From NCBI GenBank assembly GCA_026983835.1, contig JALSTH010000040.1, positions 510 to 64,509 of the forward strand: a DNA stretch of 64,000 bases, written 5' to 3'. Positions 1 to 64,000 of this stretch are shown here, piece after piece (within the stretch, counting starts at the first letter, position 1; the number at the start of each line of letters is the position of its first letter). Made by a program: the position numbers and the translations under genes. Source of the DNA: Candidatus Zixiibacteriota bacterium (GTDB lineage: Bacteria; Zixibacteria; MSB-5A5; UM-FILTER-46-8). The notes under the pieces were generated by a model. That model worked only from the letters and a program-made list of their open reading frames with translations, was not told the DNA's origin and did no database searches.

Positions 1-1703
1 TGGTCGTGGAAAAGGCCGTCATAAGCTCCCAAACCGGTTTCGCTGTAATCGGGACCATTACCATCGATAGGTCCATTGCCGACACCCCACCAATAATCCT
101 CATCCCAATAGGTCGAATTACTGCCACCTATATAACCGATGGCTCCCTTATCGGCAACCTGCAACCATACTTCGCCGAAACAGGGAGTCGATTCGCCGAA
201 AGTATTAGTCAAACAACAATTACCTATGACCAATGGGTATTTATCCGCATTGGTCAAGCCATTAACATCACTTCTGGTAAACGAAGGATCATAAAAACCA
301 TCATGGCTGCCATGAGCGGTGTAGTTCAAAAATCCGATGCCATCATTGACGGTTTGTATAATCGCCGCCGAAGCACCCGGATCATCGGATGCGGGGTAAA
401 GCCAAGTATGGTCAGTTATTCCATGAGCGGCATTGAAATACAGATTTGTGCCATAATTAATCTGACCATTTCCCCAAGTTGGAGCATAGCCGGCATCGAC
501 GCCGGCTATTAGGGTAACTTCCGCCTGATAAGACGGATCGGGCATAGTGTATTGCTCATGCTCCAATGTCTTATCGATTTGGGGCTGAAGTTCAGATGTG
601 CTCTGCGCCGAGAAACGACCATAATAGATTTCGGGTAAATCATCCCCGGTAAATTCGCAGAAATACAGGTCGGTTATGTGCGAGCCGGCAGTCCCGTTAA
701 ACGGCGGAATCTGCGGGGTATCCCCAACCAATAAAACAAAAGACGGCGCCGGATCTTCAGGGGGATTACTGTTATTATAAATATTCTCTATCCAAGATTT
801 GATAGCGGTATTTGAATAACCTATCTCATCGGTATAGCCGACTACAACCGTAAATCCTTTTTCAGTTTTCCACTGAATAAAAGGTTGCAACTGACTCTCA
901 AACATCCTGTCGGCAACAATCACATACTTGATTGGATAAGTTACCAAATCATCGAGTTGCTGCGGGGGCGGGGTTTGATAATTAAACAGCTGATGATAAA
1001 CCGTCTCAAAAGCCGGGGAATAATATTTTTCCCTCATTTGATCGGTGAGAGCATAATCGGGATGCTGGTAATTAACTCTTACGGTAAGCTGCTTATAAAC
1101 TCTCAAACTGTTTTTTACAGGATTATATTGAATAGGAGCTAATTCGACCATCCCGATATGAACCGAACGCATCGTGCCGACTATTTCGGTATTCACCAAA
1201 GGCAGTGCATAATACCTATCCTCCTGATATGACGCTCTGTTATATCTAAAAGGCACATCCTGAGGATTAGCCGACTTGGAAAGCGAAGGCTGAGTCGGGA
1301 TTATCGGATTGGTTATTCCCAAGTCGGAAAGCGAAATTTCCTCGAATTGAGAATTAATGATATCCGTTGTTAAATCACTCTTAAATGGGATATCCAAAAG
1401 CCGATTTACCATCGGAAGATTAGGCTCGCCAATATTGTGGGAGCGGGAAAAATCTTTCACAACAATCATTGTGAAATCCCCGTCAGGGGTAGAAACAGGC
1501 TCAAAATCGACCTTGGAGATATTCATCTGCAGAGTTAAGCCGGAATTATCCTGACTTAGAAGTTCTACGCCCGATGAAGGCCCTCCCAAATCGACAGATT
1601 GATTAGCAAACGCCAGCCCGGACACAGACGCCCAAATAGCGATTACCAAACATAGCTTCAGCAATGTTTTACTCAAAACTTCCTCCGTATTTTTGGGGTT
1701 CAT
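1..1703 (-). CDS. Gingipain-like C25 family cysteine peptidase. The C-terminal part runs off the window start. Plus-strand ORFs 6-512, 885-1142 and 1357-1554 are antisense shadows of this gene.
   Basis: Minus-strand frame is open from ATG at 1701-1703 to position 1. The N-terminus looks like a signal peptide (MNPKNTEEVLSKTLLKLCLVIAIWASVSGLAFA). A propeptide-like region follows, then ...YTAHGSHDGFYDP... and later ...VIGNCCLTNTFGE..., His before Cys as in the C25 catalytic dyad. I hand-checked the translation of the first ~120 nt and of 300-360. Confidence 0.55.
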   Translation of the reverse strand, partial: MNPKNTEEVLSKTLLKLCLVIAIWASVSGLAFANQSVDLGGPSSGVELLSQDNSGLTLQMNISKVDFEPVSTPDGDFTMIVVKDFSRSHNIGEPNLPMVNRLLDIPFKSDLTTDIINSQFEEISLSDLGITNPIIPTQPSLSKSANPQDVPFRYNRASYQEDRYYALPLVNTEIVGTMRSVHIGMVELAPIQYNPVKNSLRVYKQLTVRVNYQHPDYALTDQMREKYYSPAFETVYHQLFNYQTPPPQQLDDLVTYPIKYVIVADRMFESQLQPFIQWKTEKGFTVVVGYTDEIGYSNTAIKSWIENIYNNSNPPEDPAPSFVLLVGDTPQIPPFNGTAGSHITDLYFCEFTGDDLPEIYYGRFSAQSTSELQPQIDKTLEHEQYTMPDPSYQAEVTLIAGVDAGYAPTWGNGQINYGTNLYFNAAHGITDHTWLYPASDDPGASAAIIQTVNDGIGFLNYTAHGSHDGFYDPSFTRSDVNGLTNADKYPLVIGNCCLTNTFGESTPCFGEVWLQVADKGAIGYIGGSNSTYWDEDYWWGVGNGPIDGNGPDYSETGLGAYDGLFHD

Positions 1704-1978
1704 AAGGATATGAAGAAATTAATCGAATTATCATAGAACATATAATATATAGAAGAAAATTCTACCTATTTATTATAAATAAATTCTCTGATAAGTCAAG
1801 AGAATTTGATAGTTTAAGTTTTTTGACCTTGTAGCCCAAAACTTACTTTTAGATTTATTAGAATAAAAAAAGATAAAATATCCATATTCTTTAATTAAGA
1901 TTACTTAATTCGAGTGGATTAGTAAAATTATTCATATTCTTTCCGAAAATATATTAGGACTTCTTATTCGGGGTCAAT

Positions 1979-2584
1979 ATGCTGAAAGCGTTAAGATATT
2001 TTATCTGGGACATAAGTGTAAAATCCGGGCGGTATGCCCTGTTGCAAATGTTATTGAAAGATTTCCCCGGCTTGTTCGGTATTGAAATCCGCAGGCGATT
2101 TTACCGCCGATATTTCGGTTCAATGGGTGAGGATGTGGTTATCCATCAGGATTTCCACGCGCGAAATATTCATAACTTATTCGTCGGCAACGGAGTTCAT
2201 CTCGGGGAAAGTTGCTTTATTCAAGCCGCCGGAAAAGTGAGCATAGGGGAGAATACGATAATAGGTCCAGGAGTCAAAATCTGGTCTCAAAATCATCAAT
2301 TCAAAGATCCGACAATCCCCATAAAAGAGCAAGGATATACCTTCAAGGAAGTAATAATCGGTGATGATGTATGGATAGGCGCCAATGCATTCATAATGCC
2401 GGGCGCCGTTATCGGCAAAGGAGCAGTAATCTCAGCGGGATCGCTTTTGGGGGGGAAACCCATACCACCTTATAAAATCGTCGCCGGTAATCCGGCAAGG
2501 ATTATCGGGAAAAGGGAAATTACAGGTAGTAAAAGCAACTCCCAAAACAGATCCGAAATCCCCAAAATCGCATCGAATATTTAA
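1979..2584 (+). CDS. Hexapeptide-repeat (left-handed beta-helix) sugar O-acetyltransferase
   Basis: Repeated [LIV]G-x-x-x-x hexapeptides (IGENTIIGPGVKIW, IGDDVWIGANAFIMPGAVIGKGAVISAGSLL, IVAGNPARIIG), typical of the WcaF/MAT family. Sits next to two glycosyltransferases. Confidence 0.7.
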   Translation: MLKALRYFIWDISVKSGRYALLQMLLKDFPGLFGIEIRRRFYRRYFGSMGEDVVIHQDFHARNIHNLFVGNGVHLGESCFIQAAGKVSIGENTIIGPGVKIWSQNHQFKDPTIPIKEQGYTFKEVIIGDDVWIGANAFIMPGAVIGKGAVISAGSLLGGKPIPPYKIVAGNPARIIGKREITGSKSNSQNRSEIPKIASNI

Positions 2585-2746
2585 CATCGGTGAGAGCAAA
2601 TCCATTATAATATCAAATATCTATTATCATTTTAATTCATTGAACCAACAACAGATATATTCGATTCCCTTCAAGCGCTATCGGTATTTTCCGATAAAAA
2701 TTATGAAAACTATTAAAATTAAGATGTTCAGGATTAAATAAAAAGT

Positions 2747-3946
2747 ATGACTTTTAAGGCAGAAGACCAAACAAATTCATCAACGGTAACCGTCCGCTCA
2801 GACTTACCCCGGGAGAATGTTCGCCAACGGCGGATATCTGTTTTGCATATCGTCCTATCCACGGTAACCGGCGGAATGGAGAATGTTATCTATAATCTCG
2901 CTTCAGGAATGGATTACAGCCGTTATGAGGTAAAGATAGGATGTTTATTGGAGGTGGGATATCTCTCGGATAAACTGAAAAAATTCGGCGTGGAATCCTA
3001 TTTAATCCCTAAAATGATACCCGGTGTGTCGATGATCTATCCCCGTAATTTAATAAAATTCATCAGGGAAAGCGGCTGCGATATAGTTCATACCCACTCC
3101 GGATGCTGGGGCAAAGCCGCTGCAGCCTGCGTTCATCTCCCGAATGTGAAATTGATATACACCGAACATGGACGGACATTCCCGGACCCGAAGATCGGCA
3201 TCATCATAGATAGATTAGCCTCTCGTTTAACCAATAAGGTGATTGCTGTCGGGGATAATTTGCGGGATTATTTGGTGAATACCGTCGGGGTGCGAGAGGA
3301 CAAAACAATAACTATTTTTAATGGAATCGATACCGATAGATTCAAGCCCGCTGTTGAGCGATTATCAGTTCGGAAGGAATTCGGATGCGTAGATGGCGAT
3401 GTGGTAATCGGGATAGTAGCCCGATTAGCCAAAGTGAAAAATCATAATTACCTGATAGATGCTTTTAAGATCCTTTCGGAGCGAAAACTCCCCGTGAAAT
3501 TGCTCATTATCGGGGATGGTCCTCTTAGAACGGATTTGGAGATGCGGGTGAAATCCTATGGGTTAAAAGATAGGGTTATGTTTGCCGGGGATAGGGATGA
3601 TGTACCTTTACTGTTGAATGCGGTTGATGTCGCTACTTTATCATCATTGAGTGAGGGGACAAGCCTTACCCTTTTGGAAGCGATGTCCAGCGGATTGCCT
3701 GTTGTGGCGACTGCCGTCGGGGGAAATAAAACTATCATCAACGATGGGGAAAATGGCTTCCTTGTCGATATAAATGATGTAAATTCTTATGCCGATAAAT
3801 TGGAAAAATTGGTAAAATATCCGCAACTGCGAGCTGAAATCGGGGGGAAAGCCCGTAGTGATATTATTGCGAGATGGTCGTTGAAAAGGATGGTCGATGG
3901 TTATCAAAAATTATACGAAGAGATTATCAAGCAAAAGAATCCATAA
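2747..3946 (+). CDS. Family 4 glycosyltransferase (GT-B, group 1)
   Basis: N-terminal RISVLHIV...GG.E start and the C-terminal EGTSLTLLEAMSSGLPVVATAVGGNKTII-NGENGFLV (E-x7-E) signature. The true start may be downstream of 2747. Confidence 0.8.
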   Translation: MTFKAEDQTNSSTVTVRSDLPRENVRQRRISVLHIVLSTVTGGMENVIYNLASGMDYSRYEVKIGCLLEVGYLSDKLKKFGVESYLIPKMIPGVSMIYPRNLIKFIRESGCDIVHTHSGCWGKAAAACVHLPNVKLIYTEHGRTFPDPKIGIIIDRLASRLTNKVIAVGDNLRDYLVNTVGVREDKTITIFNGIDTDRFKPAVERLSVRKEFGCVDGDVVIGIVARLAKVKNHNYLIDAFKILSERKLPVKLLIIGDGPLRTDLEMRVKSYGLKDRVMFAGDRDDVPLLLNAVDVATLSSLSEGTSLTLLEAMSSGLPVVATAVGGNKTIINDGENGFLVDINDVNSYADKLEKLVKYPQLRAEIGGKARSDIIARWSLKRMVDGYQKLYEEIIKQKNP

Positions 3947-5111
3947 GTTGACCGGGAAAGATATCATCTGTATATCGTCTATGCCATATAGCGGGATGTG
4001 GACGAGAAAGCAAAGGCTGATGACTTTGTTGGCGGAGATGGGGAATCGCGTGCTTTATGTAGAACCATCGAATCCGCTTTTTACTTCAGTCGGCGATAAA
4101 GGGGAATACAATCTCGATTTTAGGGAAGCGAAAGATAATCTTTTTATACTCCGCCCCCGAGGGAGGCTTCCATTGGCAAGGTATGGGCTAATCCAAAATA
4201 TAAATCTGCGCAGATTCGCCCGTGATGTAAAAATAACGCTGTCCAAATTGAATTTCAACAATCCGATTATATTCACCTACCTTCCGGTGATCAATGCTCA
4301 TACGCCCTTTAACGATTTATTGGACTATTTCGATTATTCGCTTTTGGTATACGATTGCGTCGATGAGCATTCCGAAACAATCGGTTATTCGCCTCAAGCC
4401 TCTGAAATGGTCCATAATTGGGATTTGGAACTGACTGCCAGAGCGGATATTGTCTTCGTAACCGCAAAAAGCTTATATGATGATAGAAAACATCTCAACC
4501 GCCATTTATATTATTCGCCCAACGGAGTGAATGTAAACCATTTTTCAAAAGCGACCCAAAAAGCAATTGAAATCCCTTCCGATTTGGCGGTAATCCCGGA
4601 GCCGAGGATAGGATTTGTCGGTTCGCTTTCCGATTGGATAGACTACCGCTTAATAGCGAAAATCGCTAAAAGACATCCCTATTACAATATCGTTCTGATA
4701 GGTCCGCTCAAGCGGGGGCTAAAACCGACGGAATTGGAAGGGCTGGAAAATGTTCATCTCCTTGGAAAAAAGGACCTAAAGGATTTACCCGATTATCTGC
4801 GGGGAGTCGATTGTGGGATTAACCCTTTTAAAAAAGTAAAGCTCGCCGAAAAAGTTAACCCTCTGAAAGTCTATGAATACCTGGCAGCAGGTTTGACGGT
4901 AGTTTCGGTTGATATGCCAGAAGTCGTTCCGTTGGAGGGAGTTATCTATATCGGGCGATCGGATGAGGAATTTATCGAGGGGGTGGAAAAAGTCATCAAC
5001 GGGGAGTTTTTACCCGATAAAAGGAAATTGGAGGAGGTCCTTGCCAAGCATAATTGGGATAAAATTTTCGGGGATTTGATTGAAATAGTTGCTAAAAGGA
5101 TTTATGTGTGA
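3897..5111 (+). CDS. Glycosyltransferase, group 1-like (EPS/LPS biosynthesis)
   Basis: C-terminal LLGKKDLKDLPDYLRGVDCGINPFK...KVYEYLAAGLTVVS resembles the GT1 nucleotide-sugar binding half. AAGGA sits 7 nt before ATG 3897, which creates a 50-nt overlap with the upstream gene. An alternative start is ATG 3981 (MPYSGMW). Confidence 0.6.
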   Translation: MVIKNYTKRLSSKRIHKLTGKDIICISSMPYSGMWTRKQRLMTLLAEMGNRVLYVEPSNPLFTSVGDKGEYNLDFREAKDNLFILRPRGRLPLARYGLIQNINLRRFARDVKITLSKLNFNNPIIFTYLPVINAHTPFNDLLDYFDYSLLVYDCVDEHSETIGYSPQASEMVHNWDLELTARADIVFVTAKSLYDDRKHLNRHLYYSPNGVNVNHFSKATQKAIEIPSDLAVIPEPRIGFVGSLSDWIDYRLIAKIAKRHPYYNIVLIGPLKRGLKPTELEGLENVHLLGKKDLKDLPDYLRGVDCGINPFKKVKLAEKVNPLKVYEYLAAGLTVVSVDMPEVVPLEGVIYIGRSDEEFIEGVEKVINGEFLPDKRKLEEVLAKHNWDKIFGDLIEIVAKRIYV

Positions 5112-5146
5112 TATAATGAATATCATTTTCAATATTGTTAGAATAG

Positions 5147-7873
5147 TTGTTTCCTGATTTTAGAATCCATTTCAATCTATCAATAAGGTTTAATCAAATG
5201 TTTAATCCCCCTCCAAATAGCGATTTTCCTTACCGAAGACTGTATTCCACTTTCATTGTAATTATCCTTTTTCTTATTTTAACGGTTATACAGGTTTATG
5301 CGGCGAAATATCCCCACATTCGCACAGCCGCCTTAACCTACTCGCTAACCGATTCTATCGGAGCCGACTTTGTCGGCAGGCATTACGACTTGGCGATTAA
5401 TCCGGGCGGCTCCAATTATGATATTATCAAAAGCGTCGATCCGCAAACCAGATGCCTTCGCTATTTAACTATCTCCACCTACCGAGACGACGATTATCAA
5501 CTTCTGTCGACATTTTGCAATGAGCGGGGATATAATTACGACTCTATGTTTTTATGGGTGGAAAATAATACCGTCTGTGTGGAGGCGGTAGCTCCAGCCG
5601 GAGAGCCCTGCGAAGGCGATGTTTCCTGTTCGGATCCTGGGCAGAAGCTCCAGTATTGCGGGTGGAATTCTTTCCGTACCGCTCCAGATTTCCGCAGGCA
5701 GGAAGTATGGGAATTTGTTATCTATAAATATCTGAATTTAATCGGTTCTCAATTTGATGGAGCTATGGAGGATGAGGCAGTTTTCTATTATCATCCTCAA
5801 TGGAATTATTACAGTACTATGATGGTTTATCCGCTCTCGCCCTCCAAATGGGTCAGCGGTTCGTCAGCTGATATAAACGGCTGGGAAGGATATTCCCAAG
5901 ATGCCATACGGGATAGCTTAATGCACCTAAAACAGCAAACCTGGCTTCCTATGCTGATGGACTCCCTTCGAGCGCATAACAAACTTCGATTTGCCAATCC
6001 TGCAGCTTACGGTGTTTTGGGATCGGATGTTATAGAAGATGTTGCTTTGACGGGGACAGGCGACCTTTTGGGCGAAGGGATGCATCTCCGTCCATTGGGA
6101 GGCTATTGGAATAATCAGGCGTGGGATATAATGGAATACATAAGGAATACAGATGGTTATGCCATTGTTTGGACGGAGATCACTTCCGCAGATTCGGAAG
6201 CTTTAGGGAGTTGGGCGAGATGTCAGATGGAGCGGCTGGCATGGTATTATATGGTCGGCGATACTACTCACTTCTATTTCCTTTTGACCGGAAACGAACT
6301 TTGGCTCAGACCCAATGATTACCGCGCTCCCGATAGTTTGTATAAATGGGCGCCGGCTTTTGAATATGATATCGGACAGCCTGTTGGCTCTAAATATATT
6401 GCTCAAACGGGGACGGACCCCTCAGGGCAGTCTTACGAGATTTACGCCCGGGTTTTCACCAACGGTCTTGTTCTCCATAGGGATGCAATGGGATCCGATT
6501 ACAGCGCCAATTCCGCCGTCTCCTGTAATTTAGGAGACCAATTCTATGAACTCCAAGCCGATGGCAGTTTGGGAGACATCGTAACCGTCTCGGTAATCAA
6601 AAACTGCGAAGGGAAAATATACATTCCGGTCAGCGGAAACTCCAACCACCCCCCTTCGGCTCCTGATCCGCTGCACCCCCAATATGGCGAGAATATCGAG
6701 GATACTCACCCGATACTGATAGTAGATAATAGTAGTGATGAGGATGGGGATGAATTGACATATAACTTTTATGTAGCATTGGACAGCGAATTCAATCAAA
6801 TAGTAGATTCCGAACAGGATATCCAGCAAGGTGACGACAGTACTTCCTGCCCTGTGCAGGTTGACCTTTCCTATGGAACCGATTATTATTGGCGCAGTTG
6901 TGCATTCGATGGTATCGACTATGGTGACTATTCACAAACGAGCTATTTTCATATTATTCAACCCAACACACCACCGCCGCCCCCCTTACCCTATATTCCA
7001 ATTGACGGTTCCACAGTCGATGTTACTAAGCCGACACTAAAGGGAATCTGCTCTCGGGACCCCGATGGCGATATTCTTTTTTACTTTTTCGAGATCTCAG
7101 CGGATAGTCAATTCACTGGTGAAGTGCTAAATGGGGATAGTATCAAAGCCGTCAATGGGCTGGTAGGATGGAATATTCCTATCGAGTTAAACAGAAATAC
7201 AACTTATTTTTGGCGGTGCAGGGCTTTTGACGGTACCGATTTCGGCGATTTTTCAAGCACTTCTAAATTCAAGGTGAACGGCTATTACACCCAGCTTGAT
7301 AGTGTTCACCTCAACAGCGCAGGTTCCCTTTCCCCGAAAACGATCTCACCGTCGAATGGAGCGGTGATAAACAATAATGCCCCGACATTGAGGATAATCA
7401 ATATTCCCGAAGCTCGGCGATATTATTTTCGGGTTGCTTTGGATACCGCCTTTGAAAAGACAATTGCCCAATCCCCGGCAATTCCCTCCGGGGATGATAA
7501 AATCACTGAATGGCCTATCGATAGATCGCTTCCTTCCGGCAAATTATATTATTGGCAGGCTAAGGCGGAAGATGGAGAATGGTCGGGCGATGACTCCTTC
7601 TTTGTTTCGATAGGGATACATATTTTCCCAAATCCCTTCAGGTCGAGCAAGGGACATAGGACAGTAACTTTCCGTAATATACCAAAAAACAGTCATCTGA
7701 AAATAGCAACCATATCCGGTAAAACAGTACGTGAATTCGACCGTCTTCCGGAAGGCGATTTCGTTTGGGATTTACGAAACGCTTCGGGGGATGTTTTGGC
7801 TCCCGGTGTTTATTTGTATCTTGTCGATTATCCGGGCGGTTCCGCTAAAGGTAAGTTGGTGATAATACGCTGA
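5147..7873 (+). CDS. Large secreted protein with three ~100-aa Ig/Fn3-like repeats and a T9SS/FlgD-like C-terminal domain
   Basis: N-terminal hydrophobic anchor/signal (FIVIILFLILTVIQVYA). Three repeats share Y[YF]W[RQ]..A.DG.D[YF][GS]D[YF]S. C-terminus FPNPF...GKTV...GDFVWDLRNASGDVLAPGVYLYLV...GKLVIIR. Confidence 0.55.
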   Translation: MFPDFRIHFNLSIRFNQMFNPPPNSDFPYRRLYSTFIVIILFLILTVIQVYAAKYPHIRTAALTYSLTDSIGADFVGRHYDLAINPGGSNYDIIKSVDPQTRCLRYLTISTYRDDDYQLLSTFCNERGYNYDSMFLWVENNTVCVEAVAPAGEPCEGDVSCSDPGQKLQYCGWNSFRTAPDFRRQEVWEFVIYKYLNLIGSQFDGAMEDEAVFYYHPQWNYYSTMMVYPLSPSKWVSGSSADINGWEGYSQDAIRDSLMHLKQQTWLPMLMDSLRAHNKLRFANPAAYGVLGSDVIEDVALTGTGDLLGEGMHLRPLGGYWNNQAWDIMEYIRNTDGYAIVWTEITSADSEALGSWARCQMERLAWYYMVGDTTHFYFLLTGNELWLRPNDYRAPDSLYKWAPAFEYDIGQPVGSKYIAQTGTDPSGQSYEIYARVFTNGLVLHRDAMGSDYSANSAVSCNLGDQFYELQADGSLGDIVTVSVIKNCEGKIYIPVSGNSNHPPSAPDPLHPQYGENIEDTHPILIVDNSSDEDGDELTYNFYVALDSEFNQIVDSEQDIQQGDDSTSCPVQVDLSYGTDYYWRSCAFDGIDYGDYSQTSYFHIIQPNTPPPPPLPYIPIDGSTVDVTKPTLKGICSRDPDGDILFYFFEISADSQFTGEVLNGDSIKAVNGLVGWNIPIELNRNTTYFWRCRAFDGTDFGDFSSTSKFKVNGYYTQLDSVHLNSAGSLSPKTISPSNGAVINNNAPTLRIINIPEARRYYFRVALDTAFEKTIAQSPAIPSGDDKITEWPIDRSLPSGKLYYWQAKAEDGEWSGDDSFFVSIGIHIFPNPFRSSKGHRTVTFRNIPKNSHLKIATISGKTVREFDRLPEGDFVWDLRNASGDVLAPGVYLYLVDYPGGSAKGKLVIIR

Positions 7874-7989
7874 TTTTAAGTCTATTATAAAAATAGCGGC
7901 CTTCTCAATTTCCCACAGTTAGGAATTGAAAGCTTGACATCGACGATATCAAGATATTATCTTTTTAAAATAGACCCGGAGATGAAATA

Positions 7990-9183
7990 ATGCCTAAAGA
8001 AATCGTATTAAAATATGATAGCGCATTAGATGACAAAGAGTTGCGTGCTATCAGATTATTTAACAAGCTATTCGATAAAAAAGAAATACAGTTAGGATAT
8101 GACAGCGATGAGGTAATTATTCTATTACAAGAGATCGATATTAACAAATTAAAAGAAATATCCTCTCATTTTTCCGGTTATACTGATAAGAAGATTTTCA
8201 AAGATGTTCTCCGCTCAATAGAACAGATAAAAAGTTATGGGATTAAAGGAAAGAAAAGAAACTATGTTGATTATAATAAGGAAAGAAAAGTAAAGGGCAG
8301 AAAGAGCAAGGAATTAATAAGACACCAATATTACTATACTCAAGGAAACACTTTCGCAAAAGATGAAAATAAATTCCCGGAGGAATATGAAAATAAAATT
8401 ATTGTTGGCGATAGCGAAAATATATTAAAGAATATACCCGATAACTCTGTCGATTTGGTTTTTACATCACCTCCATATAATTTCGGGCTTGATTATGCTC
8501 AAAATCAAGACGCACACTATTGGGAAGATTATTTTGCAAAGCTTTTTAAGGTTTTTAAAGAATGTATTAGAATTACAAAATATGGCGGGAGAATAATAAT
8601 AAATGTTCAGCCATTATTTTCGGATTATATACCAAGTCATCAAATAATAAGTAATTTTTTTATGAAAGAAAAACTTATTTGGAAAGGGGAAATTCTCTGG
8701 GAAAAAAACAATTATAACTGTAAATATACCGCTTGGGGAAGTTGGAAAAGTCCAAGTAATCCATATTTAAAATACACCTGGGAATTTATTGAAATATTTT
8801 GTAAAGGGGATTTAAAAAAGACTGGAATGAAAGAAAATATAGACATTTCCGCGGATGAATTTAAAAAATGGGTTGTAGCGAAATGGTCAATTGCTCCCGA
8901 AAGAAATATGAAAAAATATGGACATCCCGCAATGTTTCCCGAAGAATTAGTTGAGCGTGTTCTTAAACTGTTTAGTTATAAGGGAGACATCATATTAGAT
9001 CCATTTAACGGGGTAGGAACAACTACTGTTGTTGCAAAAAGATTAAAGCGGAAATATGTCGGGATAGACATATCGGAGAAATATTGTAAAATAGCAGAAA
9101 AAAGGATACGGGGTTTAAAAAATAAACTTGGGTTATTTGCAGATGGAATCCAAGTTAAAGATAAAAAATTGATGAGCTGGTAA
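7990..9183 (+). CDS. Solitary DNA methyltransferase (beta-class N4-cytosine/N6-adenine) with a lysine-rich ~130-aa N-terminal extension
   Basis: Motif IV DLVFTSPPYNFGLDY (SPPY) precedes motif I ILDPFNGVGTTTVVAKRL, the beta-class order. Strongly AT-rich relative to flanks. No adjacent restriction endonuclease ORF. Confidence 0.8.
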   Translation: MPKEIVLKYDSALDDKELRAIRLFNKLFDKKEIQLGYDSDEVIILLQEIDINKLKEISSHFSGYTDKKIFKDVLRSIEQIKSYGIKGKKRNYVDYNKERKVKGRKSKELIRHQYYYTQGNTFAKDENKFPEEYENKIIVGDSENILKNIPDNSVDLVFTSPPYNFGLDYAQNQDAHYWEDYFAKLFKVFKECIRITKYGGRIIINVQPLFSDYIPSHQIISNFFMKEKLIWKGEILWEKNNYNCKYTAWGSWKSPSNPYLKYTWEFIEIFCKGDLKKTGMKENIDISADEFKKWVVAKWSIAPERNMKKYGHPAMFPEELVERVLKLFSYKGDIILDPFNGVGTTTVVAKRLKRKYVGIDISEKYCKIAEKRIRGLKNKLGLFADGIQVKDKKLMSW

Positions 9184-9429
9184 TTAGCTATAATAATAAA
9201 GTAAAAGAGATAACATTTGGAAGTAAGCCTACACATACATTGATGTCGTATTTTCCCGAAGTTAAGTTGCGAATATTTACATTTCTGAAGGGAGAGCGCA
9301 AAGTAGATAAACCAATTCATAAACCGAAATTCTTTAAGCCGTTAGAAAAGAAGCAGATTGAAAAGGCTGTCTTTATTTTATCGGCAGACTTAAAAAAATA
9401 CTTATGAAGCAAACAAATCACTACAGCGG

Positions 9430-10254
9430 ATGGCAATTCAGCGGCGCTTTTTTGCCTCCGGTAAACTCTGTCGTTATATCAATCCTATGAGAATGATAAA
9501 AGTATTAGCAGCGGTAATTATAGCTTTTTATATTTTCTCTTTTTTCCATTGTGGCAAAAAAAAGGAAAAGCAGATGAATTATATCGTAACGGAAAGGGGG
9601 GTTAATCTCCCTGTCTATACGGATATGCCCGAAGGTAGGGGTCCTTTCCCCGTATTGGTTGTGGCGCCAGGTTTGGGATATAATGCTACTCTGCCTTTGT
9701 TCTCTAAAATCGCCGAACAATGTAGATCCAATGGAATAATATGTGTTAGGTTCGAATGGGGATTTTTCATTAAAAACATCTCTCCATCGGAGAATTATGT
9801 AAATGAAAAGGACGATTACAACAGCGCGGTCAAATATGCAAAAAACATCCCCGAAGCCGATACCACCGAAATAATTATCGCCGGTAAATCATTGGGCGCG
9901 TTTGTAGCTCTGGATTATGCGGTTCGACATAAAGATTATAAGGCGTTGATACTGTTGACGCCGCCGTTGCATCCCCCACAACCTCCGTATGAAATCAGAA
10001 AGCGGTTCGAGGGATTGGATGAGACAAACGGGGGTGTCGCCATTATTTACGGGGACAAAGATCCTCTCTGCCATCCCGATAAACTAAAAGAACTTTTGGA
10101 TAAATTAAGGGTAAAACCGACGGTTTATCGTTTAAGGGGGAATCACTCTTTCAAAGGGGATACACAGCTTGATACGGAGCGGAATCTTGAAGATGCCGCT
10201 ATGTCTGTTGTGGGTTTTGTTCAAAAAGTCTGCGGCCAAAATAAAAGACATTGA
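9430..10254 (+). CDS. Alpha/beta hydrolase (dienelactone-hydrolase-like), secreted or lipoprotein
   Basis: Nucleophile elbow IIAGKSLGAFVAL (G-x-S-x-G). N-terminal hydrophobic segment MRMIKVLAAVIIAFYIFSFFHCG. C-terminal His/Asp region. Confidence 0.6.
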   Translation: MAIQRRFFASGKLCRYINPMRMIKVLAAVIIAFYIFSFFHCGKKKEKQMNYIVTERGVNLPVYTDMPEGRGPFPVLVVAPGLGYNATLPLFSKIAEQCRSNGIICVRFEWGFFIKNISPSENYVNEKDDYNSAVKYAKNIPEADTTEIIIAGKSLGAFVALDYAVRHKDYKALILLTPPLHPPQPPYEIRKRFEGLDETNGGVAIIYGDKDPLCHPDKLKELLDKLRVKPTVYRLRGNHSFKGDTQLDTERNLEDAAMSVVGFVQKVCGQNKRH

Positions 10255-10354
10255 AATTTCATATCAGCTCCAAATAAATCAAGGGCGGACAACCATCCGC
10301 CCTTGCAACTTTAAGAATTTATACAATCGCTTGCGATTTATCGTAAGTAAAGTT

Positions 10355-10915
10355 TTACATCCCCAAATTGTATTTCACCCCGGCCATAATCCAAAGCTGA
10401 TTTACATCTGAAACCAACGAGTATCTAAATTCGGCAAAACCGTTTAAAAGGGGACTTAACTCCATCTCGGCACCACCCAGGAAATGAAAGCCAAATTTAG
10501 TATCGGTATCGGAGGTCGAACCGGATCCATACCAGCCGGAATCCCATTCGACTTTAGAGCCAAACATATGAAGTCCTATGCCGCCGCCGATATATGGTGA
10601 GAATTTGGATTGAGGAACCGGGAAGAAATATTTCCCGGATGTCAATATGGCGATATCGTGCATACTTACGCTTCCACCAACTTCATCATAACTTTTTGAC
10701 CAATAGGTAACCTCAGCTTCCCAGCCTAATTGGGGGATAATGGTACCGAGATCCGCTATGGCGCCGAAACCGAATGTGCCGTCGATATTTTCGGGTTTTA
10801 CATACCCGACTTTCGCACCGACAGCTTTCAAACGAATTGCCGATTGAGCAAATGCAGGTACAGCAACGGCAACGATACATAATGCTAAAATGGTGACGAT
10901 TACTTTCTTGGTCAT
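10355..10915 (-). CDS. Small outer-membrane beta-barrel protein (OmpW/OmpA-like beta-barrel family)
   Basis: Signal peptide MTKKVIVTILALCIVAVAVPAFAQ, alternating amphipathic beta-strands rich in G/Y/F, aromatic-rich C-terminus. Confidence 0.55.
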   Translation of the reverse strand: MTKKVIVTILALCIVAVAVPAFAQSAIRLKAVGAKVGYVKPENIDGTFGFGAIADLGTIIPQLGWEAEVTYWSKSYDEVGGSVSMHDIAILTSGKYFFPVPQSKFSPYIGGGIGLHMFGSKVEWDSGWYGSGSTSDTDTKFGFHFLGGAEMELSPLLNGFAEFRYSLVSDVNQLWIMAGVKYNLGM

Positions 10916-11135
10916 ACAATCCTCCTAACTGAATATTTTTTATTTATCGGATGTTATAATATTATGATATTTAATACTTAACTTGCCAATTCATTAACAC
11001 GCTCAAATCTTTTAAAATTATAGGGATTTATATAATGTCGTAATCTGTTAGTCAAGGGATTTCTGTTTCCTCTCTTTCCTTTTTTGAGAAATGATGTCCT
11101 TTGGGAAATGGGAACTTAACCAAATTTTTCAAGGT

Positions 11136-11155
11136 TTGACTTGACAAAAAGTCAA
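11136..11155. promoter_or_regulatory. Perfect 7-bp inverted repeat TTGACTT-gacaaa-AAGTCAA overlapping a TTGACA -35-like hexamer; candidate operator/promoter in the 815-bp divergent intergenic region
   Basis: Read directly from sequence. Palindrome arms are 11136-11142 and 11149-11155. TTGACA lies at 11141-11146 with AT-rich -10-like hexamers 15-18 nt downstream. Confidence 0.3.
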
Positions 11156-11254
11156 TTTTATGATAATGATAACTTAATATCAAATTCCTATATAAGTTAG
11201 GAGTGATGGATTTTTTTTGATTATCGGCTTTTCTCCTAAAATAGGTTATAAAAA

Positions 11255-11363
11255 GGAGTCGAAGCCGAGCCTTGCGATCTATGGAAATAACTGAAAAGCC
11301 GTTTTTATGTATATCGGCATTTCAGAAGGATCACTTTAAATGCGCTCAGGGAGCTTCGACTCC
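11255..11363 (+). other. ~110-nt element closed by an 11-bp inverted repeat (GGAGTCGAAGC ... GCTTCGACTCC) with internal GCCG/CGGC hairpin; candidate structured RNA or miniature repeat element upstream of the tlpA-like operon
   Basis: Arms at 11255-11265 and 11353-11363 are exact reverse complements. Additional GAGC/GCTC pairing extends the stem. No ORF spans the element. Confidence 0.3.
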
Positions 11364-11734
11364 AAAATTTTAACCCGGACAGATAAAACTTCCAGAAGAA
11401 AAGGTTTTAAGTAAGTTCGTAATCCCTCGAATTTTAATCTATCCCGTAGAACGAAGCGTTGAATTTTCACCTGATTTCAACCCGCTATCGAGATTATTTT
11501 AAATCAATAATCAGAGAATAAATACTCCATTAGAATAATTTTGCAATCCCTCCCAATATTATCAAGTATTTTTAACCTTGACTTTATGGAAATTATTACT
11601 ATTTTTAAGACGGAAAGTAGATAATATTCTGATAATAGGTAATCCAACAAAAGATAAGGTCTGTTTCTTCTTTGGAATTCATTGAGATTAAATTAAAAGA
11701 TATACATTACTTTATCTGATATTATGGAGGATAA

Positions 11735-12271
11735 ATGAGTAAAAGGCTTGTAGTAGTAGCTATTTTTATTTTCGCCATTTTTATGGCTAACAACAGTTAC
11801 GCCGGTAAAAAAAAGGCGTTTGACTTCACATTAAACGATTTAAATAATAATCCAGTTAGTATGAAATCACTTTTAGGAAAGGGTCCTGTTTATATCGCCT
11901 TTTGGGCAACTTGGTGCAAACCTTGCAAAAATGAACTGGAGATTGTCAGCAAAATCTATGATGAATATAAAGATAGAGGGTTTCAACTTGTCGGTATTAA
12001 TGAAGATGCAGGCCATTCATTAGGAAAAGTAAAATCATTTGTTAAATCCCAAAAATGGAATTTCCCCATTTTATTGGACAAAAATGAAAAAGTAAAAAGG
12101 GATTACAAAGCTTTTGGATTACCATATTCGGTTATTTTGGATGCCGAAGGAAATATCATCCACACCGCTTACGGTTTCCGCCCGGGAGATGAGGTAAAAG
12201 TGAAGGAACTAATCGAATCCCATCTGTTAACGGATGAAGCAGATTCTACCGCAAAGAAAGCAACGGAATAA
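11735..12271 (+). CDS. TlpA/ResA-like periplasmic thiol:disulfide oxidoreductase (thioredoxin fold)
   Basis: Signal peptide, FWATWCKPCKNELE active-site C-x-x-C, overall TlpA-like redoxin layout. RBS GGAGGA upstream. Confidence 0.75.
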   Translation: MSKRLVVVAIFIFAIFMANNSYAGKKKAFDFTLNDLNNNPVSMKSLLGKGPVYIAFWATWCKPCKNELEIVSKIYDEYKDRGFQLVGINEDAGHSLGKVKSFVKSQKWNFPILLDKNEKVKRDYKAFGLPYSVILDAEGNIIHTAYGFRPGDEVKVKELIESHLLTDEADSTAKKATE

Positions 12272-12291
12272 AATCGAAAGGATTTGATTAG

Positions 12292-13791
12292 GTGATTTAT
12301 ATGAATAGAGCTTTTTATTTTTTTATATTTTTACTTTTAACCTTGATAGTTATTCAAACAGTGCAGGCGGATGATGTTTCCATCCAAACCCAAAACAAGT
12401 TGGAATATTATTTAGACAGAAACCCGACCGATTCCGGGGTCCACAACGATAGTTTGCGCAATCGATTGACCGTTGATATGCTCTATGGTAATTTCTATGC
12501 CGGTATATGGTACGAAGCGTTCGAGCCAATTACGAGATTAACCACCGGAGACACATCTTATGAGGGAATTACCCAGAGGTATTTCGGCTGGACGGACGGC
12601 AATGCCGAGATAAGATTAGGGAACTATTATGCGAATTTCAATCGAGGCTTGATACTTCGGGCTTACGAAAATCAGGATGTCCAGATAGATAAGAACTTGG
12701 ATGGGGTGTGGGCGAGCTATCGGGGAAACAAATTCAACTTGGAGGCATTAAACGGGAAGATACTTCTTTCCGAGAACATTTTGCTTTCCCCTCTGATCCG
12801 CACGCGGGAAAATGACATTGTAGCTTTTCGAGGGGAATTGACACCTATCAGTAATATCTCCTTCGGCGGCGCCGCTTTGCGTTATAAAAAGAAAAACTCA
12901 TTTACCTCTGAGATAGAATATACCAATGCGCAGGAAATTACCGCCGGACTTACCTACGGTCCTTTTGATTTCTATGCCGATTATGGCCGTCAAGAAGGTA
13001 ATGAGGGGTTCTATATAGGGAGGCCTGATCTGAAAACAGGCGATGCGACCTATCTGACAGCTTCCTTCTCAACCGGACTTTTTGGCATCTCTGCGGAATA
13101 TAAGAATTATTATAATATGGCTTTGGATTTCAACGCCCCTCCTTCGGCGAACCATCGTGATCAATCGCCCAACGCTTTATGGGCGCAAAGTGGAGCTAAC
13201 GACAGGGGATTTCAGGTCTCGCTGTTTTTCGCTCCGCTTAATAATTGGACCGTTGAAGCCGATATCGCCCAGAGTGGTGAAAGACCCGATGAATACGGAC
13301 ATATCCAACAGAAAATATTCAACAACTTTTATGAGGTGCGGGGATATATCGGTAGGAATATTTTGATATTGAATTACGAACGCACCGATACCGGTGTCGA
13401 AGGATTGGAGCAATTGCCATACGGGGAGTTCACTTATTATCTCGATGATGACAACACTATCACACTGACCGGGCAGGTTAGAAAATTGGAACGCATTCGC
13501 GATTTGTTCGGTAAGGATGATTACAACGAAACCGACTACTCTATCTCATTTTCGCATTCGTATTTTCTTTCTATAACGGTTTACGGAGGCTTTACTTCGG
13601 AGGAGTTTCAACCTTGGGAACAATCCTTCCCCAAACGGAGCGGGGCGATATCATTGGGGCTTCGTTACGGGGAACATGATCTGAATATATTTTACGGGGA
13701 TCAGCGAGGCGGTTTCGTCTGCACCGAAGGCGCCTGTCGTGAAGTTCCACCATTTAGAGGTTTGAAAATAACTTTGGTATCGAGGTTTTAA
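12292..13791 (+). CDS. Outer-membrane protein (probable beta-barrel/porin-like), unknown family
   Basis: Cleavable signal (LLLTLIVIQTVQADD). G/Y/N/F-rich alternating strands. C-terminal ...TLVSRF ends in the aromatic residue typical of BAM substrates. Confidence 0.4.
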   Translation: MIYMNRAFYFFIFLLLTLIVIQTVQADDVSIQTQNKLEYYLDRNPTDSGVHNDSLRNRLTVDMLYGNFYAGIWYEAFEPITRLTTGDTSYEGITQRYFGWTDGNAEIRLGNYYANFNRGLILRAYENQDVQIDKNLDGVWASYRGNKFNLEALNGKILLSENILLSPLIRTRENDIVAFRGELTPISNISFGGAALRYKKKNSFTSEIEYTNAQEITAGLTYGPFDFYADYGRQEGNEGFYIGRPDLKTGDATYLTASFSTGLFGISAEYKNYYNMALDFNAPPSANHRDQSPNALWAQSGANDRGFQVSLFFAPLNNWTVEADIAQSGERPDEYGHIQQKIFNNFYEVRGYIGRNILILNYERTDTGVEGLEQLPYGEFTYYLDDDNTITLTGQVRKLERIRDLFGKDDYNETDYSISFSHSYFLSITVYGGFTSEEFQPWEQSFPKRSGAISLGLRYGEHDLNIFYGDQRGGFVCTEGACREVPPFRGLKITLVSRF

Positions 13792-13859
13792 CTGTTATTG
13801 GGAATCAAATTGGAAAACAATATAAAATCAATAACCCTTTCATCTCTTAGGAGGAAAAA

Positions 13860-14897
13860 ATGAAAAAACTGTTATTGGCAACGGTGGCGATTTTCTTGCT
13901 TTCTTACGGGAATTCCTTTGCCACTCTAAGAATGCCGCTCGGGGAAATGTTCACCAACACCGGCTGCGGACCTTGCTATAACGCCGAGATAGCTCTGGAC
14001 AACATAATGGAGGAGCATTGGGATGATTATTCCCTAATCCGCTATCATGTCAGTTGGCCCAGTTCCGGCGATCCGTTTTATACTTTCAACAGAGCGGAAA
14101 ATATGGACAGGAACGATTATTACAACAATGATTATACCCCTCATCTTTTCATTGATGGCATTGTTGACGGTGAATATTATTACAACAATTGGGACGATCA
14201 ATTTGCGTTGCGCTGGGACACCCCGAGTCCATTGGAAATCGAACTGATAGGTCATTATAATGGCGCTGACCGAGAGAATCAACTGCATATTTCGATGACC
14301 GCCACCGATAATATCAATTTCAATGATTTGCGGCTGTTCTGCGTTTTGATTGAGAATTACATCCAATATAACGCTCCCAACGGTGTGCGGCAACACGATC
14401 AAACTATGAGGGATATAGTCCCCGATTCCGATGGTGAATCATTTACCATAAGCAACGGTGAAACGAAGGAGTTCGATTTTACAATCGCTTTGGACCCGCA
14501 ATTGGCTGAGGATAACTGCGAGATAGTGGTCTTCGTTCAGGATTATTCCACGAAGGAAGTCCTTCAATCGGCAAAGATCGATGCTACCTCCGGCCAGACC
14601 GGAATTGATAACGATGGAAATGCTCTAACCCCAAAGACTACGATACTTTCCCAGAATTATCCCAATCCATTCAACGCCGAAACATCGATAGCTTTCAGTC
14701 TTGACAAAACCTCTTTCGTGAACCTCTCGGTTTACAACCTTAAAGGACAAAAGGTTGCGGAGTTGGCAAATGGTAATTACAAAGCCGGATTATATTCGGT
14801 CAGTTGGGATGCTTCCGAGCAAGCATCGGGAGTTTATTTCTACCGTTTAAGTGCCAACGGCGAGGTTAGAACCAGACGAATGGCTTTAATAAAATAG
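13860..14897 (+). CDS. Thioredoxin-fold T9SS cargo protein, Cys form (HBP35-like), paralog 1
   Basis: Signal peptide ending SFA. EMFTNTGCGPCY (CGPC thioredoxin motif), YTPHLFIDG cis-Pro-like region, C-terminal T9SS sorting domain NYPNPFNAETSIAF...GVYFYRLSANGEVRTRRMALIK. Confidence 0.7.
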   Translation: MKKLLLATVAIFLLSYGNSFATLRMPLGEMFTNTGCGPCYNAEIALDNIMEEHWDDYSLIRYHVSWPSSGDPFYTFNRAENMDRNDYYNNDYTPHLFIDGIVDGEYYYNNWDDQFALRWDTPSPLEIELIGHYNGADRENQLHISMTATDNINFNDLRLFCVLIENYIQYNAPNGVRQHDQTMRDIVPDSDGESFTISNGETKEFDFTIALDPQLAEDNCEIVVFVQDYSTKEVLQSAKIDATSGQTGIDNDGNALTPKTTILSQNYPNPFNAETSIAFSLDKTSFVNLSVYNLKGQKVAELANGNYKAGLYSVSWDASEQASGVYFYRLSANGEVRTRRMALIK

Positions 14898-14931
14898 AGA
14901 AAAAACTTAAAGCTTATTATAACTTGATGAT

Positions 14932-14956
14932 GGGCATTGGGAAATTCCCGATGCCC
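14932..14956 (+). terminator. Hairpin GGGCAT-t-GGGAA-a-TTCCC-g-ATGCCC between paralog 1 and paralog 2; weak terminator/attenuator with no strong U-tract
   Basis: Read from sequence, 11 paired positions. Followed by ccgtcggattaagtttt. Confidence 0.25.
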
Positions 14957-14994
14957 CCGTCGGATTAAGTTTTAATCATTCAAGAGGAAAGATT

Positions 14995-16038
14995 ATGAGA
15001 AAGATATTCTCGGCGCTTGGTTTAGCGGTAATTATATTGCTAACGGCAGGAAGCTCCTTTGCATTAGATCGAGTTGTTATAGGAGAGCTTTTTACCAACA
15101 CTTCGTGACCGTATTGTAAAAATGCTGAATTGCAACTCGATCAGTTGACCGAGGAATACGCCGATACGATCGCCATAATACGCTACCATGTCAATTGGCC
15201 AAGTAGCGGCGATCCTTTTTACCTTTTCAATCCCGATGAAAGTATGAACAGGAACGGTTTCTATGGAAATAGCTATACCCCTCACCTTTTCATAGATGGT
15301 TCTGTGGATGCAGGCTCCAATTATTCCGGTTGGGGGACTATGTTTATGGACCGATATGCTATACCATCGGATTGGCAAATTAACGCTAACGGAACTTTTA
15401 ACCCCATAACGCGGGTAATACACCTTAATATAAGCATCGATCTGGACGGCGAAAATCCGGATGGCGTAGAATTTATAAGAACTGCTCTTACCGAGAGTGA
15501 TTTACATTTCAACGCGCCGAATGGTTTAACGGTATTTAATCAGGTTTTCAGGAATATGATGCCCATTATCTATGGTGTGACTGTCGAACCTGATAGCAAT
15601 GGTCATTTCGAAACTTCTTTCGATTTCACTGTGGATGAGGAAATTATTACCGAAAACTGCGAACTTGTGATGTTTATCCAATCAACGCGGGAACATAAAA
15701 TATATCAGGGGTATAAAATGCCGTTTACCGATTTAATAGAATCTTCGGTATCGGATGATAACGATAATATCCCTAATGAGTTCGCTCTCATCGGCAATTA
15801 TCCCAACCCTTTTAACTCCTCGACGGTAATCGAATTCAAAACCGAAAACCGCGGGAATGTGAAGTTAGGTGTTTATAATATAGCTGGGAAGAAGGTTGTC
15901 GATTTAATTGATGGCGGGTTGCCTGCGGGGTATCATTCTATCACATTTAATGCCGATGAGCTTCCCTCCGGCATCTATTTTTATCGACTGCGTTCCAATG
16001 ATAAAACAGCTGTCGGCAGAATGACTCTCGTTAAGTAA
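14995..16038 (+). CDS. Thioredoxin-fold T9SS cargo protein, predicted selenoprotein (in-frame TGA=Sec at 15106-15108), paralog 2. The six-frame ORF 15130-16038 is an N-terminally truncated call.
   Basis: GAGGAAA sits 5 nt before ATG 14995. The frame is open over 37 codons and encodes a signal peptide ending SFA, then ELFTNTS-TGA-PYCK. This aligns residue-for-residue with EMFTNTGCGPCY of paralog 1, with the TGA at the first Cys. Downstream region is collinear with paralog 1 (IRYHVNWPSSGDPFY, YTPHLFIDG) and ends in a T9SS CTD (NYPNPFNSSTVIEF...GIYFYRLRSNDKTAVGRMTLVK). Confidence 0.6.
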
Positions 16039-16060
16039 TATCGATAATATCCCTGATGTC

Positions 16061-16093
16061 AAGCGGCACGATTTTGCCGCTTGACTTTTTTTA
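16061..16093 (+). terminator. Rho-independent terminator after paralog 2 (AAGCGGC-acgatttt-GCCGCTT + TTTTTTATTT)
   Basis: 7-bp GC-rich stem at 16061-16067 / 16076-16082 followed by a T-tract. Confidence 0.6.
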
Positions 16094-16143
16094 TTTGGCG
16101 ATTTATTTTTTAATTGAATTGATCTTGTCAAGCAGGTAAAATA

Positions 16144-17175
16144 TTGAAAATAATAACAGGTTTATTTCTATCTTTGATGCTTTTGGTGGGGGGTGATTCG
16201 TTTGCGGCGACAAGGGTTGTCGTGGGGGAAATGTTCACCAACACATCGTGAGGGGCTTGTTCCTTAGCCGATATGACTCTCGATCAGTTGACCGAGCAAT
16301 ACAAAACTCAAATCGCCGTAATCCGATACCATATATGGTGGCCCTCATCGAAGGACCCCTATTATCAATACAACCCTGAGGAAGCAACCGCCAGAAATAA
16401 CTTTTATGCCAACCAATACGCCCCGCATCTTTTTATCGAGGGAAGCGATTATGGGTCGGAGTATGAGCAATGGGAAACAGCCTTCCTGCAGAGGATGGGC
16501 ATATCTTCCGATTGGTTTTTCAGCGTAGGGGGTGATTATAACCCCGACAACCGAAATCTTCATTTGGATATCGATATCTTCCTTGAAAATGAAAATCCCG
16601 AAGGGGTGGAGTTCTTACGAATTGCGTTGGTGGAGAATAATATATTCTGGCAGGCTCCCAATGGCGTGGATTGGCATAATCAGGTTTTTCGCGATATGAT
16701 ACCCGATCCGAACGGAGTAGAAATAACTCCCGATAATTCCGGTGTCTTCCAGACGGAAGTCGATTTCACCATAGGGGAAGAGATAGTCCTCGAAAACGCC
16801 GAGCTTGTATTATTTATCCAATCGACACGGGATAAGGAAATACTTCAGGGATACAAGGCTGCCCTTTCGGATTTCGAGATTAACTCGATTGATGATTCCC
16901 AAAATAAACCGATTAACAAGGCAGAGCTTTTTAATTACCCGAACCCTTTCAATTCCTCAACTGAAATTAAGTTCTTTCTCCCCCACAACGGACAAGTAAA
17001 GTTGGAAATCTATAACCTTATCGGGGAAAGGATAGCAACCCCGCTAAATGATAAACTATCCGCAGGGGAACATTCCGTCCTTTTTAGGGCGGATAACTAT
17101 TCTACCGGGGTGTATTTTTGTAAATTATCTTATGGAAAATTAAATCTGATCAGCAAGATGGTCTGTATTAAATAA
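16144..17175 (+). CDS. Thioredoxin-fold T9SS cargo protein, predicted selenoprotein (in-frame TGA=Sec at 16249-16251), paralog 3. The six-frame ORF 16273-17175 is an N-terminally truncated call.
   Basis: TTG 16144 is the first start after an in-frame stop at 16120-16122, with AGGT 6 nt upstream. It encodes LKIITGLFLSLMLLVGGDSFAA (signal peptide ending SFA), then GEMFTNTS-TGA-GACS. The rest is collinear with paralogs 1 and 2 and ends in a T9SS CTD (NYPNPFNSSTEIKF...GVYFCKL...KMVCIK). Alternative ATG at 16177. Confidence 0.55.
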
Positions 17176-17200
17176 TGTTTCAAGCGGCTTATGCTTAATA

Positions 17201-17764
17201 TTATAGCAACCGTTTTCTTCGCTTTCGTTTCTTTTTCTCTTTGGGCGGTTCCGGTGGGGGGTGTGGCTCATAGATGACGCTTGTTTCCGCCAAATTATCC
17301 TGAACCGAGTTTCGAGTTTCACCTTTCCCCTTCTTGAATAAATTATACAAAATCGAGAATAATTCAAATGGGTAGCCAAATATACGCTTGAAAGAAACCC
17401 ATAACCGCATTCTACCCCCTTCATTCCGAATAACCCTTATTTTGAGAATATTCTTTCCGATGGTTTGGCCGTTCCAATAGTAGGTGGTTAAGGTAAAATA
17501 TCCGACTCCTGCCAAAACAATAAGGACAAGACGAATAGCGATGGATGAGGGAATAAAATCGTTGAGCTCATAAAGAAATGAACCGCCCGCCCTAATATAC
17601 CAAATAATTATCCCAAGTATATAAAGCAGGATTTTATAGATAATGAGGATTATTATGAAATCTATCAGGAACGCATATCTCCTCCGGCGCATACCTGCGG
17701 GAAGTCGGCTGTATTCTATGTGATTATTGTTGTGCAATTTGCTGTGGTGCTTAAAGGAGTCCAA
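17201..17764 (-). CDS. RDD-family membrane protein
   Basis: RRRYAFLIDFIII...YYWNGQTIGKNILKIRVI matches the RDD signature; three TM segments; highly basic C-terminal tail. Confidence 0.6.
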   Translation of the reverse strand: MDSFKHHSKLHNNNHIEYSRLPAGMRRRRYAFLIDFIIILIIYKILLYILGIIIWYIRAGGSFLYELNDFIPSSIAIRLVLIVLAGVGYFTLTTYYWNGQTIGKNILKIRVIRNEGGRMRLWVSFKRIFGYPFELFSILYNLFKKGKGETRNSVQDNLAETSVIYEPHPPPEPPKEKKKRKRRKRLL

Positions 17765-17793
17765 AATAATAACTCCCGTCGAGGTTAATGCGG

Positions 17794-18882
17794 TTAGTTG
17801 ACGGATTCTGAGGATTTTTCCAATAATTGCTGCGCTCGGTAATATTCCTGCAACTTTTCGATTATCGCACTCAAATCGCCGTTTAATATGGATTCGAGGC
17901 TGTGCAGAGTAAGCCCGATGCGGTGATCGGTAACCCGATTTTGGGGGAAATTGTAGGTGCGGATCTTTTCGGAACGGTCGCCGCTTCCAACCATCGCTTT
18001 CCGTTTTGAGGCTAGTTTTCGTTGTTCCTCTTGATTAGCTTTATCCAGCAGCCTCGCCCGTAGAACTTTCATCGCTTTGTTTTTATTCTTCAACTGCGAT
18101 TTCTCGTCCTGACAGGTAACGATTGTACCGGTAGGAATATGTGTTATTCGTACCGCCGAATCGGTGGTGTTGACCGATTGACCGCCGGGGCCCGAGGAGT
18201 GGAAAACATCAATACGCAGGTCATTCGGATTAATCTCGATATCCACTTCTTCCGCTTCGGGAAGAATCGCCACAGAAGCCGCCGATGTATGAATCCTACC
18301 AGATGCCTCGGTAACCGGAACCCGCTGTACCCTATGAACTCCCGATTCATACTTCAAAACACCGTAAGCCCCTTCCGCTTCAACGCTAAAAATAATTTCC
18401 TTGAAACCGCCAACGCCGGTGGGATTTGAACTCAGGACTTCTAACTTCCACCCCTTTTCCTCGATAAAATGGGAATACATCCGATATAAATCAGCCGCAA
18501 ACAGCGCCGCCTCATCGCCACCGGTACCGGCTCGTATCTCCACAATAGCTTTTTTACGGTCGTTGGGGTCTTTCGGGGCTAATAAATCCCGAAGCTTGTT
18601 CTCCAATTCATCCAACTTGGGAAGAAGCTCCTCTATTTCCGCATCCGCCAATTCCAAAAGATCTTCATCCTTCGAAATTTCCCTCAACTCCTTATCCTCG
18701 TTAATTCTCTCAAGGATCTTTTGGTATTTTTCGGAAATTTTTATAATTTCCTGCAGTTCAGAATGCTCACGGGCGATTTTACTGTATTTTTTATGATCTG
18801 CCAATATTTCGGGATTGGATAGCTCTTCGGTCAGCCTCGTGTGTTTTTCCCTGATATTATCTATAATCGATAAATCAATCAT
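17794..18882 (-). CDS. prfA: Peptide chain release factor 1
   Basis: GGQ motif ([23 protein letters not shown]) and PVT tripeptide ([15 protein letters not shown]), both RF1-specific. Near-collinear with E. coli RF1. Confidence 0.9.
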
Positions 18883-18884
18883 TA

Positions 18885-19877
18885 CTATCTAACACTCTCA
18901 TTAGGGATACGAACCGATTTCAATTCCCCATCATAAACCACACACCCGGGATAATCTCCACCCAAAGAATGCGTAAGAGCACATATCGCCACCTCCAACA
19001 TTCCATCGTCCGGTTCCTGTGTCGTAATCATTTGTAGCCACAACCCGGGCTTTACCAATAAGGCAGTCAGCGGGTTATCAACCTTTTTGGCGGAAAGTTT
19101 CAGCAACTCATAAGATCCCCCGGCGACTAATGGGAGAAGCGAAAAATGAACGATAAAACGCTCCAACAGATATGGCGCACGGTTTGCTATAAGAGCAAAA
19201 ATGGTATCGGATATCGAATAGGTCAATATGGCTAACAGCGCTACTATTAAAATAAAACTCGTGCCGCAACGGGGATGCTTTGTGCTGTAAATACGGACAT
19301 TTTCAGGGGTCAGTTCCTGTCCCGCTTCATAAGCGTAAATCGATTTATGTTCAGCGCCATGATATGAAAATATTCGTTTAATCTCCTTGAATTTGGAGAT
19401 TATATATATATACAGCACAAACATTGCCATCCTAATTATCCCCGCAATGATATTGAAGGCAAAAGCGCCGTCATTTCCCTTCAACAAAGAGGTCAAGGCG
19501 ATTGGGACAAAGAAAAATATCAAAACCCCCACGCCCATAGCGACAATCGCCGTCAAAATCAAACTGAAACTAAAAAGTCCTCCGGAATCCGACTTTAACT
19601 TTCGCGGTTTGCCGGGCATAGCCTCATCGGCATCTCTGGCGGCGACCTCTGCGGAAAAGTTTAAGGTCTTAATCCCCAAAAGCAACATTTCAAAAAAAGC
19701 GATGGCGCCGCGTATGATTGGGATATCAAAACGGAGATGGCGTTTCACAAAGGGTTTATATTCCTCGCTTTTGACCAATATAGAACCGTTAATTCTGCGG
19801 ACTGCGGTGGAAACCCTATCCGCCGAACGCATCATAACCCCTTCGATTACTGCTTGTCCTCCGACATTAAATGGCAT
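18885..19877 (-). CDS. DUF1385 (YqhQ-like) membrane-associated protein, commonly encoded next to prfA
   Basis: [18 protein letters not shown]...[13 protein letters not shown]...[10 protein letters not shown] conserved DUF1385 blocks. Confidence 0.7.
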
Positions 19878-19956
19878 ATAAAATAATCCTGCTAATAAAC
19901 AAAGCGGGCATAATCGAGGGAAACTTCGACAGCCCGCCTTAAGACATTAAACCTAT

Positions 19957-20175
19957 TTATTTAGATTTACGATTCTCAACCTTAGCATACTTACGCCTAT
20001 ACCGTTCCACACGACCGGCGGTATCTACCAATTTCTGTTTGCCGGTGAAAAACGGATGGCAGGCGGAACAAATATCAAGCCTGATTTCCTTGATTGTGCT
20101 TCGTGTCTTAAATGTATTTCCGCAGGCGCAGGTTACGGTAATATCATAATACTTAGGATGTATTTTCGGTTTCAT
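19957..20175 (-). CDS. rpmE: 50S ribosomal protein L31
   Basis: [27 protein letters not shown]...[10 protein letters not shown]; four Zn-ligand cysteines, near-canonical L31. Confidence 0.9.
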
Positions 20176-20406
20176 TTTCTCTCCGTTATTTATTTCGTCA
20201 TAAAACCTAGTTAATATACGAATTTTCTTCCTATAAGCAAGAAAGAATTTCTACCCTGTGATACACTTTCCCCGAATCTCAACAGCCCTAATTCTTCGTC
20301 TCTTATGAAAATAAGGCCTTCTCAAAATAAAAGTCTTGGAATCGGTGTATTTTAAATGCTAAAATATGTTTAAATGAATAAAGCACCTAATAACAATTAT
20401 GCTGAC

Positions 20407-20697
20407 TTATTCCCCGACAGCCGTACTTTGAGACCTAAACTTATTCAACCTTTTAGTCAATATCGATTTTTGGCGATCGGCTTTGCGATGGTGTATAATA
20501 TGTTTTTGGCCGGCCTTATCCAAAATGGAAAACGCACTTTTCAGAAGCTCCGTTTTTTTGGAAATATCGCTTTCGATTTCAAACTTTCTAATAGTATTTT
20601 TTATTTGTGTTTTGAATGCTCTATTTCTCAATCTAAACTGTTTTGATTGGCGGTTGCGTTTTGCTGCTTGACGATTGGTACCCAAAAGTTCCTCCAT
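20407..20697 (-). CDS. rpsT: 30S ribosomal protein S20
   Basis: NRQAAKRNRQSKQFRLRNRAFKTQIKNTIRKF...HHRKADRQKSILTKRLN matches the S20 basic helical pattern. The true start may be an internal TTG/GTG. Confidence 0.8.
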   Translation of the reverse strand: MEELLGTNRQAAKRNRQSKQFRLRNRAFKTQIKNTIRKFEIESDISKKTELLKSAFSILDKAGQKHIIHHRKADRQKSILTKRLNKFRSQSTAVGE

Positions 20698-20758
20698 ACA
20701 TTTTTTTTATTTCTCAAACTAGTAAGATAACATTTATTTATGGGGTGTCAATAAAAAT

Positions 20759-22333
20759 TTGAACGGGGAAACAAAATCAGAAAAAGGGATTTCCCTATCC
20801 AAGGGAGTAGCTCGATTTTCAGGCGGGACACTAATATCAAGGGTTTTGGGGCTTGTGCGGGAGCAGGTATTCGCAATCCTCTTCGGGGCGGGGGTATATA
20901 CCGATGCCTTTTTCGCCGCCTTTAGGATACCCAATCTCTTACGGGATTTGTTTGCGGAAGGCGCATTATCCGCAGCTTTTATTCCCACATTTTCAAAAGA
21001 GAATTCGGACAAAGGCAAGCAGACCGCCTTCCAATTAGCAAACTTGGTTTTCACTTCGATGGCTATTATTGTCTCGGCAGTTTGTTTTTTGGGAATTATA
21101 ATCGCCCCGCTAATCGTCCATTTAATAGCTCCCGGATTTGCAAATGTGGAAGGTCAGATGGCTTTGACCGTCGTTATGACCCGAATTATGTTTCCGCTTC
21201 TGCTGTTTGTTTCACTATCCTCTATTGCGATGGGTATCCTTAATACCTATGGAATTTTTGGAATACCGGCATTAGCTCCGGTAATGTTTAATTTGGCAAT
21301 GATAGCCTGCGGAATTTTCCTTCGCGGGTATTTCGATCCCCCCATTATCGCAATGGCTGTGGGGGTTTTTATCGGGGGAGCGGGGCAATTGTCCTTTCAG
21401 ATACCGGCTTTATTAGCTATCGGTTTTCGTTTTAAGCTAAAAATCGACTTTCGAGACGAACGGTTGAAAAAAATCTTCCGCCTGATGCTTCCCGCATCTT
21501 TAGGGACCGCCGCCATTCAAATAAATATATTTGTAAACACTTTATTGGCATCGTTTTTGCCTCATGGCAGCTTATCATATTTGAACTACGGTTATCGATT
21601 GATGCATCTGCCTTTGGCACTCTTCGGCGTGGGAGTCGCCTCGGTAAGCCTGCCTCGATTTTCACTGGAATACTCATCTAATGATATTGACGGTTTGAAG
21701 GAGGAGTATATCTCTTCCTTAAGGTTTTCACTGTTTCTGATATTACCGGCGATGTCATTTATACTCGCCGGAGCATTTCCCATAGTCGGGACGATTTTCC
21801 AACATGGCAAATTCAGCTATTCCGATACAATAGCCACTGTCGGTGTTCTCAGATTATATGCTTCGGGGCTTTTCGCTTTTGCCACCGTGAGGATAACCTC
21901 TCAGGCATTTTTTGCGATGCACGATACCAAAACTCCAATGAAAACCGGCGTAATCGCTGTTGGAGTGAACATCATTTTGAATTTAATTTTAATGGGACCT
22001 TTCCAATATCTGGGACTGGCGGCGGCAACGACTATCGCCGGTATATTAAATATGACCATCTTGGTTTTTCTATTACGACGGCGGTTAGGGAGGATCGGCT
22101 TGCGGCAGTTGTTTGTCTTTGCCGTAAAAATCGTGGGGATAAACCTATCTTTAGCCATTGGTGTTTTATATATTTGCGCCAAGTTCGGCTTAAATTCCGG
22201 GGTGGTCGGGGGATGGACCGAAGGAATTATGTTGCTTGCATTAATTGTAGCTTATATAGTTGGATATATCGGTTTAAGTGCGCTTTTCGGGTTGAAGGAG
22301 TCGAGTAAAATAATCAAATTATTCAGGAAATAA
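20759..22333 (+). CDS. murJ: Lipid II flippase MurJ (MviN)
   Basis: 14-TM protein with the MurJ N-terminal block RVLGLVREQVFAILFGAGVYTDAFFAAFRIPNLLRDLFAEGALSAAFIPTFS. Confidence 0.85.
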   Translation: MNGETKSEKGISLSKGVARFSGGTLISRVLGLVREQVFAILFGAGVYTDAFFAAFRIPNLLRDLFAEGALSAAFIPTFSKENSDKGKQTAFQLANLVFTSMAIIVSAVCFLGIIIAPLIVHLIAPGFANVEGQMALTVVMTRIMFPLLLFVSLSSIAMGILNTYGIFGIPALAPVMFNLAMIACGIFLRGYFDPPIIAMAVGVFIGGAGQLSFQIPALLAIGFRFKLKIDFRDERLKKIFRLMLPASLGTAAIQINIFVNTLLASFLPHGSLSYLNYGYRLMHLPLALFGVGVASVSLPRFSLEYSSNDIDGLKEEYISSLRFSLFLILPAMSFILAGAFPIVGTIFQHGKFSYSDTIATVGVLRLYASGLFAFATVRITSQAFFAMHDTKTPMKTGVIAVGVNIILNLILMGPFQYLGLAAATTIAGILNMTILVFLLRRRLGRIGLRQLFVFAVKIVGINLSLAIGVLYICAKFGLNSGVVGGWTEGIMLLALIVAYIVGYIGLSALFGLKESSKIIKLFRK

Positions 22334-22337
22334 AACC

Positions 22338-23360
22338 GTGAAAACCTTAGTTATACAAACGGCTTTTTTGGGCGATTTGCTGTTGACTTTGCCGTTGGTT
22401 AAGGCATTAAAGCTTCAGGATGAAGATGGCGAAGTTCAGCTACTGATACGGGCGGGATATTCGGAAGTGTTGCAAAATAATCCCGACCTCTCCGATGTAT
22501 TGGAGTTGGATAAGGGGATCGGTAAAGGGATGACTACCAGCTCGGCGGTCGCTGAGATTAAGCGTCGAAAATTCGACAGGGCGATTATCCCCCATCGATC
22601 CCTGCGAAGTGCGTTAATCGCATATTTGGCAAACATTCCCGAAAGGATAGGATTTTTCTCCGCACCCGGGTATATCTTATATACCGAATCGGTCGAATAC
22701 CCTCCAACGGGACATCAAATCCTCAGAATGCTTGTTTTAGCAAAGGAAAAGGGAACGGATATCGAGCGCTTTCCCATTACGGTATTCCCCGATGATAATA
22801 ATTTTGATAAAGCCGATGATGTCATCTCCGGCATCATAGTCGGCAGGGCGGAAAATATCGCTGCTATCGCTCCGGGTTCGGTTTGGCCCACCAAGCGATG
22901 GCCCGTGGAATATTTTGCGGAATTGGGGAATTATCTTATCAGGGAACGCGACTTCCATCTGATTCTGACCGGCTCGAAGGATGACCGCGATATCTGTTTC
23001 GAGATAGGGGAACAGCTTCCGTCATCGGGATGGGCGATTACTGCGGGGGAGTTTTCAATTATGGATACTGCCGCCGTCTTTGCGCGCTCATCATTTGTCG
23101 TAGCAAATGATTCTGCGGCTGGACATCTTGCCTCCGCGGTCAACACTCCGGTACTCACGATTTATGGTCCGACGGTGCCGTCATTCGGTTTTTATCCCAT
23201 CGGGAAGGATAATATCATAGCCGAATATCGTCATTTGTATTGTCGTCCTTGCTCCAAACATGGACCCAGAAAATGTCCCGAGGAGCATTTCAAATGTATG
23301 CTTGAGTTGATCCCTGATTATGTTATCTCCTTGATGGATCCGCTACTTGAGGGAACTTAA
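22338..23360 (+). CDS. Family 9 glycosyltransferase (LPS heptosyltransferase-like)
   Basis: MKTLVIQTAFLGDLLLTLPLVKALK N-terminal GT9 signature. C-terminal ...NDSAAGHLASAVNTPVLTIYGPT... Confidence 0.75.
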   Translation: MKTLVIQTAFLGDLLLTLPLVKALKLQDEDGEVQLLIRAGYSEVLQNNPDLSDVLELDKGIGKGMTTSSAVAEIKRRKFDRAIIPHRSLRSALIAYLANIPERIGFFSAPGYILYTESVEYPPTGHQILRMLVLAKEKGTDIERFPITVFPDDNNFDKADDVISGIIVGRAENIAAIAPGSVWPTKRWPVEYFAELGNYLIRERDFHLILTGSKDDRDICFEIGEQLPSSGWAITAGEFSIMDTAAVFARSSFVVANDSAAGHLASAVNTPVLTIYGPTVPSFGFYPIGKDNIIAEYRHLYCRPCSKHGPRKCPEEHFKCMLELIPDYVISLMDPLLEGT

Positions 23361-23420
23361 TCGGTATTTCCGCAAAAGCGAGAAGCCGAAAGCGGGAGTG
23401 TTTTAAGATAGCAAACATTT

Positions 23421-24425
23421 ATGCTATCTTTACTTATTTTTTGTACTCAAATGGATAAATACATAAAACCCCCTAATTATGGAAAACAATTCTCGGTCGG
23501 GATCGTCGGCACTATTAATAACGATGTCGTAATGGGGGATGAGTCCGATTATAACGATTTGGGCGGTATTATGTACAATATCCTCGCTTTGCATTATTTG
23601 AGCGGCGGCAAAATCTTAATCAAACCTGTTACTTATTACGGATATGACATCGCCGAGAGACTTAATTATTACCTTCAGGATAAACCGAATATCTCCACCG
23701 AGAATCTACATAGATTGAATGTAAATAATCCTTTAGTGAAACTTTGGGATTTAGGCGATTTTGGGAAAAAGGAAATAAAACAATTCAGCTTGCCGGCTAT
23801 TCCTTCCAAGATGCTAACTTCGGTTATGGAGTGTGATTTAGTTTTGATTAACTATATTTCGGGACAGGATATCGAGGTCGATACCCTATTGAAATTCCGT
23901 GAAAGTTATAGCGGGTTGATTTATATCGATATTCACAGTTTGACCTTGGGAATTAAGGAGAACGGCGAGCGATATTACCGTCAGCCCCAGAGATGGAAGG
24001 AAATAATAACCTGCGGGGATATGATCCAGATGAATTTGATGGAGGCTCGGACCTTATTGGGATATAACAATATCGGTGCCGATGAATTGGGCGATGACAT
24101 TTTAAATCCGATATTGACGGAGTTTACGAAATATGGCGCCAAGGCTGTTTTGTTGACACTTGGTGATAATGGGGCAAAAATATCTTTTGGGGAGGGGGGA
24201 AAAGTCTCCATATATGATTCGGTCCCGAAGATAACAGAACCTACGAAAGGCGAAGCGACAGGTTGTGGGGATATTTTTGCGGCGGCGTTTATCCTCTCTA
24301 TTTTGAATGGGAGGGGCTATCCCGCCTCCCTTGATTATGCGGTCGCCGCCGCTACCGAGAAATATAAAGCCCCGGGACTTGCGGGGACTGAAAAACTTAA
24401 AAGTTTTCAATTCCAATTGCGGTAA
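23421..24425 (+). CDS. PfkB-family carbohydrate kinase (possibly a heptose-phosphate kinase given the GT9 neighbour)
   Basis: C-terminal PfkB signature EATGCGDIFAAAFI (DTxGAGD-like) and a GG dipeptide region. The function assignment is inferred from context only. Confidence 0.55.
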   Translation: MLSLLIFCTQMDKYIKPPNYGKQFSVGIVGTINNDVVMGDESDYNDLGGIMYNILALHYLSGGKILIKPVTYYGYDIAERLNYYLQDKPNISTENLHRLNVNNPLVKLWDLGDFGKKEIKQFSLPAIPSKMLTSVMECDLVLINYISGQDIEVDTLLKFRESYSGLIYIDIHSLTLGIKENGERYYRQPQRWKEIITCGDMIQMNLMEARTLLGYNNIGADELGDDILNPILTEFTKYGAKAVLLTLGDNGAKISFGEGGKVSIYDSVPKITEPTKGEATGCGDIFAAAFILSILNGRGYPASLDYAVAAATEKYKAPGLAGTEKLKSFQFQLR

Positions 24426-24484
24426 ATTATTAATTGATTATCGCCGGGAATACGATTATCTTTTCGGGGGTACAGTAAAGGAGT

Positions 24485-24934
24485 GTGCTTATGAAAATTG
24501 CAATCGGTTCCGATCACGCCGGTTATGAATTAAAGGAAAAAGTCAAACGATACCTCAAAAGCAGGGGACATAATATCAATGACTTCGGGACGGACTCCAT
24601 AAAATCCGTCGATTACCCGGATTACGCTTATAAAGTTGCCAAAGGTGTCGCCGATGGCGAATTCGAGCGTGGTGTCCTGATATGTTGGACAGGGAATGGA
24701 ATGACTATCGCCGCCAATAAGGTTCGGGGCGTTCGTGCCGCCTTGTGTCTGAATGAACGGATGGCGGAGTTGGCGAGGAAACATAACGATGCGAGAATAC
24801 TTTGCATGGCGTCCCTATTTTTAGGCGAGGAGGAAGCTTATGAGATTGCCGATAAGTTTTTTGGTTCGAATTTCGAGGGGGGTCGTCATTCCCGCAGGAT
24901 CGGGAAAATCGAAGAGTACGAATGCAAAGATTGA
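24485..24934 (+). CDS. rpiB: Ribose-5-phosphate isomerase B
   Basis: MKIAIGSDHAGYELKEKV...VLICWTGNGMTIAANKVRGVRAALC, the canonical RpiB/LacAB fold sequence. Confidence 0.85.
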   Translation: MLMKIAIGSDHAGYELKEKVKRYLKSRGHNINDFGTDSIKSVDYPDYAYKVAKGVADGEFERGVLICWTGNGMTIAANKVRGVRAALCLNERMAELARKHNDARILCMASLFLGEEEAYEIADKFFGSNFEGGRHSRRIGKIEEYECKD

Positions 24935-24960
24935 GAATTTAAGTTAAACGGAGCTTTTAT

Positions 24961-26208
24961 ATGTCTGAATTACAAAATGTCGATCTGAAAATATACGAAG
25001 CCATAAAAAATGAAACCCGCCGTCAAGCGAATACATTGGAGCTGATAGCTTCGGAGAATTTCGTTTCGCGTGCAGTCTTGGAGGCTATGGGTTCGGTGAT
25101 GACCAATAAATACGCCGAAGGTTATCCCGGAAAACGATACTACGGCGGTTGCGAGTTTGTAGATGTAGCCGAAGATTTAGCTCGCGAGAGGGCTAAAGAG
25201 CTTTTCAGGTGTGAACATGTCAATGTCCAACCGCATTCCGGTTCGCAAGCCAATATGGCGGTTTATTTCGCAACGCTTCAGCCCGGGGATACGATTTTAG
25301 GTTTGAACCTTTCACACGGCGGACACCTTACGCACGGTCATCCAATCAACTTTTCCGGAAGGTTCTTCAATGTCGTTTCATACGGGGTCAATAAAGATAC
25401 CGAAGTAATCGATTATGATGAGCTGAGAGAAATCGCTCTAAAGGCTAAGCCAAAGATGATTATCGGGGGTGCATCGGCATATCCCCGCACTCTCGATTTT
25501 CCGAAATTTCGGGAAATAAGCGATGAGGTTGGGGCGCTTTTAATGGTGGATATCGCTCATATCGCCGGGCTTATCGTAGCCGGATTACATCCTTCACCGA
25601 TTCCGTATGCGGATTTTGTAACCACCACAACTCATAAAACCCTTCGCGGTCCTCGCGGCGGTATGATAATGTGCAAAGAAAAATATGCCGCCGATTTGGA
25701 TCGCACAGTTATGCCCGGAATACAGGGCGGACCGCTGATGCATATAATCGCCGCTAAGGCTGTTGCCTTCAAAGAAGCGATGAGGCCCGAGTTCAAAGAA
25801 TATCAAAAGCAGATTATAGCCAACGCCAAAGCCCTGGCGAAAAAATTATCCTCGCGCGGTTTGAGACTTGTCACCGGCGGCACGGATACCCATTTGATGT
25901 TGGTAAACTTTATCGACAAGGGTATCTCGGGGAAGAAAGTTGAGAAAGCATTGGAGAAAGCGGGGATTACGGTGAATAAAAATACAGTCCCCTTCGATCC
26001 CAAAAAGCCGTTCGTAACTTCCGGGATAAGAATTGGCACGCCTGCGATTACCACCCGTGGAATGAAGGAAGCTGAGATGGAAATAATCGGCGATTTGATA
26101 GCTGATACCATCGAGCATATCGGGGATGAGGAATATTTTCCGAAGGTCAAGGAAAAGGTGCAAAAACTTTGCGCTGCTTTCCCGCTTTACGAAGATATGT
26201 ATTTGTAG
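24961..26208 (+). CDS. glyA: Serine hydroxymethyltransferase
   Basis: [43 protein letters not shown] and the PLP-lysine block [16 protein letters not shown]. Confidence 0.95.
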
Positions 26209-26217
26209 GGAGTAATT

Positions 26218-26523
26218 ATGTTAGCTGAATTTTCCGTAGCGCCGACCGGAGTCGGCGAATCCTTATCCGAATATGTAGCGAAGATTATGGATGTTATCGA
26301 TAAATCCGGGCTTGAATATAAAGCTGGTCCTATGGGGACTGTTGTCGAAGGTGATTGGGATGAGGTTATGGATTTGATTAAGCGATGTCATTTTACGATG
26401 ATGGAATTCTCAAACAGGGTTTACACTCGAATAGCCATCGATGATAGAAAAGGCGCAACCGGTAGAATCGAAGGGAAAATTGCGGATGTGGAGAAGCACC
26501 TAATCCGTAAGTTAAAGAAATAA
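26218..26523 (+). CDS. MTH1187/YkoF-family (DUF77) small protein
   Basis: MLAEFSVAPTGVGESLSEYVAKIMDVIDKSGLEYKAGPMGTVVEGDWDEV is the family's duplicated ferredoxin-like pattern. Confidence 0.7.
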   Translation: MLAEFSVAPTGVGESLSEYVAKIMDVIDKSGLEYKAGPMGTVVEGDWDEVMDLIKRCHFTMMEFSNRVYTRIAIDDRKGATGRIEGKIADVEKHLIRKLKK

Positions 26524-26536
26524 AAGGACTTCCTCG

Positions 26537-26866
26537 ATGGATAATAATGAGATCAGTATCATATTTTCAACGGCTCCGGATGAAGCCGAAGCGTCTCTGA
26601 TCGCAGAGAGGTTGATCGAAAGCGGTTCTGTCGCTTGTTGTAATATAATCCCGGGGATAAAATCCATCTACCGCTGGAAAGGCGAAATCAAAAAGGACGA
26701 TGAATGTATGCTGATTATCAAAACATCCAAATCGGAAGTCGGGAAGGTTATTGCGGAGATAAAAAGCCTCCATTCCTACGAAGTTCCGGAGATCATAAGC
26801 ATCCCCGTAATCGAAGGGAATGAAGATTATATCCAATGGGTAAAATCGATTACAAAAGGTGGATGA
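26537..26866 (+). CDS. cutA: Divalent-cation tolerance protein CutA
   Basis: IIFSTAPDEAEASLIAERLIESGSVACCNIIPGIKSIYRWKGEI...IKTSKSEV...SLHSYEVPEII matches CutA1. Confidence 0.8.
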   Translation: MDNNEISIIFSTAPDEAEASLIAERLIESGSVACCNIIPGIKSIYRWKGEIKKDDECMLIIKTSKSEVGKVIAEIKSLHSYEVPEIISIPVIEGNEDYIQWVKSITKGG

Positions 26867-27299
26867 TATGAAATCGTTCAAGATTAAAGATGGTTATCTC
26901 CTCCGTTTGGACAAAGGAGAAGAAGTCGTAAACTCAATTTTGGAATTTGTGAAGGATTCCGGGATGAAATCGGCAACCGTCTCCGCAATCGGTTCTTTGA
27001 CCGATTGTGTGTTAGGTTATTTCGACCGAGATAAAAAAACATATATACATAAAAACTTCAATGATGTTTACGAGTTGGTTTCGCTGATGGGTAATATCAC
27101 TTTTTTTGACGATCAGCCGATACTTCACGCCCATATCTGTCTCGGTGATATGCACTGCAACATATATGGGGGACATCTGTTTTCGGCGACGGTGGCTGTT
27201 ACTGCGGAGGTTTTTCTTTTGGAGGCGGGCATAGCGGTCAACCGTTCTTTAGTTGGGGAGTTCGGACTTAATCTAATCGATTCTGAGAAAAATGATTAG
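26859..27299 (+). CDS. PPC (DUF296) domain protein
   Basis: FKIKDGYLLRLDKGEEVVNSILEFVKDSGMKSATVSAIGSL...LGYFD... is the PPC-domain pattern. Confidence 0.6.
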   Translation: MDDMKSFKIKDGYLLRLDKGEEVVNSILEFVKDSGMKSATVSAIGSLTDCVLGYFDRDKKTYIHKNFNDVYELVSLMGNITFFDDQPILHAHICLGDMHCNIYGGHLFSATVAVTAEVFLLEAGIAVNRSLVGEFGLNLIDSEKND

Positions 27300-28098
27300 A
27301 CCCTCCGGCATAATAACGATTATAACCGATTTCGGCGACACCGATTATTTTGTCGGTGCGGTTAAGGGCGCAATGGTCACCATAAATCCGGTAGCGAATA
27401 TTATTGATATTACCAACAATATCCGCCCGGGAGATATTCGGCAGGCATCTTTTGTGTTAATGAATAGTTTCTCCGAGTTCCCTTCTGGTACAATTCATTA
27501 TTGCGTGGTCGATCCGGGGGTCGGATCACGGCGTAAGGCTTTGATAGTCGATGACGGTGATTATTTTTTTGTAGCCCCCGATAACGGAGTAGTCTATCCA
27601 TCCATTGAGGGCGGGGATTTTCGAGCCTATGAGATTTCAAAGATAGGGCGCCGAAAGCCGGGAGCGATATCATCGACTTTTCACGGCAGGGATATATTCG
27701 CTCCGGCGGCCTCATTGCTGTCCAAGGGAATTGATATGGGATTAATCGGTGAACCGATCGAAGAGATAGAACATTATCACTTCCCGGTGCCGAAACAAAG
27801 TGATGCCGTTTTGCTCGGCGAAATAATCCATATCGACCATTTTGGGAATCTTATCACCAATTTCCGAAGGGATAATCTATCAGAACTTAGAAAACCGATT
27901 TTTCGGACAAACGAAAGGGATATCTCTGAAAGCCGCTTATATTATCAAGAGGACAAAAGTAAAGCCCCCTTTTACATCGAGGGATCGAGCGGGTATATGG
28001 AGATTTCGGTTTGCAATTCGAGGGCTGATGTGGTATTAGGTTCCGCTGTTGGCGATATAGTGATTTTATTGGATGGAGCCGATGAAAAGACGGATTAG
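27292..28098 (+). CDS. SAM hydrolase / SAM-dependent halogenase-family protein (DUF62)
   Basis: [22 protein letters not shown]...[17 protein letters not shown]...APDNGV...[12 protein letters not shown] conserved DUF62 blocks. Confidence 0.7.
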
Positions 28099-28606
28099 AC
28101 CCAGTTGGGATGAATATTTTATGAGCGTCGCCGAATTAGTGAGCCAGCGCTCGACCTGCTTGCGAAGGCAGGTTGGGGCGGTTATTGTTAAGGATAAAAA
28201 GATACTGTCAACCGGTTATAACGGTGCTCCTTCGGGATTGCCGCATTGTCTCGATATAGGATGTTTGCGGACTGCTCTGAAAATCCCTTCGGGGGAACGG
28301 CATGAGCTTTGTCGGGCGATACACGCCGAACAGAATGCTATTGTCCAAGCGGCGTCTTTCGGAGTATCGATAAGGGGAGCCACCTTATATTCTACGACTT
28401 ACCCCTGTAGTTTGTGCAGCAAAATGATAATCAACGCCGGTATGGTTGAGATAGTCGTCAGGGATGGATACCCTGATGAGATGTCTATAGAGATGCTTGC
28501 TCAAGCGAAAATCAAAGTCAGGATGTTTACCGCTTCCGCCTCTGCGAACAATTCGGATGAGGATGAGGAGTCAGTGCGAATTAATAAAGATGGGGGGATG
28601 AAATGA
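28073..28606 (+). CDS. Deoxycytidylate (dCMP) deaminase
   Basis: SWDEYFM..A...[20 protein letters not shown] and [14 protein letters not shown] zinc-binding motifs (HAE / PCxxC). Confidence 0.85.
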
Positions 28607-29055
28607 AATGTCCTTACTGCGGTTGCCAATCCGATAAAGTAGTTGATTCGCGGACCGCCGCAGACGGAGAAGCTGTGCGACGCCGGAGGGAATGCACCGC
28701 TTGCGGAAAGCGATTTACCACTTATGAATACATCGAGAGAGTAAGCCTGCAGGTGGCGAAAAATGATGGCACGCGGGAAGATTACAATCGTGGCAAGTTG
28801 ATTCAAGGTATGGTCTTAGCCTGTAAAAAAAGACCTATTTCGAGGGAATCTCTGGAGAATATAGCTGATGATATCGAAAGCAAACTCTTTGAAGTCTCCA
28901 AAGGCGAAGTATCTTCTCGTCAGATAGGAGAGTTGGTGATGGAAAAGCTCAAAGGTCTCGATGAGATAGCCTATGTCCGTTTCGCCTCCGTTTATAGAAA
29001 ATTCAAGGACAAATCGGAATTCCTCAAGGAATTGAATGATCTTTTGAGGGAATAA
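28603..29055 (+). CDS. nrdR: Transcriptional repressor NrdR
   Basis: [45 protein letters not shown] zinc ribbon followed by an ATP-cone. Confidence 0.9.
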
Positions 29056-29061
29056 AGATAT

Positions 29062-29784
29062 ATGCGTTCCGATAACAAAGAAATGCCCTTTTTGGATCAT
29101 CTTGAAGAATTGCGGATGCGCATAATAAAAGCGGTGGCGGCGATAATTATTTTAGCCATTATTGCTTTTTTTTTCACCGACTTCCTCTTTCAATTTCTCC
29201 AACTCCCACTTAAAAAGGGGACCCCCGGGATTCAACTCCATTTTTTCGGAATTACCGAAGCATTTATGACCCGAATAAAATTGGCTCTTTTGACGGGATT
29301 ATTTGTCGGGATGCCGATAGTCCTTTTTCAGCTTTGGCAGTTCGTAGTGCCCGGCTTATTTGAATCGGAGAGAAGGGTCGCCTTTCCCCTAATAATCTTC
29401 TCGACCTTTTTTTTCCTTTTGGGAGCGTCATTTTGTTTTTTCGTGGTCGCACGATATGGATTACGCTATTTAATTTTAATTAACTCACCCCCTAATACGG
29501 AACCAGTTATCGGGTTAGGGGCTTATTTCTCATTTATTATGTGGTTGATGATTGCCTTCGGTGCTGTTTTCGAACTGCCGGTAATCGCTTTCTTTTTGGG
29601 ACGATTGGGTATTATCAACGCCAAAATGATGGCAAAAGGAAGACGATATGCCATCATAGCGATCTTAGCGGTCTCGGCATTTATCACCCCTCCGGATGTC
29701 TTTACACAGATTACTCTGAGTATTCCTCTATTCTTGCTTTATGAATTAAGTATAATAGTAGTCAGAATTACAGGAAGAAAATAA
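29062..29784 (+). CDS. tatC: Twin-arginine translocase subunit TatC
   Basis: MPFLDHLEELRMRIIKAVAAIII start and a six-TM TatC layout. Confidence 0.85.
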   Translation: MRSDNKEMPFLDHLEELRMRIIKAVAAIIILAIIAFFFTDFLFQFLQLPLKKGTPGIQLHFFGITEAFMTRIKLALLTGLFVGMPIVLFQLWQFVVPGLFESERRVAFPLIIFSTFFFLLGASFCFFVVARYGLRYLILINSPPNTEPVIGLGAYFSFIMWLMIAFGAVFELPVIAFFLGRLGIINAKMMAKGRRYAIIAILAVSAFITPPDVFTQITLSIPLFLLYELSIIVVRITGRK

Positions 29785-29811
29785 TCTGTTTATGCGGAAT
29801 TATTTCTCCGA

Positions 29812-31122
29812 TTATTTTTCCGTGGAATCCATAGCGGTGGCTAATTTTTTTATCTCACTTTGTATTCGGCGAACCTGCGAGTTAAGTCGTTCTATTCTAT
29901 CCTTTATACTTTCCTCGCTTTCTATGGGAAAGGGTTCGGATACACCCTTTATCCGCCCAATAATATCTTGAGGGGAAGCTGACTGTAGAAATGCGCTGGG
30001 AAATGACATTGCCGAAAGTGATGGTGTAAGACATTGCCGCACCTCACCGATTTCCGCCCTTATATTTTTCAGATTATTATCACGGAGCAGAGCTATCTCC
30101 ACAGTATCGCCGGGAGGTGTTGTCTTGACATAATAATAAAACTGATTCAAACCTGAGACATCCTTTCCGTCGTAGAGAATTATATAATCGTTTGGCTTAA
30201 TCCCCGCCTTATCCGCGGGACTGCCTTCCACCACCGATTTTACTTGAATAAGCTTGGTGTTTGCAACATTGGGTATCCTTTTGCGCACTTCTTTTGGGGT
30301 AACCCCCAAAAAACCATAAAGGATTTCCCCTCTTTCATCTATCTGCTTCAAAACTGTCAAAATATCACCCACGGGTGTTGCCGATACGGCATTCGGGGTA
30401 GGCAAAGGTATTTGATAATTATTCCCTTTTGATGAAGATCCCCCCCCATAATCAGTTAATGGCGCCATCGCCAACTTCGCCAATGATGAAACCCCCAAGC
30501 TGATATATTCGGGTTTTTTTCCGGTTAAGACACCTACTAATTCGCCGGAGATATTAACCACCGCACCTCCGGAAAAACCCGGCGTTAAATTCGCTAAAAT
30601 TTTCAGTTTTCCGCTTTTATCATCGAACCCGTTGAAAGTGCCAACAGTGGACGCCATCGAAACATCCACGGTATTACCGATTATCACCAAATAATTCCCC
30701 GGCCTTAACTCCTCCACATTACCAGTTTCTATCGGTTGGAGAGTTTTATCATCAGCCTTCAATAAGGCAATTCCCCTTAGCCTATCGATACCGACCAAAT
30801 CCACATTGAGAGTCTTGTTATCGGCTGTCAGAATCCTGATACTATCCTTGCCATCGACCAATGAAGAGCAGGTGATAATATAATTGTTACTGAAAATTAT
30901 GCCTGTGCCGGTAACCGTAAATTTGGAACCGCCGACACCTTTTGTCGGGAAATCAGCTTCCACCACAACCATCGATTGCCTGACCTTATCCACAATCGTG
31001 GAAATTTCATTATTGAGCATTTCAAGCATACGAGGTTTTTCGGCTTTTTGAGGTTTTGCACTGCCAAAGCCGATCAGCAATATCGATACGGCTAAGAATA
31101 TTTTTAGGGTTCGCTTATACAT
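29812..31122 (-). CDS. HtrA/DegP-like periplasmic PDZ protein with an apparently degenerate catalytic triad (Ser box present; His and Asp positions not conserved by eye)
   Basis: Signal peptide; GTGIIFSNNYIITCSSLV where DegP has TNNHVV; LRGIALLKA where DegP has SDIALI; intact TPGFSGGAVVN Ser box; C-terminal PDZ (YGFLGVTPKEV...GSPADKAGIKPNDYIILYDGKDV). Last gene of the sigma/anti-sigma operon. Confidence 0.6.
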   Translation of the reverse strand: MYKRTLKIFLAVSILLIGFGSAKPQKAEKPRMLEMLNNEISTIVDKVRQSMVVVEADFPTKGVGGSKFTVTGTGIIFSNNYIITCSSLVDGKDSIRILTADNKTLNVDLVGIDRLRGIALLKADDKTLQPIETGNVEELRPGNYLVIIGNTVDVSMASTVGTFNGFDDKSGKLKILANLTPGFSGGAVVNISGELVGVLTGKKPEYISLGVSSLAKLAMAPLTDYGGGSSSKGNNYQIPLPTPNAVSATPVGDILTVLKQIDERGEILYGFLGVTPKEVRKRIPNVANTKLIQVKSVVEGSPADKAGIKPNDYIILYDGKDVSGLNQFYYYVKTTPPGDTVEIALLRDNNLKNIRAEIGEVRQCLTPSLSAMSFPSAFLQSASPQDIIGRIKGVSEPFPIESEESIKDRIERLNSQVRRIQSEIKKLATAMDSTEK

Positions 31123-31132
31123 AACAATAAAA

Positions 31133-31771
31133 TTAGAAAACTATTTCCGCGCTTGTTCTAAGTAAACCGCCGTTTCCTCCTCGCTTGGAACGGAAGTTTC
31201 TGTTTGACGATAGGGTATCTGCCCTATAAAAATCCCGCTTGAAATATGGGTATGAATCAGTCGGTTTCACCAAAAGATAACTATTCCCCTGCAAATCCTG
31301 AACTACTTTGATAACTTCGCCCGGATTGTCCAAAACCAAATCGGATTTATTGAAATCCGTACTTATTTTTTCCGGCGAGATACCCAAATCATCAGCCAAC
31401 TGCATTTTCAGATCGGGGGTGAAAATCGTCGAAGAAAACAAAAAACCCATTAAGATAACTGCTGCACTGACGGCAAAAGAAAATCCAAGCATCCATCGAG
31501 GCTTAACTCTCTCCTTGAGCTTAAAGGCTTCCCTTTTGCGTTGTTTATATTCGTATTGACTTATCGCCGTCAATACTCTCTCTTCCATATCATCGGGAGC
31601 CTTAAGGTTCCCCATTTCCGAGGCGGAATTCGCCACCCGTTGAAAAACCTCTAACCTTCGACGGCAAGCCGAACAGCCCTTCAGATGTTCGCTTACCTCA
31701 ACCTGTATATTTGGCGGCAGGGTATTATCCAAATACGCCGAGAGATTGCGGTATACCTTTCGACAATCCAT
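31133..31771 (-). CDS. Zinc-binding (ZAS-type) anti-sigma factor, single-pass membrane protein
   Basis: N-terminal MDCRKVYRNLSAYLDNTLPPNIQVEVSEHLKGCSACRR (H-x3-C-x2-C), central TM segment. Immediately downstream of the ECF sigma gene, with a 47-nt overlap. Confidence 0.6.
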   Translation of the reverse strand: MDCRKVYRNLSAYLDNTLPPNIQVEVSEHLKGCSACRRRLEVFQRVANSASEMGNLKAPDDMEERVLTAISQYEYKQRKREAFKLKERVKPRWMLGFSFAVSAAVILMGFLFSSTIFTPDLKMQLADDLGISPEKISTDFNKSDLVLDNPGEVIKVVQDLQGNSYLLVKPTDSYPYFKRDFYRADTLSSNRNFRSKRGGNGGLLRTSAEIVF

Positions 31772-32336
31772 AATAACTCTCTCTTAATGGTAGTAGTTGT
31801 TCACGCAATATTGTCCGAGCACGGTTCAATCGCGATTTCACCGTTCCCACCGGAACCTTCATTATCTCAGCTATCTGATCGTAGGGAAGTTGTTGGATAT
31901 CCCGAAGGACAAAGGCGGTGCGGTATTCATCGCCTAATTTTTCCATCGCTTTTTCGATATAAGGCATCAGGTTCAAGTCCTTATAACCAACTTCGGGGAT
32001 GACTAAATCATCGCTCTGTGAACCGATACCCATCGAGATAAATTTCCACCTTCTACGCTTACGGTATTCGCTCCGCACCAAATTCGCCGCAATGGTATAA
32101 AGCCATGTGGAAAAGGCGTAATCGGGACGGTATCTTTTCCGCTCTTTATAAGCTCGCAGAAATGTCTCCTGCAGGATATCTTCAGCTTCCTGTTGTTCGG
32201 GAATCATCCTGAAAATAAAATTATAAAGCCGGTTTTTGTATTTGGTAACCAATTTGCTGAAAGCGTTTTGGTCACCCTCGGCGGTCAGCCTCATTAATGT
32301 TTTATCGTCCAAAATTGGATTATCCTCATTTTTCAT
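31725..32336 (-). CDS. ECF-family RNA polymerase sigma-70 factor
   Basis: Region 2 YKNRLYNFIFRMIPEQQEAEDILQETFLRAYK and region 4 LPYDQIAEIMKVPVGTVKSRLNRAR. Confidence 0.85.
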   Translation of the reverse strand: MKNEDNPILDDKTLMRLTAEGDQNAFSKLVTKYKNRLYNFIFRMIPEQQEAEDILQETFLRAYKERKRYRPDYAFSTWLYTIAANLVRSEYRKRRRWKFISMGIGSQSDDLVIPEVGYKDLNLMPYIEKAMEKLGDEYRTAFVLRDIQQLPYDQIAEIMKVPVGTVKSRLNRARTILREQLLPLRESYYGLSKGIPQSLGVFG

Positions 32337-32621
32337 AATTTTACCTTTTTTAAGCTTTCTATTTTCATTTCTTTATACACAATCGGTTTATTATTGTTCC
32401 CGATTTATTAGAATCGAATAGAAACGATTTTTAAAAATTCTTTATTTCTCTCTTATTTCCCCCAAAAAACTGTTTGATAGATTGAATAGAAATTCCTTGC
32501 GCGATAAGAGGTTTTGTAATATTATAAAAATAAAGTATTAATAATCCAGGGGCTATTCTTTGCCAAACAGTTTTATAATAAAAAATTATTTCTCTTTAAT
32601 TGTTTAGGACAAAAGTTTTTT

Positions 32622-35417
32622 TTGATGGGTTTTTGTGATTATATTATTGGAGGTAAAAGAATGAAAAAGTTATTTTTGTTCTCTCTTGTTTCGTTTATGG
32701 CGATCTACGGTATCGCTGCCGCTACCTTTGTCAGCGGCGATATTTCGGGAGGGTGGACTGCGGACAACAACCCATATCTTGTATTAGGGGATTTGCAGAT
32801 TCCTCAGGACTCAACACTGACCATTTATCCGGGAGTATCGATTTATTTTTTGGGGAATTATGAATTAAATGTGAATACTGCAGCTACTTTAGTAGCGCTG
32901 GGTAGCGAAAGCGATTCGATTACCTTCACTACTATCGACACTTCCGTAGTTTGGGGCGGCATAAAAATTCATTCGGCTGAAGCATATCTATCCTTTTGCC
33001 GCCTTAGAAACGGAAAAGCTACAGCATATAACCCCTATTCCGGTGGCGCTGTTTTTTGCGACCATTCTAATCTTCTCTTAACTAACTGCACAATCAACAA
33101 TCACATAGCGAGTTATAATGGCGGTGCAATATATTGCGTCTCCTCAAGTGTAGTAATAAGCAGTAGTATCATAAGCGGGAATTTGTCTTTTGCCGGCAGT
33201 GGTGGAGCAATTTGTTGTGATTCCTCAAGCATAGTCATATTTAATAATACTATCGACGAAAATTCTGCCGGTGAATATGGAGGGGGAATTTGCTGCGTGT
33301 ATTCTAGCGGAGAAATTAGCGAAAACAATATCATCAACAATACGGCCGATAACGCTGGCGGTGGAATTATTTGTTTTCATTCGGACCCGATCATAAGTAA
33401 TAATACCATCAATCATAATTCAGCCATTAATGGTGGTGGTATCAATTGCTGTGGCCATTCAGCCCCGACCGTGAGTGGAAACACTATCGGCAATAATTCA
33501 GCAGATAGCTCTGGTGCAGGAATTTACTGCAATTATTCGAGCCCGAGGATAAGCGATAATTTCATCGTGAACAATTCCATATCCGGTAACTATGGACTAT
33601 CTGGTAGTTATGGTGGCGGGATTTACTGCTATCATTCGAGCCCGAGAATAAACAATAATACTATTGCCAATAATTCTAATTCCGGTGATTATGGCGGAGG
33701 AATTTGTTGCGATTATTATTCTAATCCAAAGATATAATACAATACTATCAGGCATAATTCAGTCGCGAGTTACGGTGGTGGCATCTACTGTTATAGCTCC
33801 AACCCGGACATAAGCCAAAATACTATCGGTAACAATTCAGTCGGTATCGGTGGCTACGGTGGCGGTATTTACTGCTATGGCTCCAACCCGAACATAAGCC
33901 AAAATAATATTGATAACAATTCGGTCGGTATCGGTGGTTATGGTGGCGGTATCTACTGTTATGGCTCTAACCCGAGCATAAGCAAAAATAATATTGATAG
34001 CAATTCGGTCGGTATAAGTGGTTATGGAGGTGGTATCTATTGTAACTCTTCCAATCCGCCAATAAATGGAAACACTATTAAAAATAATGCTGCCGATTTA
34101 TCCGGTGGGGGGATTTACTGCAATTTCTCGAATGTTGAGATAAAGATGAACAAAATCAACAATAATTCCGCCGGGCTTTCCGGTGGGGGGATTTATTGCA
34201 ATTCTTCCCACCCGAGAATTGCCAAAAATACCATCGGCAGCAATTCAGCTTCTATTTCCGGTGGGGGGATTTTCTGCAAATCCTCCCAATCGACAATAAA
34301 TGGAAATGTTATCACCGGCAACAGAGCCGATTACTTCGGTGGCGGGCTTTATCTTATCTCTTCCAACCAAACGACAATGAGCAATAACACCATTAGCAAC
34401 AATACTGCCCATTTCTATGGTGGTGGACTTTACAGCTGTAATAATTCCGCTATAAAGGTTGTTAATACTATTTTGTGGGCTGACTCCTCCGCCCGCAACA
34501 GCGAAATCTATTTGGAAAACGATTCCATAGCTATATCTTTTTCCGATATACAGGGTGGATGGGAAGGTAGTTGGAATAATAATATGAACCCGTTATTTGT
34601 CGATCCTGAAAATGGGGATTATCATCTGCAGGAGGGTTCTCCCTGTATAGATGCCGGCGATCCGAACTCGCCCTTTGACCCGGATAGCACAATCTCCGAT
34701 ATGGGAGCGCTTTATTTCTATCAGGGTGGGGGGAATGGTATTTCTATCATAGCCGACCCCATCGATCCGCCGATTATCGTTTCCCAAGGCTCCAGTTTCA
34801 ATTATTACGGGTATCTCATTAACACGACAGATACGGATTTGACTACCGATGTTTGGTGCAGAACATTGATGCCTGATGGTTCTCTATCCGACACGATTCG
34901 CGTATGGAGCGAGGTGTCGGTGGCGGCTAATAGCACCATAGAGGATTTTATTGTTCAATATATTCCTACCTATGCCTCTCTGGGCGATTATTTATATATC
35001 ATTTATGACGGGGATTATCCGAATATTATGAATTCTGCTTATTTCCCCTTCACGGTTATTGCGGCTACCGAAGGATTAGCGGGGAGTGATCGTGGCTGGG
35101 AGGTAAGTGGGTGGGGAGGGAAAGCGGACGATATGGATGCTGTAAACATCCCTGCCAAATTAACCTTGAAGGACAACTATCCGAATCCGTTCAATGCGCA
35201 GACCACTATTACCTATCAACTGCCAAAAGCAGGCGATGTTTCCTTGGATATTTACAATCTAATGGGACAGAAGGTGGCTACGCTAGTCAACGGCAATGTT
35301 GAAGCTGGTTCACATACGGTTGTTTGGAATGCCGGCTATTATTCCAGTGGGATTTATTTCTATAAACTAACCGCCGGCAATAAAGTCTTCACCAAACGGA
35401 TGACACTGCTGAAATAG
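32622..35417 (+). pseudogene. Right-handed parallel beta-helix repeat T9SS cargo protein (adhesin-like), one continuous 932-codon frame interrupted by a single in-frame TAA at 33735-33737. The ORF calls 32622-33737 and 34146-35417 are its two pieces.
   Basis: Signal peptide. Dozens of ~22-aa N-x-[AS]-x-x-GGGI[YFI]C-x-x-S-x-P-x-I-x-x-N-x-I repeats continue in the same frame on both sides of the stop (…SNPKI*YNTIRHNSV…); I hand-translated 33738-34160 with no further stops. C-terminal T9SS CTD NYPNPFNAQTTITYQL...GIYFYKLTAGNKVFTKRMTLLK. Confidence 0.55.
33740..34060 (+). repeat. Near-identical 66-nt (22-codon) tandem DNA repeats inside the beta-helix gene
   Basis: Three to four consecutive units such as ggtatcggtgg(c/t)ta(c/t)ggtggcggtat(t/c)tactg(c/t)tatggctc(c/t)aacccg(a)a(c)cataagc(c)aaaataatattgata(a/g)caattcggtc, encoding YGGGIYCYGSNP.IS.NNID.NSVGIGG. 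Confidence 0.6.
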
Positions 35418-35531
35418 TAGTCCTTGTAAGGGCGGACATATAAGTCCGCCCTTACATAAATTACAATCCCTATTTAGAAGCATCTCACAAAAAAGAGATG
35501 GTTTCATTTTTATAAAAACAACATCTCCCTT

Positions 35532-36860
35532 CTATGGATTATTGTCCCTGCCCTCCGGAATAATTTTAGTAGCCTTAAAACGGCGGATACGATTACCCTG
35601 TTGTTCGGTGACAACAAACTTATACCCCCCCAATTCGACCTCTTCTCCAATTTTAGGGAGCCTCCCAAGTGCATTAACCACCACACCCGCAATAGTATTC
35701 GCATCTTCAGGCAATTCAGCCTCAAACTCTTCGTTAAAATCTTCAGCCGACATATGCGCCGCTACGGATAAAGATCCATCCGCCTTAACACTCCATTCCT
35801 CAGGTTCAGTATCATATTCATCCTTTATCTCACCGACAATCTCCTCAATAATATCCTCGAGGGTCACCAAACCGGCAGTCCCACCAAACTCATCCAAAAC
35901 AATCGCCATATGACTTTGGTTCCGTTGGAAATCCCGCAACAGCTCCGATAGGGGCTTTGAGTCGGGGATAAAATAAACCTCCCTCATTATATCCTTGACA
36001 ATCACTAAGTTTTTCTCCCTCAATATCCCGATAACATCCCTCGCATGGATAACCCCCTGAATATTATCCAATGATTCTTTGTAAACCGGAAAGCGGGAAA
36101 AACTCGATTCGGTTATGATGCTTACAACCTCCTCCGAAGAAGCTTCCAAAGGGATCCCCTCGATTTCGGTACGAGGGGTCATAACCTGATGCGCAAGCGT
36201 ATTTGCGAAATCGAAGACCCCGTCTATCAACTCTCGCTCGGTCTTATTAAAAGTCCCCCTCTGCAAACCTTCCGCCAAAAGATGCTTGACTTCCTCTTCG
36301 GTAATGGGTGTTTGCCCTTTATTTTTGATATTGACTCCCATAAGGCGAAGAAAGAAATTGGTTGAGGAAGTAAGGATAAAGATAAGCGGCATTGAAAATT
36401 TCAAGGAATAATAAGTCCACGAGGCAGCTATCAAAGCTATTTTTTCCGAAAAACGGATAGCTAAAGCTTTAGGTACCAATTCGGCAAGGACTAAAAACAG
36501 ATATGAAATAACGACTATGACAATCGTTAAAGCGATACTTTCCGCCGCCGCTTCGGATTCGCCGAAGGGCAGACGATAAATAACTGGTTTAAGCAACTGC
36601 ACAGCTATCGCCCCACCCATAGCGGATGCCGCCGAAGCGGTAACCGTCATCCCGACCTGAACAATGGCAAAAAACCTGTCCGGATTATCCAAAAGCCTTT
36701 CCACGAATCGGGCTTTTTTACCGACCCCACCCTTTTCTTTCGACAACTGCGCTATACGGCTTCTTCGGACGGCAATAACCGCAATTTCCGAAGCGGCAAA
36801 AAATCCGGATAGAAATATCAAAACAAAAATCAGGAGAACTTCCAACCAAAAGGTTAACAT
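35532..36860 (-). CDS. HlyC/CorC-family (CNNM) transporter-associated protein: DUF21-CBS-CorC_HlyC
   Basis: N-terminal DUF21 membrane domain (LIFLSGFFAASEIAVIAVRRSRI), paired CBS, C-terminal CorC_HlyC. Confidence 0.8.
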   Translation of the reverse strand: MLTFWLEVLLIFVLIFLSGFFAASEIAVIAVRRSRIAQLSKEKGGVGKKARFVERLLDNPDRFFAIVQVGMTVTASAASAMGGAIAVQLLKPVIYRLPFGESEAAAESIALTIVIVVISYLFLVLAELVPKALAIRFSEKIALIAASWTYYSLKFSMPLIFILTSSTNFFLRLMGVNIKNKGQTPITEEEVKHLLAEGLQRGTFNKTERELIDGVFDFANTLAHQVMTPRTEIEGIPLEASSEEVVSIITESSFSRFPVYKESLDNIQGVIHARDVIGILREKNLVIVKDIMREVYFIPDSKPLSELLRDFQRNQSHMAIVLDEFGGTAGLVTLEDIIEEIVGEIKDEYDTEPEEWSVKADGSLSVAAHMSAEDFNEEFEAELPEDANTIAGVVVNALGRLPKIGEEVELGGYKFVVTEQQGNRIRRFKATKIIPEGRDNNP

Positions 36861-36967
36861 AGGGAAGCACTCCCATACTGGCAGAGAATTAAACGCCGAT
36901 TTCTACTCGGAGGGTTTTCCGCCGAGTCATCTTTCGCGTTGGAACTATCTTCCATCAAAAAAATCCA

Positions 36968-37819
36968 TCAATAGGAACCCCTCGCCATCGCCTTGAGACG
37001 CTTAATTCTTTCCTCCATCGGCGGGTGCGTACTGAACAAGTTGGTTAATCCCTTCCCCGAAAGAGGATTTACAATAAACAGATGCGCTGTTTCGGGACGA
37101 GCTTTTGCCATCGGAATCCTTTTGGAAATTGAATCCAATTTAAGAAGCGCCTCGGCTAAGGCAAGAGGTTTATGAGAAATCTTCGCTCCCCCGGCATCCG
37201 CCGCGAACTCCCTGCTTCGGGAAATAGCCAATTGTATCAGCATAGCCGCAATTGGGGCAAGGATCGCCATAAAAAGAAGTCCCATTCCTCCCATACCTTC
37301 ATCATCATCCCTACCCCCACCGAAAAACGCCGCCCAACGAGCCATAAACGCCAACATTGAAATAGCTCCGGCGACAGTGGCGACTACCGTCCCGATAAGA
37401 ATATCCCTATGGACTATATGCGCCATCTCATGGGAAATAACCCCTTCCAATTCATCACGGTCGAGTATTCGTAAAATTCCTTCCGTGGCGGCGACTGCGG
37501 CATGGGAGGGATTCCTCCCAGTGGCGAAAGCATTAGGCGATTCGTTTGGGATTATATAAACCTTCGGCATTGGAATCTTTGCCTTTGTCGCCATATCCCT
37601 GACCACATCGTAGAGGATGTTATTATCGCTTTGTTTGACCTCTTTGGCGTGATACATCGCCAAAACTATTTTATCGGACCACCAATAAGAAGTAAAATTC
37701 ATAATCAGGGCGAATACAAAGGCGATAATCATCCCGTTAGGACCGCCAATAGCCCTGCCCATAAATATCAATATAAATGTCAATAGTGTAAGCAATAAAA
37801 CTGTTTTAATCGTATTCAA
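36968..37819 (-). CDS. htpX: Zinc metalloprotease HtpX (M48)
   Basis: [10 protein letters not shown] (HExxH), four TM segments, C-terminal HPPMEERI. Confidence 0.85.
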
Positions 37820-38067
37820 TTAAACACCTCTTAATATTTGGATAAACCTGATATGCTATTATTACGGTTAATCCGCATATTTGTTTCTATCGAATCAAGA
37901 TAATATTATATAATAATAAGCAAATTGTCAAGCTCGACAAGAGATGATTTTGATTATCGCTCTTAAGCTTATAAAGTCGATTCCTTTTGCGATGGTGGGA
38001 ATATGAATCTTTCGCCTTTGACGAAATTATAACCCGAGGAGCAACTCCACCATAATCCGTCGGATAC

Positions 38068-38553
38068 CTATCCCACTATTCGCCGAAACAATGGTGATTC
38101 CCCAAAATATACATCAGGGTTTATATGCGCAGGAGCATTGAAATCTATTACCACAGTAGTATCTATTTTTGATTTCTCGACCATTATATCACCCTCAAGC
38201 ACCAACCCCCTGCTGATGATTTCTATCGTGGAATCCGAACTATTATACTTTCCCCACGAGATTTTATAAAGCGAACCATTCAAATGAAAAAACGGCGGCA
38301 GCTTACCGGCACTGGTTATTCTATTCGTTTCGATATAAAATTTGGCGACTTCGACGCCCGCATAAGAGGCGACATAGCTGTCTCTGATATTATTCGGAGA
38401 GGCTTTCTCGATCGCTAATTTTTTCGCCGACAAGATAGTGGATAAACTTCCAATGGTCATTCCCACAAACACCAGCGCTAATATAATGTAAAGGATATTA
38501 TTAGCTCTTTTCGATTCCATATACTTCCCTTTTGCGTAAATTGTGAAACTCAA
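38068..38553 (-). CDS. Hypothetical N-terminally membrane-anchored protein
   Basis: Single hydrophobic helix (ILYIILALVFVGMTIGSL); no recognisable motif. Confidence 0.3.
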   Translation of the reverse strand: MSFTIYAKGKYMESKRANNILYIILALVFVGMTIGSLSTILSAKKLAIEKASPNNIRDSYVASYAGVEVAKFYIETNRITSAGKLPPFFHLNGSLYKISWGKYNSSDSTIEIISRGLVLEGDIMVEKSKIDTTVVIDFNAPAHINPDVYFGESPLFRRIVG

Positions 38554-38758
38554 TGCAGATCATTGCGCCGACGCCAATCAATAACTCCTTATCATTCTTA
38601 CTGTTAGCGACCCCAAAATTTGTCATCCGCAACATATAAACCGCAAACGATATTCCGTGCAAAGAGAAATATATAAATTGCTATTCTGTTGATTATTAAA
38701 CAGTTAGACTGGTAAATCGGATAAATAACCGTTGAAAGTGGAATTTATGATGGATGTT

Positions 38759-39502
38759 TTATTCCAAATCGTCCCGCTTGACTATTCCCGAAAAAAACGG
38801 GAATATATTTATCTCCGGAATGTTGAGATACATCGGAGTTGAGGCAACGGAAACGATTTGTTCGGCTACATCTCGAGGTTCGATTATTCTCATTCGCTGA
38901 TCATCATCCCCTATAGTTTCACCCGCCGAATTAATCCTATGCGGATAAACGGAGGTTATCCTGATTTTGTATTGCCGTAACTCCTCCGACAACGATTCCG
39001 CCAAACCTCGCAATCCAAATTTGGAAGCCGCATAAGCCGAAGCATCTTTCAATCCTATCTTTCCGCCGATTGAATTAATGAAAAATATATGGGCTCCCAT
39101 TGAATTTTTCAAAAACGGAAGAAAATATTTGCAGATATAAAAGGCTCCGGAAAGGTTCAATCTTATCGAAAACTCCCAATCCTCATCCGAAAAGCTCTCA
39201 ATAGGCCCGCTTAGGAATCCCCCCGCATTATTCACTAAAATATCAATTTTATCGTAATAGCTTCGGATTTTATCCACCCCCCGCTTGACCGAAGCGGGAT
39301 CGGTAATATCTATTTGCATAGGGAGAGATTGGACGCCTTTCGTCGATAATTCTTTCGATTCCTTTTTTAGCGATTCCAAACTCCGCCCTATAATTATCAG
39401 TCTGGCGCCGGATTCGGCGAATGCCTCCGTAATCGCTTTCCCCAATCCCTTTGCTCCGCCGGTTATGGCGACGGTTTTATCCGATAGGCGTTTATTGTCC
39501 AT
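38759..39502 (-). CDS. Short-chain dehydrogenase/reductase (SDR); candidate sepiapterin-reductase-like enzyme given the folE2-queD context
   Basis: TGGAKGLGKAITEAF Rossmann motif, NNAG, and YAASKFGLRGL (Y-x3-K). The specific function is inferred from operon context. Confidence 0.75.
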   Translation of the reverse strand: MDNKRLSDKTVAITGGAKGLGKAITEAFAESGARLIIIGRSLESLKKESKELSTKGVQSLPMQIDITDPASVKRGVDKIRSYYDKIDILVNNAGGFLSGPIESFSDEDWEFSIRLNLSGAFYICKYFLPFLKNSMGAHIFFINSIGGKIGLKDASAYAASKFGLRGLAESLSEELRQYKIRITSVYPHRINSAGETIGDDDQRMRIIEPRDVAEQIVSVASTPMYLNIPEINIFPFFSGIVKRDDLE

Positions 39503-39513
39503 AGTTAACCCAA

Positions 39514-40359
39514 TTAATCGGCATCCTCTATAGTAAAGATATTATTTTCGGCTGGGACAATCAAACTTAATTTTTCCGATTCGACCCTCTTATCCCGTTC
39601 GATAAAGGCATAAGCGTTATGATTATGGATGGATTCCAAATTCTCGGATTCCACATAGAACCAACTTATCCGCTCATCCTCCATAAGCTTTATCGTAATC
39701 GACCTGACCACATCCTCCACAAAAGAAGGGTTGTCATATGCCTTCTCGGTTAGGAATTTTTCGTCCTCCCTTTTAAGCAAAGAATAAATCTCGGCGGATG
39801 CGCAGGATTCCACTGTCTCGATCATTTCCTCCAACCAGATAAAATCTTTCGCCCGATAGGAAAGCTTGACAATACTCCTTTGATTATGGGCTCCGTATTC
39901 CGAAATTTCTTTCGAGCAAGGACAGAGCGTAGTAATCGGAACTTCCACCTCAACGACAATGTCGATTTTATTATCACCGTTAATCGCCCCCTTGAAACTG
40001 CAACGGTAATCCAAAAGACCTTCCGAACGACTTACAGGCGCTTTCTTGGAAATAAAATAAGGGAAATAAAATTCGAGATGAGCGCTGTTTGCATTTAACT
40101 TATTTTTGATATACTTCAATATTTCATCAAAATGTTTAATATCGATTTCGCCGTGATAGATATTCAAAACCTCTACAAAACGGCTCATATGCGTTCCCTT
40201 AAAATGTCTCGGCAAATCCACATACATATTGATTTCAGCAACCGTATGCTGCATTTTATTAGATCTATCACGCACCGTAATCGGATATCTTATATTCTTT
40301 ATGCCAACCCTGTCTATATCTATATTACGATTATCCAACCTGTTTTGCACATCTATCAT
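39514..40359 (-). CDS. folE2: GTP cyclohydrolase I type 2 (FolE2/MptA family)
   Basis: Conserved FolE2 blocks including ...TTLCPCSKEIS...GAHNQRS... Confidence 0.8.
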   Translation of the reverse strand: MIDVQNRLDNRNIDIDRVGIKNIRYPITVRDRSNKMQHTVAEINMYVDLPRHFKGTHMSRFVEVLNIYHGEIDIKHFDEILKYIKNKLNANSAHLEFYFPYFISKKAPVSRSEGLLDYRCSFKGAINGDNKIDIVVEVEVPITTLCPCSKEISEYGAHNQRSIVKLSYRAKDFIWLEEMIETVESCASAEIYSLLKREDEKFLTEKAYDNPSFVEDVVRSITIKLMEDERISWFYVESENLESIHNHNAYAFIERDKRVESEKLSLIVPAENNIFTIEDAD

Positions 40360-40360
40360 T

Positions 40361-40774
40361 TTATGCTCTCCTAACAGCGGCGCTGTTTTTGGTAGTTTCG
40401 ATTATTCTTACCTCCTGCAGCATATTATTCGGCAGTTGGTCATCCAATATATCGAAGAAAACGGACGCTAAATTCTCGGCGGTGGGGATAACAGCCTTCA
40501 GGAAAGGGACATCGGAGTTTAGATTTTTATGATCGACTTTATCGATAATCTCACGGCGGATAATTGATTTCAGCTCCGAAAGACTAAAAACCATTCCCGT
40601 TTTCGAATCAGGAATGCCTTTTAAGGTAACGATTAAGGTATAATTATGCCCATGCCCGCCTAAGTTGGCGCACTTGCCATAAGTATTCTCATTTTCTTCC
40701 GCAGAAAGCTTTTCCGAATATAACCTGTGAGATGCCGAAAAATTTTCGGTTCTTGAAATGGTAATTATTTTCAT
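40361..40774 (-). CDS. queD: 6-pyruvoyl-tetrahydropterin synthase / 6-carboxy-tetrahydropterin synthase (PTPS/QueD family)
   Basis: FSASHRL...CANLGGHGHNYTL, the zinc-binding C-x5-HGH and ExxH signature of PTPS/QueD. Confidence 0.8.
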   Translation of the reverse strand: MKIITISRTENFSASHRLYSEKLSAEENENTYGKCANLGGHGHNYTLIVTLKGIPDSKTGMVFSLSELKSIIRREIIDKVDHKNLNSDVPFLKAVIPTAENLASVFFDILDDQLPNNMLQEVRIIETTKNSAAVRRA

Positions 40775-40882
40775 AATAAATGAAACCCTCTCATCGACCC
40801 AAATAGTTCCCGCTTTTCATAATCCGTTGTGTTGCAATCAAGCGTCATTTCTTAAATATTTTATAAAATGTATATTGCCTAC

Positions 40883-41377
40883 TTAAAAGAACAGGGAGAA
40901 TACGCCCATCGTGATGGAGGTTACTATCGTTGCTGAAATCAAAAGGCCCAATGCGATTCCTATCATCGCCTTTCTGCTCGGGATACCGAAAATAAACGCC
41001 GCCAGTGTCCCCGTCCAAGCGCCTGTTATCGGCAGCGGTATCCCCACAAAAATCGCCAAGCCCCAAAAACCATATTTATCCACCGCCTTTGCCCTCTTGC
41101 GGGTGCGTTGCAGAAACCAATCAGCAATTCGTTTGGTAAGGGGAAATCTCTCCGCCAACTTCAACATCTCCTCCATAAAAAGCAACAACGGTAAAGCCGG
41201 GATGAAATTCCCCAAAACCGAAGCGATATATGCCTGATGCCAACTCATTTTGCCGTAGGTAATAGCCCAAGGGATCGACCCGCGGAGTTCGGTAATCGGC
41301 AACATAGCCATAAGAAAAGTCGCCCACCAGGTAGGTATGCCCGCAAAATAATGGGCTATCTGTTGAGCATCCATCAA
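40883..41377 (-). CDS. Small multidrug-export-like membrane protein (COG2426 family)
   Basis: Four TM segments; ...LPITELRGSIPWAI... resembles the Sm_multidrug_ex family. Confidence 0.5.
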   Translation of the reverse strand: MMDAQQIAHYFAGIPTWWATFLMAMLPITELRGSIPWAITYGKMSWHQAYIASVLGNFIPALPLLLFMEEMLKLAERFPLTKRIADWFLQRTRKRAKAVDKYGFWGLAIFVGIPLPITGAWTGTLAAFIFGIPSRKAMIGIALGLLISATIVTSITMGVFSLFF

Positions 41378-44025
41378 CGCTTTTCCTTAAACCAGCCGAT
41401 AACATCATCGCTTATTCCGAAACGCAAACCCCGACTATATCCTCTTAATATACCATCGCCATCAACCGCGATAACAAACGGCATTTCAGCGGATGAGGGG
41501 GGCAAATCCATAAGAGTTTTATAAAAAATCAATTGCGCATTGCCCGGATCGATGTATGCTCTCCAATTCAACCCATCCTGCGTTATCCTGTTTAGGTAAG
41601 CCTCCCCCGGATAGCTATCGGTAATCAACAGAAAATCCGCACCAAGCGAAGATAGTTTGCTTGAAGAACGATTTAACTCATCCAAGACCCTCTCGCTGCT
41701 CTCCACATTCGGTTCCACCCAAACCATTATCAATCCGTTTGGAGGCAATTCATCAAAGGTTGTTAAACCACTCCATTTTTTCAGCGGAACCAATCTCGCC
41801 GGCGGAGGGATAATAACAGGATTTCTCTCGGAGATCGCCTGCGGCGCCCTGATTATCAAGCGTTTGGTCAGGGAATCGCCGGCGTTTAGCGTAAAAAACT
41901 GCAGGTATGCCAAAACATCCCCCTGAGCAAGACGATTCGCCCCGCAGAGCATATATCTCCCCGGAGGCAATTGCTTCGGTTTTTCATTATCCTGTATCGG
42001 GCTCAAATAATCGAAATCCTCCAACATCTCATATATCCCATTATCCAACTTTGACAAGCTCCAATGACGGTAGCACAACGGCTTTTCTATCGGCCCACTC
42101 GGATATTCCAAAGTTAAAACTCCATACTGCCCTTCCGATTTCGAAGAATCGGCGACCTTATCTTTATCGGCGTAAACGAATTTCCAATCGCCGTCGTTCC
42201 AGAATTGAGGTTGTCCCGTTATCGGATGAAGCCTTGAAGGAATACCTTTTGCCCTGATGATGGCAACAATCAAATGATTGTAATCGCTCTTGGTCCCCCT
42301 CATTGCGGTGTAGATTTCATCGGGTGAAAGCTGGGCGGAGAATCTGTCCCTGCTTTCCTCGATGGTAAATTTCGGCGAGAGATATTTATCCAATCCCATA
42401 ATATCGACATCCGGAAACGCTTTGGAGAGTATGCTCCGCCAAGCGGTAATATGCTCATATCTTATTCGAGGTTGCAGAATATAATCCAAAAAACGATTGT
42501 AAACGGAGCTGTCGCTTTTCTCCGGTTTGTATTTTATGGCTGTGAAATGATCTTCGAGGACAGCGGTATCGACACTCCGCAAGTCCTTGTCCATCAGTAT
42601 GCCAAGAAATGTTTCGGCATCGTTGAGCTGGTTTGGTTTCAATCCCGAAAGGAAATCGAATACTTCCATCCAATTACCTTTCGCCCTTTGCATAACGCTA
42701 TCCACATCCTCATAAGACATACCGATCGCTTTGCTTAAAGAATCGATACGCTCGCTGTCAGACCATACGGAAGCCGCCATCTCCCTTAAGGTATCGGCAT
42801 AAGCTTTTTTCTTTCTCAATAATTCCTTCAGGGTTTTATCTTCTTGTGTTTGGGCAACATTTTCCGGCGGTGGAGGCGGATGCATATCCAAGCTCCAAGA
42901 CCAATCATCATCGCTTATCGGTTTCGGCGATAAGTAAACCGTATCACGAAAAGCCGCCGGAACCCGAGCCCAATCGAGCGTATCCCCCGATCCGGCCCAA
43001 ACGACCCAATCGGTTAAGCCCGTAGTCAACGAACAAACGCCTTTCTCATCGGTTTTCAATGAAGTCAACGGCAGCAATCCGGCATAATTTATCAGCATAA
43101 AATAAACTTTGATACTATCAACAGGGAGATAATCGTTCGGTGAAATCTTGACTATCATTCTTTTGGAATCCTCGTAGATGCTTGTCGAGTTTATGATTGT
43201 GCTTCGTTTCCCTTTTTTCAATACTTCCTCATCCCCGTTATAATCGCCGAATGCGGTGCTGACCACCAAAGCAGCTCGCTTTGCGGGATTGGTGAACCAC
43301 GCCTTGCCTAATTTATATGTCGGCTCGCATCCCCCCATATAGCTCCATTTACCATCAGCCCAAACCTCGACCCATGCATGGTTGTTATCGCAATGCGCCC
43401 AATATGGAGTAAAGCAAGCGCGGGCTGGGATTCCGACCGACCTCAAAGCGGAGATGGTCAAAATCATTTCTTCCTCGCATCGCCCGAAGCCAGCCTTTAT
43501 AGTGGTCAGCGGACCTTGATCCCAAGGTTTCGTTGATTTGAAGGTGGCGTGTTCATAACACCAGAGGTTAACCTCCAAAGCCGCTTCGGTCATCGTCATC
43601 CCGGAAACTCGTTTCGACAATTCCTCAAAGAAAGGTTTCCGCCATCTTTGAGCCGGCTCCTGCGCGCAACGATAGGGAAGCACGAAATGTTTGAACAAAT
43701 TGTCGTTAAGCTGGGCTCCCCAACTGAAGGTTTCTTTCGCTTTGATGGCATATCTTATATTTTCCAAAAGGTAGTTCGGGCGCAACGACGCCAAATCGGA
43801 AAGCGGCATATAAGCGAGCAGAAACTCGGCGTATTCTTTCTCTTGGGGAGTGATATCCATATTTAGAATACTAAAAAGATTTTCCCCATTGCCTCCCGCT
43901 CTAATTTTCTGTAGCGTCAACAGAGAATCGATATTCGCCTCGCCTGCCGAGACAACACCATAACTGATAGCTACAATAATAGCGATAAAAAGTGATCTCG
44001 CCGAATATTTCATAAATGATTTCAT
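41374..44025 (-). CDS. Large secreted transglutaminase-like (cysteine-protease-fold) domain protein
   Basis: Signal peptide. TGase-like core FGRCEEEMILTISALRSVGIPARACFTPYWAHCDNNHAWVEVWADGKWSYMGGCEP (Cys...His...Asp). A second degenerate TGase-like region follows (LIVAIIRAKGIPSRL). The C-terminal thioredoxin-like tail has no CxxC. Confidence 0.6.
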   Translation of the reverse strand: MKSFMKYSARSLFIAIIVAISYGVVSAGEANIDSLLTLQKIRAGGNGENLFSILNMDITPQEKEYAEFLLAYMPLSDLASLRPNYLLENIRYAIKAKETFSWGAQLNDNLFKHFVLPYRCAQEPAQRWRKPFFEELSKRVSGMTMTEAALEVNLWCYEHATFKSTKPWDQGPLTTIKAGFGRCEEEMILTISALRSVGIPARACFTPYWAHCDNNHAWVEVWADGKWSYMGGCEPTYKLGKAWFTNPAKRAALVVSTAFGDYNGDEEVLKKGKRSTIINSTSIYEDSKRMIVKISPNDYLPVDSIKVYFMLINYAGLLPLTSLKTDEKGVCSLTTGLTDWVVWAGSGDTLDWARVPAAFRDTVYLSPKPISDDDWSWSLDMHPPPPPENVAQTQEDKTLKELLRKKKAYADTLREMAASVWSDSERIDSLSKAIGMSYEDVDSVMQRAKGNWMEVFDFLSGLKPNQLNDAETFLGILMDKDLRSVDTAVLEDHFTAIKYKPEKSDSSVYNRFLDYILQPRIRYEHITAWRSILSKAFPDVDIMGLDKYLSPKFTIEESRDRFSAQLSPDEIYTAMRGTKSDYNHLIVAIIRAKGIPSRLHPITGQPQFWNDGDWKFVYADKDKVADSSKSEGQYGVLTLEYPSGPIEKPLCYRHWSLSKLDNGIYEMLEDFDYLSPIQDNEKPKQLPPGRYMLCGANRLAQGDVLAYLQFFTLNAGDSLTKRLIIRAPQAISERNPVIIPPPARLVPLKKWSGLTTFDELPPNGLIMVWVEPNVESSERVLDELNRSSSKLSSLGADFLLITDSYPGEAYLNRITQDGLNWRAYIDPGNAQLIFYKTLMDLPPSSAEMPFVIAVDGDGILRGYSRGLRFGISDDVIGWFKEKR

Positions 44026-44213
44026 TTTTTGTTCCTCTTTTGTTATTCCTTCGGGAATTAGATAAAGCCTTCATCCGAATATAGCAACATATTTTCAAAA
44101 CCTCGAGCAGACCTACTGTTGAATTTCATCTTTGTAATCGTTAATTGTTATGGGGATATTCGAGCCTTTATTGGTTTGACTTGTTTGGATATCGGTGTTA
44201 AATTAATCCCGAT

Positions 44214-46490
44214 ATGGCTAAAAAGAAGAAGACAAAAAATAAAGGATTGCATTTGTTGGGGGGGATTATAATCCTGTTATCAATACTATTGGGTTTGAGC
44301 CTCTACACTTTCAATCCTTCCGTTGACAGCAATATATTCGAGAGCATAAGAGGAACGATCGCCTCCCATAACTATACCCAAATTCTTAATATTAAAGTTT
44401 CCAACAGCGGCGGAGTGGTGGGAGCGTTTTTCGCTTGGTTGATAATATTCCTTTTTGGGAAAATAGGATTCCTACTGCCTCCGCTTTTACTTGTTATCGG
44501 GATAATTGTATATACCGGGGAGGGCAAATGGCATCTGCCCGGAAAAGTGAAATTAGGCTTTTCGGCGATTTTCCTGATTGCGGTGTTATTTACAATCGAT
44601 AAAGCCGGCAGCGGTTATTTACCTTTGAAGGGTTTTAACATGGGAGGAGCCGCCGCTTATATCACCGCTAAGATTATTAAGTTGCTGATAGGGACGCTTG
44701 GCGCTTATCTAATTACTTCGATCGCTCTGTTGTCGGTTATCGTAGTGTTGTCACCATCCACAACCAAAAGGGGTTTGGCTGCGGCTGCGATGTTGGCGGA
44801 ACGGATATTGAAATCTATCGTAAGCGTAGTTTTATATCCCTTCAGGAAGGATAAAAGGGAGCAAAGGCGAAAGCCCGAAAAACAAAAGGGGAAAATAAAA
44901 ATCGTTAAAACCAAAACGATCAAAGAGGGTAAAAACCCAATACAGGAAATGAGAACCGAAAAACCGGTAAGGGTCAATATAAAAAGGGACATTCCCGAGG
45001 TGGAGGTTTCCGAAGGATCCGAGACACCTTTTCACCAACAGGCGGAAGGAGAATATATATTCCCGGAAATATCATTTTTAGAAAAAGGCGATCCATCCAA
45101 AGAGATAGAAAGCGATGAGATTATAAAGGAACGGGCGGAGTCGTTGAAAAAAGCGCTGAATACTTTCGGCGTACGGATAAATGAGGAATCGGTGGAGAGT
45201 TATCCCGGCCCGGTTATCACCAGATATGAATTTCAACCGGCACCGGGCATCAAAGTAAGTCAGATAATCAACCTTGCCGATGATTTGGCATTGGCGATGA
45301 GGGCAAAAAGTATTCGAGTGATAGCGCCTATTCCCGGTAAGGGGGCGGTTGGGGTGGAAGTCCCCAATAAAAATCCGCATATCGTCCGCATAGCAGAGTT
45401 ATTGAAATCGCCGCAATTCCGTTCCGAAAAATACGAAATCCCCTTGGCATTGGGTAAGGATACGGGGGGAATACCTTTTATCGCCGACCTTTCAAAGATG
45501 CCTCATCTATTGATTGCCGGCGCCACAGGTTCCGGTAAATCTGTCTGCTTGAATTCGATAATAACCAGCATACTTTATCGGCTACATCCCGATAAGATAA
45601 GGTTTATCTTCATAGATCCGAAAAGGTTGGAGCTTTCGGTTTACTCAGGTATTCCGCATCTCGAAAGGCCCGTAGTTACCAAACCGAGACAAGCCGAGCG
45701 GGTTTTAGCCGGTGTCGTGGAGGAGATGGATAACCGATACAGCAAGTTGGCGGAGGCAAGCGTAAGAAGTATTCAGGATTTCAATAAGAAGGTCCCGGAG
45801 CAGGAATGGCTGCCCTATATCGTAATTATTATCGATGAGCTTGCCGATTTGATCGTGGGATCATCCAATAAAATAGAATTGATGATAACCCGCTTGGCGC
45901 AAATGGCTCGTGCGGTGGGGATACATCTGATATTAGCCACCCAGCGCCCATCGGTGGATGTTATCACCGGACTTATAAAAGCGAATTTCTCCTCCCGCAT
46001 CGCCTTTCAAGTGGCGTCCAAAGTCGATTCGAGGACAATACTTGACAGCAACGGTGCGGAAAAATTATTGGGCAATGGCGATATGCTTTTGATGCTAACC
46101 GGAAGGCAGGAACTTGTTCGCCTTCACGGTTCCTATATATCGAGCGAGGAAACAGCGCGGATTGTGGAATTCCTTAGAGGAAAGGAATATTCACCAAAAC
46201 CTGTCGATACCCTAAAGGATGTCTCCGGTAAGAAATCGAAGCTGTTTCTAAACGCCTCCGATGAGCTTTTCCGCCAAGCGGCGGAGACCGTTGTTTTGCA
46301 TAAGCAGGGATCGGTCTCCTTATTACAAAGGAGGCTTGGAGTAGGATATCAGCGGGCGGCAAGGTTAATAGATCAGCTTGAAGAAGCCGGAATTGTCGGG
46401 CCCTATGACGGCTCCAAAGCGCGGAAGGTTTTAGTAAATGAACAGTATCTGCAAACATTATTCTCCGAAAAATCGGGTAGCCATAATTAG
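44214..46490 (+). CDS. ftsK: DNA translocase FtsK
   Basis: N-terminal TM segments, linker, motor domain with Walker A LLIAGATGSGKSVCLNSII, C-terminal gamma winged-helix domain. Confidence 0.9.
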   Translation: MAKKKKTKNKGLHLLGGIIILLSILLGLSLYTFNPSVDSNIFESIRGTIASHNYTQILNIKVSNSGGVVGAFFAWLIIFLFGKIGFLLPPLLLVIGIIVYTGEGKWHLPGKVKLGFSAIFLIAVLFTIDKAGSGYLPLKGFNMGGAAAYITAKIIKLLIGTLGAYLITSIALLSVIVVLSPSTTKRGLAAAAMLAERILKSIVSVVLYPFRKDKREQRRKPEKQKGKIKIVKTKTIKEGKNPIQEMRTEKPVRVNIKRDIPEVEVSEGSETPFHQQAEGEYIFPEISFLEKGDPSKEIESDEIIKERAESLKKALNTFGVRINEESVESYPGPVITRYEFQPAPGIKVSQIINLADDLALAMRAKSIRVIAPIPGKGAVGVEVPNKNPHIVRIAELLKSPQFRSEKYEIPLALGKDTGGIPFIADLSKMPHLLIAGATGSGKSVCLNSIITSILYRLHPDKIRFIFIDPKRLELSVYSGIPHLERPVVTKPRQAERVLAGVVEEMDNRYSKLAEASVRSIQDFNKKVPEQEWLPYIVIIIDELADLIVGSSNKIELMITRLAQMARAVGIHLILATQRPSVDVITGLIKANFSSRIAFQVASKVDSRTILDSNGAEKLLGNGDMLLMLTGRQELVRLHGSYISSEETARIVEFLRGKEYSPKPVDTLKDVSGKKSKLFLNASDELFRQAAETVVLHKQGSVSLLQRRLGVGYQRAARLIDQLEEAGIVGPYDGSKARKVLVNEQYLQTLFSEKSGSHN

Positions 46491-47136
46491 CCTGATACCG
46501 CTTATGGCGGTTTTACTGGCAGTCCAGACCTGTTTTGCTTTTAAGGGAACAAATTCGGGTGAATTATCGAAAGGGAAAAAGATATACGGGCGGATGGAAA
46601 GCTTTCTGAAGGGAAAGCCGAATATGGCGTTTGATTTCATCCGAATTATCGAATCCCCTTACACGGGTGAATGTGATTCATTAAGGGGAAGCATTAAGAT
46701 AAATAGAGATGGATTTGCGAGGGTTGATATAGACAATAGAATAATAATCGAGAGAAGCGACACATTGTATGATTATTCGGGCGATGGCAATCAGCTTACG
46801 ATATCCCCCGGCAAAAGGGGGATGATAAAACAGTTGCTCTTATCCGAATATTTGGGCGGGAATAAAGTTGTCGGCTGGAAGGATAATGGGAGATGGGTTG
46901 AGGTATCGCTTGAACCGACAAATGATGATAATGAGTATAAGGATATAAGAATGATTATGATGGAACAAAAAGGCGTATCCGCCTATCTGCCAAAGAAATT
47001 ACATTATATCGATGGATTGGGAAGAAGGATTACTTGGGAATTTTCTAAATTCAACTTCGCTCCGAGTTTTAACTCCGAAACATTTACATTTTCTCCGCCT
47101 GACGGATGTCGGGTGGTAAACCTATTTGAGCGATAA
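46438..47136 (+). CDS. lolA: LolA-like outer-membrane lipoprotein carrier protein
   Basis: Conserved ftsK-lolA gene pair; signal peptide; LolA-like length and beta-rich composition. The start overlaps the ftsK end by 53 nt; alternative ATG at 46504. Confidence 0.55.
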   Translation: MNSICKHYSPKNRVAIISLIPLMAVLLAVQTCFAFKGTNSGELSKGKKIYGRMESFLKGKPNMAFDFIRIIESPYTGECDSLRGSIKINRDGFARVDIDNRIIIERSDTLYDYSGDGNQLTISPGKRGMIKQLLLSEYLGGNKVVGWKDNGRWVEVSLEPTNDDNEYKDIRMIMMEQKGVSAYLPKKLHYIDGLGRRITWEFSKFNFAPSFNSETFTFSPPDGCRVVNLFER

Positions 47137-47147
47137 ATAAGATTGAA

Positions 47148-48497
47148 TTGTTTATGAGTAAGCGGCGTAAATATTATTTAACAACTTTCGGGTGTCCGAA
47201 AAATGAGGTCGATGGGCAGGTTTTGGAGTATCATCTGAAACTGCGGGGTTTATCTCCGGCGGCAACTCCCGATGATGCCGATATACTTATTGTCAACACC
47301 TGCGGTTTTATCGAGGATGCCAAATCAGAATCGATAGAAGGTATTTTGAGCTTGGCGGAATACAAACATAACGGTAAAAAACTCGCCGTTATCGGTTGCC
47401 TTTCGCAAAGGTATAAAAATGAATTAAAAGCCGAACTCCCGGAAGTCGATTACTTTTTCGGCATATCCTCCCCGAAAAAAATTGCGGAAACTTTTGTGGG
47501 GGCGGACAATAAAATCATCGAGGAAACATTCAACCTCAACGGAAAATATGAGATCCAAGAAGGGCGGGTGGTTGGAAAAGGGATTCCTTACGCTTATTTA
47601 AAAATCGCCGATGGATGCGATAACCGTTGCAGTTATTGTGTTATCCCATCAATTCGGGGAAGGTTCCGCAGCAAACCGCTCGATAATATTGTTAAGGAAG
47701 TCGATTACCTTCTTGGAGAGGGAATAAAGGAGATAATATTGGTGGCGCAGGAAACAACCCGTTACGGTTATGATTTGGGTGAAGATATAAATCTTACGGC
47801 GCTTATTAGAGAGTTGACGGCGGATAATCGTTTGAGATGGTTAAGGATTCTCTATGCGCATCCCATTAGGACAACAATGGCTTTGTTAGAGGAAATCTCC
47901 GCTAATGACAAGGTTTGCAATTATTTGGATATTCCCCTCCAACAGATATCCGATAAAATGTTGTCGAGGATGAATAGGCATATCAGCTCAAAAGAGACTG
48001 AGAAGTTAATCTCGACCATAAAGTCTAAATTTCCCAAAATAGCCTTACGGACCACCTTTATGCTCGGTCATCCGGGTGAGACGGAAGCTGATTTTCAGGA
48101 ATTGCTGGATTTTATCGAAAAGTTCCGCTTTGAAAATATCGGCTGTTTCCTGTACTCGGAGGAGGAAAATACAATTTCGGCACAAATGCCCGATAAGGTA
48201 CCTTTGGAAATAGCGCGGGAAAGACAGGATCGCTTGATGTCCCTTCAGGATGATATAGTGGAGGAGAGAAATTCAAAACGCATCGGAGAGATTCATCGAG
48301 CTATAATCGATAAAGTCGATTTAAATTCCGATGGATATATCTGCCGAATGGAGTCTCAAGCTCCGGAGATAGATGGCATCGTTGTTGCAAAAGGTGATAA
48401 TCTATCGCTCGAAGCGGGCGATTTTGTTGATATAAAGCTGATTGATTTCGAATCGTATGATTTCGAGGCGATTATTGTCGGCGAAAATCAAAGATAA
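47148..48497 (+). CDS. rimO: Ribosomal protein S12 methylthiotransferase RimO (radical SAM MTTase)
   Basis: YYLTTFGCPKNEVDG N-terminal MTTase cysteine cluster, radical-SAM CDNRCSYCVIP, C-terminal TRAM. The ~440-aa length fits RimO rather than MiaB. Confidence 0.75.
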   Translation: MFMSKRRKYYLTTFGCPKNEVDGQVLEYHLKLRGLSPAATPDDADILIVNTCGFIEDAKSESIEGILSLAEYKHNGKKLAVIGCLSQRYKNELKAELPEVDYFFGISSPKKIAETFVGADNKIIEETFNLNGKYEIQEGRVVGKGIPYAYLKIADGCDNRCSYCVIPSIRGRFRSKPLDNIVKEVDYLLGEGIKEIILVAQETTRYGYDLGEDINLTALIRELTADNRLRWLRILYAHPIRTTMALLEEISANDKVCNYLDIPLQQISDKMLSRMNRHISSKETEKLISTIKSKFPKIALRTTFMLGHPGETEADFQELLDFIEKFRFENIGCFLYSEEENTISAQMPDKVPLEIARERQDRLMSLQDDIVEERNSKRIGEIHRAIIDKVDLNSDGYICRMESQAPEIDGIVVAKGDNLSLEAGDFVDIKLIDFESYDFEAIIVGENQR

Positions 48498-48514
48498 AAT
48501 TCGGGGAGAAGCTT

Positions 48515-49204
48515 ATGCCTGCTCAAATTAGAATGGCGAGGAAAACCGGAATTACCCTGTCCAAATCGGTTACGATGATATTAATCGCTATATATGTAAT
48601 TCAAAGCGCGGCCGTTGTTTACCTCTTGCTTGATAGAGCTCAATTGCAAAAAAGCCTTATTGAAAAGGATACCAAAATCACCGATTTGGAACGGGAAAAC
48701 GACAAACTGAGGGAAAAACTAAAGATATTTAAGATAATTGAGGATTTTCAAAGCGGCTTCACCCCGCAGGAGAAGGACATAATAGCCGATGCAATTTACA
48801 CGCAGAGCAAACAATTGGGATATGACCCGTTGCTACTGATGGCTTTGATACTGACTGAAAGCTCGCTTCACAAAGGACAGGAATCATACCTCGGAGCGCA
48901 GGGACTGATGCAACTTCTGCCGTCCACCGGATATTGGTTATCAAAAAAATATAAAATGCCTTGGAAGGGAAATAATTCGCTTTTCGACCCTCAATATAAT
49001 ATACATATGGGAAGCTATTATCTTTTGGAACTTATTTTAAAGTTTAAGGATATTAAAAAAGCCTTGGCGGCATACAATATGGGTGAATATGCGTTGAAAG
49101 GAAGATTGAAACTCAAACAGGGTATCCCCAAAAAGTATGTCGGCGCCATTATGAAAAAATATCAAATGCTCAAGGAGAAATATCCCGATTCCTTATTCGG
49201 TTAA
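48515..49204 (+). CDS. Lytic transglycosylase (SLT domain) with N-terminal TM and coiled-coil
   Basis: ES..H......GAQGLMQLLPSTG....AYNMGEY; goose-type lysozyme-like SLT motifs (ES / GLMQ / AYN.G). Confidence 0.75.
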   Translation: MPAQIRMARKTGITLSKSVTMILIAIYVIQSAAVVYLLLDRAQLQKSLIEKDTKITDLERENDKLREKLKIFKIIEDFQSGFTPQEKDIIADAIYTQSKQLGYDPLLLMALILTESSLHKGQESYLGAQGLMQLLPSTGYWLSKKYKMPWKGNNSLFDPQYNIHMGSYYLLELILKFKDIKKALAAYNMGEYALKGRLKLKQGIPKKYVGAIMKKYQMLKEKYPDSLFG

Positions 49205-49210
49205 TATTCA

Positions 49211-49828
49211 ATGAAAAAGGGTTTTACATTCGCTATATTGTTGAATATTGCATTTGCTTTTGAAGTGCTCGCTATGCCGGTTGATAATTTGCACTTCAGT
49301 ATTGAACTTGCCGATACGGTTGTGGGGCATTTTTTCAAAGGGGTGCAAATAAACGGCGAAGGTTTTGTGTTAAAATCCGAGAGCACTCATCCCGCGAATT
49401 TTATCGTCGAGCAGTCTTTGATAAATTATATCAAGAAAAACGGAGGCGATTCCTATTTGGATTCGGTGGGAAACAGGAACTCTTCCGATACCGCCGGATT
49501 TCTTCTATGTTATAAAATCCTCAAATTGGGTTTGAAGTATGATAGGGCCGGGGCTAATCATCCAAAAGGGAAAAAGATATGGCGGAAGGGGGAGATAGGC
49601 GTTATATTTCAACTTGTTTCCAAATCGGACGGGAAGGTGATTAAATACGAGGAAACGAGCGCCGAAAGGGCAGATTTCCTTAGCAAAAAAGAAGCAACGC
49701 AATTCAGCGCCAACGGTGACTTTTATATCACTCCCGAGATGCCAACCGGTTTTAAGAGATTTTTTGAGCCGGCGATAGTAGGAATAACAACCGCAACTCT
49801 GATATTTTTATTTTTCAGTAATAGGTGA
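49211..49828 (+). CDS. Hypothetical secreted/membrane-anchored protein
   Basis: Signal peptide and C-terminal hydrophobic tail; no recognisable motif. Confidence 0.3.
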   Translation: MKKGFTFAILLNIAFAFEVLAMPVDNLHFSIELADTVVGHFFKGVQINGEGFVLKSESTHPANFIVEQSLINYIKKNGGDSYLDSVGNRNSSDTAGFLLCYKILKLGLKYDRAGANHPKGKKIWRKGEIGVIFQLVSKSDGKVIKYEETSAERADFLSKKEATQFSANGDFYITPEMPTGFKRFFEPAIVGITTATLIFLFFSNR

Positions 49829-50632
49829 TTGAGCAATATGAATAACAACCGAAAACTCCAGATGATTTTTATCGCCCTTTTGATTTTTACTTTCGCAATC
49901 TCCGTTGTCGGCTTTTATGGGTGTGGTGCGGAGAATATAAAACCGGTAGCGAGTGCGAAGGATCAGCTCAAGCGGGCGATGGATCTATACAATAAAAAGA
50001 AATACTATAAGGCGGAAATCGAGTTCCAAAAATTCGTTTACAATTATCCCGGGGTCGGTGCGGTCGATACCGCTCAATTCTATTTGGCGATGTCTTATTA
50101 CAAGGATAAGGATTATGCTTTGGCCGCCGGAGAGTTCAAAAGGTTTTTGTCCTCTTTCCCCTCATCCGAATTTTCCGATGACGCCCAATACCGATTGGCG
50201 ATGTCCCATTATCATCAATCCCCAAGCTATCCGCTCGATCAAACCGAAACTTATATGGCGATTAATGGGCTTATCAGTTTCTTGGATACTTATCCCAACA
50301 GCGGATATGCCGACTCCGCTTCGGTTCACCTGCAGGAACTACGCAATAAACTATCGCATAAGCTGTTCAGCACAGGGAGGTTGTACCAAAAGATGGGATA
50401 TTATGATCCCGCGATAATGTATTATAACAAACTTTTGGAAGATTATCCTAATTCCCCTTTCGCTGAAGAATCGGTTTTTCGTGCGGGGGAATGTTATTTG
50501 AAGTTGGAGAAGTATATTCCCGCCCGGGAGAAACTGCTGAGTTATGTGGATTCCTATAAAAACGGAAAATTCCATAAAAAGGCGGTTTCTCTGCTTCGAA
50601 AAATAGAGGACATTAAAAAAGCTGAAAATTAG
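49829..50632 (+). CDS. bamD: BamD/YfiO-like TPR lipoprotein
   Basis: Lipobox-like GFYGCG after the signal. TPR-like repeats (YYLAMSYYKDKDYALAAGEFKRFL, YRLAMSHY, IMYYNKLLEDYPNS). Confidence 0.6.
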   Translation: MSNMNNNRKLQMIFIALLIFTFAISVVGFYGCGAENIKPVASAKDQLKRAMDLYNKKKYYKAEIEFQKFVYNYPGVGAVDTAQFYLAMSYYKDKDYALAAGEFKRFLSSFPSSEFSDDAQYRLAMSHYHQSPSYPLDQTETYMAINGLISFLDTYPNSGYADSASVHLQELRNKLSHKLFSTGRLYQKMGYYDPAIMYYNKLLEDYPNSPFAEESVFRAGECYLKLEKYIPAREKLLSYVDSYKNGKFHKKAVSLLRKIEDIKKAEN

Positions 50633-50636
50633 CGCA

Positions 50637-51215
50637 ATGGAGAAGGTAGGAATACTTGGGGGAGTTTTCGATCCAATTCACATAGGCCATTTGCATATTG
50701 CCGATGGTGCTTTGAGGATTTTAGGTTTATCGAAAATTATATTTATCCCGTCAGGGGATCCGCCTCATAAGGCGAGATCTCCGTTTGCGTCCGGAGAATG
50801 TCGTTCGGAGATGATACTGATGGCAACCGCCGATAATCCCGCATTTGATCTCTCCTATTTGGAATTGAACAGAGAGGGCAAATCATACACCGCCGATACC
50901 CTCGACAGCCTTCGTAGAACCAATCCTGATTGGAAAATGTATTTCATAATGGGGGGGGATAATCGCGCGGAGATATTGGCTTGGAAGCAGCCTGAGCGGA
51001 TATTTGCTTTGGCTGAGGTTGTAATTGTCAACAGACCCGGATTTGACGATGATGCGGATATAAAACTGCCTTGGGAGACGATAGAGATCGATCTTCCCGG
51101 AATAGATTTATCATCGAGCCAGATCAGGCGGTTTATCAAAGATAAAATCCCCTGCAGGTATCTATTGCCCCCGGGAGTGGAGGATTATATAGTGCGGAAG
51201 GGGTTATATACTTAG
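50637..51215 (+). CDS. nadD: Nicotinate-nucleotide adenylyltransferase
   Basis: VGILGGVFDPIHIGHL (H/T-x-G-H) nucleotidyltransferase motif and C-terminal SSSQIR. Confidence 0.85.
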   Translation: MEKVGILGGVFDPIHIGHLHIADGALRILGLSKIIFIPSGDPPHKARSPFASGECRSEMILMATADNPAFDLSYLELNREGKSYTADTLDSLRRTNPDWKMYFIMGGDNRAEILAWKQPERIFALAEVVIVNRPGFDDDADIKLPWETIEIDLPGIDLSSSQIRRFIKDKIPCRYLLPPGVEDYIVRKGLYT

Positions 51216-51246
51216 CCATTTTCCATAAGGGTTAATAGGATATTTT

Positions 51247-53946
51247 ATGTCTGAAAAGTTAATTTTAGTTGATGGAACCGCCTTGGCGTATAGAAGTTAT
51301 TTTGCTTTTATGCGGCGGCATCTGATCTCCTCGAGGGGGGAGATCACCTCCACCTCCTTCGGCTTCATAAATTCAATTCTCAAACTCAAACGGATATATA
51401 ACCCCGATTACCTCGTAATATCCTTCGATTTGGGCGCGCCGACAATCCGTCATAGAATATATCCCGAATATAAATCCACCCGCGCCAAAATGCCCGATGA
51501 TATGGTCGAAACCCTCCCGAGATTATATCAGATTGCCGATGCTTTGAATTTGCCGGTAGTCGAGAGGGAAGGAGTCGAAGCGGATGATATTATCGGCACT
51601 TTGGCAGTTAAGGGTGCTGAAAAATGCTTTGGGGTTTATATCTATACGGGCGATAAGGATTTCTTCCAGTTGGTAAACAACAAAATAAACATAATTATCC
51701 CGGGTAGAAAAGGTGATGAGGATATTATCTTGGATCCCCAAGGCGTTAAAGCAAAATTCGGCGTTCCTCCCGATAAAGTGGTGGATGTTTTAGCGCTTAT
51801 GGGCGATTCCGCGGACAATATCCCCGGGGTGCCGGGTATCGGACCCAAAACGGCAATTCAATTGATCAATCAGTATGGCAGTTTCGACCATCTATTCGCC
51901 TCGATAAGTTCTCTGACGAAAAAGAGCCTCAAAGAGAAATTATCTGCAAACAGGGAACAAGCCGAACTCTCAAAACAACTCGTTATCATAAATACATCCA
52001 TCGATTTGCAGATCGATTGGGGCAAATTCAGGGTCTCCGAACCAAATCTCGATAAGCTATTGCCGTTGCTTAAGGAACTCGAATTTGAGAAACTGCTAGA
52101 TGAGTTTTCCCCGGGTGCCGCTTTGAGCGAAAAAAAAGCTAATGTAGATTATCGGTTGATTAAAAACATCGGGGAATTGAAGGAGCTTGCAAAGGAGCTG
52201 GAAAAGGCGGGACAATTTGCCATCGATACCGAAACGACCTCGCTTCAAGCACGAAAGGCTGAGTTAGTGGGAATCTCCATCTCCTATGAAAACGGGAAGG
52301 CGTATTATCTGCCCATGGGACATAACAACACGGACAAAAACCTCCCCCTTGCCGAAACCATTTCACTTATTGGAAAACTATGTAGGGATGATAAACTAAC
52401 TAAAATCGCCCAAAACCTAAAATATGACCTTCAGGTCCTTAAAAACTATAATTTGGACATTAGGGGACCGCAATTCGACACTATGCTCGCTTCCTATGTT
52501 CTCAATCCGTCGGCAAGACAGCATGGACTTTCCGCATTGGCGATGGAGTATCTCAATTATTCTATGCAGGGTATATCCGAATTAATCGGAAAGGGCAAGA
52601 AGCAGAAATCGTTTGCCGAGGTCCCTGTGGAGGATGCGGTTTTCTATTCCTGTGAGGATGCCGATATTACCCATCGTCTATATAATATCTTTAAAACAAA
52701 GTTGGCGGAGAATAAATTAGAGAAGGTCTTTTATGAAATCGAAATGCCTTTGGTGGAAGTATTACGGAGTATGGAGGAAGTCGGGATAAGGGTGGATAAA
52801 AACAAATTAAAAGAGATATCCAAACATCTTGCCGACGAGCTTGATAAATTAACCGCCGAGATCTACGAATACTCCGGATACGAATTTAACATAAATTCCC
52901 CGATACAGCTTCAAAAAGTGCTTTTCGATGATTTGAAACTGCCCTCAAAGGGTAAGACCGCCAAAAGGGCCGGACTTTCGACCGATGCTTCGGTTCTTGA
53001 GGAGCTTGCTGAAATCCATCCGCTTCCCAAATTGCTTTTGGAATATCGTGAATTGATGAAGGTGAAATCCACCTATTCCGATGCTTTGGTGGAGCTTATC
53101 GACCCCCAAACCGAGCGTATTCATACCAGTTTTAATCAGGCTGTTACCGCCACCGGAAGGTTGTCGTCCGCCAATCCCAACCTCCAAAACATCCCCGTAA
53201 GGACCGAGCTGGGCAGGGAAGTCAGGGAAGCTTTTATCCCCACCAATGAGGATTATACATTTCTGTCGGCGGATTATTCGCAAATCGAACTTCGGCTTGT
53301 GGCGCATATCGCTGATGATAAGGCGATGATAGAATCCTTTCTGCGTGATGAGGATATCCATACCCGAACGGCGGCGGAGGTTTTCGGGGTGGATATCGAG
53401 GATGTTACTCCGGATATGCGGCGTAAATCAAAGATAACCAATTTTTCCATAATCTATGGGGTTTCGCCCTATGGGTTGTCAAGACAGGCGGAGATGTCCG
53501 TACAGGAGTCGAAGCAGTTTATTGATATTTATTTTCGGCGGTATCCGGGTGTCAAAAAGTATATGGAGGAGATTGTGAAGTTCGCTGAGGAGAAGGGTTA
53601 TGTATCCACTATCTTTGGAAGGCGAAGATACATACCGGATATCAAATCGCGAAACCATCAAGTGCGCGAATTTGCCAAAAGGACAGCCATCAATACACCT
53701 ATACAGGGTTCGGCTGCCGATGTAATTAAATTAGCGATGATAAAAATATATAATGAGCTCTCCAGTCGAGGTTTCAAAAGTAAAATGGTGCTTCAGGTTC
53801 ACGATGAGCTTTTATTTGATGTCTATTTGGCGGAGCTTGGGGACATAAGGGAAATAATCAAAAACGGGATGGAAAATGTTATAGAGCTCAAGGTTCCTTT
53901 GAGGGTTGAAATCGGAATTGGCAAAAACTGGTTGGAGGCGCATTGA
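51247..53946 (+). CDS. polA: DNA polymerase I
   Basis: 5'-3' exonuclease N-terminus (LILVDGTALAYRSYFAF), 3'-5' exo region, polymerase motifs A/B/C (LSADYSQIELRLVAH, RRKSKITNFSIIYG, QVHDELLFD). Confidence 0.95.
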   Translation: MSEKLILVDGTALAYRSYFAFMRRHLISSRGEITSTSFGFINSILKLKRIYNPDYLVISFDLGAPTIRHRIYPEYKSTRAKMPDDMVETLPRLYQIADALNLPVVEREGVEADDIIGTLAVKGAEKCFGVYIYTGDKDFFQLVNNKINIIIPGRKGDEDIILDPQGVKAKFGVPPDKVVDVLALMGDSADNIPGVPGIGPKTAIQLINQYGSFDHLFASISSLTKKSLKEKLSANREQAELSKQLVIINTSIDLQIDWGKFRVSEPNLDKLLPLLKELEFEKLLDEFSPGAALSEKKANVDYRLIKNIGELKELAKELEKAGQFAIDTETTSLQARKAELVGISISYENGKAYYLPMGHNNTDKNLPLAETISLIGKLCRDDKLTKIAQNLKYDLQVLKNYNLDIRGPQFDTMLASYVLNPSARQHGLSALAMEYLNYSMQGISELIGKGKKQKSFAEVPVEDAVFYSCEDADITHRLYNIFKTKLAENKLEKVFYEIEMPLVEVLRSMEEVGIRVDKNKLKEISKHLADELDKLTAEIYEYSGYEFNINSPIQLQKVLFDDLKLPSKGKTAKRAGLSTDASVLEELAEIHPLPKLLLEYRELMKVKSTYSDALVELIDPQTERIHTSFNQAVTATGRLSSANPNLQNIPVRTELGREVREAFIPTNEDYTFLSADYSQIELRLVAHIADDKAMIESFLRDEDIHTRTAAEVFGVDIEDVTPDMRRKSKITNFSIIYGVSPYGLSRQAEMSVQESKQFIDIYFRRYPGVKKYMEEIVKFAEEKGYVSTIFGRRRYIPDIKSRNHQVREFAKRTAINTPIQGSAADVIKLAMIKIYNELSSRGFKSKMVLQVHDELLFDVYLAELGDIREIIKNGMENVIELKVPLRVEIGIGKNWLEAH

Positions 53947-53950
53947 TAAT

Positions 53951-54550
53951 ATGTCGGTTGTAGGTTTAACGGGCTCTCCGGGAGCGGGCAAAACAACGAT
54001 CGCCAATATATTCAAGGAGTTGGGGGCGGAGATTGTCTCTGCGGATGAAATCGGCAGGGAGGTGGTCGAATCCAATTCGGAAGTTTTGGAGGCGTTGATA
54101 AAAGCTTTTGGGAAAGACATTTTGGACGAGAGGGGAAATTTAAATCGCAGACAGTTGAGCGGAATTGTTTTTTCCTCCGATGATGCGCTTAAAAAACTAA
54201 ACCGAATAGTCCATCCCTCTTTGCTGATGGAATTAAAGCGGATAATCGATGAGCATCGCTTTGCAAAGGGGGAAAAATTGATGATTGTTGATGCGGCGTT
54301 GATTTATGAATGGGGGATTGCGGATTGGTTTGATGCGGTGATAGTTGTTTATGCTGACCTTTGGTTGCGGATAAAACGGTTGAAATCGCTGGGTTTAACC
54401 GAAAGTGAAGTGATGGGCAGAACCGATTCCCAACTGCCGCAGGAGGAGAAAATCCGTCGTTCCGACTACACGATAGAGAACAACGGATTGCTCAAAGATA
54501 TCCGCCCCGAAGTTGAAAAACTTTATCGTATTTTAATGCGCCCGAAATAG
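53951..54550 (+). CDS. coaE: Dephospho-CoA kinase
   Basis: MSVVGLTGSPGAGKTTIANIF P-loop. ATG 53951 is preferred over ORF start 53906, which overlaps polA. Confidence 0.85.
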   Translation: MSVVGLTGSPGAGKTTIANIFKELGAEIVSADEIGREVVESNSEVLEALIKAFGKDILDERGNLNRRQLSGIVFSSDDALKKLNRIVHPSLLMELKRIIDEHRFAKGEKLMIVDAALIYEWGIADWFDAVIVVYADLWLRIKRLKSLGLTESEVMGRTDSQLPQEEKIRRSDYTIENNGLLKDIRPEVEKLYRILMRPK

Positions 54551-54661
54551 CTGACTACAAATTTAGCGAGACTTATTAGCGGGAACCAAATGGGTGGATT
54601 ATGATGGGGAAATACTAATAGGGAAAACTGGGATGATAATTTCGATGGGGGGGAATAAAAC

Positions 54662-54690
54662 TTGCGAAAAGTTTTTGGGGTTGATATAAT
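54662..54690 (+). promoter_or_regulatory. Consensus-like sigma-70 promoter: TTGCGA – 17 bp – TATAAT
   Basis: Read from sequence: -35 at 54662-54667, 17-nt spacer, -10 TATAAT at 54685-54690, in the AT-rich intergenic region after coaE. Confidence 0.4.
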
Positions 54691-54722
54691 ATAATTTGAG
54701 AAATATTCAAATTGGCCTAATT

Positions 54723-54799
54723 AGAAGCACTTATAGAAATAGAAAGTACGAAGGAGCTAAAAACTGCTCTTGGGTTCGAGTCCCAGTTTCACTGCTTCT
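54723..54799 (+). ncRNA. tRNA-like element: 7-bp acceptor-like stem AGAAGCA/TGCTTCT enclosing a GGAGC hairpin and a canonical T-arm (TTGGG-TTCGAGT-CCCAG). It is not a canonical tRNA: no D-arm, and 6 extra nt sit between T-stem and acceptor.
   Basis: GGTTCGAGTCC T-loop motif and the exact 7-nt inverted repeat are read from sequence. Lies between the promoter at 54662-54690 and the hairpin terminator at 54856-54880. Confidence 0.35.
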
Positions 54800-54855
54800 T
54801 AATAAAGGGAATATTTCCGAATAAATTCTCGAAATGTTCATAAAAAAGCAGTATC

Positions 54856-54880
54856 CTTCGGATAAAATCCGAGATTTTTA
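54856..54880 (+). terminator. Small rho-independent terminator (CTTCGGA-taaaa-TCCGAG + ATTTTTA) upstream of the RloC-like gene
   Basis: 6-bp stem including a G·U pair, 5-nt loop, T-tract. Confidence 0.4.
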
Positions 54881-54936
54881 AGCAGGCTCTAATAGGATTA
54901 TATCGGAGGAGTTTAAAATTATTTAAGGTCAAAAAG

Positions 54937-57381
54937 ATGATAAAAAGAATTAAAAAAATTAAGGGAGTTGGAAGATTTTTGAATGTCGGCCATACGGAGC
55001 TTGGCCGATTAACCTTAATCTATGGCCCTAATTGTTATGGCAAGTCAACCCTTTCTGATATTTTCCGTTCAATAGCGAATAAAAATCAAGAGATTTTATC
55101 AAACAGATATTCTATTGTAAGAAATGGTGGCCCTATTGCCCAAGAAATATGTTTTAGCGTTAAAACTGATGTGGATCAGACAGAACAAGATATTTCTTGC
55201 GTTGACCGAAAGTGGAATACAGGAAGCTTCAATTACTCGATAGAAGTTTTTGACTCTCGGTTTATTGAGGATAATGTTTTTACCGGTTTAACAATTTCAA
55301 GGGACAATAAAAAAAACCTTACCAATTTGTTGATAGGTGAAAAAAGTGTTGAGATTGGCAAACAAATAGACTCTTTAAAAAATAAATCGCTTCACGAAAA
55401 GACAAAAGATATTGGCGAACTTGAGGATTCGCTCAAAAGAAATTTGGGAACTTTAAATTTAGGAATAAGTCTTGAAGACTTTATATCAGTCGAGAAGCCG
55501 GATGATATTGAAACGACTAAATCTAAATTAACTATGCTTCAAGAAAATCTGAAGAAAGTTATAAAATTAATTTCGGAAAAGAATAAGATTCTCGAACTCG
55601 ATGGACCATTAATACTTTCTATAGAAGATCCCGAGCCGACAATTAAAATTCTAAAAGATTCGCTGGAAAAAGGTTTTGAAGATATAAACGATACTGCATA
55701 TAAGCGAATGCGAGAACATATAGAACAACACTTCAAATCCCACGATGGCGAAGAAGAAGAGTGGATTGAAAAAGGGGTAAATGCCTATCTTAAACAAAAT
55801 AAAGATACAACCGTCTTAAATTGTCCGTTTTGTAGTCAATCTTTAGCTACAGTTGTTGATCTTATTGAGACATATAAAACAGTGTTCAGCGAGGAATATG
55901 AAAGCTTTTATAATGAAGCTCTTAGAATGCTGGACGATAAACATCAAGAATTCAATAAAATTATTAACAACATTAAATTAGTAGAAAATTCAGTAAATAA
56001 AAATTTGGCAATTTGCGGACGCTGGCAGGGTTATTTTACAGACGAGACCCAAAAACTCATTGAACAAATAGATAATTTCAGCAATAAAGTGAATAAATCC
56101 AAAAGCAACCTCGTAGGGCTAATGGAAGAAGTTTCCGGCAAATTTGGAGAACTTATCGGTGAAAAAAAGAAGAAGCCTTTTGTTTCTATTAAGGAATTTC
56201 CTACTGGCGATAAATTACTAACCACTTATCAGCAATTCGCAGAAATGGTAAATAAATACAATGAAGACGTAAAGTTACTTATTATAGAAATAAACACCCT
56301 TAAAACAAGGAGTCAGAATGACCAACTAGTAAAAGAGTCAGAAAACTTGAGCAATAAAATAGAGGACATAAAAACAAAAATAAAAAGATCCGAATTAGCG
56401 GCAGATATAGACAAATATCAACTTTTAAAAAGAGAGAAAGATAAAATAGAACAGGAAATTAAAAAATTGCAGGAAAAACTAGAGCAAGAAAATACAAAAT
56501 TCATTGAGCAATACTTTCAGGATACAACGCACATTTTTAATAGATTAGGCTCTATTGACTTTGAAATTCAGACAACTTATAGACGTTGGGGAGGTCAGCC
56601 GGTATATGAACCGACAATCAAATTTGCAAACGAAGAAATTACTTTTAATCGATTACCATTTATATTTAGTGATGCGGACAGGAGGGCTTTGGCATTTTCA
56701 ATTTTCATTTCAAAACTCAGAAATAAAAGTGAGGCTGAATTAAAAAATACCATCGTTTTTTTAGACGATCCAATAACCAGCTTTGACGACAATAGAATTT
56801 CACAGACCTTTATAGAGATTAAGAATCTTACAACATCTTGCCGCCAATTAATTATAGCTGCACATCACAGCAGATTTTTACTTGATACTTACGAGAAACT
56901 AAAAAGCCTTCCGAATCTGGATTTAAAATTTATTGAAATCAAAAGAGATGGTTTTGGTACCCTCTTTGGGTTGGTTAGTGATCCTAAAACTAGATTAGAC
57001 CCCCATGCTCAAGAAATAGAGAAGGTGGAAAGATTTATTAATGGCGATTCTGATGTAAACGCGTCGGACGTGCGTAGATCATTAAGACCAATACTAGAAA
57101 AAGAGATAGAGTGGAGGTTCAGAAGAGACTTAAAAGGAGTATCTTTTGAGGGGCTTGGCGATATTGTTACCAAACTGAAAGAAAAAAATTCAATAAGCGA
57201 GAAGATAGCAAGAAGGATTTACGACTTTAATGACGTACTTATAGATGACCATCACGAAACAACTTTAGATACGAATGAAGATACAAGAAATTTGTCTAGA
57301 GATATCATTGAATTTATTTTTAAAGAACTAATCCCTAATAGTAAGTCCTTGAATTCTGAATTTAAAAAACTTGATAAATAG
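54937..57381 (+). CDS. RloC-like (AAA_13 family) ABC-type ATPase with coiled-coil insert carrying a CxxC zinc-hook; candidate anticodon-nuclease/defence protein
   Basis: N-terminal IKKIKGVGRFLNVGHTELGRLTLIYGPNCYGKSTL (Walker A). Roughly 500-aa K/E-rich coiled coil containing LNCPFCSQSL. Distal signature-like FSDADRRALAFSIF, Walker B IVFLDDPITSFDDNR, H-loop IIAAHHSRF. About 160-aa C-terminal domain. The gene is very AT-rich. Confidence 0.6.
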   Translation: MIKRIKKIKGVGRFLNVGHTELGRLTLIYGPNCYGKSTLSDIFRSIANKNQEILSNRYSIVRNGGPIAQEICFSVKTDVDQTEQDISCVDRKWNTGSFNYSIEVFDSRFIEDNVFTGLTISRDNKKNLTNLLIGEKSVEIGKQIDSLKNKSLHEKTKDIGELEDSLKRNLGTLNLGISLEDFISVEKPDDIETTKSKLTMLQENLKKVIKLISEKNKILELDGPLILSIEDPEPTIKILKDSLEKGFEDINDTAYKRMREHIEQHFKSHDGEEEEWIEKGVNAYLKQNKDTTVLNCPFCSQSLATVVDLIETYKTVFSEEYESFYNEALRMLDDKHQEFNKIINNIKLVENSVNKNLAICGRWQGYFTDETQKLIEQIDNFSNKVNKSKSNLVGLMEEVSGKFGELIGEKKKKPFVSIKEFPTGDKLLTTYQQFAEMVNKYNEDVKLLIIEINTLKTRSQNDQLVKESENLSNKIEDIKTKIKRSELAADIDKYQLLKREKDKIEQEIKKLQEKLEQENTKFIEQYFQDTTHIFNRLGSIDFEIQTTYRRWGGQPVYEPTIKFANEEITFNRLPFIFSDADRRALAFSIFISKLRNKSEAELKNTIVFLDDPITSFDDNRISQTFIEIKNLTTSCRQLIIAAHHSRFLLDTYEKLKSLPNLDLKFIEIKRDGFGTLFGLVSDPKTRLDPHAQEIEKVERFINGDSDVNASDVRRSLRPILEKEIEWRFRRDLKGVSFEGLGDIVTKLKEKNSISEKIARRIYDFNDVLIDDHHETTLDTNEDTRNLSRDIIEFIFKELIPNSKSLNSEFKKLDK

Positions 57382-57542
57382 GGATTTTGGTGGATAATAA
57401 AACTAACTTTACCTACCGCCCTTTATTTTGTAGCCCGTCGCTTTCTGAAAAAATTTCGGTAAAGTTAGATAGCAGGTGGTGAGGATAATCCATCGCCTGT
57501 TGAGTCTTTAAAAAATTGGGTTTAATATTATATTCCCAGGGA

Positions 57543-58691
57543 TCATTCGGTAAATAAATCCAGGTACTCTTTTAATATGAACATTCTGTTTCGCGAAAAG
57601 CCAGTGTATTCTCTTAAAATATTAATCTCCACAAGATCCTTTATGAGAGAGTTTGCTGCTTTATAAGATACATCAAGAACATCCTGCGCCTGACGGACAC
57701 CGATAATAGGTTTCCCAAACATATATTCAAGAAGTCTATTGCCCGATTTCGCCCTTCTCCCCAGTTTTAATATCTCATTATCATATCTCCTTTTCAATTT
57801 GATAATATTCTCTAAAGTCATCTTGCCGTTTTCTACGGTTTCTATTATTACTGAAAGGAAAAATATTATCCACTGTTCAATATCATTTTTTAGCCGAACA
57901 GAGTTTAATATATCATAATAGGCGGCGCGGTGCTTCTCAAAAAAGTAGGAAATGTAAAGAGTAGGCTTTCGTAATAAACCATAATAAATCAATTGCAGAG
58001 TTATAAGCAACCGCCCTATCCTACCATTGCCGTCTAAAAAGGGATGTATCGTTTCAAATTGATAGTGAGTTAAAGCTACTTTTATAAGGTGCGGTATGCC
58101 AAGGGATTCATTGTGCCAAAATTTCTCCAAATCTTTTAAAAGGTTAGGCAATTCCCTATGATGAGGAGGAACGAAAGAAGCGTTGCGCAAATTTGATCCC
58201 CCAATCCAATTTTGACTTTTGCGGATTTCCCCCGGTTGCTTTTGCTGACCCCGTACCCCTGATAATAGAATTTTATGTGTCTCCCCTATCAATCGCATAC
58301 AGAGAGGTAATTCCTTAAGTTTATCAACCGCAAAATTAATTGCTTTTATGTAATTTTGAACTTCCTCCCAATCGTCTCTTATCTCCGGTTTTATTTCCTC
58401 CTTCGGGAGGACAGCTTCAGTTATATTGGTTTTCGTACCTTCGATTTTACTTGAGGTCGTAGCCTCTTTTATAATATGCATTTGAATAAAAAAATCGACA
58501 TCTGGGACAAGTAAAGAATAGGCATTTAATTCCCCTAAAAGCCTTGCAGCCTTTTCTAACAAAATATCTATATCGGCACTATGCCATTTGAACCTTTTAT
58601 TGACATAGTTTGGTGTGAAGCTTTTATATTCGGATTCTGTTGCCCTGAGCTGTTTTTCGTATTTGCCGGAAGCAAAATCCATTTCATCCAT
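57543..58691 (-). CDS. Fic-family protein (AMPylator-type), class II: N-terminal inhibitory motif present
   Basis: Canonical Fic motif [14 protein letters not shown] (HxFx[D/E]GNGRxxR). Upstream SSKIEG matches the [S/T]xxxE[G/N] inhibitory helix. Confidence 0.85.
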
Positions 58692-58884
58692 ATATTCTTA
58701 TCCTAATTAGATTATGCCGATAAAAAGTAAAATATAAAATTCCTTATGTTCATTTTAGCTCTAAAAGTAAAATAAGGCAAATTATATTTTACTTTTAGGT
58801 AAATATGGAAGATTTAACACCCCCTCGTTCTATAAATACTATAATAATTTTAGGAATATCTGTTTTCCATAATATTTCGTAAAG

Positions 58885-58912
58885 AAAGCGGCGGAAGAAT
58901 GTCCGCCGCTTT
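58885..58912 (-). terminator. Rho-independent terminator (AAAGCGGCGG-aagaatgt-CCGCCGCTTT) downstream of the minus-strand FG-GAP gene; A/T-flanked, possibly bidirectional
   Basis: 10-bp perfect stem read from sequence, 35 nt past the stop of the 58947-60947 gene. Confidence 0.6.
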
Positions 58913-58946
58913 AATATGTTCGTTTCAGCAATACTTAATAATTATG

Positions 58947-60947
58947 CTATTTCACCAGCGTCATCTTCTTAATCGATGTCTTGCCTAAATTGGTGAGTTT
59001 TGCGTAATATATTCCGCTCGGCATATCCGCGGCATTCCATCTTATACTGTGCGTTCCCGCCGACAAATAACCATCAACCAGCTTCGCCACCTCCCGCCCG
59101 GCGATATTATAAACCGTCAAGTCAACCTCTCCCCCATAAACCAAAGAAAAGTTGATATTGGTCGCCGCATTGAAAGGATTCGGATAATTGCCGTGCAAAG
59201 CAAACTCGACAGGATGCGAAGCGTTGGAATTATCATCGGGGAGCTTGATATCGTGATTCTCGTTCCATTTATCGAGACCGACCACATCCCAATCGGCGGA
59301 GTTTCCACCCGCACCTTCAATTACCGTGAACGGAAACGATGCCGAGCTGATTACGCTGTCGGGATAATCCCCACAATAAGCGATATAATTATAGTCGCCC
59401 AACGGTGCATAACCCGGAATATGTTGGGTCATAGCAGCTGTCAAGGTATCGTGAGGGAGCATAATTATATGATCCATTTCCTGAATCGGACCATAAATTC
59501 CATAATCGGGGACATCGAGCATAATCCACACATCGGTAACCTGAACATCAGCCGTGTTGTTGATAAGCACGCCTGTGTATTGGAAACTACCGCCCGGCGT
59601 GACTACAACGGGGTCTTCGGCAGGTATCATATCGATGTAGATATCCGGCATAGAACCGCCCGATATGGCGAACATCTTGCCACCGCTGGAGAGATATTGA
59701 GTGCCGGCGATAATATCACAGTTCCCATCGCCATCCAGATCGCCCGCCGCCCGAACCGTTTTCAGACGGTTTCCGGTATTGTACTGCCACAATATCGAGC
59801 CATCGGAACCATCGCAGAGATAAACATTATAATCGAAACTCCCACCGACAACCTCATCGATACCATCCTGCGTGACATCGGGAACATTATCGATAGTCCA
59901 GACATCACCGCCGTTTAAATCCCCCACAGTTGTGCTCCAATTGACCGCTCCGGTGGCGCCATCAAGGGAGATGATACGATTATCCCAACTGGCAACCAAC
60001 GCCTCCGGAATACCATCGCCGTTCTGATCGCCGCCGACTTTAACCTCCATCACGCTTGTGCCGATATTCGATTGCCAAATAAGGTCTCCATTTGCCGCCG
60101 ATAAGCAGTAAACATTTTCGGACCACGAACCGGCTAAAACATCCTGCAATCCATCGCCGTCCACATCGACGAAACCTTCGACATCCCAAACTGATTGGCC
60201 TGTATGGTATTCCCAAATCAAAGTACCGGTAGCACCATCAACGCAAATTACTCTATCTTCATACGGATCGCCGGCGCCGATAATTGCCTCCGGGGCATCA
60301 TCGTAGTTGATCGAGCCTATGGAAGAAACGGCGAAAACCGCATCATTTGCTTGGAATTTCCAAATCAGCGAACCGTCAACGCCTGACAGGGCTACCGCAG
60401 CATCTTGATAGGAACCAAAGCCAGCCAAGACATCAGGGATGCCATCGAAATTCAAATCGCCGGTCATATGTATTGAATAGCACCAACCACTGGGTTCGTG
60501 GACATAAGTATCGTAAACCCATTCGGTAGAGCCATCGGCGCCATTGATAAGGAAAGCACTTCTGCCACCCCAAGCGGTGCCTAATAAAACCTCATCGATT
60601 CCATCGCCATCATCGTCGGTATAGCGGGAAAGGCAGTCATCACCATAACCTCCCCCGGATGATACGCCACCTTGGGGTCCGGCAGACCAAAGGACGACAG
60701 GACTGCCGTTATTTCCGGGACCTGACAAACAAAACAGGTTATGATCGCCTTGATAAGCTGAATTACCCCAGATGCCGACTACATCGGGATGGGAATCGCC
60801 ATCGACATCGGAGAATCCCATCACGCAGACACAATGATCATCCGGACCTTGATAGGACCAGATAAGGTCGCCCGCTTGGTAAGCAAACGAGCTACCCGCA
60901 AAGAGCATTACCCCAAGGAGAACAACGCCAGTTAACATTTTTCGCAT
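58947..60947 (-). CDS. FG-GAP/beta-propeller repeat T9SS cargo protein
   Basis: Signal peptide. Repeated ...DVDGDG..D...G....-type FG-GAP/VCBS-like units. T9SS CTD GNYPNPFNAATNINFSL...GIYYAKLTNLGKTSIKKMTLVK. Confidence 0.65.
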   Translation of the reverse strand: MRKMLTGVVLLGVMLFAGSSFAYQAGDLIWSYQGPDDHCVCVMGFSDVDGDSHPDVVGIWGNSAYQGDHNLFCLSGPGNNGSPVVLWSAGPQGGVSSGGGYGDDCLSRYTDDDGDGIDEVLLGTAWGGRSAFLINGADGSTEWVYDTYVHEPSGWCYSIHMTGDLNFDGIPDVLAGFGSYQDAAVALSGVDGSLIWKFQANDAVFAVSSIGSINYDDAPEAIIGAGDPYEDRVICVDGATGTLIWEYHTGQSVWDVEGFVDVDGDGLQDVLAGSWSENVYCLSAANGDLIWQSNIGTSVMEVKVGGDQNGDGIPEALVASWDNRIISLDGATGAVNWSTTVGDLNGGDVWTIDNVPDVTQDGIDEVVGGSFDYNVYLCDGSDGSILWQYNTGNRLKTVRAAGDLDGDGNCDIIAGTQYLSSGGKMFAISGGSMPDIYIDMIPAEDPVVVTPGGSFQYTGVLINNTADVQVTDVWIMLDVPDYGIYGPIQEMDHIIMLPHDTLTAAMTQHIPGYAPLGDYNYIAYCGDYPDSVISSASFPFTVIEGAGGNSADWDVVGLDKWNENHDIKLPDDNSNASHPVEFALHGNYPNPFNAATNINFSLVYGGEVDLTVYNIAGREVAKLVDGYLSAGTHSIRWNAADMPSGIYYAKLTNLGKTSIKKMTLVK

Positions 60948-61390
60948 AATAACCTCCGTAGTTTCGATTGATTATGACAAAGGGCTTTATTTAAATAATT
61001 CTGATTTCAAAACAACGCTAATGGGTAGAAAATCTAATGGAGCAAGAGTAAAATAATTTTATATACTTAAAATATACTCTTAATTTCGAATCCGTCAAGG
61101 GATATTTGGAGAGTAGGATAAACTAAAAGCAGGGCTGAAATCCGCGTCAATGATATTTTTTCCAATGTTTACAAACACCGGGGGCGATATGAGACAGCGG
61201 TGCTGGTATTTTTTCGCAAGGGTGTCCGTTGTGGCCGCCGGATTTGATATTTCTTTTCATTTATCCGCCAAGAACTGTTAACAATTATCCTTATATAGAG
61301 ATATAATAATTTTAGGGTGATAATTTTAATTTTTCCGCTTGAAAAGGCTTTGTTTTTATGCTATGGTTTTTTGTGGCGAAGGAGGAATTA

Positions 61391-61435
61391 ATGGCTGGAA
61401 ATTATACATCGCCAAAGCGTTATCATCCTAACTAA
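61391..61435 (+). CDS. Candidate 14-codon leader ORF (MAGNYTSPKRYHPN) with consensus Shine-Dalgarno, immediately upstream of a G9 tract / C-rich partner
   Basis: AGGAGG at 61380-61385, 5 nt before ATG 61391. Stop TAA at 61433-61435. G-run 61440-61448 begins 5 nt later. Confidence 0.25.
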   Translation: MAGNYTSPKRYHPN

Positions 61436-61439
61436 TTGA

Positions 61440-61448
61440 GGGGGGGGG
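61440..61448. repeat. Homopolymeric G9 tract with a C-rich complementary segment 61479-61500 (ccccTCTAccccGccccccAcc) in the 5' region of the 61571 gene
   Basis: Read from sequence. Confidence 0.5.
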
Positions 61449-61570
61449 ACTTATGTAAATACGCCTACGCAGGTAATTCCCCTCTACCCCGCCCCCCACC
61501 TTGAAATCCCACACATAAAAGTATTTTAATCCACTAATAGATTTTTAAATTTTACCCACAGGGGGAAACT

Positions 61571-63184
61571 ATGAAAAATTCTATCTGGAAAAAGGAGATT
61601 GTATTTTTAATCTTTTTGCTTATATTAATTTATGGGGTGGTGAATGCTACGCCCCTGATAGGGAGCTGCTATAAATCGGAATTTAGTCGGGATCATATAA
61701 TAAATACAGGCTATATTAATTTGACAGGGATAACTGATTTGAGATTCGGTATGCGATGGGGTGATATTGACGAGATAATCAATTCCGATTCTTTGGGTTA
61801 TTATCCGCCGAAGGATGTTTTTCAACCGCTGTTGGATTCTATCAATAAGTATGTCCCTTCGGATGTGGAATGCATATTTCAGTTGAAATTTTGGAACGCT
61901 TACAAGATGGCGGATCCGGATTCCACCGGGACTGCTTGGTGCAAGAAGGATGTTTACAAGGTGCATCCTGATTATGTTGAGGACTTCAAGGATATGTGTT
62001 ATGGTTTGGGAGTGGCATTAGGAGGGAGGGTAAATTATTTTGTTCTCCACAATCAGCCGAATGCTGGTTGGAATGAGGATGGGGGTGGGGTGTTTTGGCG
62101 TAATTCGCCGGAGGATTTTGCGTGGCAGTGCAAGATATGTGCGGAGCAGATAAAAGAAGGGAACCCCGATGCCTATGTGATATATGGTGGTTTCGGGGGG
62201 ACAAAGGTTGATAGCGGATTTATCCCTCGGGCGGTTAATGCTATAATGACTTACCAGACACCAAAGATCGATGCTGTGGATTTCCATTGGTACGATATTT
62301 TGCATTCGGCGGATACGATGAGATATATAGCTGAAAAGCTACACAATTTTACCGATTCCTATGACCTCGATTGGACAGTCCTTGAAACCAACGGTCCAAG
62401 AATCGTCTTCCCGTTGGATAGCATTCCCCAAGGCTGGGGTGAAAGCATAATCGATTCGCTCAACGATATAAGTCAAGGGCATGAAGAGCATATACTCGAT
62501 CATCTAAGGGATTGTTTATATGCTGGTACGCGTATCGTAGATCCCGCCAATTTGGGATTGCCGGAGAATTATAATATAGTTCAGCCTATAAAGGTTGATG
62601 AGTTTAACGGACGCGTTCCGATATTTATTGCTAATGGAGCGAAGATAGTTAATTGGTTCTCAGCTTACACCGCATTTGATGAACAATGGTTGTCGAACCT
62701 CGATGAAATCCCCTGTACGGATAACGAAATTATGTCCCAAGGTCCCGAAGGGAAAGTGGAGATGGTAATAAAATCCTGTCAGAACTGGCCATTGAATGTG
62801 GCTAAGGTTGATTTTGGTGTGTTTGGGAGCACTGATCTATCCGATAGGATGAAGGAATACATTGATTCATTAAATCTGCCGAAAATATCGCCGCCGGGGC
62901 AAAAGCAGATGGATATTAATTTAAGAGGGATTACATTATGTAGTTATCCTAACGCGTTTAATTCTTCTACTAAAATCTCTTATTATCTTCCTGAGGATAT
63001 GGAAGTAAAATTAGAGATGTTTGATATTCTTGCCAGAAAAGTCGACATACTCGATACAGGAATTAAGGGTAAGGGGCAACATACCGTCATTTGGGATGCA
63101 GGTAAATATGCCGGAGGCGTTTATTTTTGTAGGTTATCTACCAGCTTATGTTCAAAGGTAATTAAAATGACTTTGCTCAAGTGA
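61571..63184 (+). CDS. Secreted T9SS cargo protein with a putative glycoside-hydrolase-like (TIM-barrel) N-terminal domain
   Basis: Signal peptide. ...VLHNQPNAGWNEDGG... and ...WTVLETNGP... are candidate catalytic Glu regions; this assignment is weak. T9SS CTD SYPNAFNSSTKISYYL...GVYFCRLST...KMTLLK. Confidence 0.45.
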   Translation: MKNSIWKKEIVFLIFLLILIYGVVNATPLIGSCYKSEFSRDHIINTGYINLTGITDLRFGMRWGDIDEIINSDSLGYYPPKDVFQPLLDSINKYVPSDVECIFQLKFWNAYKMADPDSTGTAWCKKDVYKVHPDYVEDFKDMCYGLGVALGGRVNYFVLHNQPNAGWNEDGGGVFWRNSPEDFAWQCKICAEQIKEGNPDAYVIYGGFGGTKVDSGFIPRAVNAIMTYQTPKIDAVDFHWYDILHSADTMRYIAEKLHNFTDSYDLDWTVLETNGPRIVFPLDSIPQGWGESIIDSLNDISQGHEEHILDHLRDCLYAGTRIVDPANLGLPENYNIVQPIKVDEFNGRVPIFIANGAKIVNWFSAYTAFDEQWLSNLDEIPCTDNEIMSQGPEGKVEMVIKSCQNWPLNVAKVDFGVFGSTDLSDRMKEYIDSLNLPKISPPGQKQMDINLRGITLCSYPNAFNSSTKISYYLPEDMEVKLEMFDILARKVDILDTGIKGKGQHTVIWDAGKYAGGVYFCRLSTSLCSKVIKMTLLK

Positions 63185-63253
63185 ACTTGATAAAAAAGGG
63201 ACAGGGCGTAACTCCCTGTCCCTAAAAAATGATTGTTAACTTCGAGGTGAGAT

Positions 63254-64000
63254 ATGAAATTGATGGTGCTGAATATAGCGATGATAGTTATTTGCCTTTT
63301 GCCGAAGATGGCGTTTTCGGAAATTGGCATTTTATGGACTAAGCAATTTGATATGGGGCAGGGGGCAGGTTTTTTCGATGTTGTAGAAAATAGCGATGGA
63401 GGTTATATAGCAGTGGGGGATGCCTTATTTGGATCTGATACTCTCAACCAATGGTATTTACATAAAAGCGATCAATCTGGAAATGTTGTATGGGATAAAT
63501 TATACGGCGGTAGTTTAGTTGATCGTGCCTATTCGGTACAAAGGGTTGAAGATTCGTTGTTTGCTGTAGCAGGATATACATTTTCCTTTGGGAACGGCGG
63601 CGCGGATGTATGGTTGCTGAAGGTGAACGAAGATGGTGATACACTCTGGTCGCATACCTATGGAGATACTCTTGACAATTATGCGTTTTGTATGAAGCAT
63701 ATGAGCGATGAAGGGTATATAATGGCGGGAGACACTAAGATAGCAAATGGTAATTATGATATATGCCTTGTGAAAGTTGATTCGATCGGTAATATTAAAT
63801 GGAGTGGAGAATATGGCGGAGATGATTATGACGATGGTTATAGTGTTTTGGAGACGGATGATGGGAATTATTTTGTGGTGGGGGATGCGGCGGCGTCTAA
63901 TGTTTTATTGGTGGATAGTTTGGGGAATTTGATAAATGAGCATCACGATGATAATGCTTACTATGGTGCGACGAAATCGCATACGCCGGGGAGATATGTT
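63254..64000 (+). CDS. Secreted beta-propeller-like repeat protein (3' end beyond the window)
   Basis: GAGGTGA RBS before ATG 63254; signal peptide MKLMVLNIAMIVICLLPKMAFS. Repeated ~50-aa units (G.Y...G.T.S.G.G..D.WL.K....G...W...YGG). The frame is open to the window end. Confidence 0.5.
   Translation, partial: MKLMVLNIAMIVICLLPKMAFSEIGILWTKQFDMGQGAGFFDVVENSDGGYIAVGDALFGSDTLNQWYLHKSDQSGNVVWDKLYGGSLVDRAYSVQRVEDSLFAVAGYTFSFGNGGADVWLLKVNEDGDTLWSHTYGDTLDNYAFCMKHMSDEGYIMAGDTKIANGNYDICLVKVDSIGNIKWSGEYGGDDYDDGYSVLETDDGNYFVVGDAAASNVLLVDSLGNLINEHHDDNAYYGATKSHTPGRYV

Follow-up and report, generated by a model that had tools for sequence, protein, structure and literature searches.

Does the AT-rich patch that follows coaE in this Zixibacteria genome represent a horizontally acquired defence islet, and does the large zinc-hook ATPase encoded within it end in an anticodon nuclease? 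The initial annotation of the window (the whole stretch of 64,000 nucleotides analysed here) suggested the former and left the latter undecided. The islet is genuine but adds only an ordinary further example of kinds already catalogued, and the reading we consider fairly likely is that it comprises two independent, self-contained abortive-infection effectors, an RloC-like protein and a SoFic-type Fic protein, both acting against translation.

Composition and edges of the islet

The islet is a 4.4-kb patch (window positions 54551–58946) bounded by polA and coaE on the left and by the gene of a T9SS cargo protein with a Por_Secre_tail sorting domain on the right. Its GC content is 0.340, compared with 0.428 ± 0.019 in other windows of the same size (z = –4.7), and is the lowest of the entire window, in agreement with the AT-rich segment described initially. 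Codon usage, proposed as a check, also deviates: GC3 is 0.291 (z = –4.1) in the RloC-like gene and 0.360 (z = –2.5) in the Fic gene, compared with 0.465 ± 0.042 in 38 other genes, indicating that the low GC acts at the codon level, beyond amino-acid bias. The RloC-like gene (+) and the Fic gene (–) are convergent, and the following elements flank or separate them.

54551–54901, no strand: AT-rich spacer (GC 0.347) from the coaE stop to the start of cassette homology
54662–54690: sigma-70-like promoter candidate TTGCGA-17-TATAAT with an upstream TG, from the promoter/terminator scan
54770–54786: T-arm-like element, an Rfam tmRNA 3'-end match at E = 0.87 only
54857–54873: weak hairpin followed by a T-run (–6.8 kcal/mol, z = –2.2)
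57382–57542, no strand: 161-nt spacer separating the two genes where their 3' ends converge
58881–58912, –: intrinsic terminator of the adjoining T9SS cargo gene, an 11-bp GC-rich stem followed by UUUCUUU

The terminator of the cargo gene (–19.3 kcal/mol, z = –5.7; 0 of 200 shuffles equally stable) is the right edge of the islet. In the left spacer, the promoter/terminator scan gave counts not above those of shuffles, and no similarity to the loci of relatives was found. The spacer between the convergent genes contains no significant terminator structure (folds with z of 0.0 and –0.3); a 26-aa ORF within it (57413–57493, –), downstream of Fic, finds no support as an antitoxin in the ORF list or the homolog loci, and no conserved small ORF was found downstream of the closest Fic homologs. 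The search for direct repeats flanking the islet, which had also been proposed, returned no significant pair, and a 17-nt pair (14/17 matching) at 54646 and 57388 is near chance level (about 2 expected, an estimate).

Acquisition of the RloC-like cassette and its gene neighbourhoods

54902–54936, +: 35-nt methyltransferase remnant (3' end of the gene; Eco57I/MmeI-type, type IIG-like) that came with the cassette
54937–57381, +: ORF of 814 aa, RloC-like (PADLOC PDC-S06) zinc-hook ABC ATPase of Rad50 type that ends in a HEPN-like domain, a putative anticodon nuclease

The DNA of the RloC-like cassette is 85–86% identical to copies from Omnitrophica and Elusimicrobiota, which are other phyla, whereas the host PolA protein is only 68% identical to that of the nearest Zixibacteria. 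This comparison strongly supports horizontal acquisition of the islet, as first proposed. Furthermore, dS among the RloC-like copies is only 0.43–0.53, and a Moranbacteria MAG contributes to the cluster of proteins at 89% identity. Relatives of the host share the FtsK...PolA-CoaE segment, diverge after it and contain neither islet gene; as judged from this synteny, the islet is inserted at a breakpoint just after coaE.

The cassette breakpoints lie at 54902 and about 57340. At the 5' side, blastn homology to the relatives' loci L002/L003/L004 begins at 54902–54906, and the remnant, which includes an AAGG ribosome-binding site placed 9 nt ahead of the RloC-like ATG, aligns with the last methylase codons (alignment A5); in the homologs, the final 17 nt of the methylase gene overlap the beginning of the RloC-like gene. 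At the 3' side, residues 804–814 of the RloC-like protein form a low-confidence tail made at the recombination breakpoint. The 35-nt remnant indicates, at the sequence level, that this copy descends from an R-M-linked ancestor, the R-M partner being missing in the window.

The 85–86%-identical copies come after an HKD-Snf2 and type IIG-like methylase pair, and other relatives are flanked by type I hsdMSR. Of nine distinct contexts, six have R-M genes directly next to the RloC-like gene, and the reading frames often overlap. The neighbours of the relatives also include toxin-antitoxin genes, a caspase-like protease, Schlafen-like ATPases and Fic, which accords with the defence character proposed for the islet; RloC-like genes beside R-M and Fic/Doc genes were described as a recurrent neighbourhood in 2013 (PMC3710099). 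Plasmids and MAGs also carry solo RloC-like copies. The gene is under purifying selection (dN/dS 0.17–0.20), and the orphan copy in the window is selected in the same way as linked copies, including in its C-terminal domain (dN/dS 0.18–0.37).

Architecture of the RloC-like protein and nature of its C-terminal domain

The candidate PDC-S06 model of PADLOC (PDLC04895) matches the 814-aa protein end to end (E = 3e-147, residues 1–801), in line with the architecture predicted initially and with the PADLOC check proposed for it; PDC-S06 is itself a computational candidate only, for which no experimental validation was found in the literature. The protein is also matched by Pfam AAA_13 (E = 2e-28), by PADLOC PrrC (E = 4e-8, ending at residue 722 and mainly covering the ATPase) and by Rad50 ATPase profiles. 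Among the 53 homologs found, P0053, an annotated wobble nucleotide-excising tRNase covered by AAA_13 end to end, aligns colinearly with residues 1–648 (E = 2e-21), and the close family members P0013, P0021 and P0037 carry the same annotation at JGI.

55024–55050, +: Walker A (P-loop) GPNCYGKST, residues 30–38; G30, N32, G35 and K36 invariant
55822–55833, +: CPFC zinc hook, residues 296–299; both cysteines (C296, C299) invariant across the 30 aligned proteins
56665–56865, +: distal ABC motifs, signature-like, Walker B/D-loop and H-loop
Residues 577–586, +: signature-like FSDADRRALA; S578 invariant
Residues 605–617, +: Walker B/D-loop IVFLDDPITSFD, containing VFLDDP (607–612)
H643, +: H-loop, invariant
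56983–57345, +: C-terminal helical domain, putative HEPN-type anticodon nuclease, residues 683–803
57085–57087, +: candidate catalytic residue R717
57097–57099, +: candidate catalytic residue E721
57253–57255, +: candidate catalytic residue H773

The full-length AlphaFold model (pLDDT 82) is arranged in the order head, coiled coil, hook, head and helical domain, and its best structural match in the PDB is Rad50 (E = 8e-12), with Rad50 and SMC proteins on top. The CPFC motif sits in a non-helical break between two insert arms (residues 122–284 and 303–536), and its hook cysteine corresponds to C291 of Geobacillus kaustophilus RloC (PMC2610378). The distal motifs align with LSEGEK, FIDDPISSLD and STHN of P0053, and S578, D610, D611, S615, D617, Q637 and H643 are invariant in the 30-sequence alignment. 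All motifs named initially were thus located with invariant key residues, and only two sizes require correction: the helical insert measures about 415 aa (122–536) instead of about 500, and the helical C-terminal domain about 130 aa (683–803) instead of about 160.

Within the C-terminal domain, R717-X3-E721-X51-H773 falls within the published RloC triad pattern, Arg-X3-Glu-X36–52-His (PMC2610378). R717 and H773 are nearly invariant in the 30-sequence alignment, and this Arg and His are invariant in alignments A3/A4 and kept even where family members share as little as about 20% identity. At R+4, Gln takes the place of Glu in many of the closest homologs. The AlphaFold model of the domain is a helical bundle (pLDDT 82), for which Foldseek ranks 1–14 in the PDB are all HEPN RNase toxins, with weak scores (E 0.03–1, TM about 0.45). 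In addition, the HMM of canonical RloC aligns its NilRrfLE with KILRPFLE of family member P0039 and its ySH with DSH of P0043/P0044, placing R-x3-E and S-H on the same columns, and the C-terminal domains of these members score 118–152 bits with the window family profile. A plasmid homolog alignable over the full length (E = 7e-57) reads P-S-H where the candidate catalytic His falls.

By comparison, direct profile comparisons are insignificant: hhalign of the family domain against P0053 is out of register; against a canonical profile of 91 sequences it reaches P = 0.016 with R and E in register, a score equalled by a reversed-profile control; and the HMMER stepping stones to canonical RloC are individually insignificant. 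Homology to canonical RloC is therefore bridged only transitively, not by direct sequence comparison. Whether this is an anticodon-nuclease domain, which could not be decided by eye, receives a qualified yes from the triad pattern, the weak HEPN fold likeness and the transitive alignment.

Two other readings of the domain bear on this answer. It is possible, with a clearly smaller likelihood, that the domain is an active HEPN RNase with RloC-like regulation and a different substrate, for example mRNA or rRNA. The domain forms its own sequence family apart from canonical RloC, the SEY, N-x2-R context and Ser-His pair of the latter are absent (the window has His-His where Ser-His is usual), and the targets of HEPN RNases are diverse (PMC3710099); however, domain order, size and triad spacing are as in RloC and PrrC, and intermediates grade to the canonical motifs, with SEY in P0049 and S-H in P0043 and a Psychrobacter protein. 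Rather unlikely is a non-nuclease regulatory or partner-binding module of a Rad50/SMC-like ATPase, which would normally couple to an R-M enzyme encoded next to it, either HKD-Snf2/methylase or type I; the window copy would then be an orphan devoid of its own effector. This would fit the frequent R-M adjacency, the insignificant direct similarity, the Gln substitutions and the AAA_13 match, which stops at residue 671 (profile 598 of 713) and leaves the C-terminal domain uncovered. The conserved Arg and His at the published spacing, the HEPN fold matches, the shared motif columns, the solo copies and the undiminished selection on the orphan copy argue against it.

For the anticodon-nuclease reading, Geobacillus RloC serves as the prototype of the switch mechanism (PMC2610378, PMC3458546). 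By this analogy, a Rad50-type ABC head, interrupted by a long antiparallel coiled coil with the CPFC hook at its tip and followed by the HEPN-like nuclease, would form a zinc hook/ATPase switch that keeps the nuclease off; upon infection, the head may bind DNA ends and hydrolyse ATP, and the freed nuclease (R717/E721/H773) would cut tRNA anticodon loops and stop translation. We infer the nuclease activity, tRNA target and DNA-triggered switch, as well as anti-phage activity and the operator function discussed below.

The Fic gene and its relation to the RloC-like gene

57543–58691, –: ORF of 382 aa, class II Fic (SoFic-type) AMP transferase
58437–58454, –: inhibitory helix motif SSKIEG (S80-x3-E84-G85), residues 80–85
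58011–58046, –: Fic active-site motif, residues 216–227
58723–58796, no strand: three identical TATTTTACTTTT repeats, operator-like, in the promoter region of Fic
58723–58734, –: copy 1
58763–58774, –: copy 2
58785–58796, +: copy 3

The convergent class II Fic protein recognized earlier by its SSKIEG motif is SoFic-type (PADLOC E = 9e-113 over 5–359/361), with Fic_N (E = 2e-21) and Fic (E = 4e-19) domains and matches, aligned over 46–381, to 9tcl/3eqx, solved structures of SoFic (E about 3e-30). It scores 162 bits with the NCBIfam SoFic equivalog, below the cutoff of 550, and therefore does not count as an ortholog of the SoFic proteins that have been tested.

The two genes probably arrived in separate events, and our analysis shows no sign of cooperation between them. 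Their divergence from relatives is unequal (86% DNA identity for the RloC-like gene, 69% protein identity at best for Fic), Fic falls outside the cassette breakpoints, and its closest relatives occur without any RloC-like gene, the closest within a type III R-M operon (mod-Fic-res), a partner that Fic likewise lacks in the window. That the genes form one unit, toxin/antidote or sensor/effector, in which Fic for example modifies or restrains the RloC-like protein in place of a lost R-M silencer, is improbable: they are adjacent, the pairing belongs to a published recurrent neighbourhood, and in an Elusimicrobiota MAG an RloC-like gene of 82% identity is followed, 3.8 kb downstream, by a second SoFic-type Fic, but Fic is nearby in only two of nine distinct contexts with 29% identity between the two Fic proteins, the convergent genes have separate promoters, and SoFic (PMC12249575) and RloC (PMC3458546) are described as single-gene, self-regulated systems, SoFic being a validated one in defence.

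A conjugation or plasmid-maintenance AAA_13 subgroup devoid of a defence role, its low GC due to a Lys/Glu/Asn-rich coiled coil, is very improbable and largely refuted: distant homologs do occur on plasmids (20/39 predicted conjugative, one near traE), but PDC-S06, a defence-candidate HMM, is the best model, GC3 deviates at the codon level, the window copy has no transfer genes in its vicinity, and where the initial annotation had named a conjugative subgroup lacking a nuclease domain as the contrary outcome, we find R-M/defence contexts and a conserved C-terminal catalytic-type motif.

As the second of two independent effectors, Fic would AMPylate EF-Tu in this host, as SoFic does (EF-Tu preprint), and would be held back by its own N-terminal inhibitory helix. 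[quoted passage not shown] Two of the copies belong to an inverted repeat whose 14-nt arms match perfectly and stand 10 nt apart (inverted repeats I1, I10). The three are the only exact copies in the 64 kb, in which one-mismatch matches number 8 compared with 1.65 expected, a count reached by 0 of 100 shuffles.

Location, composition and edges of the islet

The islet consists of an RloC-like gene and a Fic gene, and is arranged with its neighbours as follows:

53906-54550, coaE, the final gene of the conserved FtsK...BamD-NadD-PolA-CoaE block
54551-58946, islet of two convergent open reading frames between coaE and a T9SS cargo gene
54937-57381 (+), RloC-like gene, 814 aa
57543-58691 (-), Fic gene, 382 aa
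58881-58912 (-), intrinsic terminator of the T9SS cargo gene, with an 11-bp GC-rich stem and a U-run (-19.3 kcal/mol, z -5.7)
58947-60947 (-), beta-propeller protein with a T9SS sorting domain (Por_Secre_tail), the right neighbour of the islet

The islet has a GC content of 0.340, the lowest in the 64-kb window, compared with 0.428 ± 0.019 for the remainder (z -4.7). Both genes are also low in GC3, with values of 0.291 (z -4.1) for the RloC-like gene and 0.360 (z -2.5) for the Fic gene compared to 0.465 ± 0.042 for the other 38 genes, indicating that the compositional deviation is at the codon level. The initial annotation had described an AT-rich patch with an RloC-like gene and a convergent Fic gene, and had proposed a check of its composition; the open reading frames, GC and GC3 confirm the patch, and both genes deviate.

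The right edge of the islet is formed by the terminator at 58881-58912, which sits 38 nt past the T9SS cargo gene and was missed by a consensus terminator scan. Between the convergent RloC-like and Fic genes, no significant structure was found that could serve as a bidirectional terminator. Flanking direct repeats, also to be sought according to the initial annotation, are represented only by a short imperfect 17-nt pair with 14/17 identities at 54646/57388; this pair and a 16-nt inverted repeat at 54794/57419 are at about the level estimated for chance and were rejected as att sites or target duplications. No tRNA or tmRNA gene was detected in the window (ARAGORN) or in the related loci. The spacer upstream of the RloC-like gene contains a T-arm-like 17-mer, TTGGG-TTCGAGT-CCCAG, at 54770-54786 (+). 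This element matches the 3' end of tmRNA in Rfam with an E-value of 0.87, its fold is insignificant, and a 23-mer has zero exact matches in metagenome contigs; it could be the footprint of an old tRNA or tmRNA integration site, an unproven lead.

The zinc-hook ATPase and its C-terminal domain

The 814-aa protein is matched over its full length (residues 1-801 against positions 1-783 of 784) by PADLOC model PDLC04895 for PDC-S06 (E 3.4e-147, 490 bits), a single-gene phage defence candidate from which it differs in nothing at the sequence level. In the searched literature, PDC-S06 is named in lists only, and no experimental test of it was found. The Pfam AAA_13 match covers residues 20-671 (E 2e-28) and stops at profile position 598 of 713, and weaker PADLOC matches are made to LmuB (E 1e-10) and, partially, to PrrC (E 4e-8). 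In an alignment of 30 family members ranging from 89% down to 20% identity, the Walker A residues G30, N32, G35 and K36, the cysteines C296 and C299 of the CPFC zinc-hook motif (residues 296-299), S578 of the signature, D610 and D611 of Walker B, and H643 of the H-loop are invariant.

The full-length AlphaFold model (pLDDT 82) shows ABC lobe I (1-113) and ABC lobe II (542-680) separated by a 415-aa helical insert, in which helices 122-284 and 303-536 flank the CPFC segment, and a helical C-terminal domain (683-800) that follows ABC lobe II. Its best structural match in the PDB is Rad50 (E 8e-12), followed by SMC heads, JetC, MukB and Lamassu LmuB. A sequence profile search also ranks Rad50 top, with Rad50 ATPase hits; a search for solved structures of relatives returned nothing with phmmer, and only Rad50 and ABC heads with the profile. 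In addition, residues 1-648, hook included, are colinear in BLASTP (E 2e-21) with P0053, a Thermoanaerobacter protein annotated as a wobble nucleotide-excising tRNase (AAA_13 match 1-711 of 713), and the ABC motifs of the two proteins align with each other. The RloC-like reading of the initial annotation is supported by the PDC-S06 match, the motifs, the hook and the Rad50-like model; the ABC ATPase motifs and the coiled-coil insert with a CX2C hook are those required of an RloC.

One close counterpart is Geobacillus kaustophilus RloC (Davidov & Kaufmann 2008; Klaiman et al. 2012). The size of 814 aa falls among those of the RloC family (658-897), and the window protein shares the Walker A motif at the extreme N-terminus, the coiled-coil insert with a CX2C hook in almost the same place (C296/C299, compared with C291 in RloC), the distal signature, Walker B and H-loop, and the C-proximal Arg-X(3)-Glu-X(36-52)-His; like RloC, it has no adjacent restriction-modification (R-M) genes. 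By comparison, its C-terminal domain has no detectable sequence similarity to canonical RloC, its AAA_13 coverage stops at the H-loop, it carries His-His instead of Ser-His, it does not have the SEY or N-x2-R context, and its activity is predicted. Furthermore, R-M linkage, through an HKD-Snf2 protein and a type IIG-like methylase, is habitual among close relatives of the window protein and rare for canonical rloC. The protein resembles PrrC, encoded at the EcoprrI type Ic R-M locus of E. coli, in combining an ABC ATPase with a C-terminal Arg/Glu/His nuclease-type domain, in the hsdM-hsdS-gene-hsdR arrangement of family member P0043, and in the weak PADLOC match. This is distinct from PrrC itself, which has ~400 aa and no coiled-coil/zinc-hook insert and is always R-M-linked, while the window protein has 814 aa, bears the 415-aa insert, has no adjacent R-M genes and so does not qualify as a PrrC. 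Lamassu, SbcCD and Rad50-Mre11 do not fit either, as no partner nuclease (LmuA, SbcD or Mre11) is near, the neighbours being coaE and Fic, the 814-aa protein bears its own C-terminal domain, and the LmuB matches are weak.

The nuclease of RloC is defined by a C-proximal Arg-X3-Glu-X36-52-His motif, and in the Geobacillus protein each residue of the triad R692/E696/H737 is essential (PMC2610378). The window protein carries R717-X3-E721-X51-H773, matching the published spacing. Across the family (alignments A3 and A4), Arg and His are the sole invariant residues of the domain; the position R+4 is Glu in the window protein and Gln in many of its closest homologs, and His-His stands in place of Ser-His. 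In a model of residues 672-814 (pLDDT 82), the domain forms a helical bundle in which R717 and E721 are part of one long helix, with H773 at the end of a helix where a loop begins. The same geometry is described for the HEPN RNases, to which PrrC and RloC have been assigned (PMC3710099). The top Foldseek matches of the domain in the PDB are all HEPN toxins (HepT 5yep/6m6w/7bxo, 1wwp and 7ae8), with weak scores (E 0.03-1, TM 0.42-0.46).

Direct profile comparison, the check proposed in the initial annotation, gave no significant match to canonical RloC. With hhalign, the C-terminal profile of the subfamily aligned with P0053 insignificantly (E 0.17) and out of register, and HMMs of the C-terminal domain alone failed to bridge the window subfamily and canonical RloC (HMMER at most 15 bits). 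From 150 representatives of canonical RloC (4801 sequences at E <= 1e-3), we derived a C-terminal signature consisting of SEY, N647, R650, E654 and S689-H690. Profile-profile alignment with canonical RloC places R717 on R650 and E721 on E654 (P 0.016), with a score reached by 1 of 200 column shuffles but equalled by the reversed-profile control.

A transitive route is provided by other members of the family. The full-length canonical RloC HMM extends colinearly into their C-terminal domains, aligning its NilRrfLE with KILRPFLE of P0039 at high posterior probability and its ySH with DSH of P0043 and P0044; its R-x3-E is also aligned in P0038, and the Pfam AAA_13 match extends to profile position 692 in P0043. 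The C-terminal domains of these bridging members are unambiguously homologous to that of the window protein (118-152 bits). In addition, a Psychrobacter plasmid protein that aligns end to end with the window protein (E 7e-57) carries P-S-H at the His position. Whether the domain is an anticodon nuclease had been left open in the initial annotation; the triad motif, the weakly HEPN-like fold and the transitive alignment now speak for it, and the insignificant direct matches against it. On this motif-level, positional, weakly structural and transitive basis, the domain very probably represents the form that the RloC/PrrC HEPN nuclease takes in this family. Because Pfam AAA_13 and direct profiles miss the nuclease domain, the tRNase label for this PDC-S06 subfamily has its basis in a motif of three residues and a weak match in fold, a caveat for its annotation.

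Transfer of the RloC-like gene and contexts of its relatives

The host belongs to Zixibacteria by PolA, with nearest relatives 68% identical. By comparison, the RloC-like protein is 82-89% identical to proteins of Omnitrophica, Elusimicrobiota and Moranbacteria MAGs and 70% identical to a Ratteibacteria copy, and its gene shares 85-86% DNA identity with the Omnitrophica and Elusimicrobiota copies (dS 0.43-0.53). The homology begins at 54902-54906, 31-35 nt before the ATG, and stops near 57340 inside the last codons, which explains the unrelated, low-confidence tail of residues 804-814. The homologs have an Eco57I/MmeI-type methylase gene whose 3' end overlaps the start of the RloC-like gene by 17 nt; the bases upstream of the start thus correspond to the methylase 3' end, and the window keeps a 35-nt methylase remnant. 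No other trace of the HKD-Snf2, methylase or neighbour genes was found in the window by tblastn below E 0.03. The dN/dS ratio is 0.17-0.20 between the window copy and its relatives and 0.18-0.21 among linked copies, indicating that the orphan gene is not decaying.

In the two nearest Zixibacteria relatives, synteny is kept upstream but ends straight after coaE, and both islet genes are absent. At 68% PolA identity and with right flanks unlike each other, they are too divergent for an empty-site comparison, which is limited to gene absence and the synteny break. No relative was found on viral contigs in a search for phage carriage. The horizontal acquisition suggested in the initial annotation is borne out by the cross-phylum DNA identity, the cassette breakpoints, the deviation in GC and GC3, and the absence from the nearest relatives, and the RloC-like gene moved as a cassette of the size of the gene, whose breakpoints lie at its borders. 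Since the best relative of the Fic protein is only 69% identical, compared with 85-86% DNA identity for the RloC-like gene, the two genes were probably acquired at different times.

We compared nine distinct contexts of RloC-like family members, window copy included. The gene follows an HKD(PLD)-Snf2 protein and a type IIG/PglX-like methylase in four of the nine; one each shows the hsdM-hsdS-gene-hsdR arrangement known for prrC (P0043), a position behind a type I R-M system with Abi_C, a solo gene beside toxin-antitoxin genes, and a short contig (L011), and the window copy, also solo, is the ninth. Distant plasmid homologs are solo too. A scan of genome contigs with a narrower family alignment found only four loci. 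The modules at loci of relatives are as follows:

L002:1450-8017, L004:1-7098 and L007:1669-8017, conserved HKD-Snf2/methylase two-gene module at loci of RloC-like relatives
L024:1345-7115 (also L025 and L026), type III mod-Fic-res at loci of Fic relatives (MTase_III E 1.5e-203; REase_III E 2.9e-128)

Upstream of the close homologs, the HKD(PLD)-Snf2 protein has ~1070 aa (PADLOC C3a139, DrmD-like) and the methylase ~1050-1100 aa, and together they look like a split helicase-nuclease/methylase restriction system. At L002, the module adjoins a serine recombinase, a terminase-like gene and a ParB-methylase, which places it within a mobile element. At L004, an Elusimicrobiota defence island, an unannotated 245-aa gene lies between the methylase and the RloC-like gene, and the latter has a Schlafen/AlbA_2-type ATPase gene on either side (L004:2380-3756 and L004:12684-14099), each with weak similarity to pAgo-associated proteins. 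A SoFic-type Fic gene is located 3.8 kb downstream of the RloC-like gene in the Elusimicrobiota locus. The closest relative of the window Fic protein sits between mod and res of a type III R-M operon, and Fic at L024-L026 is a restriction-linked gene.

Anantharaman et al. (2013; PMC3710099) found RloC-like ABC-HEPN genes to be neighbours of R-M components and Fic/Doc toxins in mobile regions, and read these neighbourhoods as defence at the three levels of DNA, RNA and protein. The contexts of the relatives recapitulate this pattern. The window likewise has an RloC-like ABC-HEPN gene beside a Fic/Doc gene in a mobile, compositionally foreign patch, but the R-M layer is missing from it except for the 35-nt methylase remnant.

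The Fic protein, its promoter and the reading of the pair

The window Fic protein matches Pfam Fic_N (E 2e-21) and Fic (E 4e-19), as well as HTH_13 below the Pfam cutoff (E 2.5e-4). It covers positions 5-359 of 361 of the PADLOC SoFic model (E 9e-113) and its residues 46-381 of 382 can be aligned with solved SoFic structures (E ~3e-30). Its active site at 216-227 conforms to HxFx(D/E)GNGRxxR, and its inhibitory motif S80-SKI-E84-G85 is aligned with SSEIEN of solved SoFic. Class II Fic proteins have their inhibitory helix on the same polypeptide, ahead of the Fic core (PMC12249575). By its sequence the window protein is a Fic of class II, as initially annotated along with the SSKIEG motif, and of SoFic type; the SoFic match and S80-x3-E84-G85 agree with this. 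It resembles SoFic of Shewanella oneidensis and E. coli H397 in its Fic_N and Fic regions, a putative C-terminal wHTH-like region, its S-x3-E-G motif, its HPFxxGNGRxxR active site and its AT-rich promoter with repeats, the last being consistent with binding to its own promoter. The protein differs in its distance from the tested proteins, of which it is not an ortholog (NCBIfam 162 bits compared with an equivalog cutoff of 550). One E. coli SoFic homolog has a 47-aa downstream antitoxin; downstream of the window Fic gene there is only a 26-aa ORF that is not conserved in the homologs' loci, and an AS1-like small gene was rejected.

A 2026 preprint reports that the switch-I region of EF-Tu is AMPylated and that SoFic binds the 100 bp immediately preceding its own start codon (10.64898/2026.07.09.737422). 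Three exact copies of TATTTTACTTTT are located 32-105 nt upstream of the Fic ATG (58723-58796) and nowhere else in the 64 kb, two of them forming a perfect 14-nt inverted repeat and the third being a direct copy. These repeats are a candidate operator for the putative wHTH domain of the window Fic protein.

The internal switch of Geobacillus RloC is made up of its zinc hook and a DNA-dependent ATPase; hook mutations, or DNA together with ATP, unleash the nuclease, which excises the tRNA wobble nucleotide (PMC2610378, PMC3458546). By analogy, the zinc-hook/ATPase switch of the islet protein would keep its nuclease in check, and Fic would add a second, independent block of translation through EF-Tu. 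According to the authors of PMC3458546, this internal control explains why RloC can move laterally with no external silencer. The window copy, an orphan still under selection, fits this idea, and linked and orphan copies offer a natural pair for testing it.

The RloC-like gene and the Fic gene each belong to a kind already catalogued, and their joint occurrence has been described before; the data examined here give no sign that the two proteins cooperate. A more far-reaching reading, which we regard as unlikely, is that the subfamily is a PrrC/RloC hybrid and that its window member forms with SoFic a two-effector translation-shutdown module. Such a hybrid would be a zinc-hook protein habitually wired, often by overlapping reading frames, to a restriction partner (an HKD-Snf2 nuclease-helicase with a type IIG-like methylase, or a type I R-M system), and its HEPN domain may be divergent enough for another RNA target. 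The cross-phylum cassette, selected without its partner, would on this reading show that the gene can be released from such wiring; tRNA and EF-Tu would then be hit in parallel by a self-sufficient module. Taken as a pair of catalogued genes, the islet is a well-delimited example of two defence genes from the uncultivated phylum Zixibacteria and leaves the current understanding of defence systems unchanged. The additions made here are modest: a cassette-type transfer across phyla that left a methylase remnant, an HKD-Snf2/type IIG-like partner for the subfamily, a nuclease domain that has diverged from canonical RloC, and a repeat present three times in the Fic promoter.

Elsewhere in the window, a 397-aa type II-class N6/N4 DNA methyltransferase is encoded at 7990-9183 (+) (Pfam N6_N4_Mtase E 6e-43; PADLOC MTase_II E 4e-72). 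Its GC3 is the lowest in the window (0.27, z -4.6), which makes the gene another foreign patch. Its surroundings gave no recognisable restriction enzyme; the 908-aa ORF located upstream, at 5147-7873 (+), is matched by neither Pfam nor PADLOC. Like that ORF, the 537-aa product of 61571-63184 (+) matches no Pfam family at E <= 0.001; at its C-terminus it is similar to T9SS-sorted proteins encoded by a Zixibacteria relative (tblastn E 1e-11).

What the first reader, a model, noticed from the sequence alone, without database searches (positions are those of the whole stretch)
54662..54880. Promoter – tRNA-like element – terminator unit directly upstream of the RloC-like gene
Within 220 nt there is a near-consensus promoter (TTGCGA-17-TATAAT), then a 77-nt element bounded by an exact 7-bp inverted repeat (AGAAGCA…TGCTTCT), then a small hairpin terminator with a T-tract. 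The 77-nt element contains a canonical tRNA T-arm (TTGGG-TTCGAGT-CCCAG) and an anticodon-arm-like GGAGC hairpin. It lacks a D-arm and has 6 extra nt before the 3' acceptor strand, so it is not a standard tRNA. Three readings: (i) a small tRNA-like RNA, which is intriguing next to a putative anticodon nuclease (decoy, substrate mimic or immunity RNA); (ii) a decayed 3' tRNA fragment marking an integrase attachment site at the island boundary; (iii) coincidence.
Basis: seen in the sequence. Interest (0 to 1): 0.55.

Follow-up and report, generated by a model that had tools for sequence, protein, structure and literature searches.

The report
Decayed tRNA gene remnant beside RloC
The "tRNA-like element" is most likely the dead remnant of a phage-type tRNA gene lying in the patchwork DNA at the edge of a small, horizontally acquired defence islet, and there is no evidence that it is a working RNA partner of the neighbouring anticodon-nuclease-like gene.

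Summary
Only one part is statistically unusual: the T arm plus the bases that follow it.

- **What is tRNA-like.** Window 54764-54792 is collinear with the variable loop, T arm and 3' acceptor strand of real tRNAs. It matches a metagenomic tRNA-Ile at 27/29. Positions 54771-54792 match a phage tRNA-Leu(UAA) at 22/22.
- **Reinterpretation of the "extra" bases.** The 7-bp inverted repeat AGAAGCA/TGCTTCT is probably chance (19% in shuffled flanks).
- **Flank similarity.** Similarity to the phage locus continues about 60 nt past the tRNA end (22/41 anchored, p about 5e-4). Nothing 5' of the T stem is significantly tRNA-like.
- **Negative tests.** ARAGORN (default and 80% threshold) and Rfam find nothing. 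Folding is no better than shuffles. No second copy exists in any collection searched.
- **No link to the gene.** Homologues of the RloC-like gene with 48-89% identity never carry the element. They sit inside restriction-modification operons, and a roughly 30-nt relic of such a gene survives at 54906-54934.
- **Context.** The element lies in a 4.3-kb low-GC islet (RloC-like gene plus SoFic).

Verdict: a tRNA pseudogene or fragment, ordinary in kind. Reading (ii) is partly right, but no integrase, partner tRNA or direct repeat was found. Reading (i) is unsupported. Expression was not tested.

The parts
54662..54690 (+). Sigma-70-like promoter match TTGCGA-17-TATAAT with TG extension. It could be a former tRNA promoter, the present promoter of the RloC-like gene 247 nt downstream, or both.
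   Evidence: 10/12. Such matches are common: 47 in the window, 15 of them intergenic. Function is inferred, not shown.
54705..54795 (+). Possible full extent of a badly decayed class-II (long variable arm) tRNA pseudogene. Low confidence for the 5' two thirds.
   Evidence: ARAGORN draws it only at a 60% threshold: acceptor 5/7, D stem 3/4, no G18G19, no U33. The D-arm-like string TGGCCTAAT--TAGAAGCA against the phage tRNA-Leu D arm gives p=0.035. Overall 5' similarity gives p=0.35. Fold z = +0.42.
54764..54792 (+). The demonstrably tRNA-derived segment: variable loop, T arm (54770-54786) and acceptor 3' strand TTTCAC(T).
   Evidence: 27/29 identical to positions 44-72 of a tRNA-Ile(GAT) in L094. 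54771-54792 is 22/22 identical to the phage tRNA-Leu(UAA) of L120/L121. GGGTTCGANTCCC occurred in 0 of 100 shuffles.
54793..54853 (+). Flank with residual similarity to the DNA downstream of the phage tRNA-Leu gene.
   Evidence: Anchored, ungapped: 22/41 identical (p=5.5e-4 by shuffling; 3e-4 against all L120 41-mers), then 12/17 after a 2-nt gap. Local alignment p=0.008. Alignment shown.
54723..54799 (+). The bounding repeat is probably fortuitous.
   Evidence: A 7-bp closing helix appears in 19% of shuffled flanks. Fold z = -0.92. A single-sequence covariance model finds no other copy.
54857..54879 (+). Terminator-like hairpin (7 bp, 3 G-C pairs, loop AAA) plus a T5 run. Relative to the phage flank it sits in an insertion of about 21 nt.
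   Evidence: The number of such sites is not above expectation (2 against 1.4).
54906..54934 (+). Relic of the last codons of a type IIG methyltransferase/endonuclease gene. In relatives this gene overlaps the start of the RloC-like gene.
   Evidence: Collinear with L005 positions -31..-2 (p=0.003) and with L002 (p=0.017).
54937..57381 (+). RloC-like ABC-ATPase / putative anticodon nuclease (814 aa).
   Evidence: Pfam AAA_13 2.1e-28. PADLOC PDC-S06 3.4e-147 and PrrC 3.9e-8. Walker A GPNCYGKST, CPFC, and R-x3-E-x50-HH, compared with the RloC definition in PMC2610378.
57543..58691 (-). SoFic-type Fic protein, the second gene of the low-GC islet.
   Evidence: PADLOC SoFic 9.2e-113. Pfam Fic_N and Fic.
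54600..58900 (.). Low-GC islet (32-37% against 43-50% in the flanks) inserted after the conserved ftsK...polA-coaE gene block.
   Evidence: The upstream synteny is conserved in Zixibacteria relatives, whereas what follows coaE differs.

Best explanation
The element is a non-functional remnant of a tRNA gene, most like a phage-type class-II tRNA-Leu(UAA).

**Shown.**
- The segment 54764-54792 preserves the variable loop, a perfect T arm and the acceptor 3' strand.
- The next roughly 60 nt still resemble the DNA downstream of a phage tRNA-Leu gene.
- The 5' two thirds are either replaced by unrelated DNA or mutated beyond recognition.
- The remnant lies in mosaic junction DNA at the left edge of a 4.3-kb low-GC islet.
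- About 115 nt further on is a second scar, the last ~30 nt of a restriction-modification gene that in relatives precedes and overlaps the RloC-like gene.

**Inferred.**
- The islet was assembled by illegitimate or site-specific recombination of foreign pieces.
- The promoter-like site may be the old tRNA promoter. It now most plausibly drives the RloC-like gene, which has lost its operon.
- The adjacency of tRNA relic and anticodon-nuclease-like gene is a by-product of this patchwork, not a functional pairing.
For: - The T-arm core is far rarer than chance.
- Window 54764-54792 is collinear with real tRNA 3' parts: 27/29 with the L094 tRNA-Ile, and 22/22 over 54771-54792 with the tRNA-Leu(UAA) of L120/L121.
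- That contig carries phage HNH and endonuclease VII genes among its tRNAs.
- The flank similarity was not part of the search pattern and is significant: 22/41 anchored, p=5.5e-4, and local p=0.008.
- Not a functional tRNA or known RNA: ARAGORN finds nothing at default or 80% threshold, Rfam finds nothing, and folds are no better than shuffles.
- No other copy: genome, viral and metagenome scans and covariance-model searches of 48 sources, the window and 47 loci, returned none.
- Not linked to the gene: homologues at 48-89% identity lie directly behind RM genes, and no match to the element was found in those loci.
- Mosaic context: a GC drop and an RM-gene relic.
Against: - The matching tRNAs were found with patterns taken from the element itself. 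The identity inside the pattern is therefore forced, and only 7 of 9 (L094) or the flank positions (L120) are free tests.
- Only one independent phage sequence supports the flank similarity.
- Similarity 5' of the T stem is not significant, so 'whole decayed gene' cannot be told from '5'-truncated fragment'.
- The organism's own tRNA set could not be searched. Its contig was returned by neither the genome scan nor the metagenome scan.
- Expression was not tested, so non-functionality is inferred from decay and lack of conservation. The three available copies are 100% identical and uninformative.
Confidence: 0.6

Rival explanations
1. Integrase attachment-site scar. The roughly 30-nt tRNA 3' segment would be the duplicated core (attL/attR) left by a tRNA-targeting integrative element that delivered the islet.
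For: - The segment covers the part of a tRNA that such integrases duplicate, from variable loop to 3' end.
- Its 3' end points into the low-GC islet.
- In an unrelated RloC-like island (L108), tRNA genes flank both sides.
Against: - The 64-kb window has no intact tRNA.
- No direct repeat lies at the right islet edge or elsewhere in the window.
- None of the genes scanned between 49.8 and 63.2 kb matched an integrase family.
- Similarity to the phage locus extends about 60 nt beyond the tRNA end, which an att core would not explain.
Confidence: 0.15
2. Pure chance. An AT-rich intergenic spacer happens to contain a T-arm-like hairpin and a few short helices.
For: - The 11-nt core GGTTCGANTCC appears in 10% of shuffled windows.
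- The same 20-mer occurs inside GC-rich stretches that hold no ARAGORN-detected tRNA (L095, L099, L101).
- The closing stem, promoter-like and terminator-like sites are all near background.
- Folding is not better than shuffles.
Against: - The 13-nt core occurred in 0 of 100 shuffles.
- 7 of 9 free flanking positions match a tRNA-Ile.
- The flank beyond TTTCAC matches the phage tRNA-Leu flank with p about 5e-4.
Confidence: 0.13
3. An expressed tRNA-like small RNA acts on the RloC-like nuclease as a decoy, substrate mimic or immunity RNA, perhaps replacing the lost RM partner as its silencer.
For: - A promoter-like site lies 15 nt upstream of the putative 5' end, and a terminator-like hairpin 60 nt downstream.
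- The T arm is intact.
- The RloC-like gene here has lost the RM genes that accompany all examined homologues, so some other control would be needed if it is active.
Against: - The element is not conserved with any homologue, including the 89% identical one.
- No family members exist anywhere searched.
- No tRNA or Rfam model support was found.
- The acceptor stem is 5/7, there is no U33 and no G18G19.
- There is no thermodynamic signal.
- No precedent was found in the literature searches.
Confidence: 0.06
4. Cis-regulatory 5' leader. The promoter at 54662-54690 drives the RloC-like gene through a 240-nt leader. Two mutually exclusive hairpins (54852-54864 and 54857-54873 plus the T run) would act as an attenuator.
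For: - It is the only strong promoter-like site between coaE and the gene.
- The GGAT segment can pair with either flanking ATCC.
- The gene lost its operon promoter along with the RM genes.
Against: - No conservation data exist, and the leader is unique to this strain.
- No riboswitch or leader family matched.
- The hairpin is short and the fold is not significant.
- This reading is compatible with, rather than opposed to, the tRNA-relic origin.
Confidence: 0.1

Closest known systems
tRNA gene fragments and pseudo-tRNAs at genomic-island junctions (3' tRNA segments duplicated or left behind by tRNA-targeting integrative elements and prophages; from general knowledge)
   Same: A roughly 30-nt segment comprises the variable loop, T arm and acceptor 3' strand. 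It lies at a compositional boundary next to horizontally acquired defence genes, and its 3' end faces the island.
   Different: No integrase, no intact partner tRNA and no direct repeat were found in the window. Similarity to a phage locus runs past the tRNA end. The 5' part may be a decayed gene rather than a clean truncation.
Phage-encoded tRNA genes in tRNA clusters interspersed with homing endonucleases (here the tRNA-Leu(UAA) of IMG/VR contigs L120 and L121)
   Same: Identity is 22/22 over the T arm and acceptor 3' strand, and about 55-60% over the next 60 nt. The decayed class-II-like drawing has a compatible length.
   Different: The window copy has an acceptor of 5/7, no G18G19, no U33 and no CCA. 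Standard tRNA finders do not detect it. It lies in a bacterial chromosome, not in a phage tRNA cluster.
RloC/PrrC anticodon nucleases linked to restriction-modification loci, including RloC genes flanked by relics of RM genes (Davidov & Kaufmann 2008, PMC2610378)
   Same: The neighbouring gene has the RloC motifs. Its homologues sit inside type IIG or type III RM operons. A relic of the RM gene survives upstream, echoing the hsdR relic described for an RloC locus.
   Different: This concerns the neighbour, not the element. Neither that paper nor my searches describe an RNA partner for RloC or PrrC.
Rfam families RAGATH-12 (RF03149) and tmRNA (RF00023)
   Same: The 5' string UAGAAGCACUUAUAGAA resembles the unpaired 5' end of the RAGATH-12 consensus. 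The T arm aligns locally to the tmRNA T arm.
   Different: Scores are 14.8 bits against a gathering score of 75, and 9.6 against 47. The RAGATH-12 hairpins are not formed. Both count as chance or partial matches.

Membership tests
Functional tRNA | Detected as a cloverleaf by standard tRNA finders or the Rfam tRNA model | tested here: not met
   ARAGORN finds nothing at default or 80% threshold. Rfam finds nothing at gathering level, and no tRNA row appears at E<=10. Clan competition with the tmRNA hit could hide only an even weaker tRNA hit.
Functional tRNA | A 7-bp acceptor stem whose 3' strand directly follows the T stem | tested here: not met
   ATTCAAA/TTTCACT pairs at only 5 of 7 positions. 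The perfect 7-bp repeat is displaced by 6 nt.
Functional tRNA | D arm with G18G19, and a 7-nt anticodon loop with U33 | tested here: not met
   The best drawing has D stem 3/4, no GG in the D loop, and the loop AGAAATA with G at position 33.
Functional tRNA | T arm: 5-bp stem with G53-C61 and loop TTCRANY | tested here: met
   TTGGG-TTCGAGT-CCCAG at 54770-54786. The core occurred in 0 of 100 shuffles.
tRNA-derived relic (pseudogene or 3' fragment) | Collinear sequence similarity to the 3' part of real tRNA genes, ending at or near the tRNA 3' end | tested here: met
   27/29 to tRNA-Ile positions 44-72. 22/22 to the tRNA-Leu(UAA) T arm plus acceptor strand. Identity stops at positions 72/73 and CCA.
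tRNA-derived relic (pseudogene or 3' fragment) | Similarity to a tRNA locus beyond the searched pattern (an independent test of homology) | tested here: met
   Downstream flank 22/41 anchored, p=5.5e-4; local p=0.008. Only one independent phage sequence is available.
Integrase att site at a tRNA | An intact tRNA at one island end, a direct repeat of its 3' part at the other, and an integrase gene | tested here: not met
   The window has no tRNA and no repeat. No integrase family matched any gene scanned. The rest of the genome could not be tested.
Conserved RNA partner of RloC-like genes | The element, or a structural equivalent, present next to homologues of the gene | tested here: not met
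   28 loci of seven homologue clusters at 48-89% identity were examined; the T-arm motif scan was run on the first five. In all of them the gene start abuts or overlaps an upstream RM or HEPN gene, or follows one after about 150 nt. No match to the element was found.
RNA family with covariation support | Multiple divergent copies that keep the base pairs | not testable with these tools
   Only three copies exist and they are 100% identical. No others were found in any collection.
Type III toxin-antitoxin RNA (ToxI-like) | Tandem array of short repeats upstream of the toxin gene | tested here: not met
   No tandem repeats lie in 54551-54930.
RloC (neighbouring gene) | ABC-ATPase motifs, a CXXC zinc hook in a coiled-coil insert, and a C-terminal R-x3-E-x36-52-H triad | tested here: met
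   GPNCYGKST, CPFC, and RPILE followed 50-51 residues later by HH, against the definition in PMC2610378. AAA_13 and PDC-S06 hits. The match is at motif level only; nuclease activity is not testable here.

The most novel reading that the evidence does not exclude
The relic is still transcribed from its own promoter as a tRNA-like RNA of about 90-180 nt with an intact T arm and an acceptor-like helix. In this reading it has been co-opted as a cis-encoded decoy or silencer that keeps the RM-orphaned RloC-like anticodon nuclease in check. That would be an RNA substitute for the restriction enzyme that masks PrrC.
Probability: 0.05. Interest if true: 0.75.

Novelty: new member of a known kind. Interest (0 to 1): 0.15.

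Why it matters
As a tRNA-gene scar it matters little. It is one more marker of mosaic, horizontally acquired DNA, and it helps define the edge and history of a small defence islet in an uncultured Zixibacteria-like genome.

It also removes a tempting but unsupported story of an RNA partner for an anticodon nuclease. The more useful by-product concerns the gene. This RloC-like family is 82-89% identical across at least three phyla and is almost always embedded in type IIG or type III restriction-modification operons. Here it occurs as an orphan with only a 30-nt relic of its former partner. That makes it a natural case for asking how such nucleases are controlled without their RM system.

Tried and rejected
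- **Rfam.** Nothing was found at gathering or E-value level. The RAGATH-12 hit (14.8 of 75 bits) and the tmRNA T-arm hit are too weak, and no paper mentions RAGATH-12.
- **Second copy or direct repeat in the window.** None found.
- **Phage and plasmid BLAST of the intergenic region.** Nothing relevant.
- **Exact scans of public collections.**
  - The genome scan with GGGTTCGAGTCCCAGTTTCACTG gave 0 hits. In hindsight the terminal TG may be mutated, so this test was too strict.
  - Viral scans with the 5' part and with the hairpin/T-arm junction gave 0 hits.
  - The metagenome scan gave only unrelated tRNAs and three chance hits in GC-rich stretches without a detected tRNA.
- **Synteny via PolA.** The closest genomes are only 47-48% identical, which is too distant.
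- **Zixibacteria relatives via CoaE.** The upstream synteny is conserved, but their intergenic DNA is unrelated.
- **Other assemblies of the same strain.** They are 100% identical, so no covariation information is available.
- **Remnant of the upstream RM gene covering the element.** Only the last roughly 30 nt before the ATG are a relic.
- **Single-sequence covariance model.** It found no other copy in the window and 47 loci.
- **Similarity of the 5' two thirds to the phage tRNA-Leu or its leader.** Not significant; the D arm is marginal at p=0.035.
- **Bacteroidota-type promoter motif TAnnTTTG.** It is not enriched in the intergenic regions of this window, so I did not use it against the sigma-70-like site.
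- **Small ORFs in the region.** All are 47 aa or shorter and were not pursued.

Full report
**1. The observation**

- TTGCGA-17-TATAAT lies at 54662-54690 (10 of 12, with a TG extension).
- AGAAGCA lies at 54723-54729 and TGCTTCT at 54793-54799.
- The T arm TTGGG-TTCGAGT-CCCAG lies at 54770-54786.
- A 7-bp hairpin with a T5 run lies at 54857-54879.

Two details need correcting. The GGAGC/GCTCT hairpin has an 8-nt loop and shares its last T with the T stem, so it is not anticodon-arm-like. The 'six extra nucleotides' turn out to be the informative part (section 4).

**2. Is it more than chance?**

Only the T arm is.
- GGGTTCGANTCCC occurred in none of 100 shuffles of the window. The 11-nt core occurred in 10 of 100.
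- With the T arm held fixed and the flanks shuffled, a perfect 7-bp closing helix appears in 19% of trials. An abutting 5-bp hairpin appears in 3%.
- Promoter-like matches of this quality occur 47 times in the window, 15 of them intergenic.
- In the local 1.5 kb, promoter-like and terminator-like counts are close to the shuffled expectation.
- Predicted folding is no better than shuffles for the 77 nt (z -0.92), the 183-nt 'unit' (z -1.34), the opposite strand and the 91-nt stretch 54705-54795 (z +0.42).

**3. Standard RNA tests**

- ARAGORN finds no tRNA in the whole window and none in the region at an 80% threshold.
- At 60% it draws a 91-nt class-II-like 'tRNA-Phe(aaa)' at 54705-54795. The acceptor is 5/7, the D stem 3/4, and there is no G18G19 or U33. 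It also draws an obviously spurious second gene nearby.
- The D-armless 'mitochondrial' mode gives many calls in this AT-rich DNA once its threshold is lowered to 80% (12 in 501 nt), so its hit carries no weight.
- Rfam gives nothing at gathering thresholds.
- At E<=10 Rfam gives only a local tmRNA T-arm match (9.6 bits) and a RAGATH-12 match (14.8 bits against a gathering score of 75) in which the model's hairpins are not formed.
- There are no tandem repeats.

**4. What the tRNA-like part is**

*Metagenome scan.* A scan with the T arm plus one or two bases on each side returned 11 contigs. Five hold real tRNA-Ile(GAT) genes in dense tRNA arrays. One of these, in L094, matches window 54764-54792 at 27 of 29 positions, collinear with tRNA positions 44-72. 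Of the nine positions not forced by the pattern, seven match.

*Viral scan.* A scan with TTCGAGTCCCAGTTTCAC hit one phage sequence present in two IMG/VR contigs.
- The hit lies in a bona fide 86-nt class-II tRNA-Leu(UAA).
- The gene sits in a cluster of four tRNAs, with HNH and endonuclease VII genes close to it.
- Its 3' end reads CTGGGTTCGAGTCCCAG-TTTCACC-A-CCA. The window reads TTGGGTTCGAGTCCCAG-TTTCACT-G-CTT.

*An independent test.* Taking the end of TTTCAC as a fixed anchor and allowing no gaps, 22 of the next 41 bases are identical between window and phage. This gives p=5.5e-4 by shuffling and 3e-4 against all 41-mers of the phage locus. After a 2-nt indel, 12 of the next 17 match. A local alignment with shuffles gives p=0.008 (alignment).

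*Upstream of the T stem.* Nothing significant was found against the tRNA body (p=0.35) or the phage leader (p=0.94). A D-arm-like string at the expected distance is marginal (p=0.035).

*Conclusion.* Window 54764 to about 54853 derives from the 3' end and downstream flank of a tRNA gene of a phage-like type. Either the 5' two thirds were replaced at a breakpoint near 54763, or the whole gene (54705-54794) has decayed. I cannot separate these two.

**5. Context**

*Organism and flanking genes.* Upstream lies a conserved block ending in polA-coaE. The CoaE protein is 100% identical to one on a 64.6-kb contig. It is 59-68% identical to the closest other homologues, one of which is annotated as candidate division Zixibacteria. 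Two of these homologue loci were examined and share the upstream synteny, but different genes follow coaE. The closest PolA in the species-representative genomes is only 47-48% identical.

*The islet.* GC falls from 43-50% to 32-37% between about 54600 and 58900. This islet holds an 814-aa AAA_13/PDC-S06 protein and a SoFic-type Fic protein.

*The RloC-like protein.* It has the RloC hallmarks defined by Davidov & Kaufmann (PMC2610378):
- Walker A GPNCYGKST;
- a CPFC zinc-hook motif;
- R-x3-E followed 50-51 residues later by HH.

*Its homologues.* Homologues 64-89% identical are annotated in Omnitrophota, Elusimicrobiota and Ratteibacteria MAGs, and more distant ones (31-48%) in Pacebacteria and Armatimonadota. 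In all 28 loci I fetched, the gene abuts or overlaps an upstream gene, or follows one after about 150 nt. The partner is usually a type IIG Eco57I/MmeI-like gene preceded by an SNF2-PLD helicase. Other variants are mod-rloC-res of a type III system, an intervening HEPN_AbiV gene, or (in L002-L004) an unannotated 245-aa gene followed by a 150-nt gap that holds a relic of the MTase gene's 3' end.

*Absence of the element there.* No match to the window's element was found in those loci. This rests on a T-arm motif scan of the first five, the covariance-model search of all of them, and ARAGORN on a subset.

*The RM relic.* In the window, 54906-54934 is still collinear with the last codons of the type IIG gene of the closest relatives (p=0.003 and 0.017). 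The RloC-like gene therefore arrived as a fragment torn out of an RM operon, and the tRNA remnant lies about 115 nt to the left of that breakpoint.

**6. Is it an att site?**

The orientation fits, with the 3' end facing the islet. The rest does not.
- The window contains no tRNA gene.
- None of the genes scanned between 49.8 and 63.2 kb matched an integrase family.
- No repeat of the segment lies at the right islet edge or elsewhere in the window.
- The similarity beyond the tRNA end argues for a piece of a tRNA locus rather than a minimal core.
- The organism's other contigs could not be searched. Neither the genome scan nor the metagenome scan returned its own contig.

**7. Is it a functional RNA tied to RloC?**

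There is no positive evidence.
- The only copies are three 100% identical assemblies of the same strain.
- No other copy exists in the species-representative genomes, IMG/VR or the JGI metagenomes by exact scans.
- None was found in the window or in 47 fetched loci by a covariance model.
- Literature searches found no described RNA partner of RloC or PrrC.
- Expression could not be tested.

**8. Verdict**

The finding is real as sequence but ordinary in kind. It is a decayed tRNA gene remnant in mosaic junction DNA of a small defence islet. The promoter-like site may be the fossil tRNA promoter and is the most plausible present promoter of the orphaned RloC-like gene; this is inference.

My confidence estimates are:
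- about 0.6 for a tRNA-gene relic without function;
- about 0.15 for a strict att scar;
- about 0.13 for pure chance;
- about 0.1 for a cis-regulatory leader, which is compatible with the relic origin;
- about 0.05-0.06 for a functional tRNA-like RNA.

Noticed in passing
window 54906-57381; loci L001-L005, L102-L119: The RloC-like gene is 64-89% identical in MAGs annotated as Omnitrophota, Elusimicrobiota and Ratteibacteria, and 31-48% in Pacebacteria and Armatimonadota. In every fetched locus it is embedded in an RM operon: type IIG with an SNF2-PLD helicase, or mod-rloC-res of type III. In the window it is an orphan with only a ~30-nt relic of the RM gene upstream.
   Followed up: partly
window 57543-58691 (-); L108 9147-10235; L002 11210-12244: Fic-family genes recur next to RloC-like genes in three different contexts. 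The window's SoFic is 37% identical to the Fic behind the type III RM/RloC operon in L108, and 29% identical to the one in L002. This may be a recurrent defence-islet pairing.
   Followed up: partly
window 58723-58796: A 36-nt imperfect palindrome (83% complementary arms, 2-nt spacer) lies in the AT-rich region upstream of the SoFic gene. It could be an operator or promoter element. A strong GC hairpin at about 58885-58912 lies just beyond it, at the right edge of the low-GC islet.
   Followed up: no
window 54852-54873: Two mutually exclusive small hairpins share the GGAT segment: TATCC-TTC-GGATA and TTCGGAT-AAA-ATCCGAG followed by T5. They look like a miniature antiterminator/terminator pair in the leader of the RloC-like gene. 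There are no comparative data to test this.
   Followed up: no
L096 3254-4708: A metagenomic contig carries about four copies of a 150-300-nt repeat. Three of the copies hold the same 17-nt T-arm string (CTTGGGTTCGAGTCCCA), yet ARAGORN calls no tRNA. It may be a tRNA-derived repeat family.
   Followed up: no
L092 (13 tRNAs in 5.9 kb), L097 (20 tRNAs in 7.6 kb), L091, L093, L094: These are dense tRNA arrays with several isoacceptor duplicates and unusual D arms. They include the tRNA-Ile(GAT) whose 3' part most resembles the window element. The arrays are probably of phage or mobile-element origin.
   Followed up: no
L114-L119, about 3434-3973: In the RloC-like homologues at about 48% identity, a HEPN_AbiV gene is inserted between the type IIG RM gene and the RloC-like gene. 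A Hypoth_Ymh gene follows.
   Followed up: no
L108 10330-10406 (-) and 793-997 (-): The type III RM-RloC-Fic island in L108 has tRNA-Ser and tRNA-Cys on one side. On the other side is a tRNA cut by the locus end, plus what looks like a partial tRNA 5' fragment. That is an island flanked by tRNA genes, unlike the window.
   Followed up: partly
window 5089-5117 and 1675-1704: Other promoter-like sites in this genome resemble the one at 54662-54690, for example TTGCTA-17-TATAAT 30 nt upstream of an ORF start. The Bacteroidota-type TAnnTTTG motif is not enriched in intergenic DNA. Together these hint that this FCB-group organism uses sigma-70-like promoters.
   Followed up: partly
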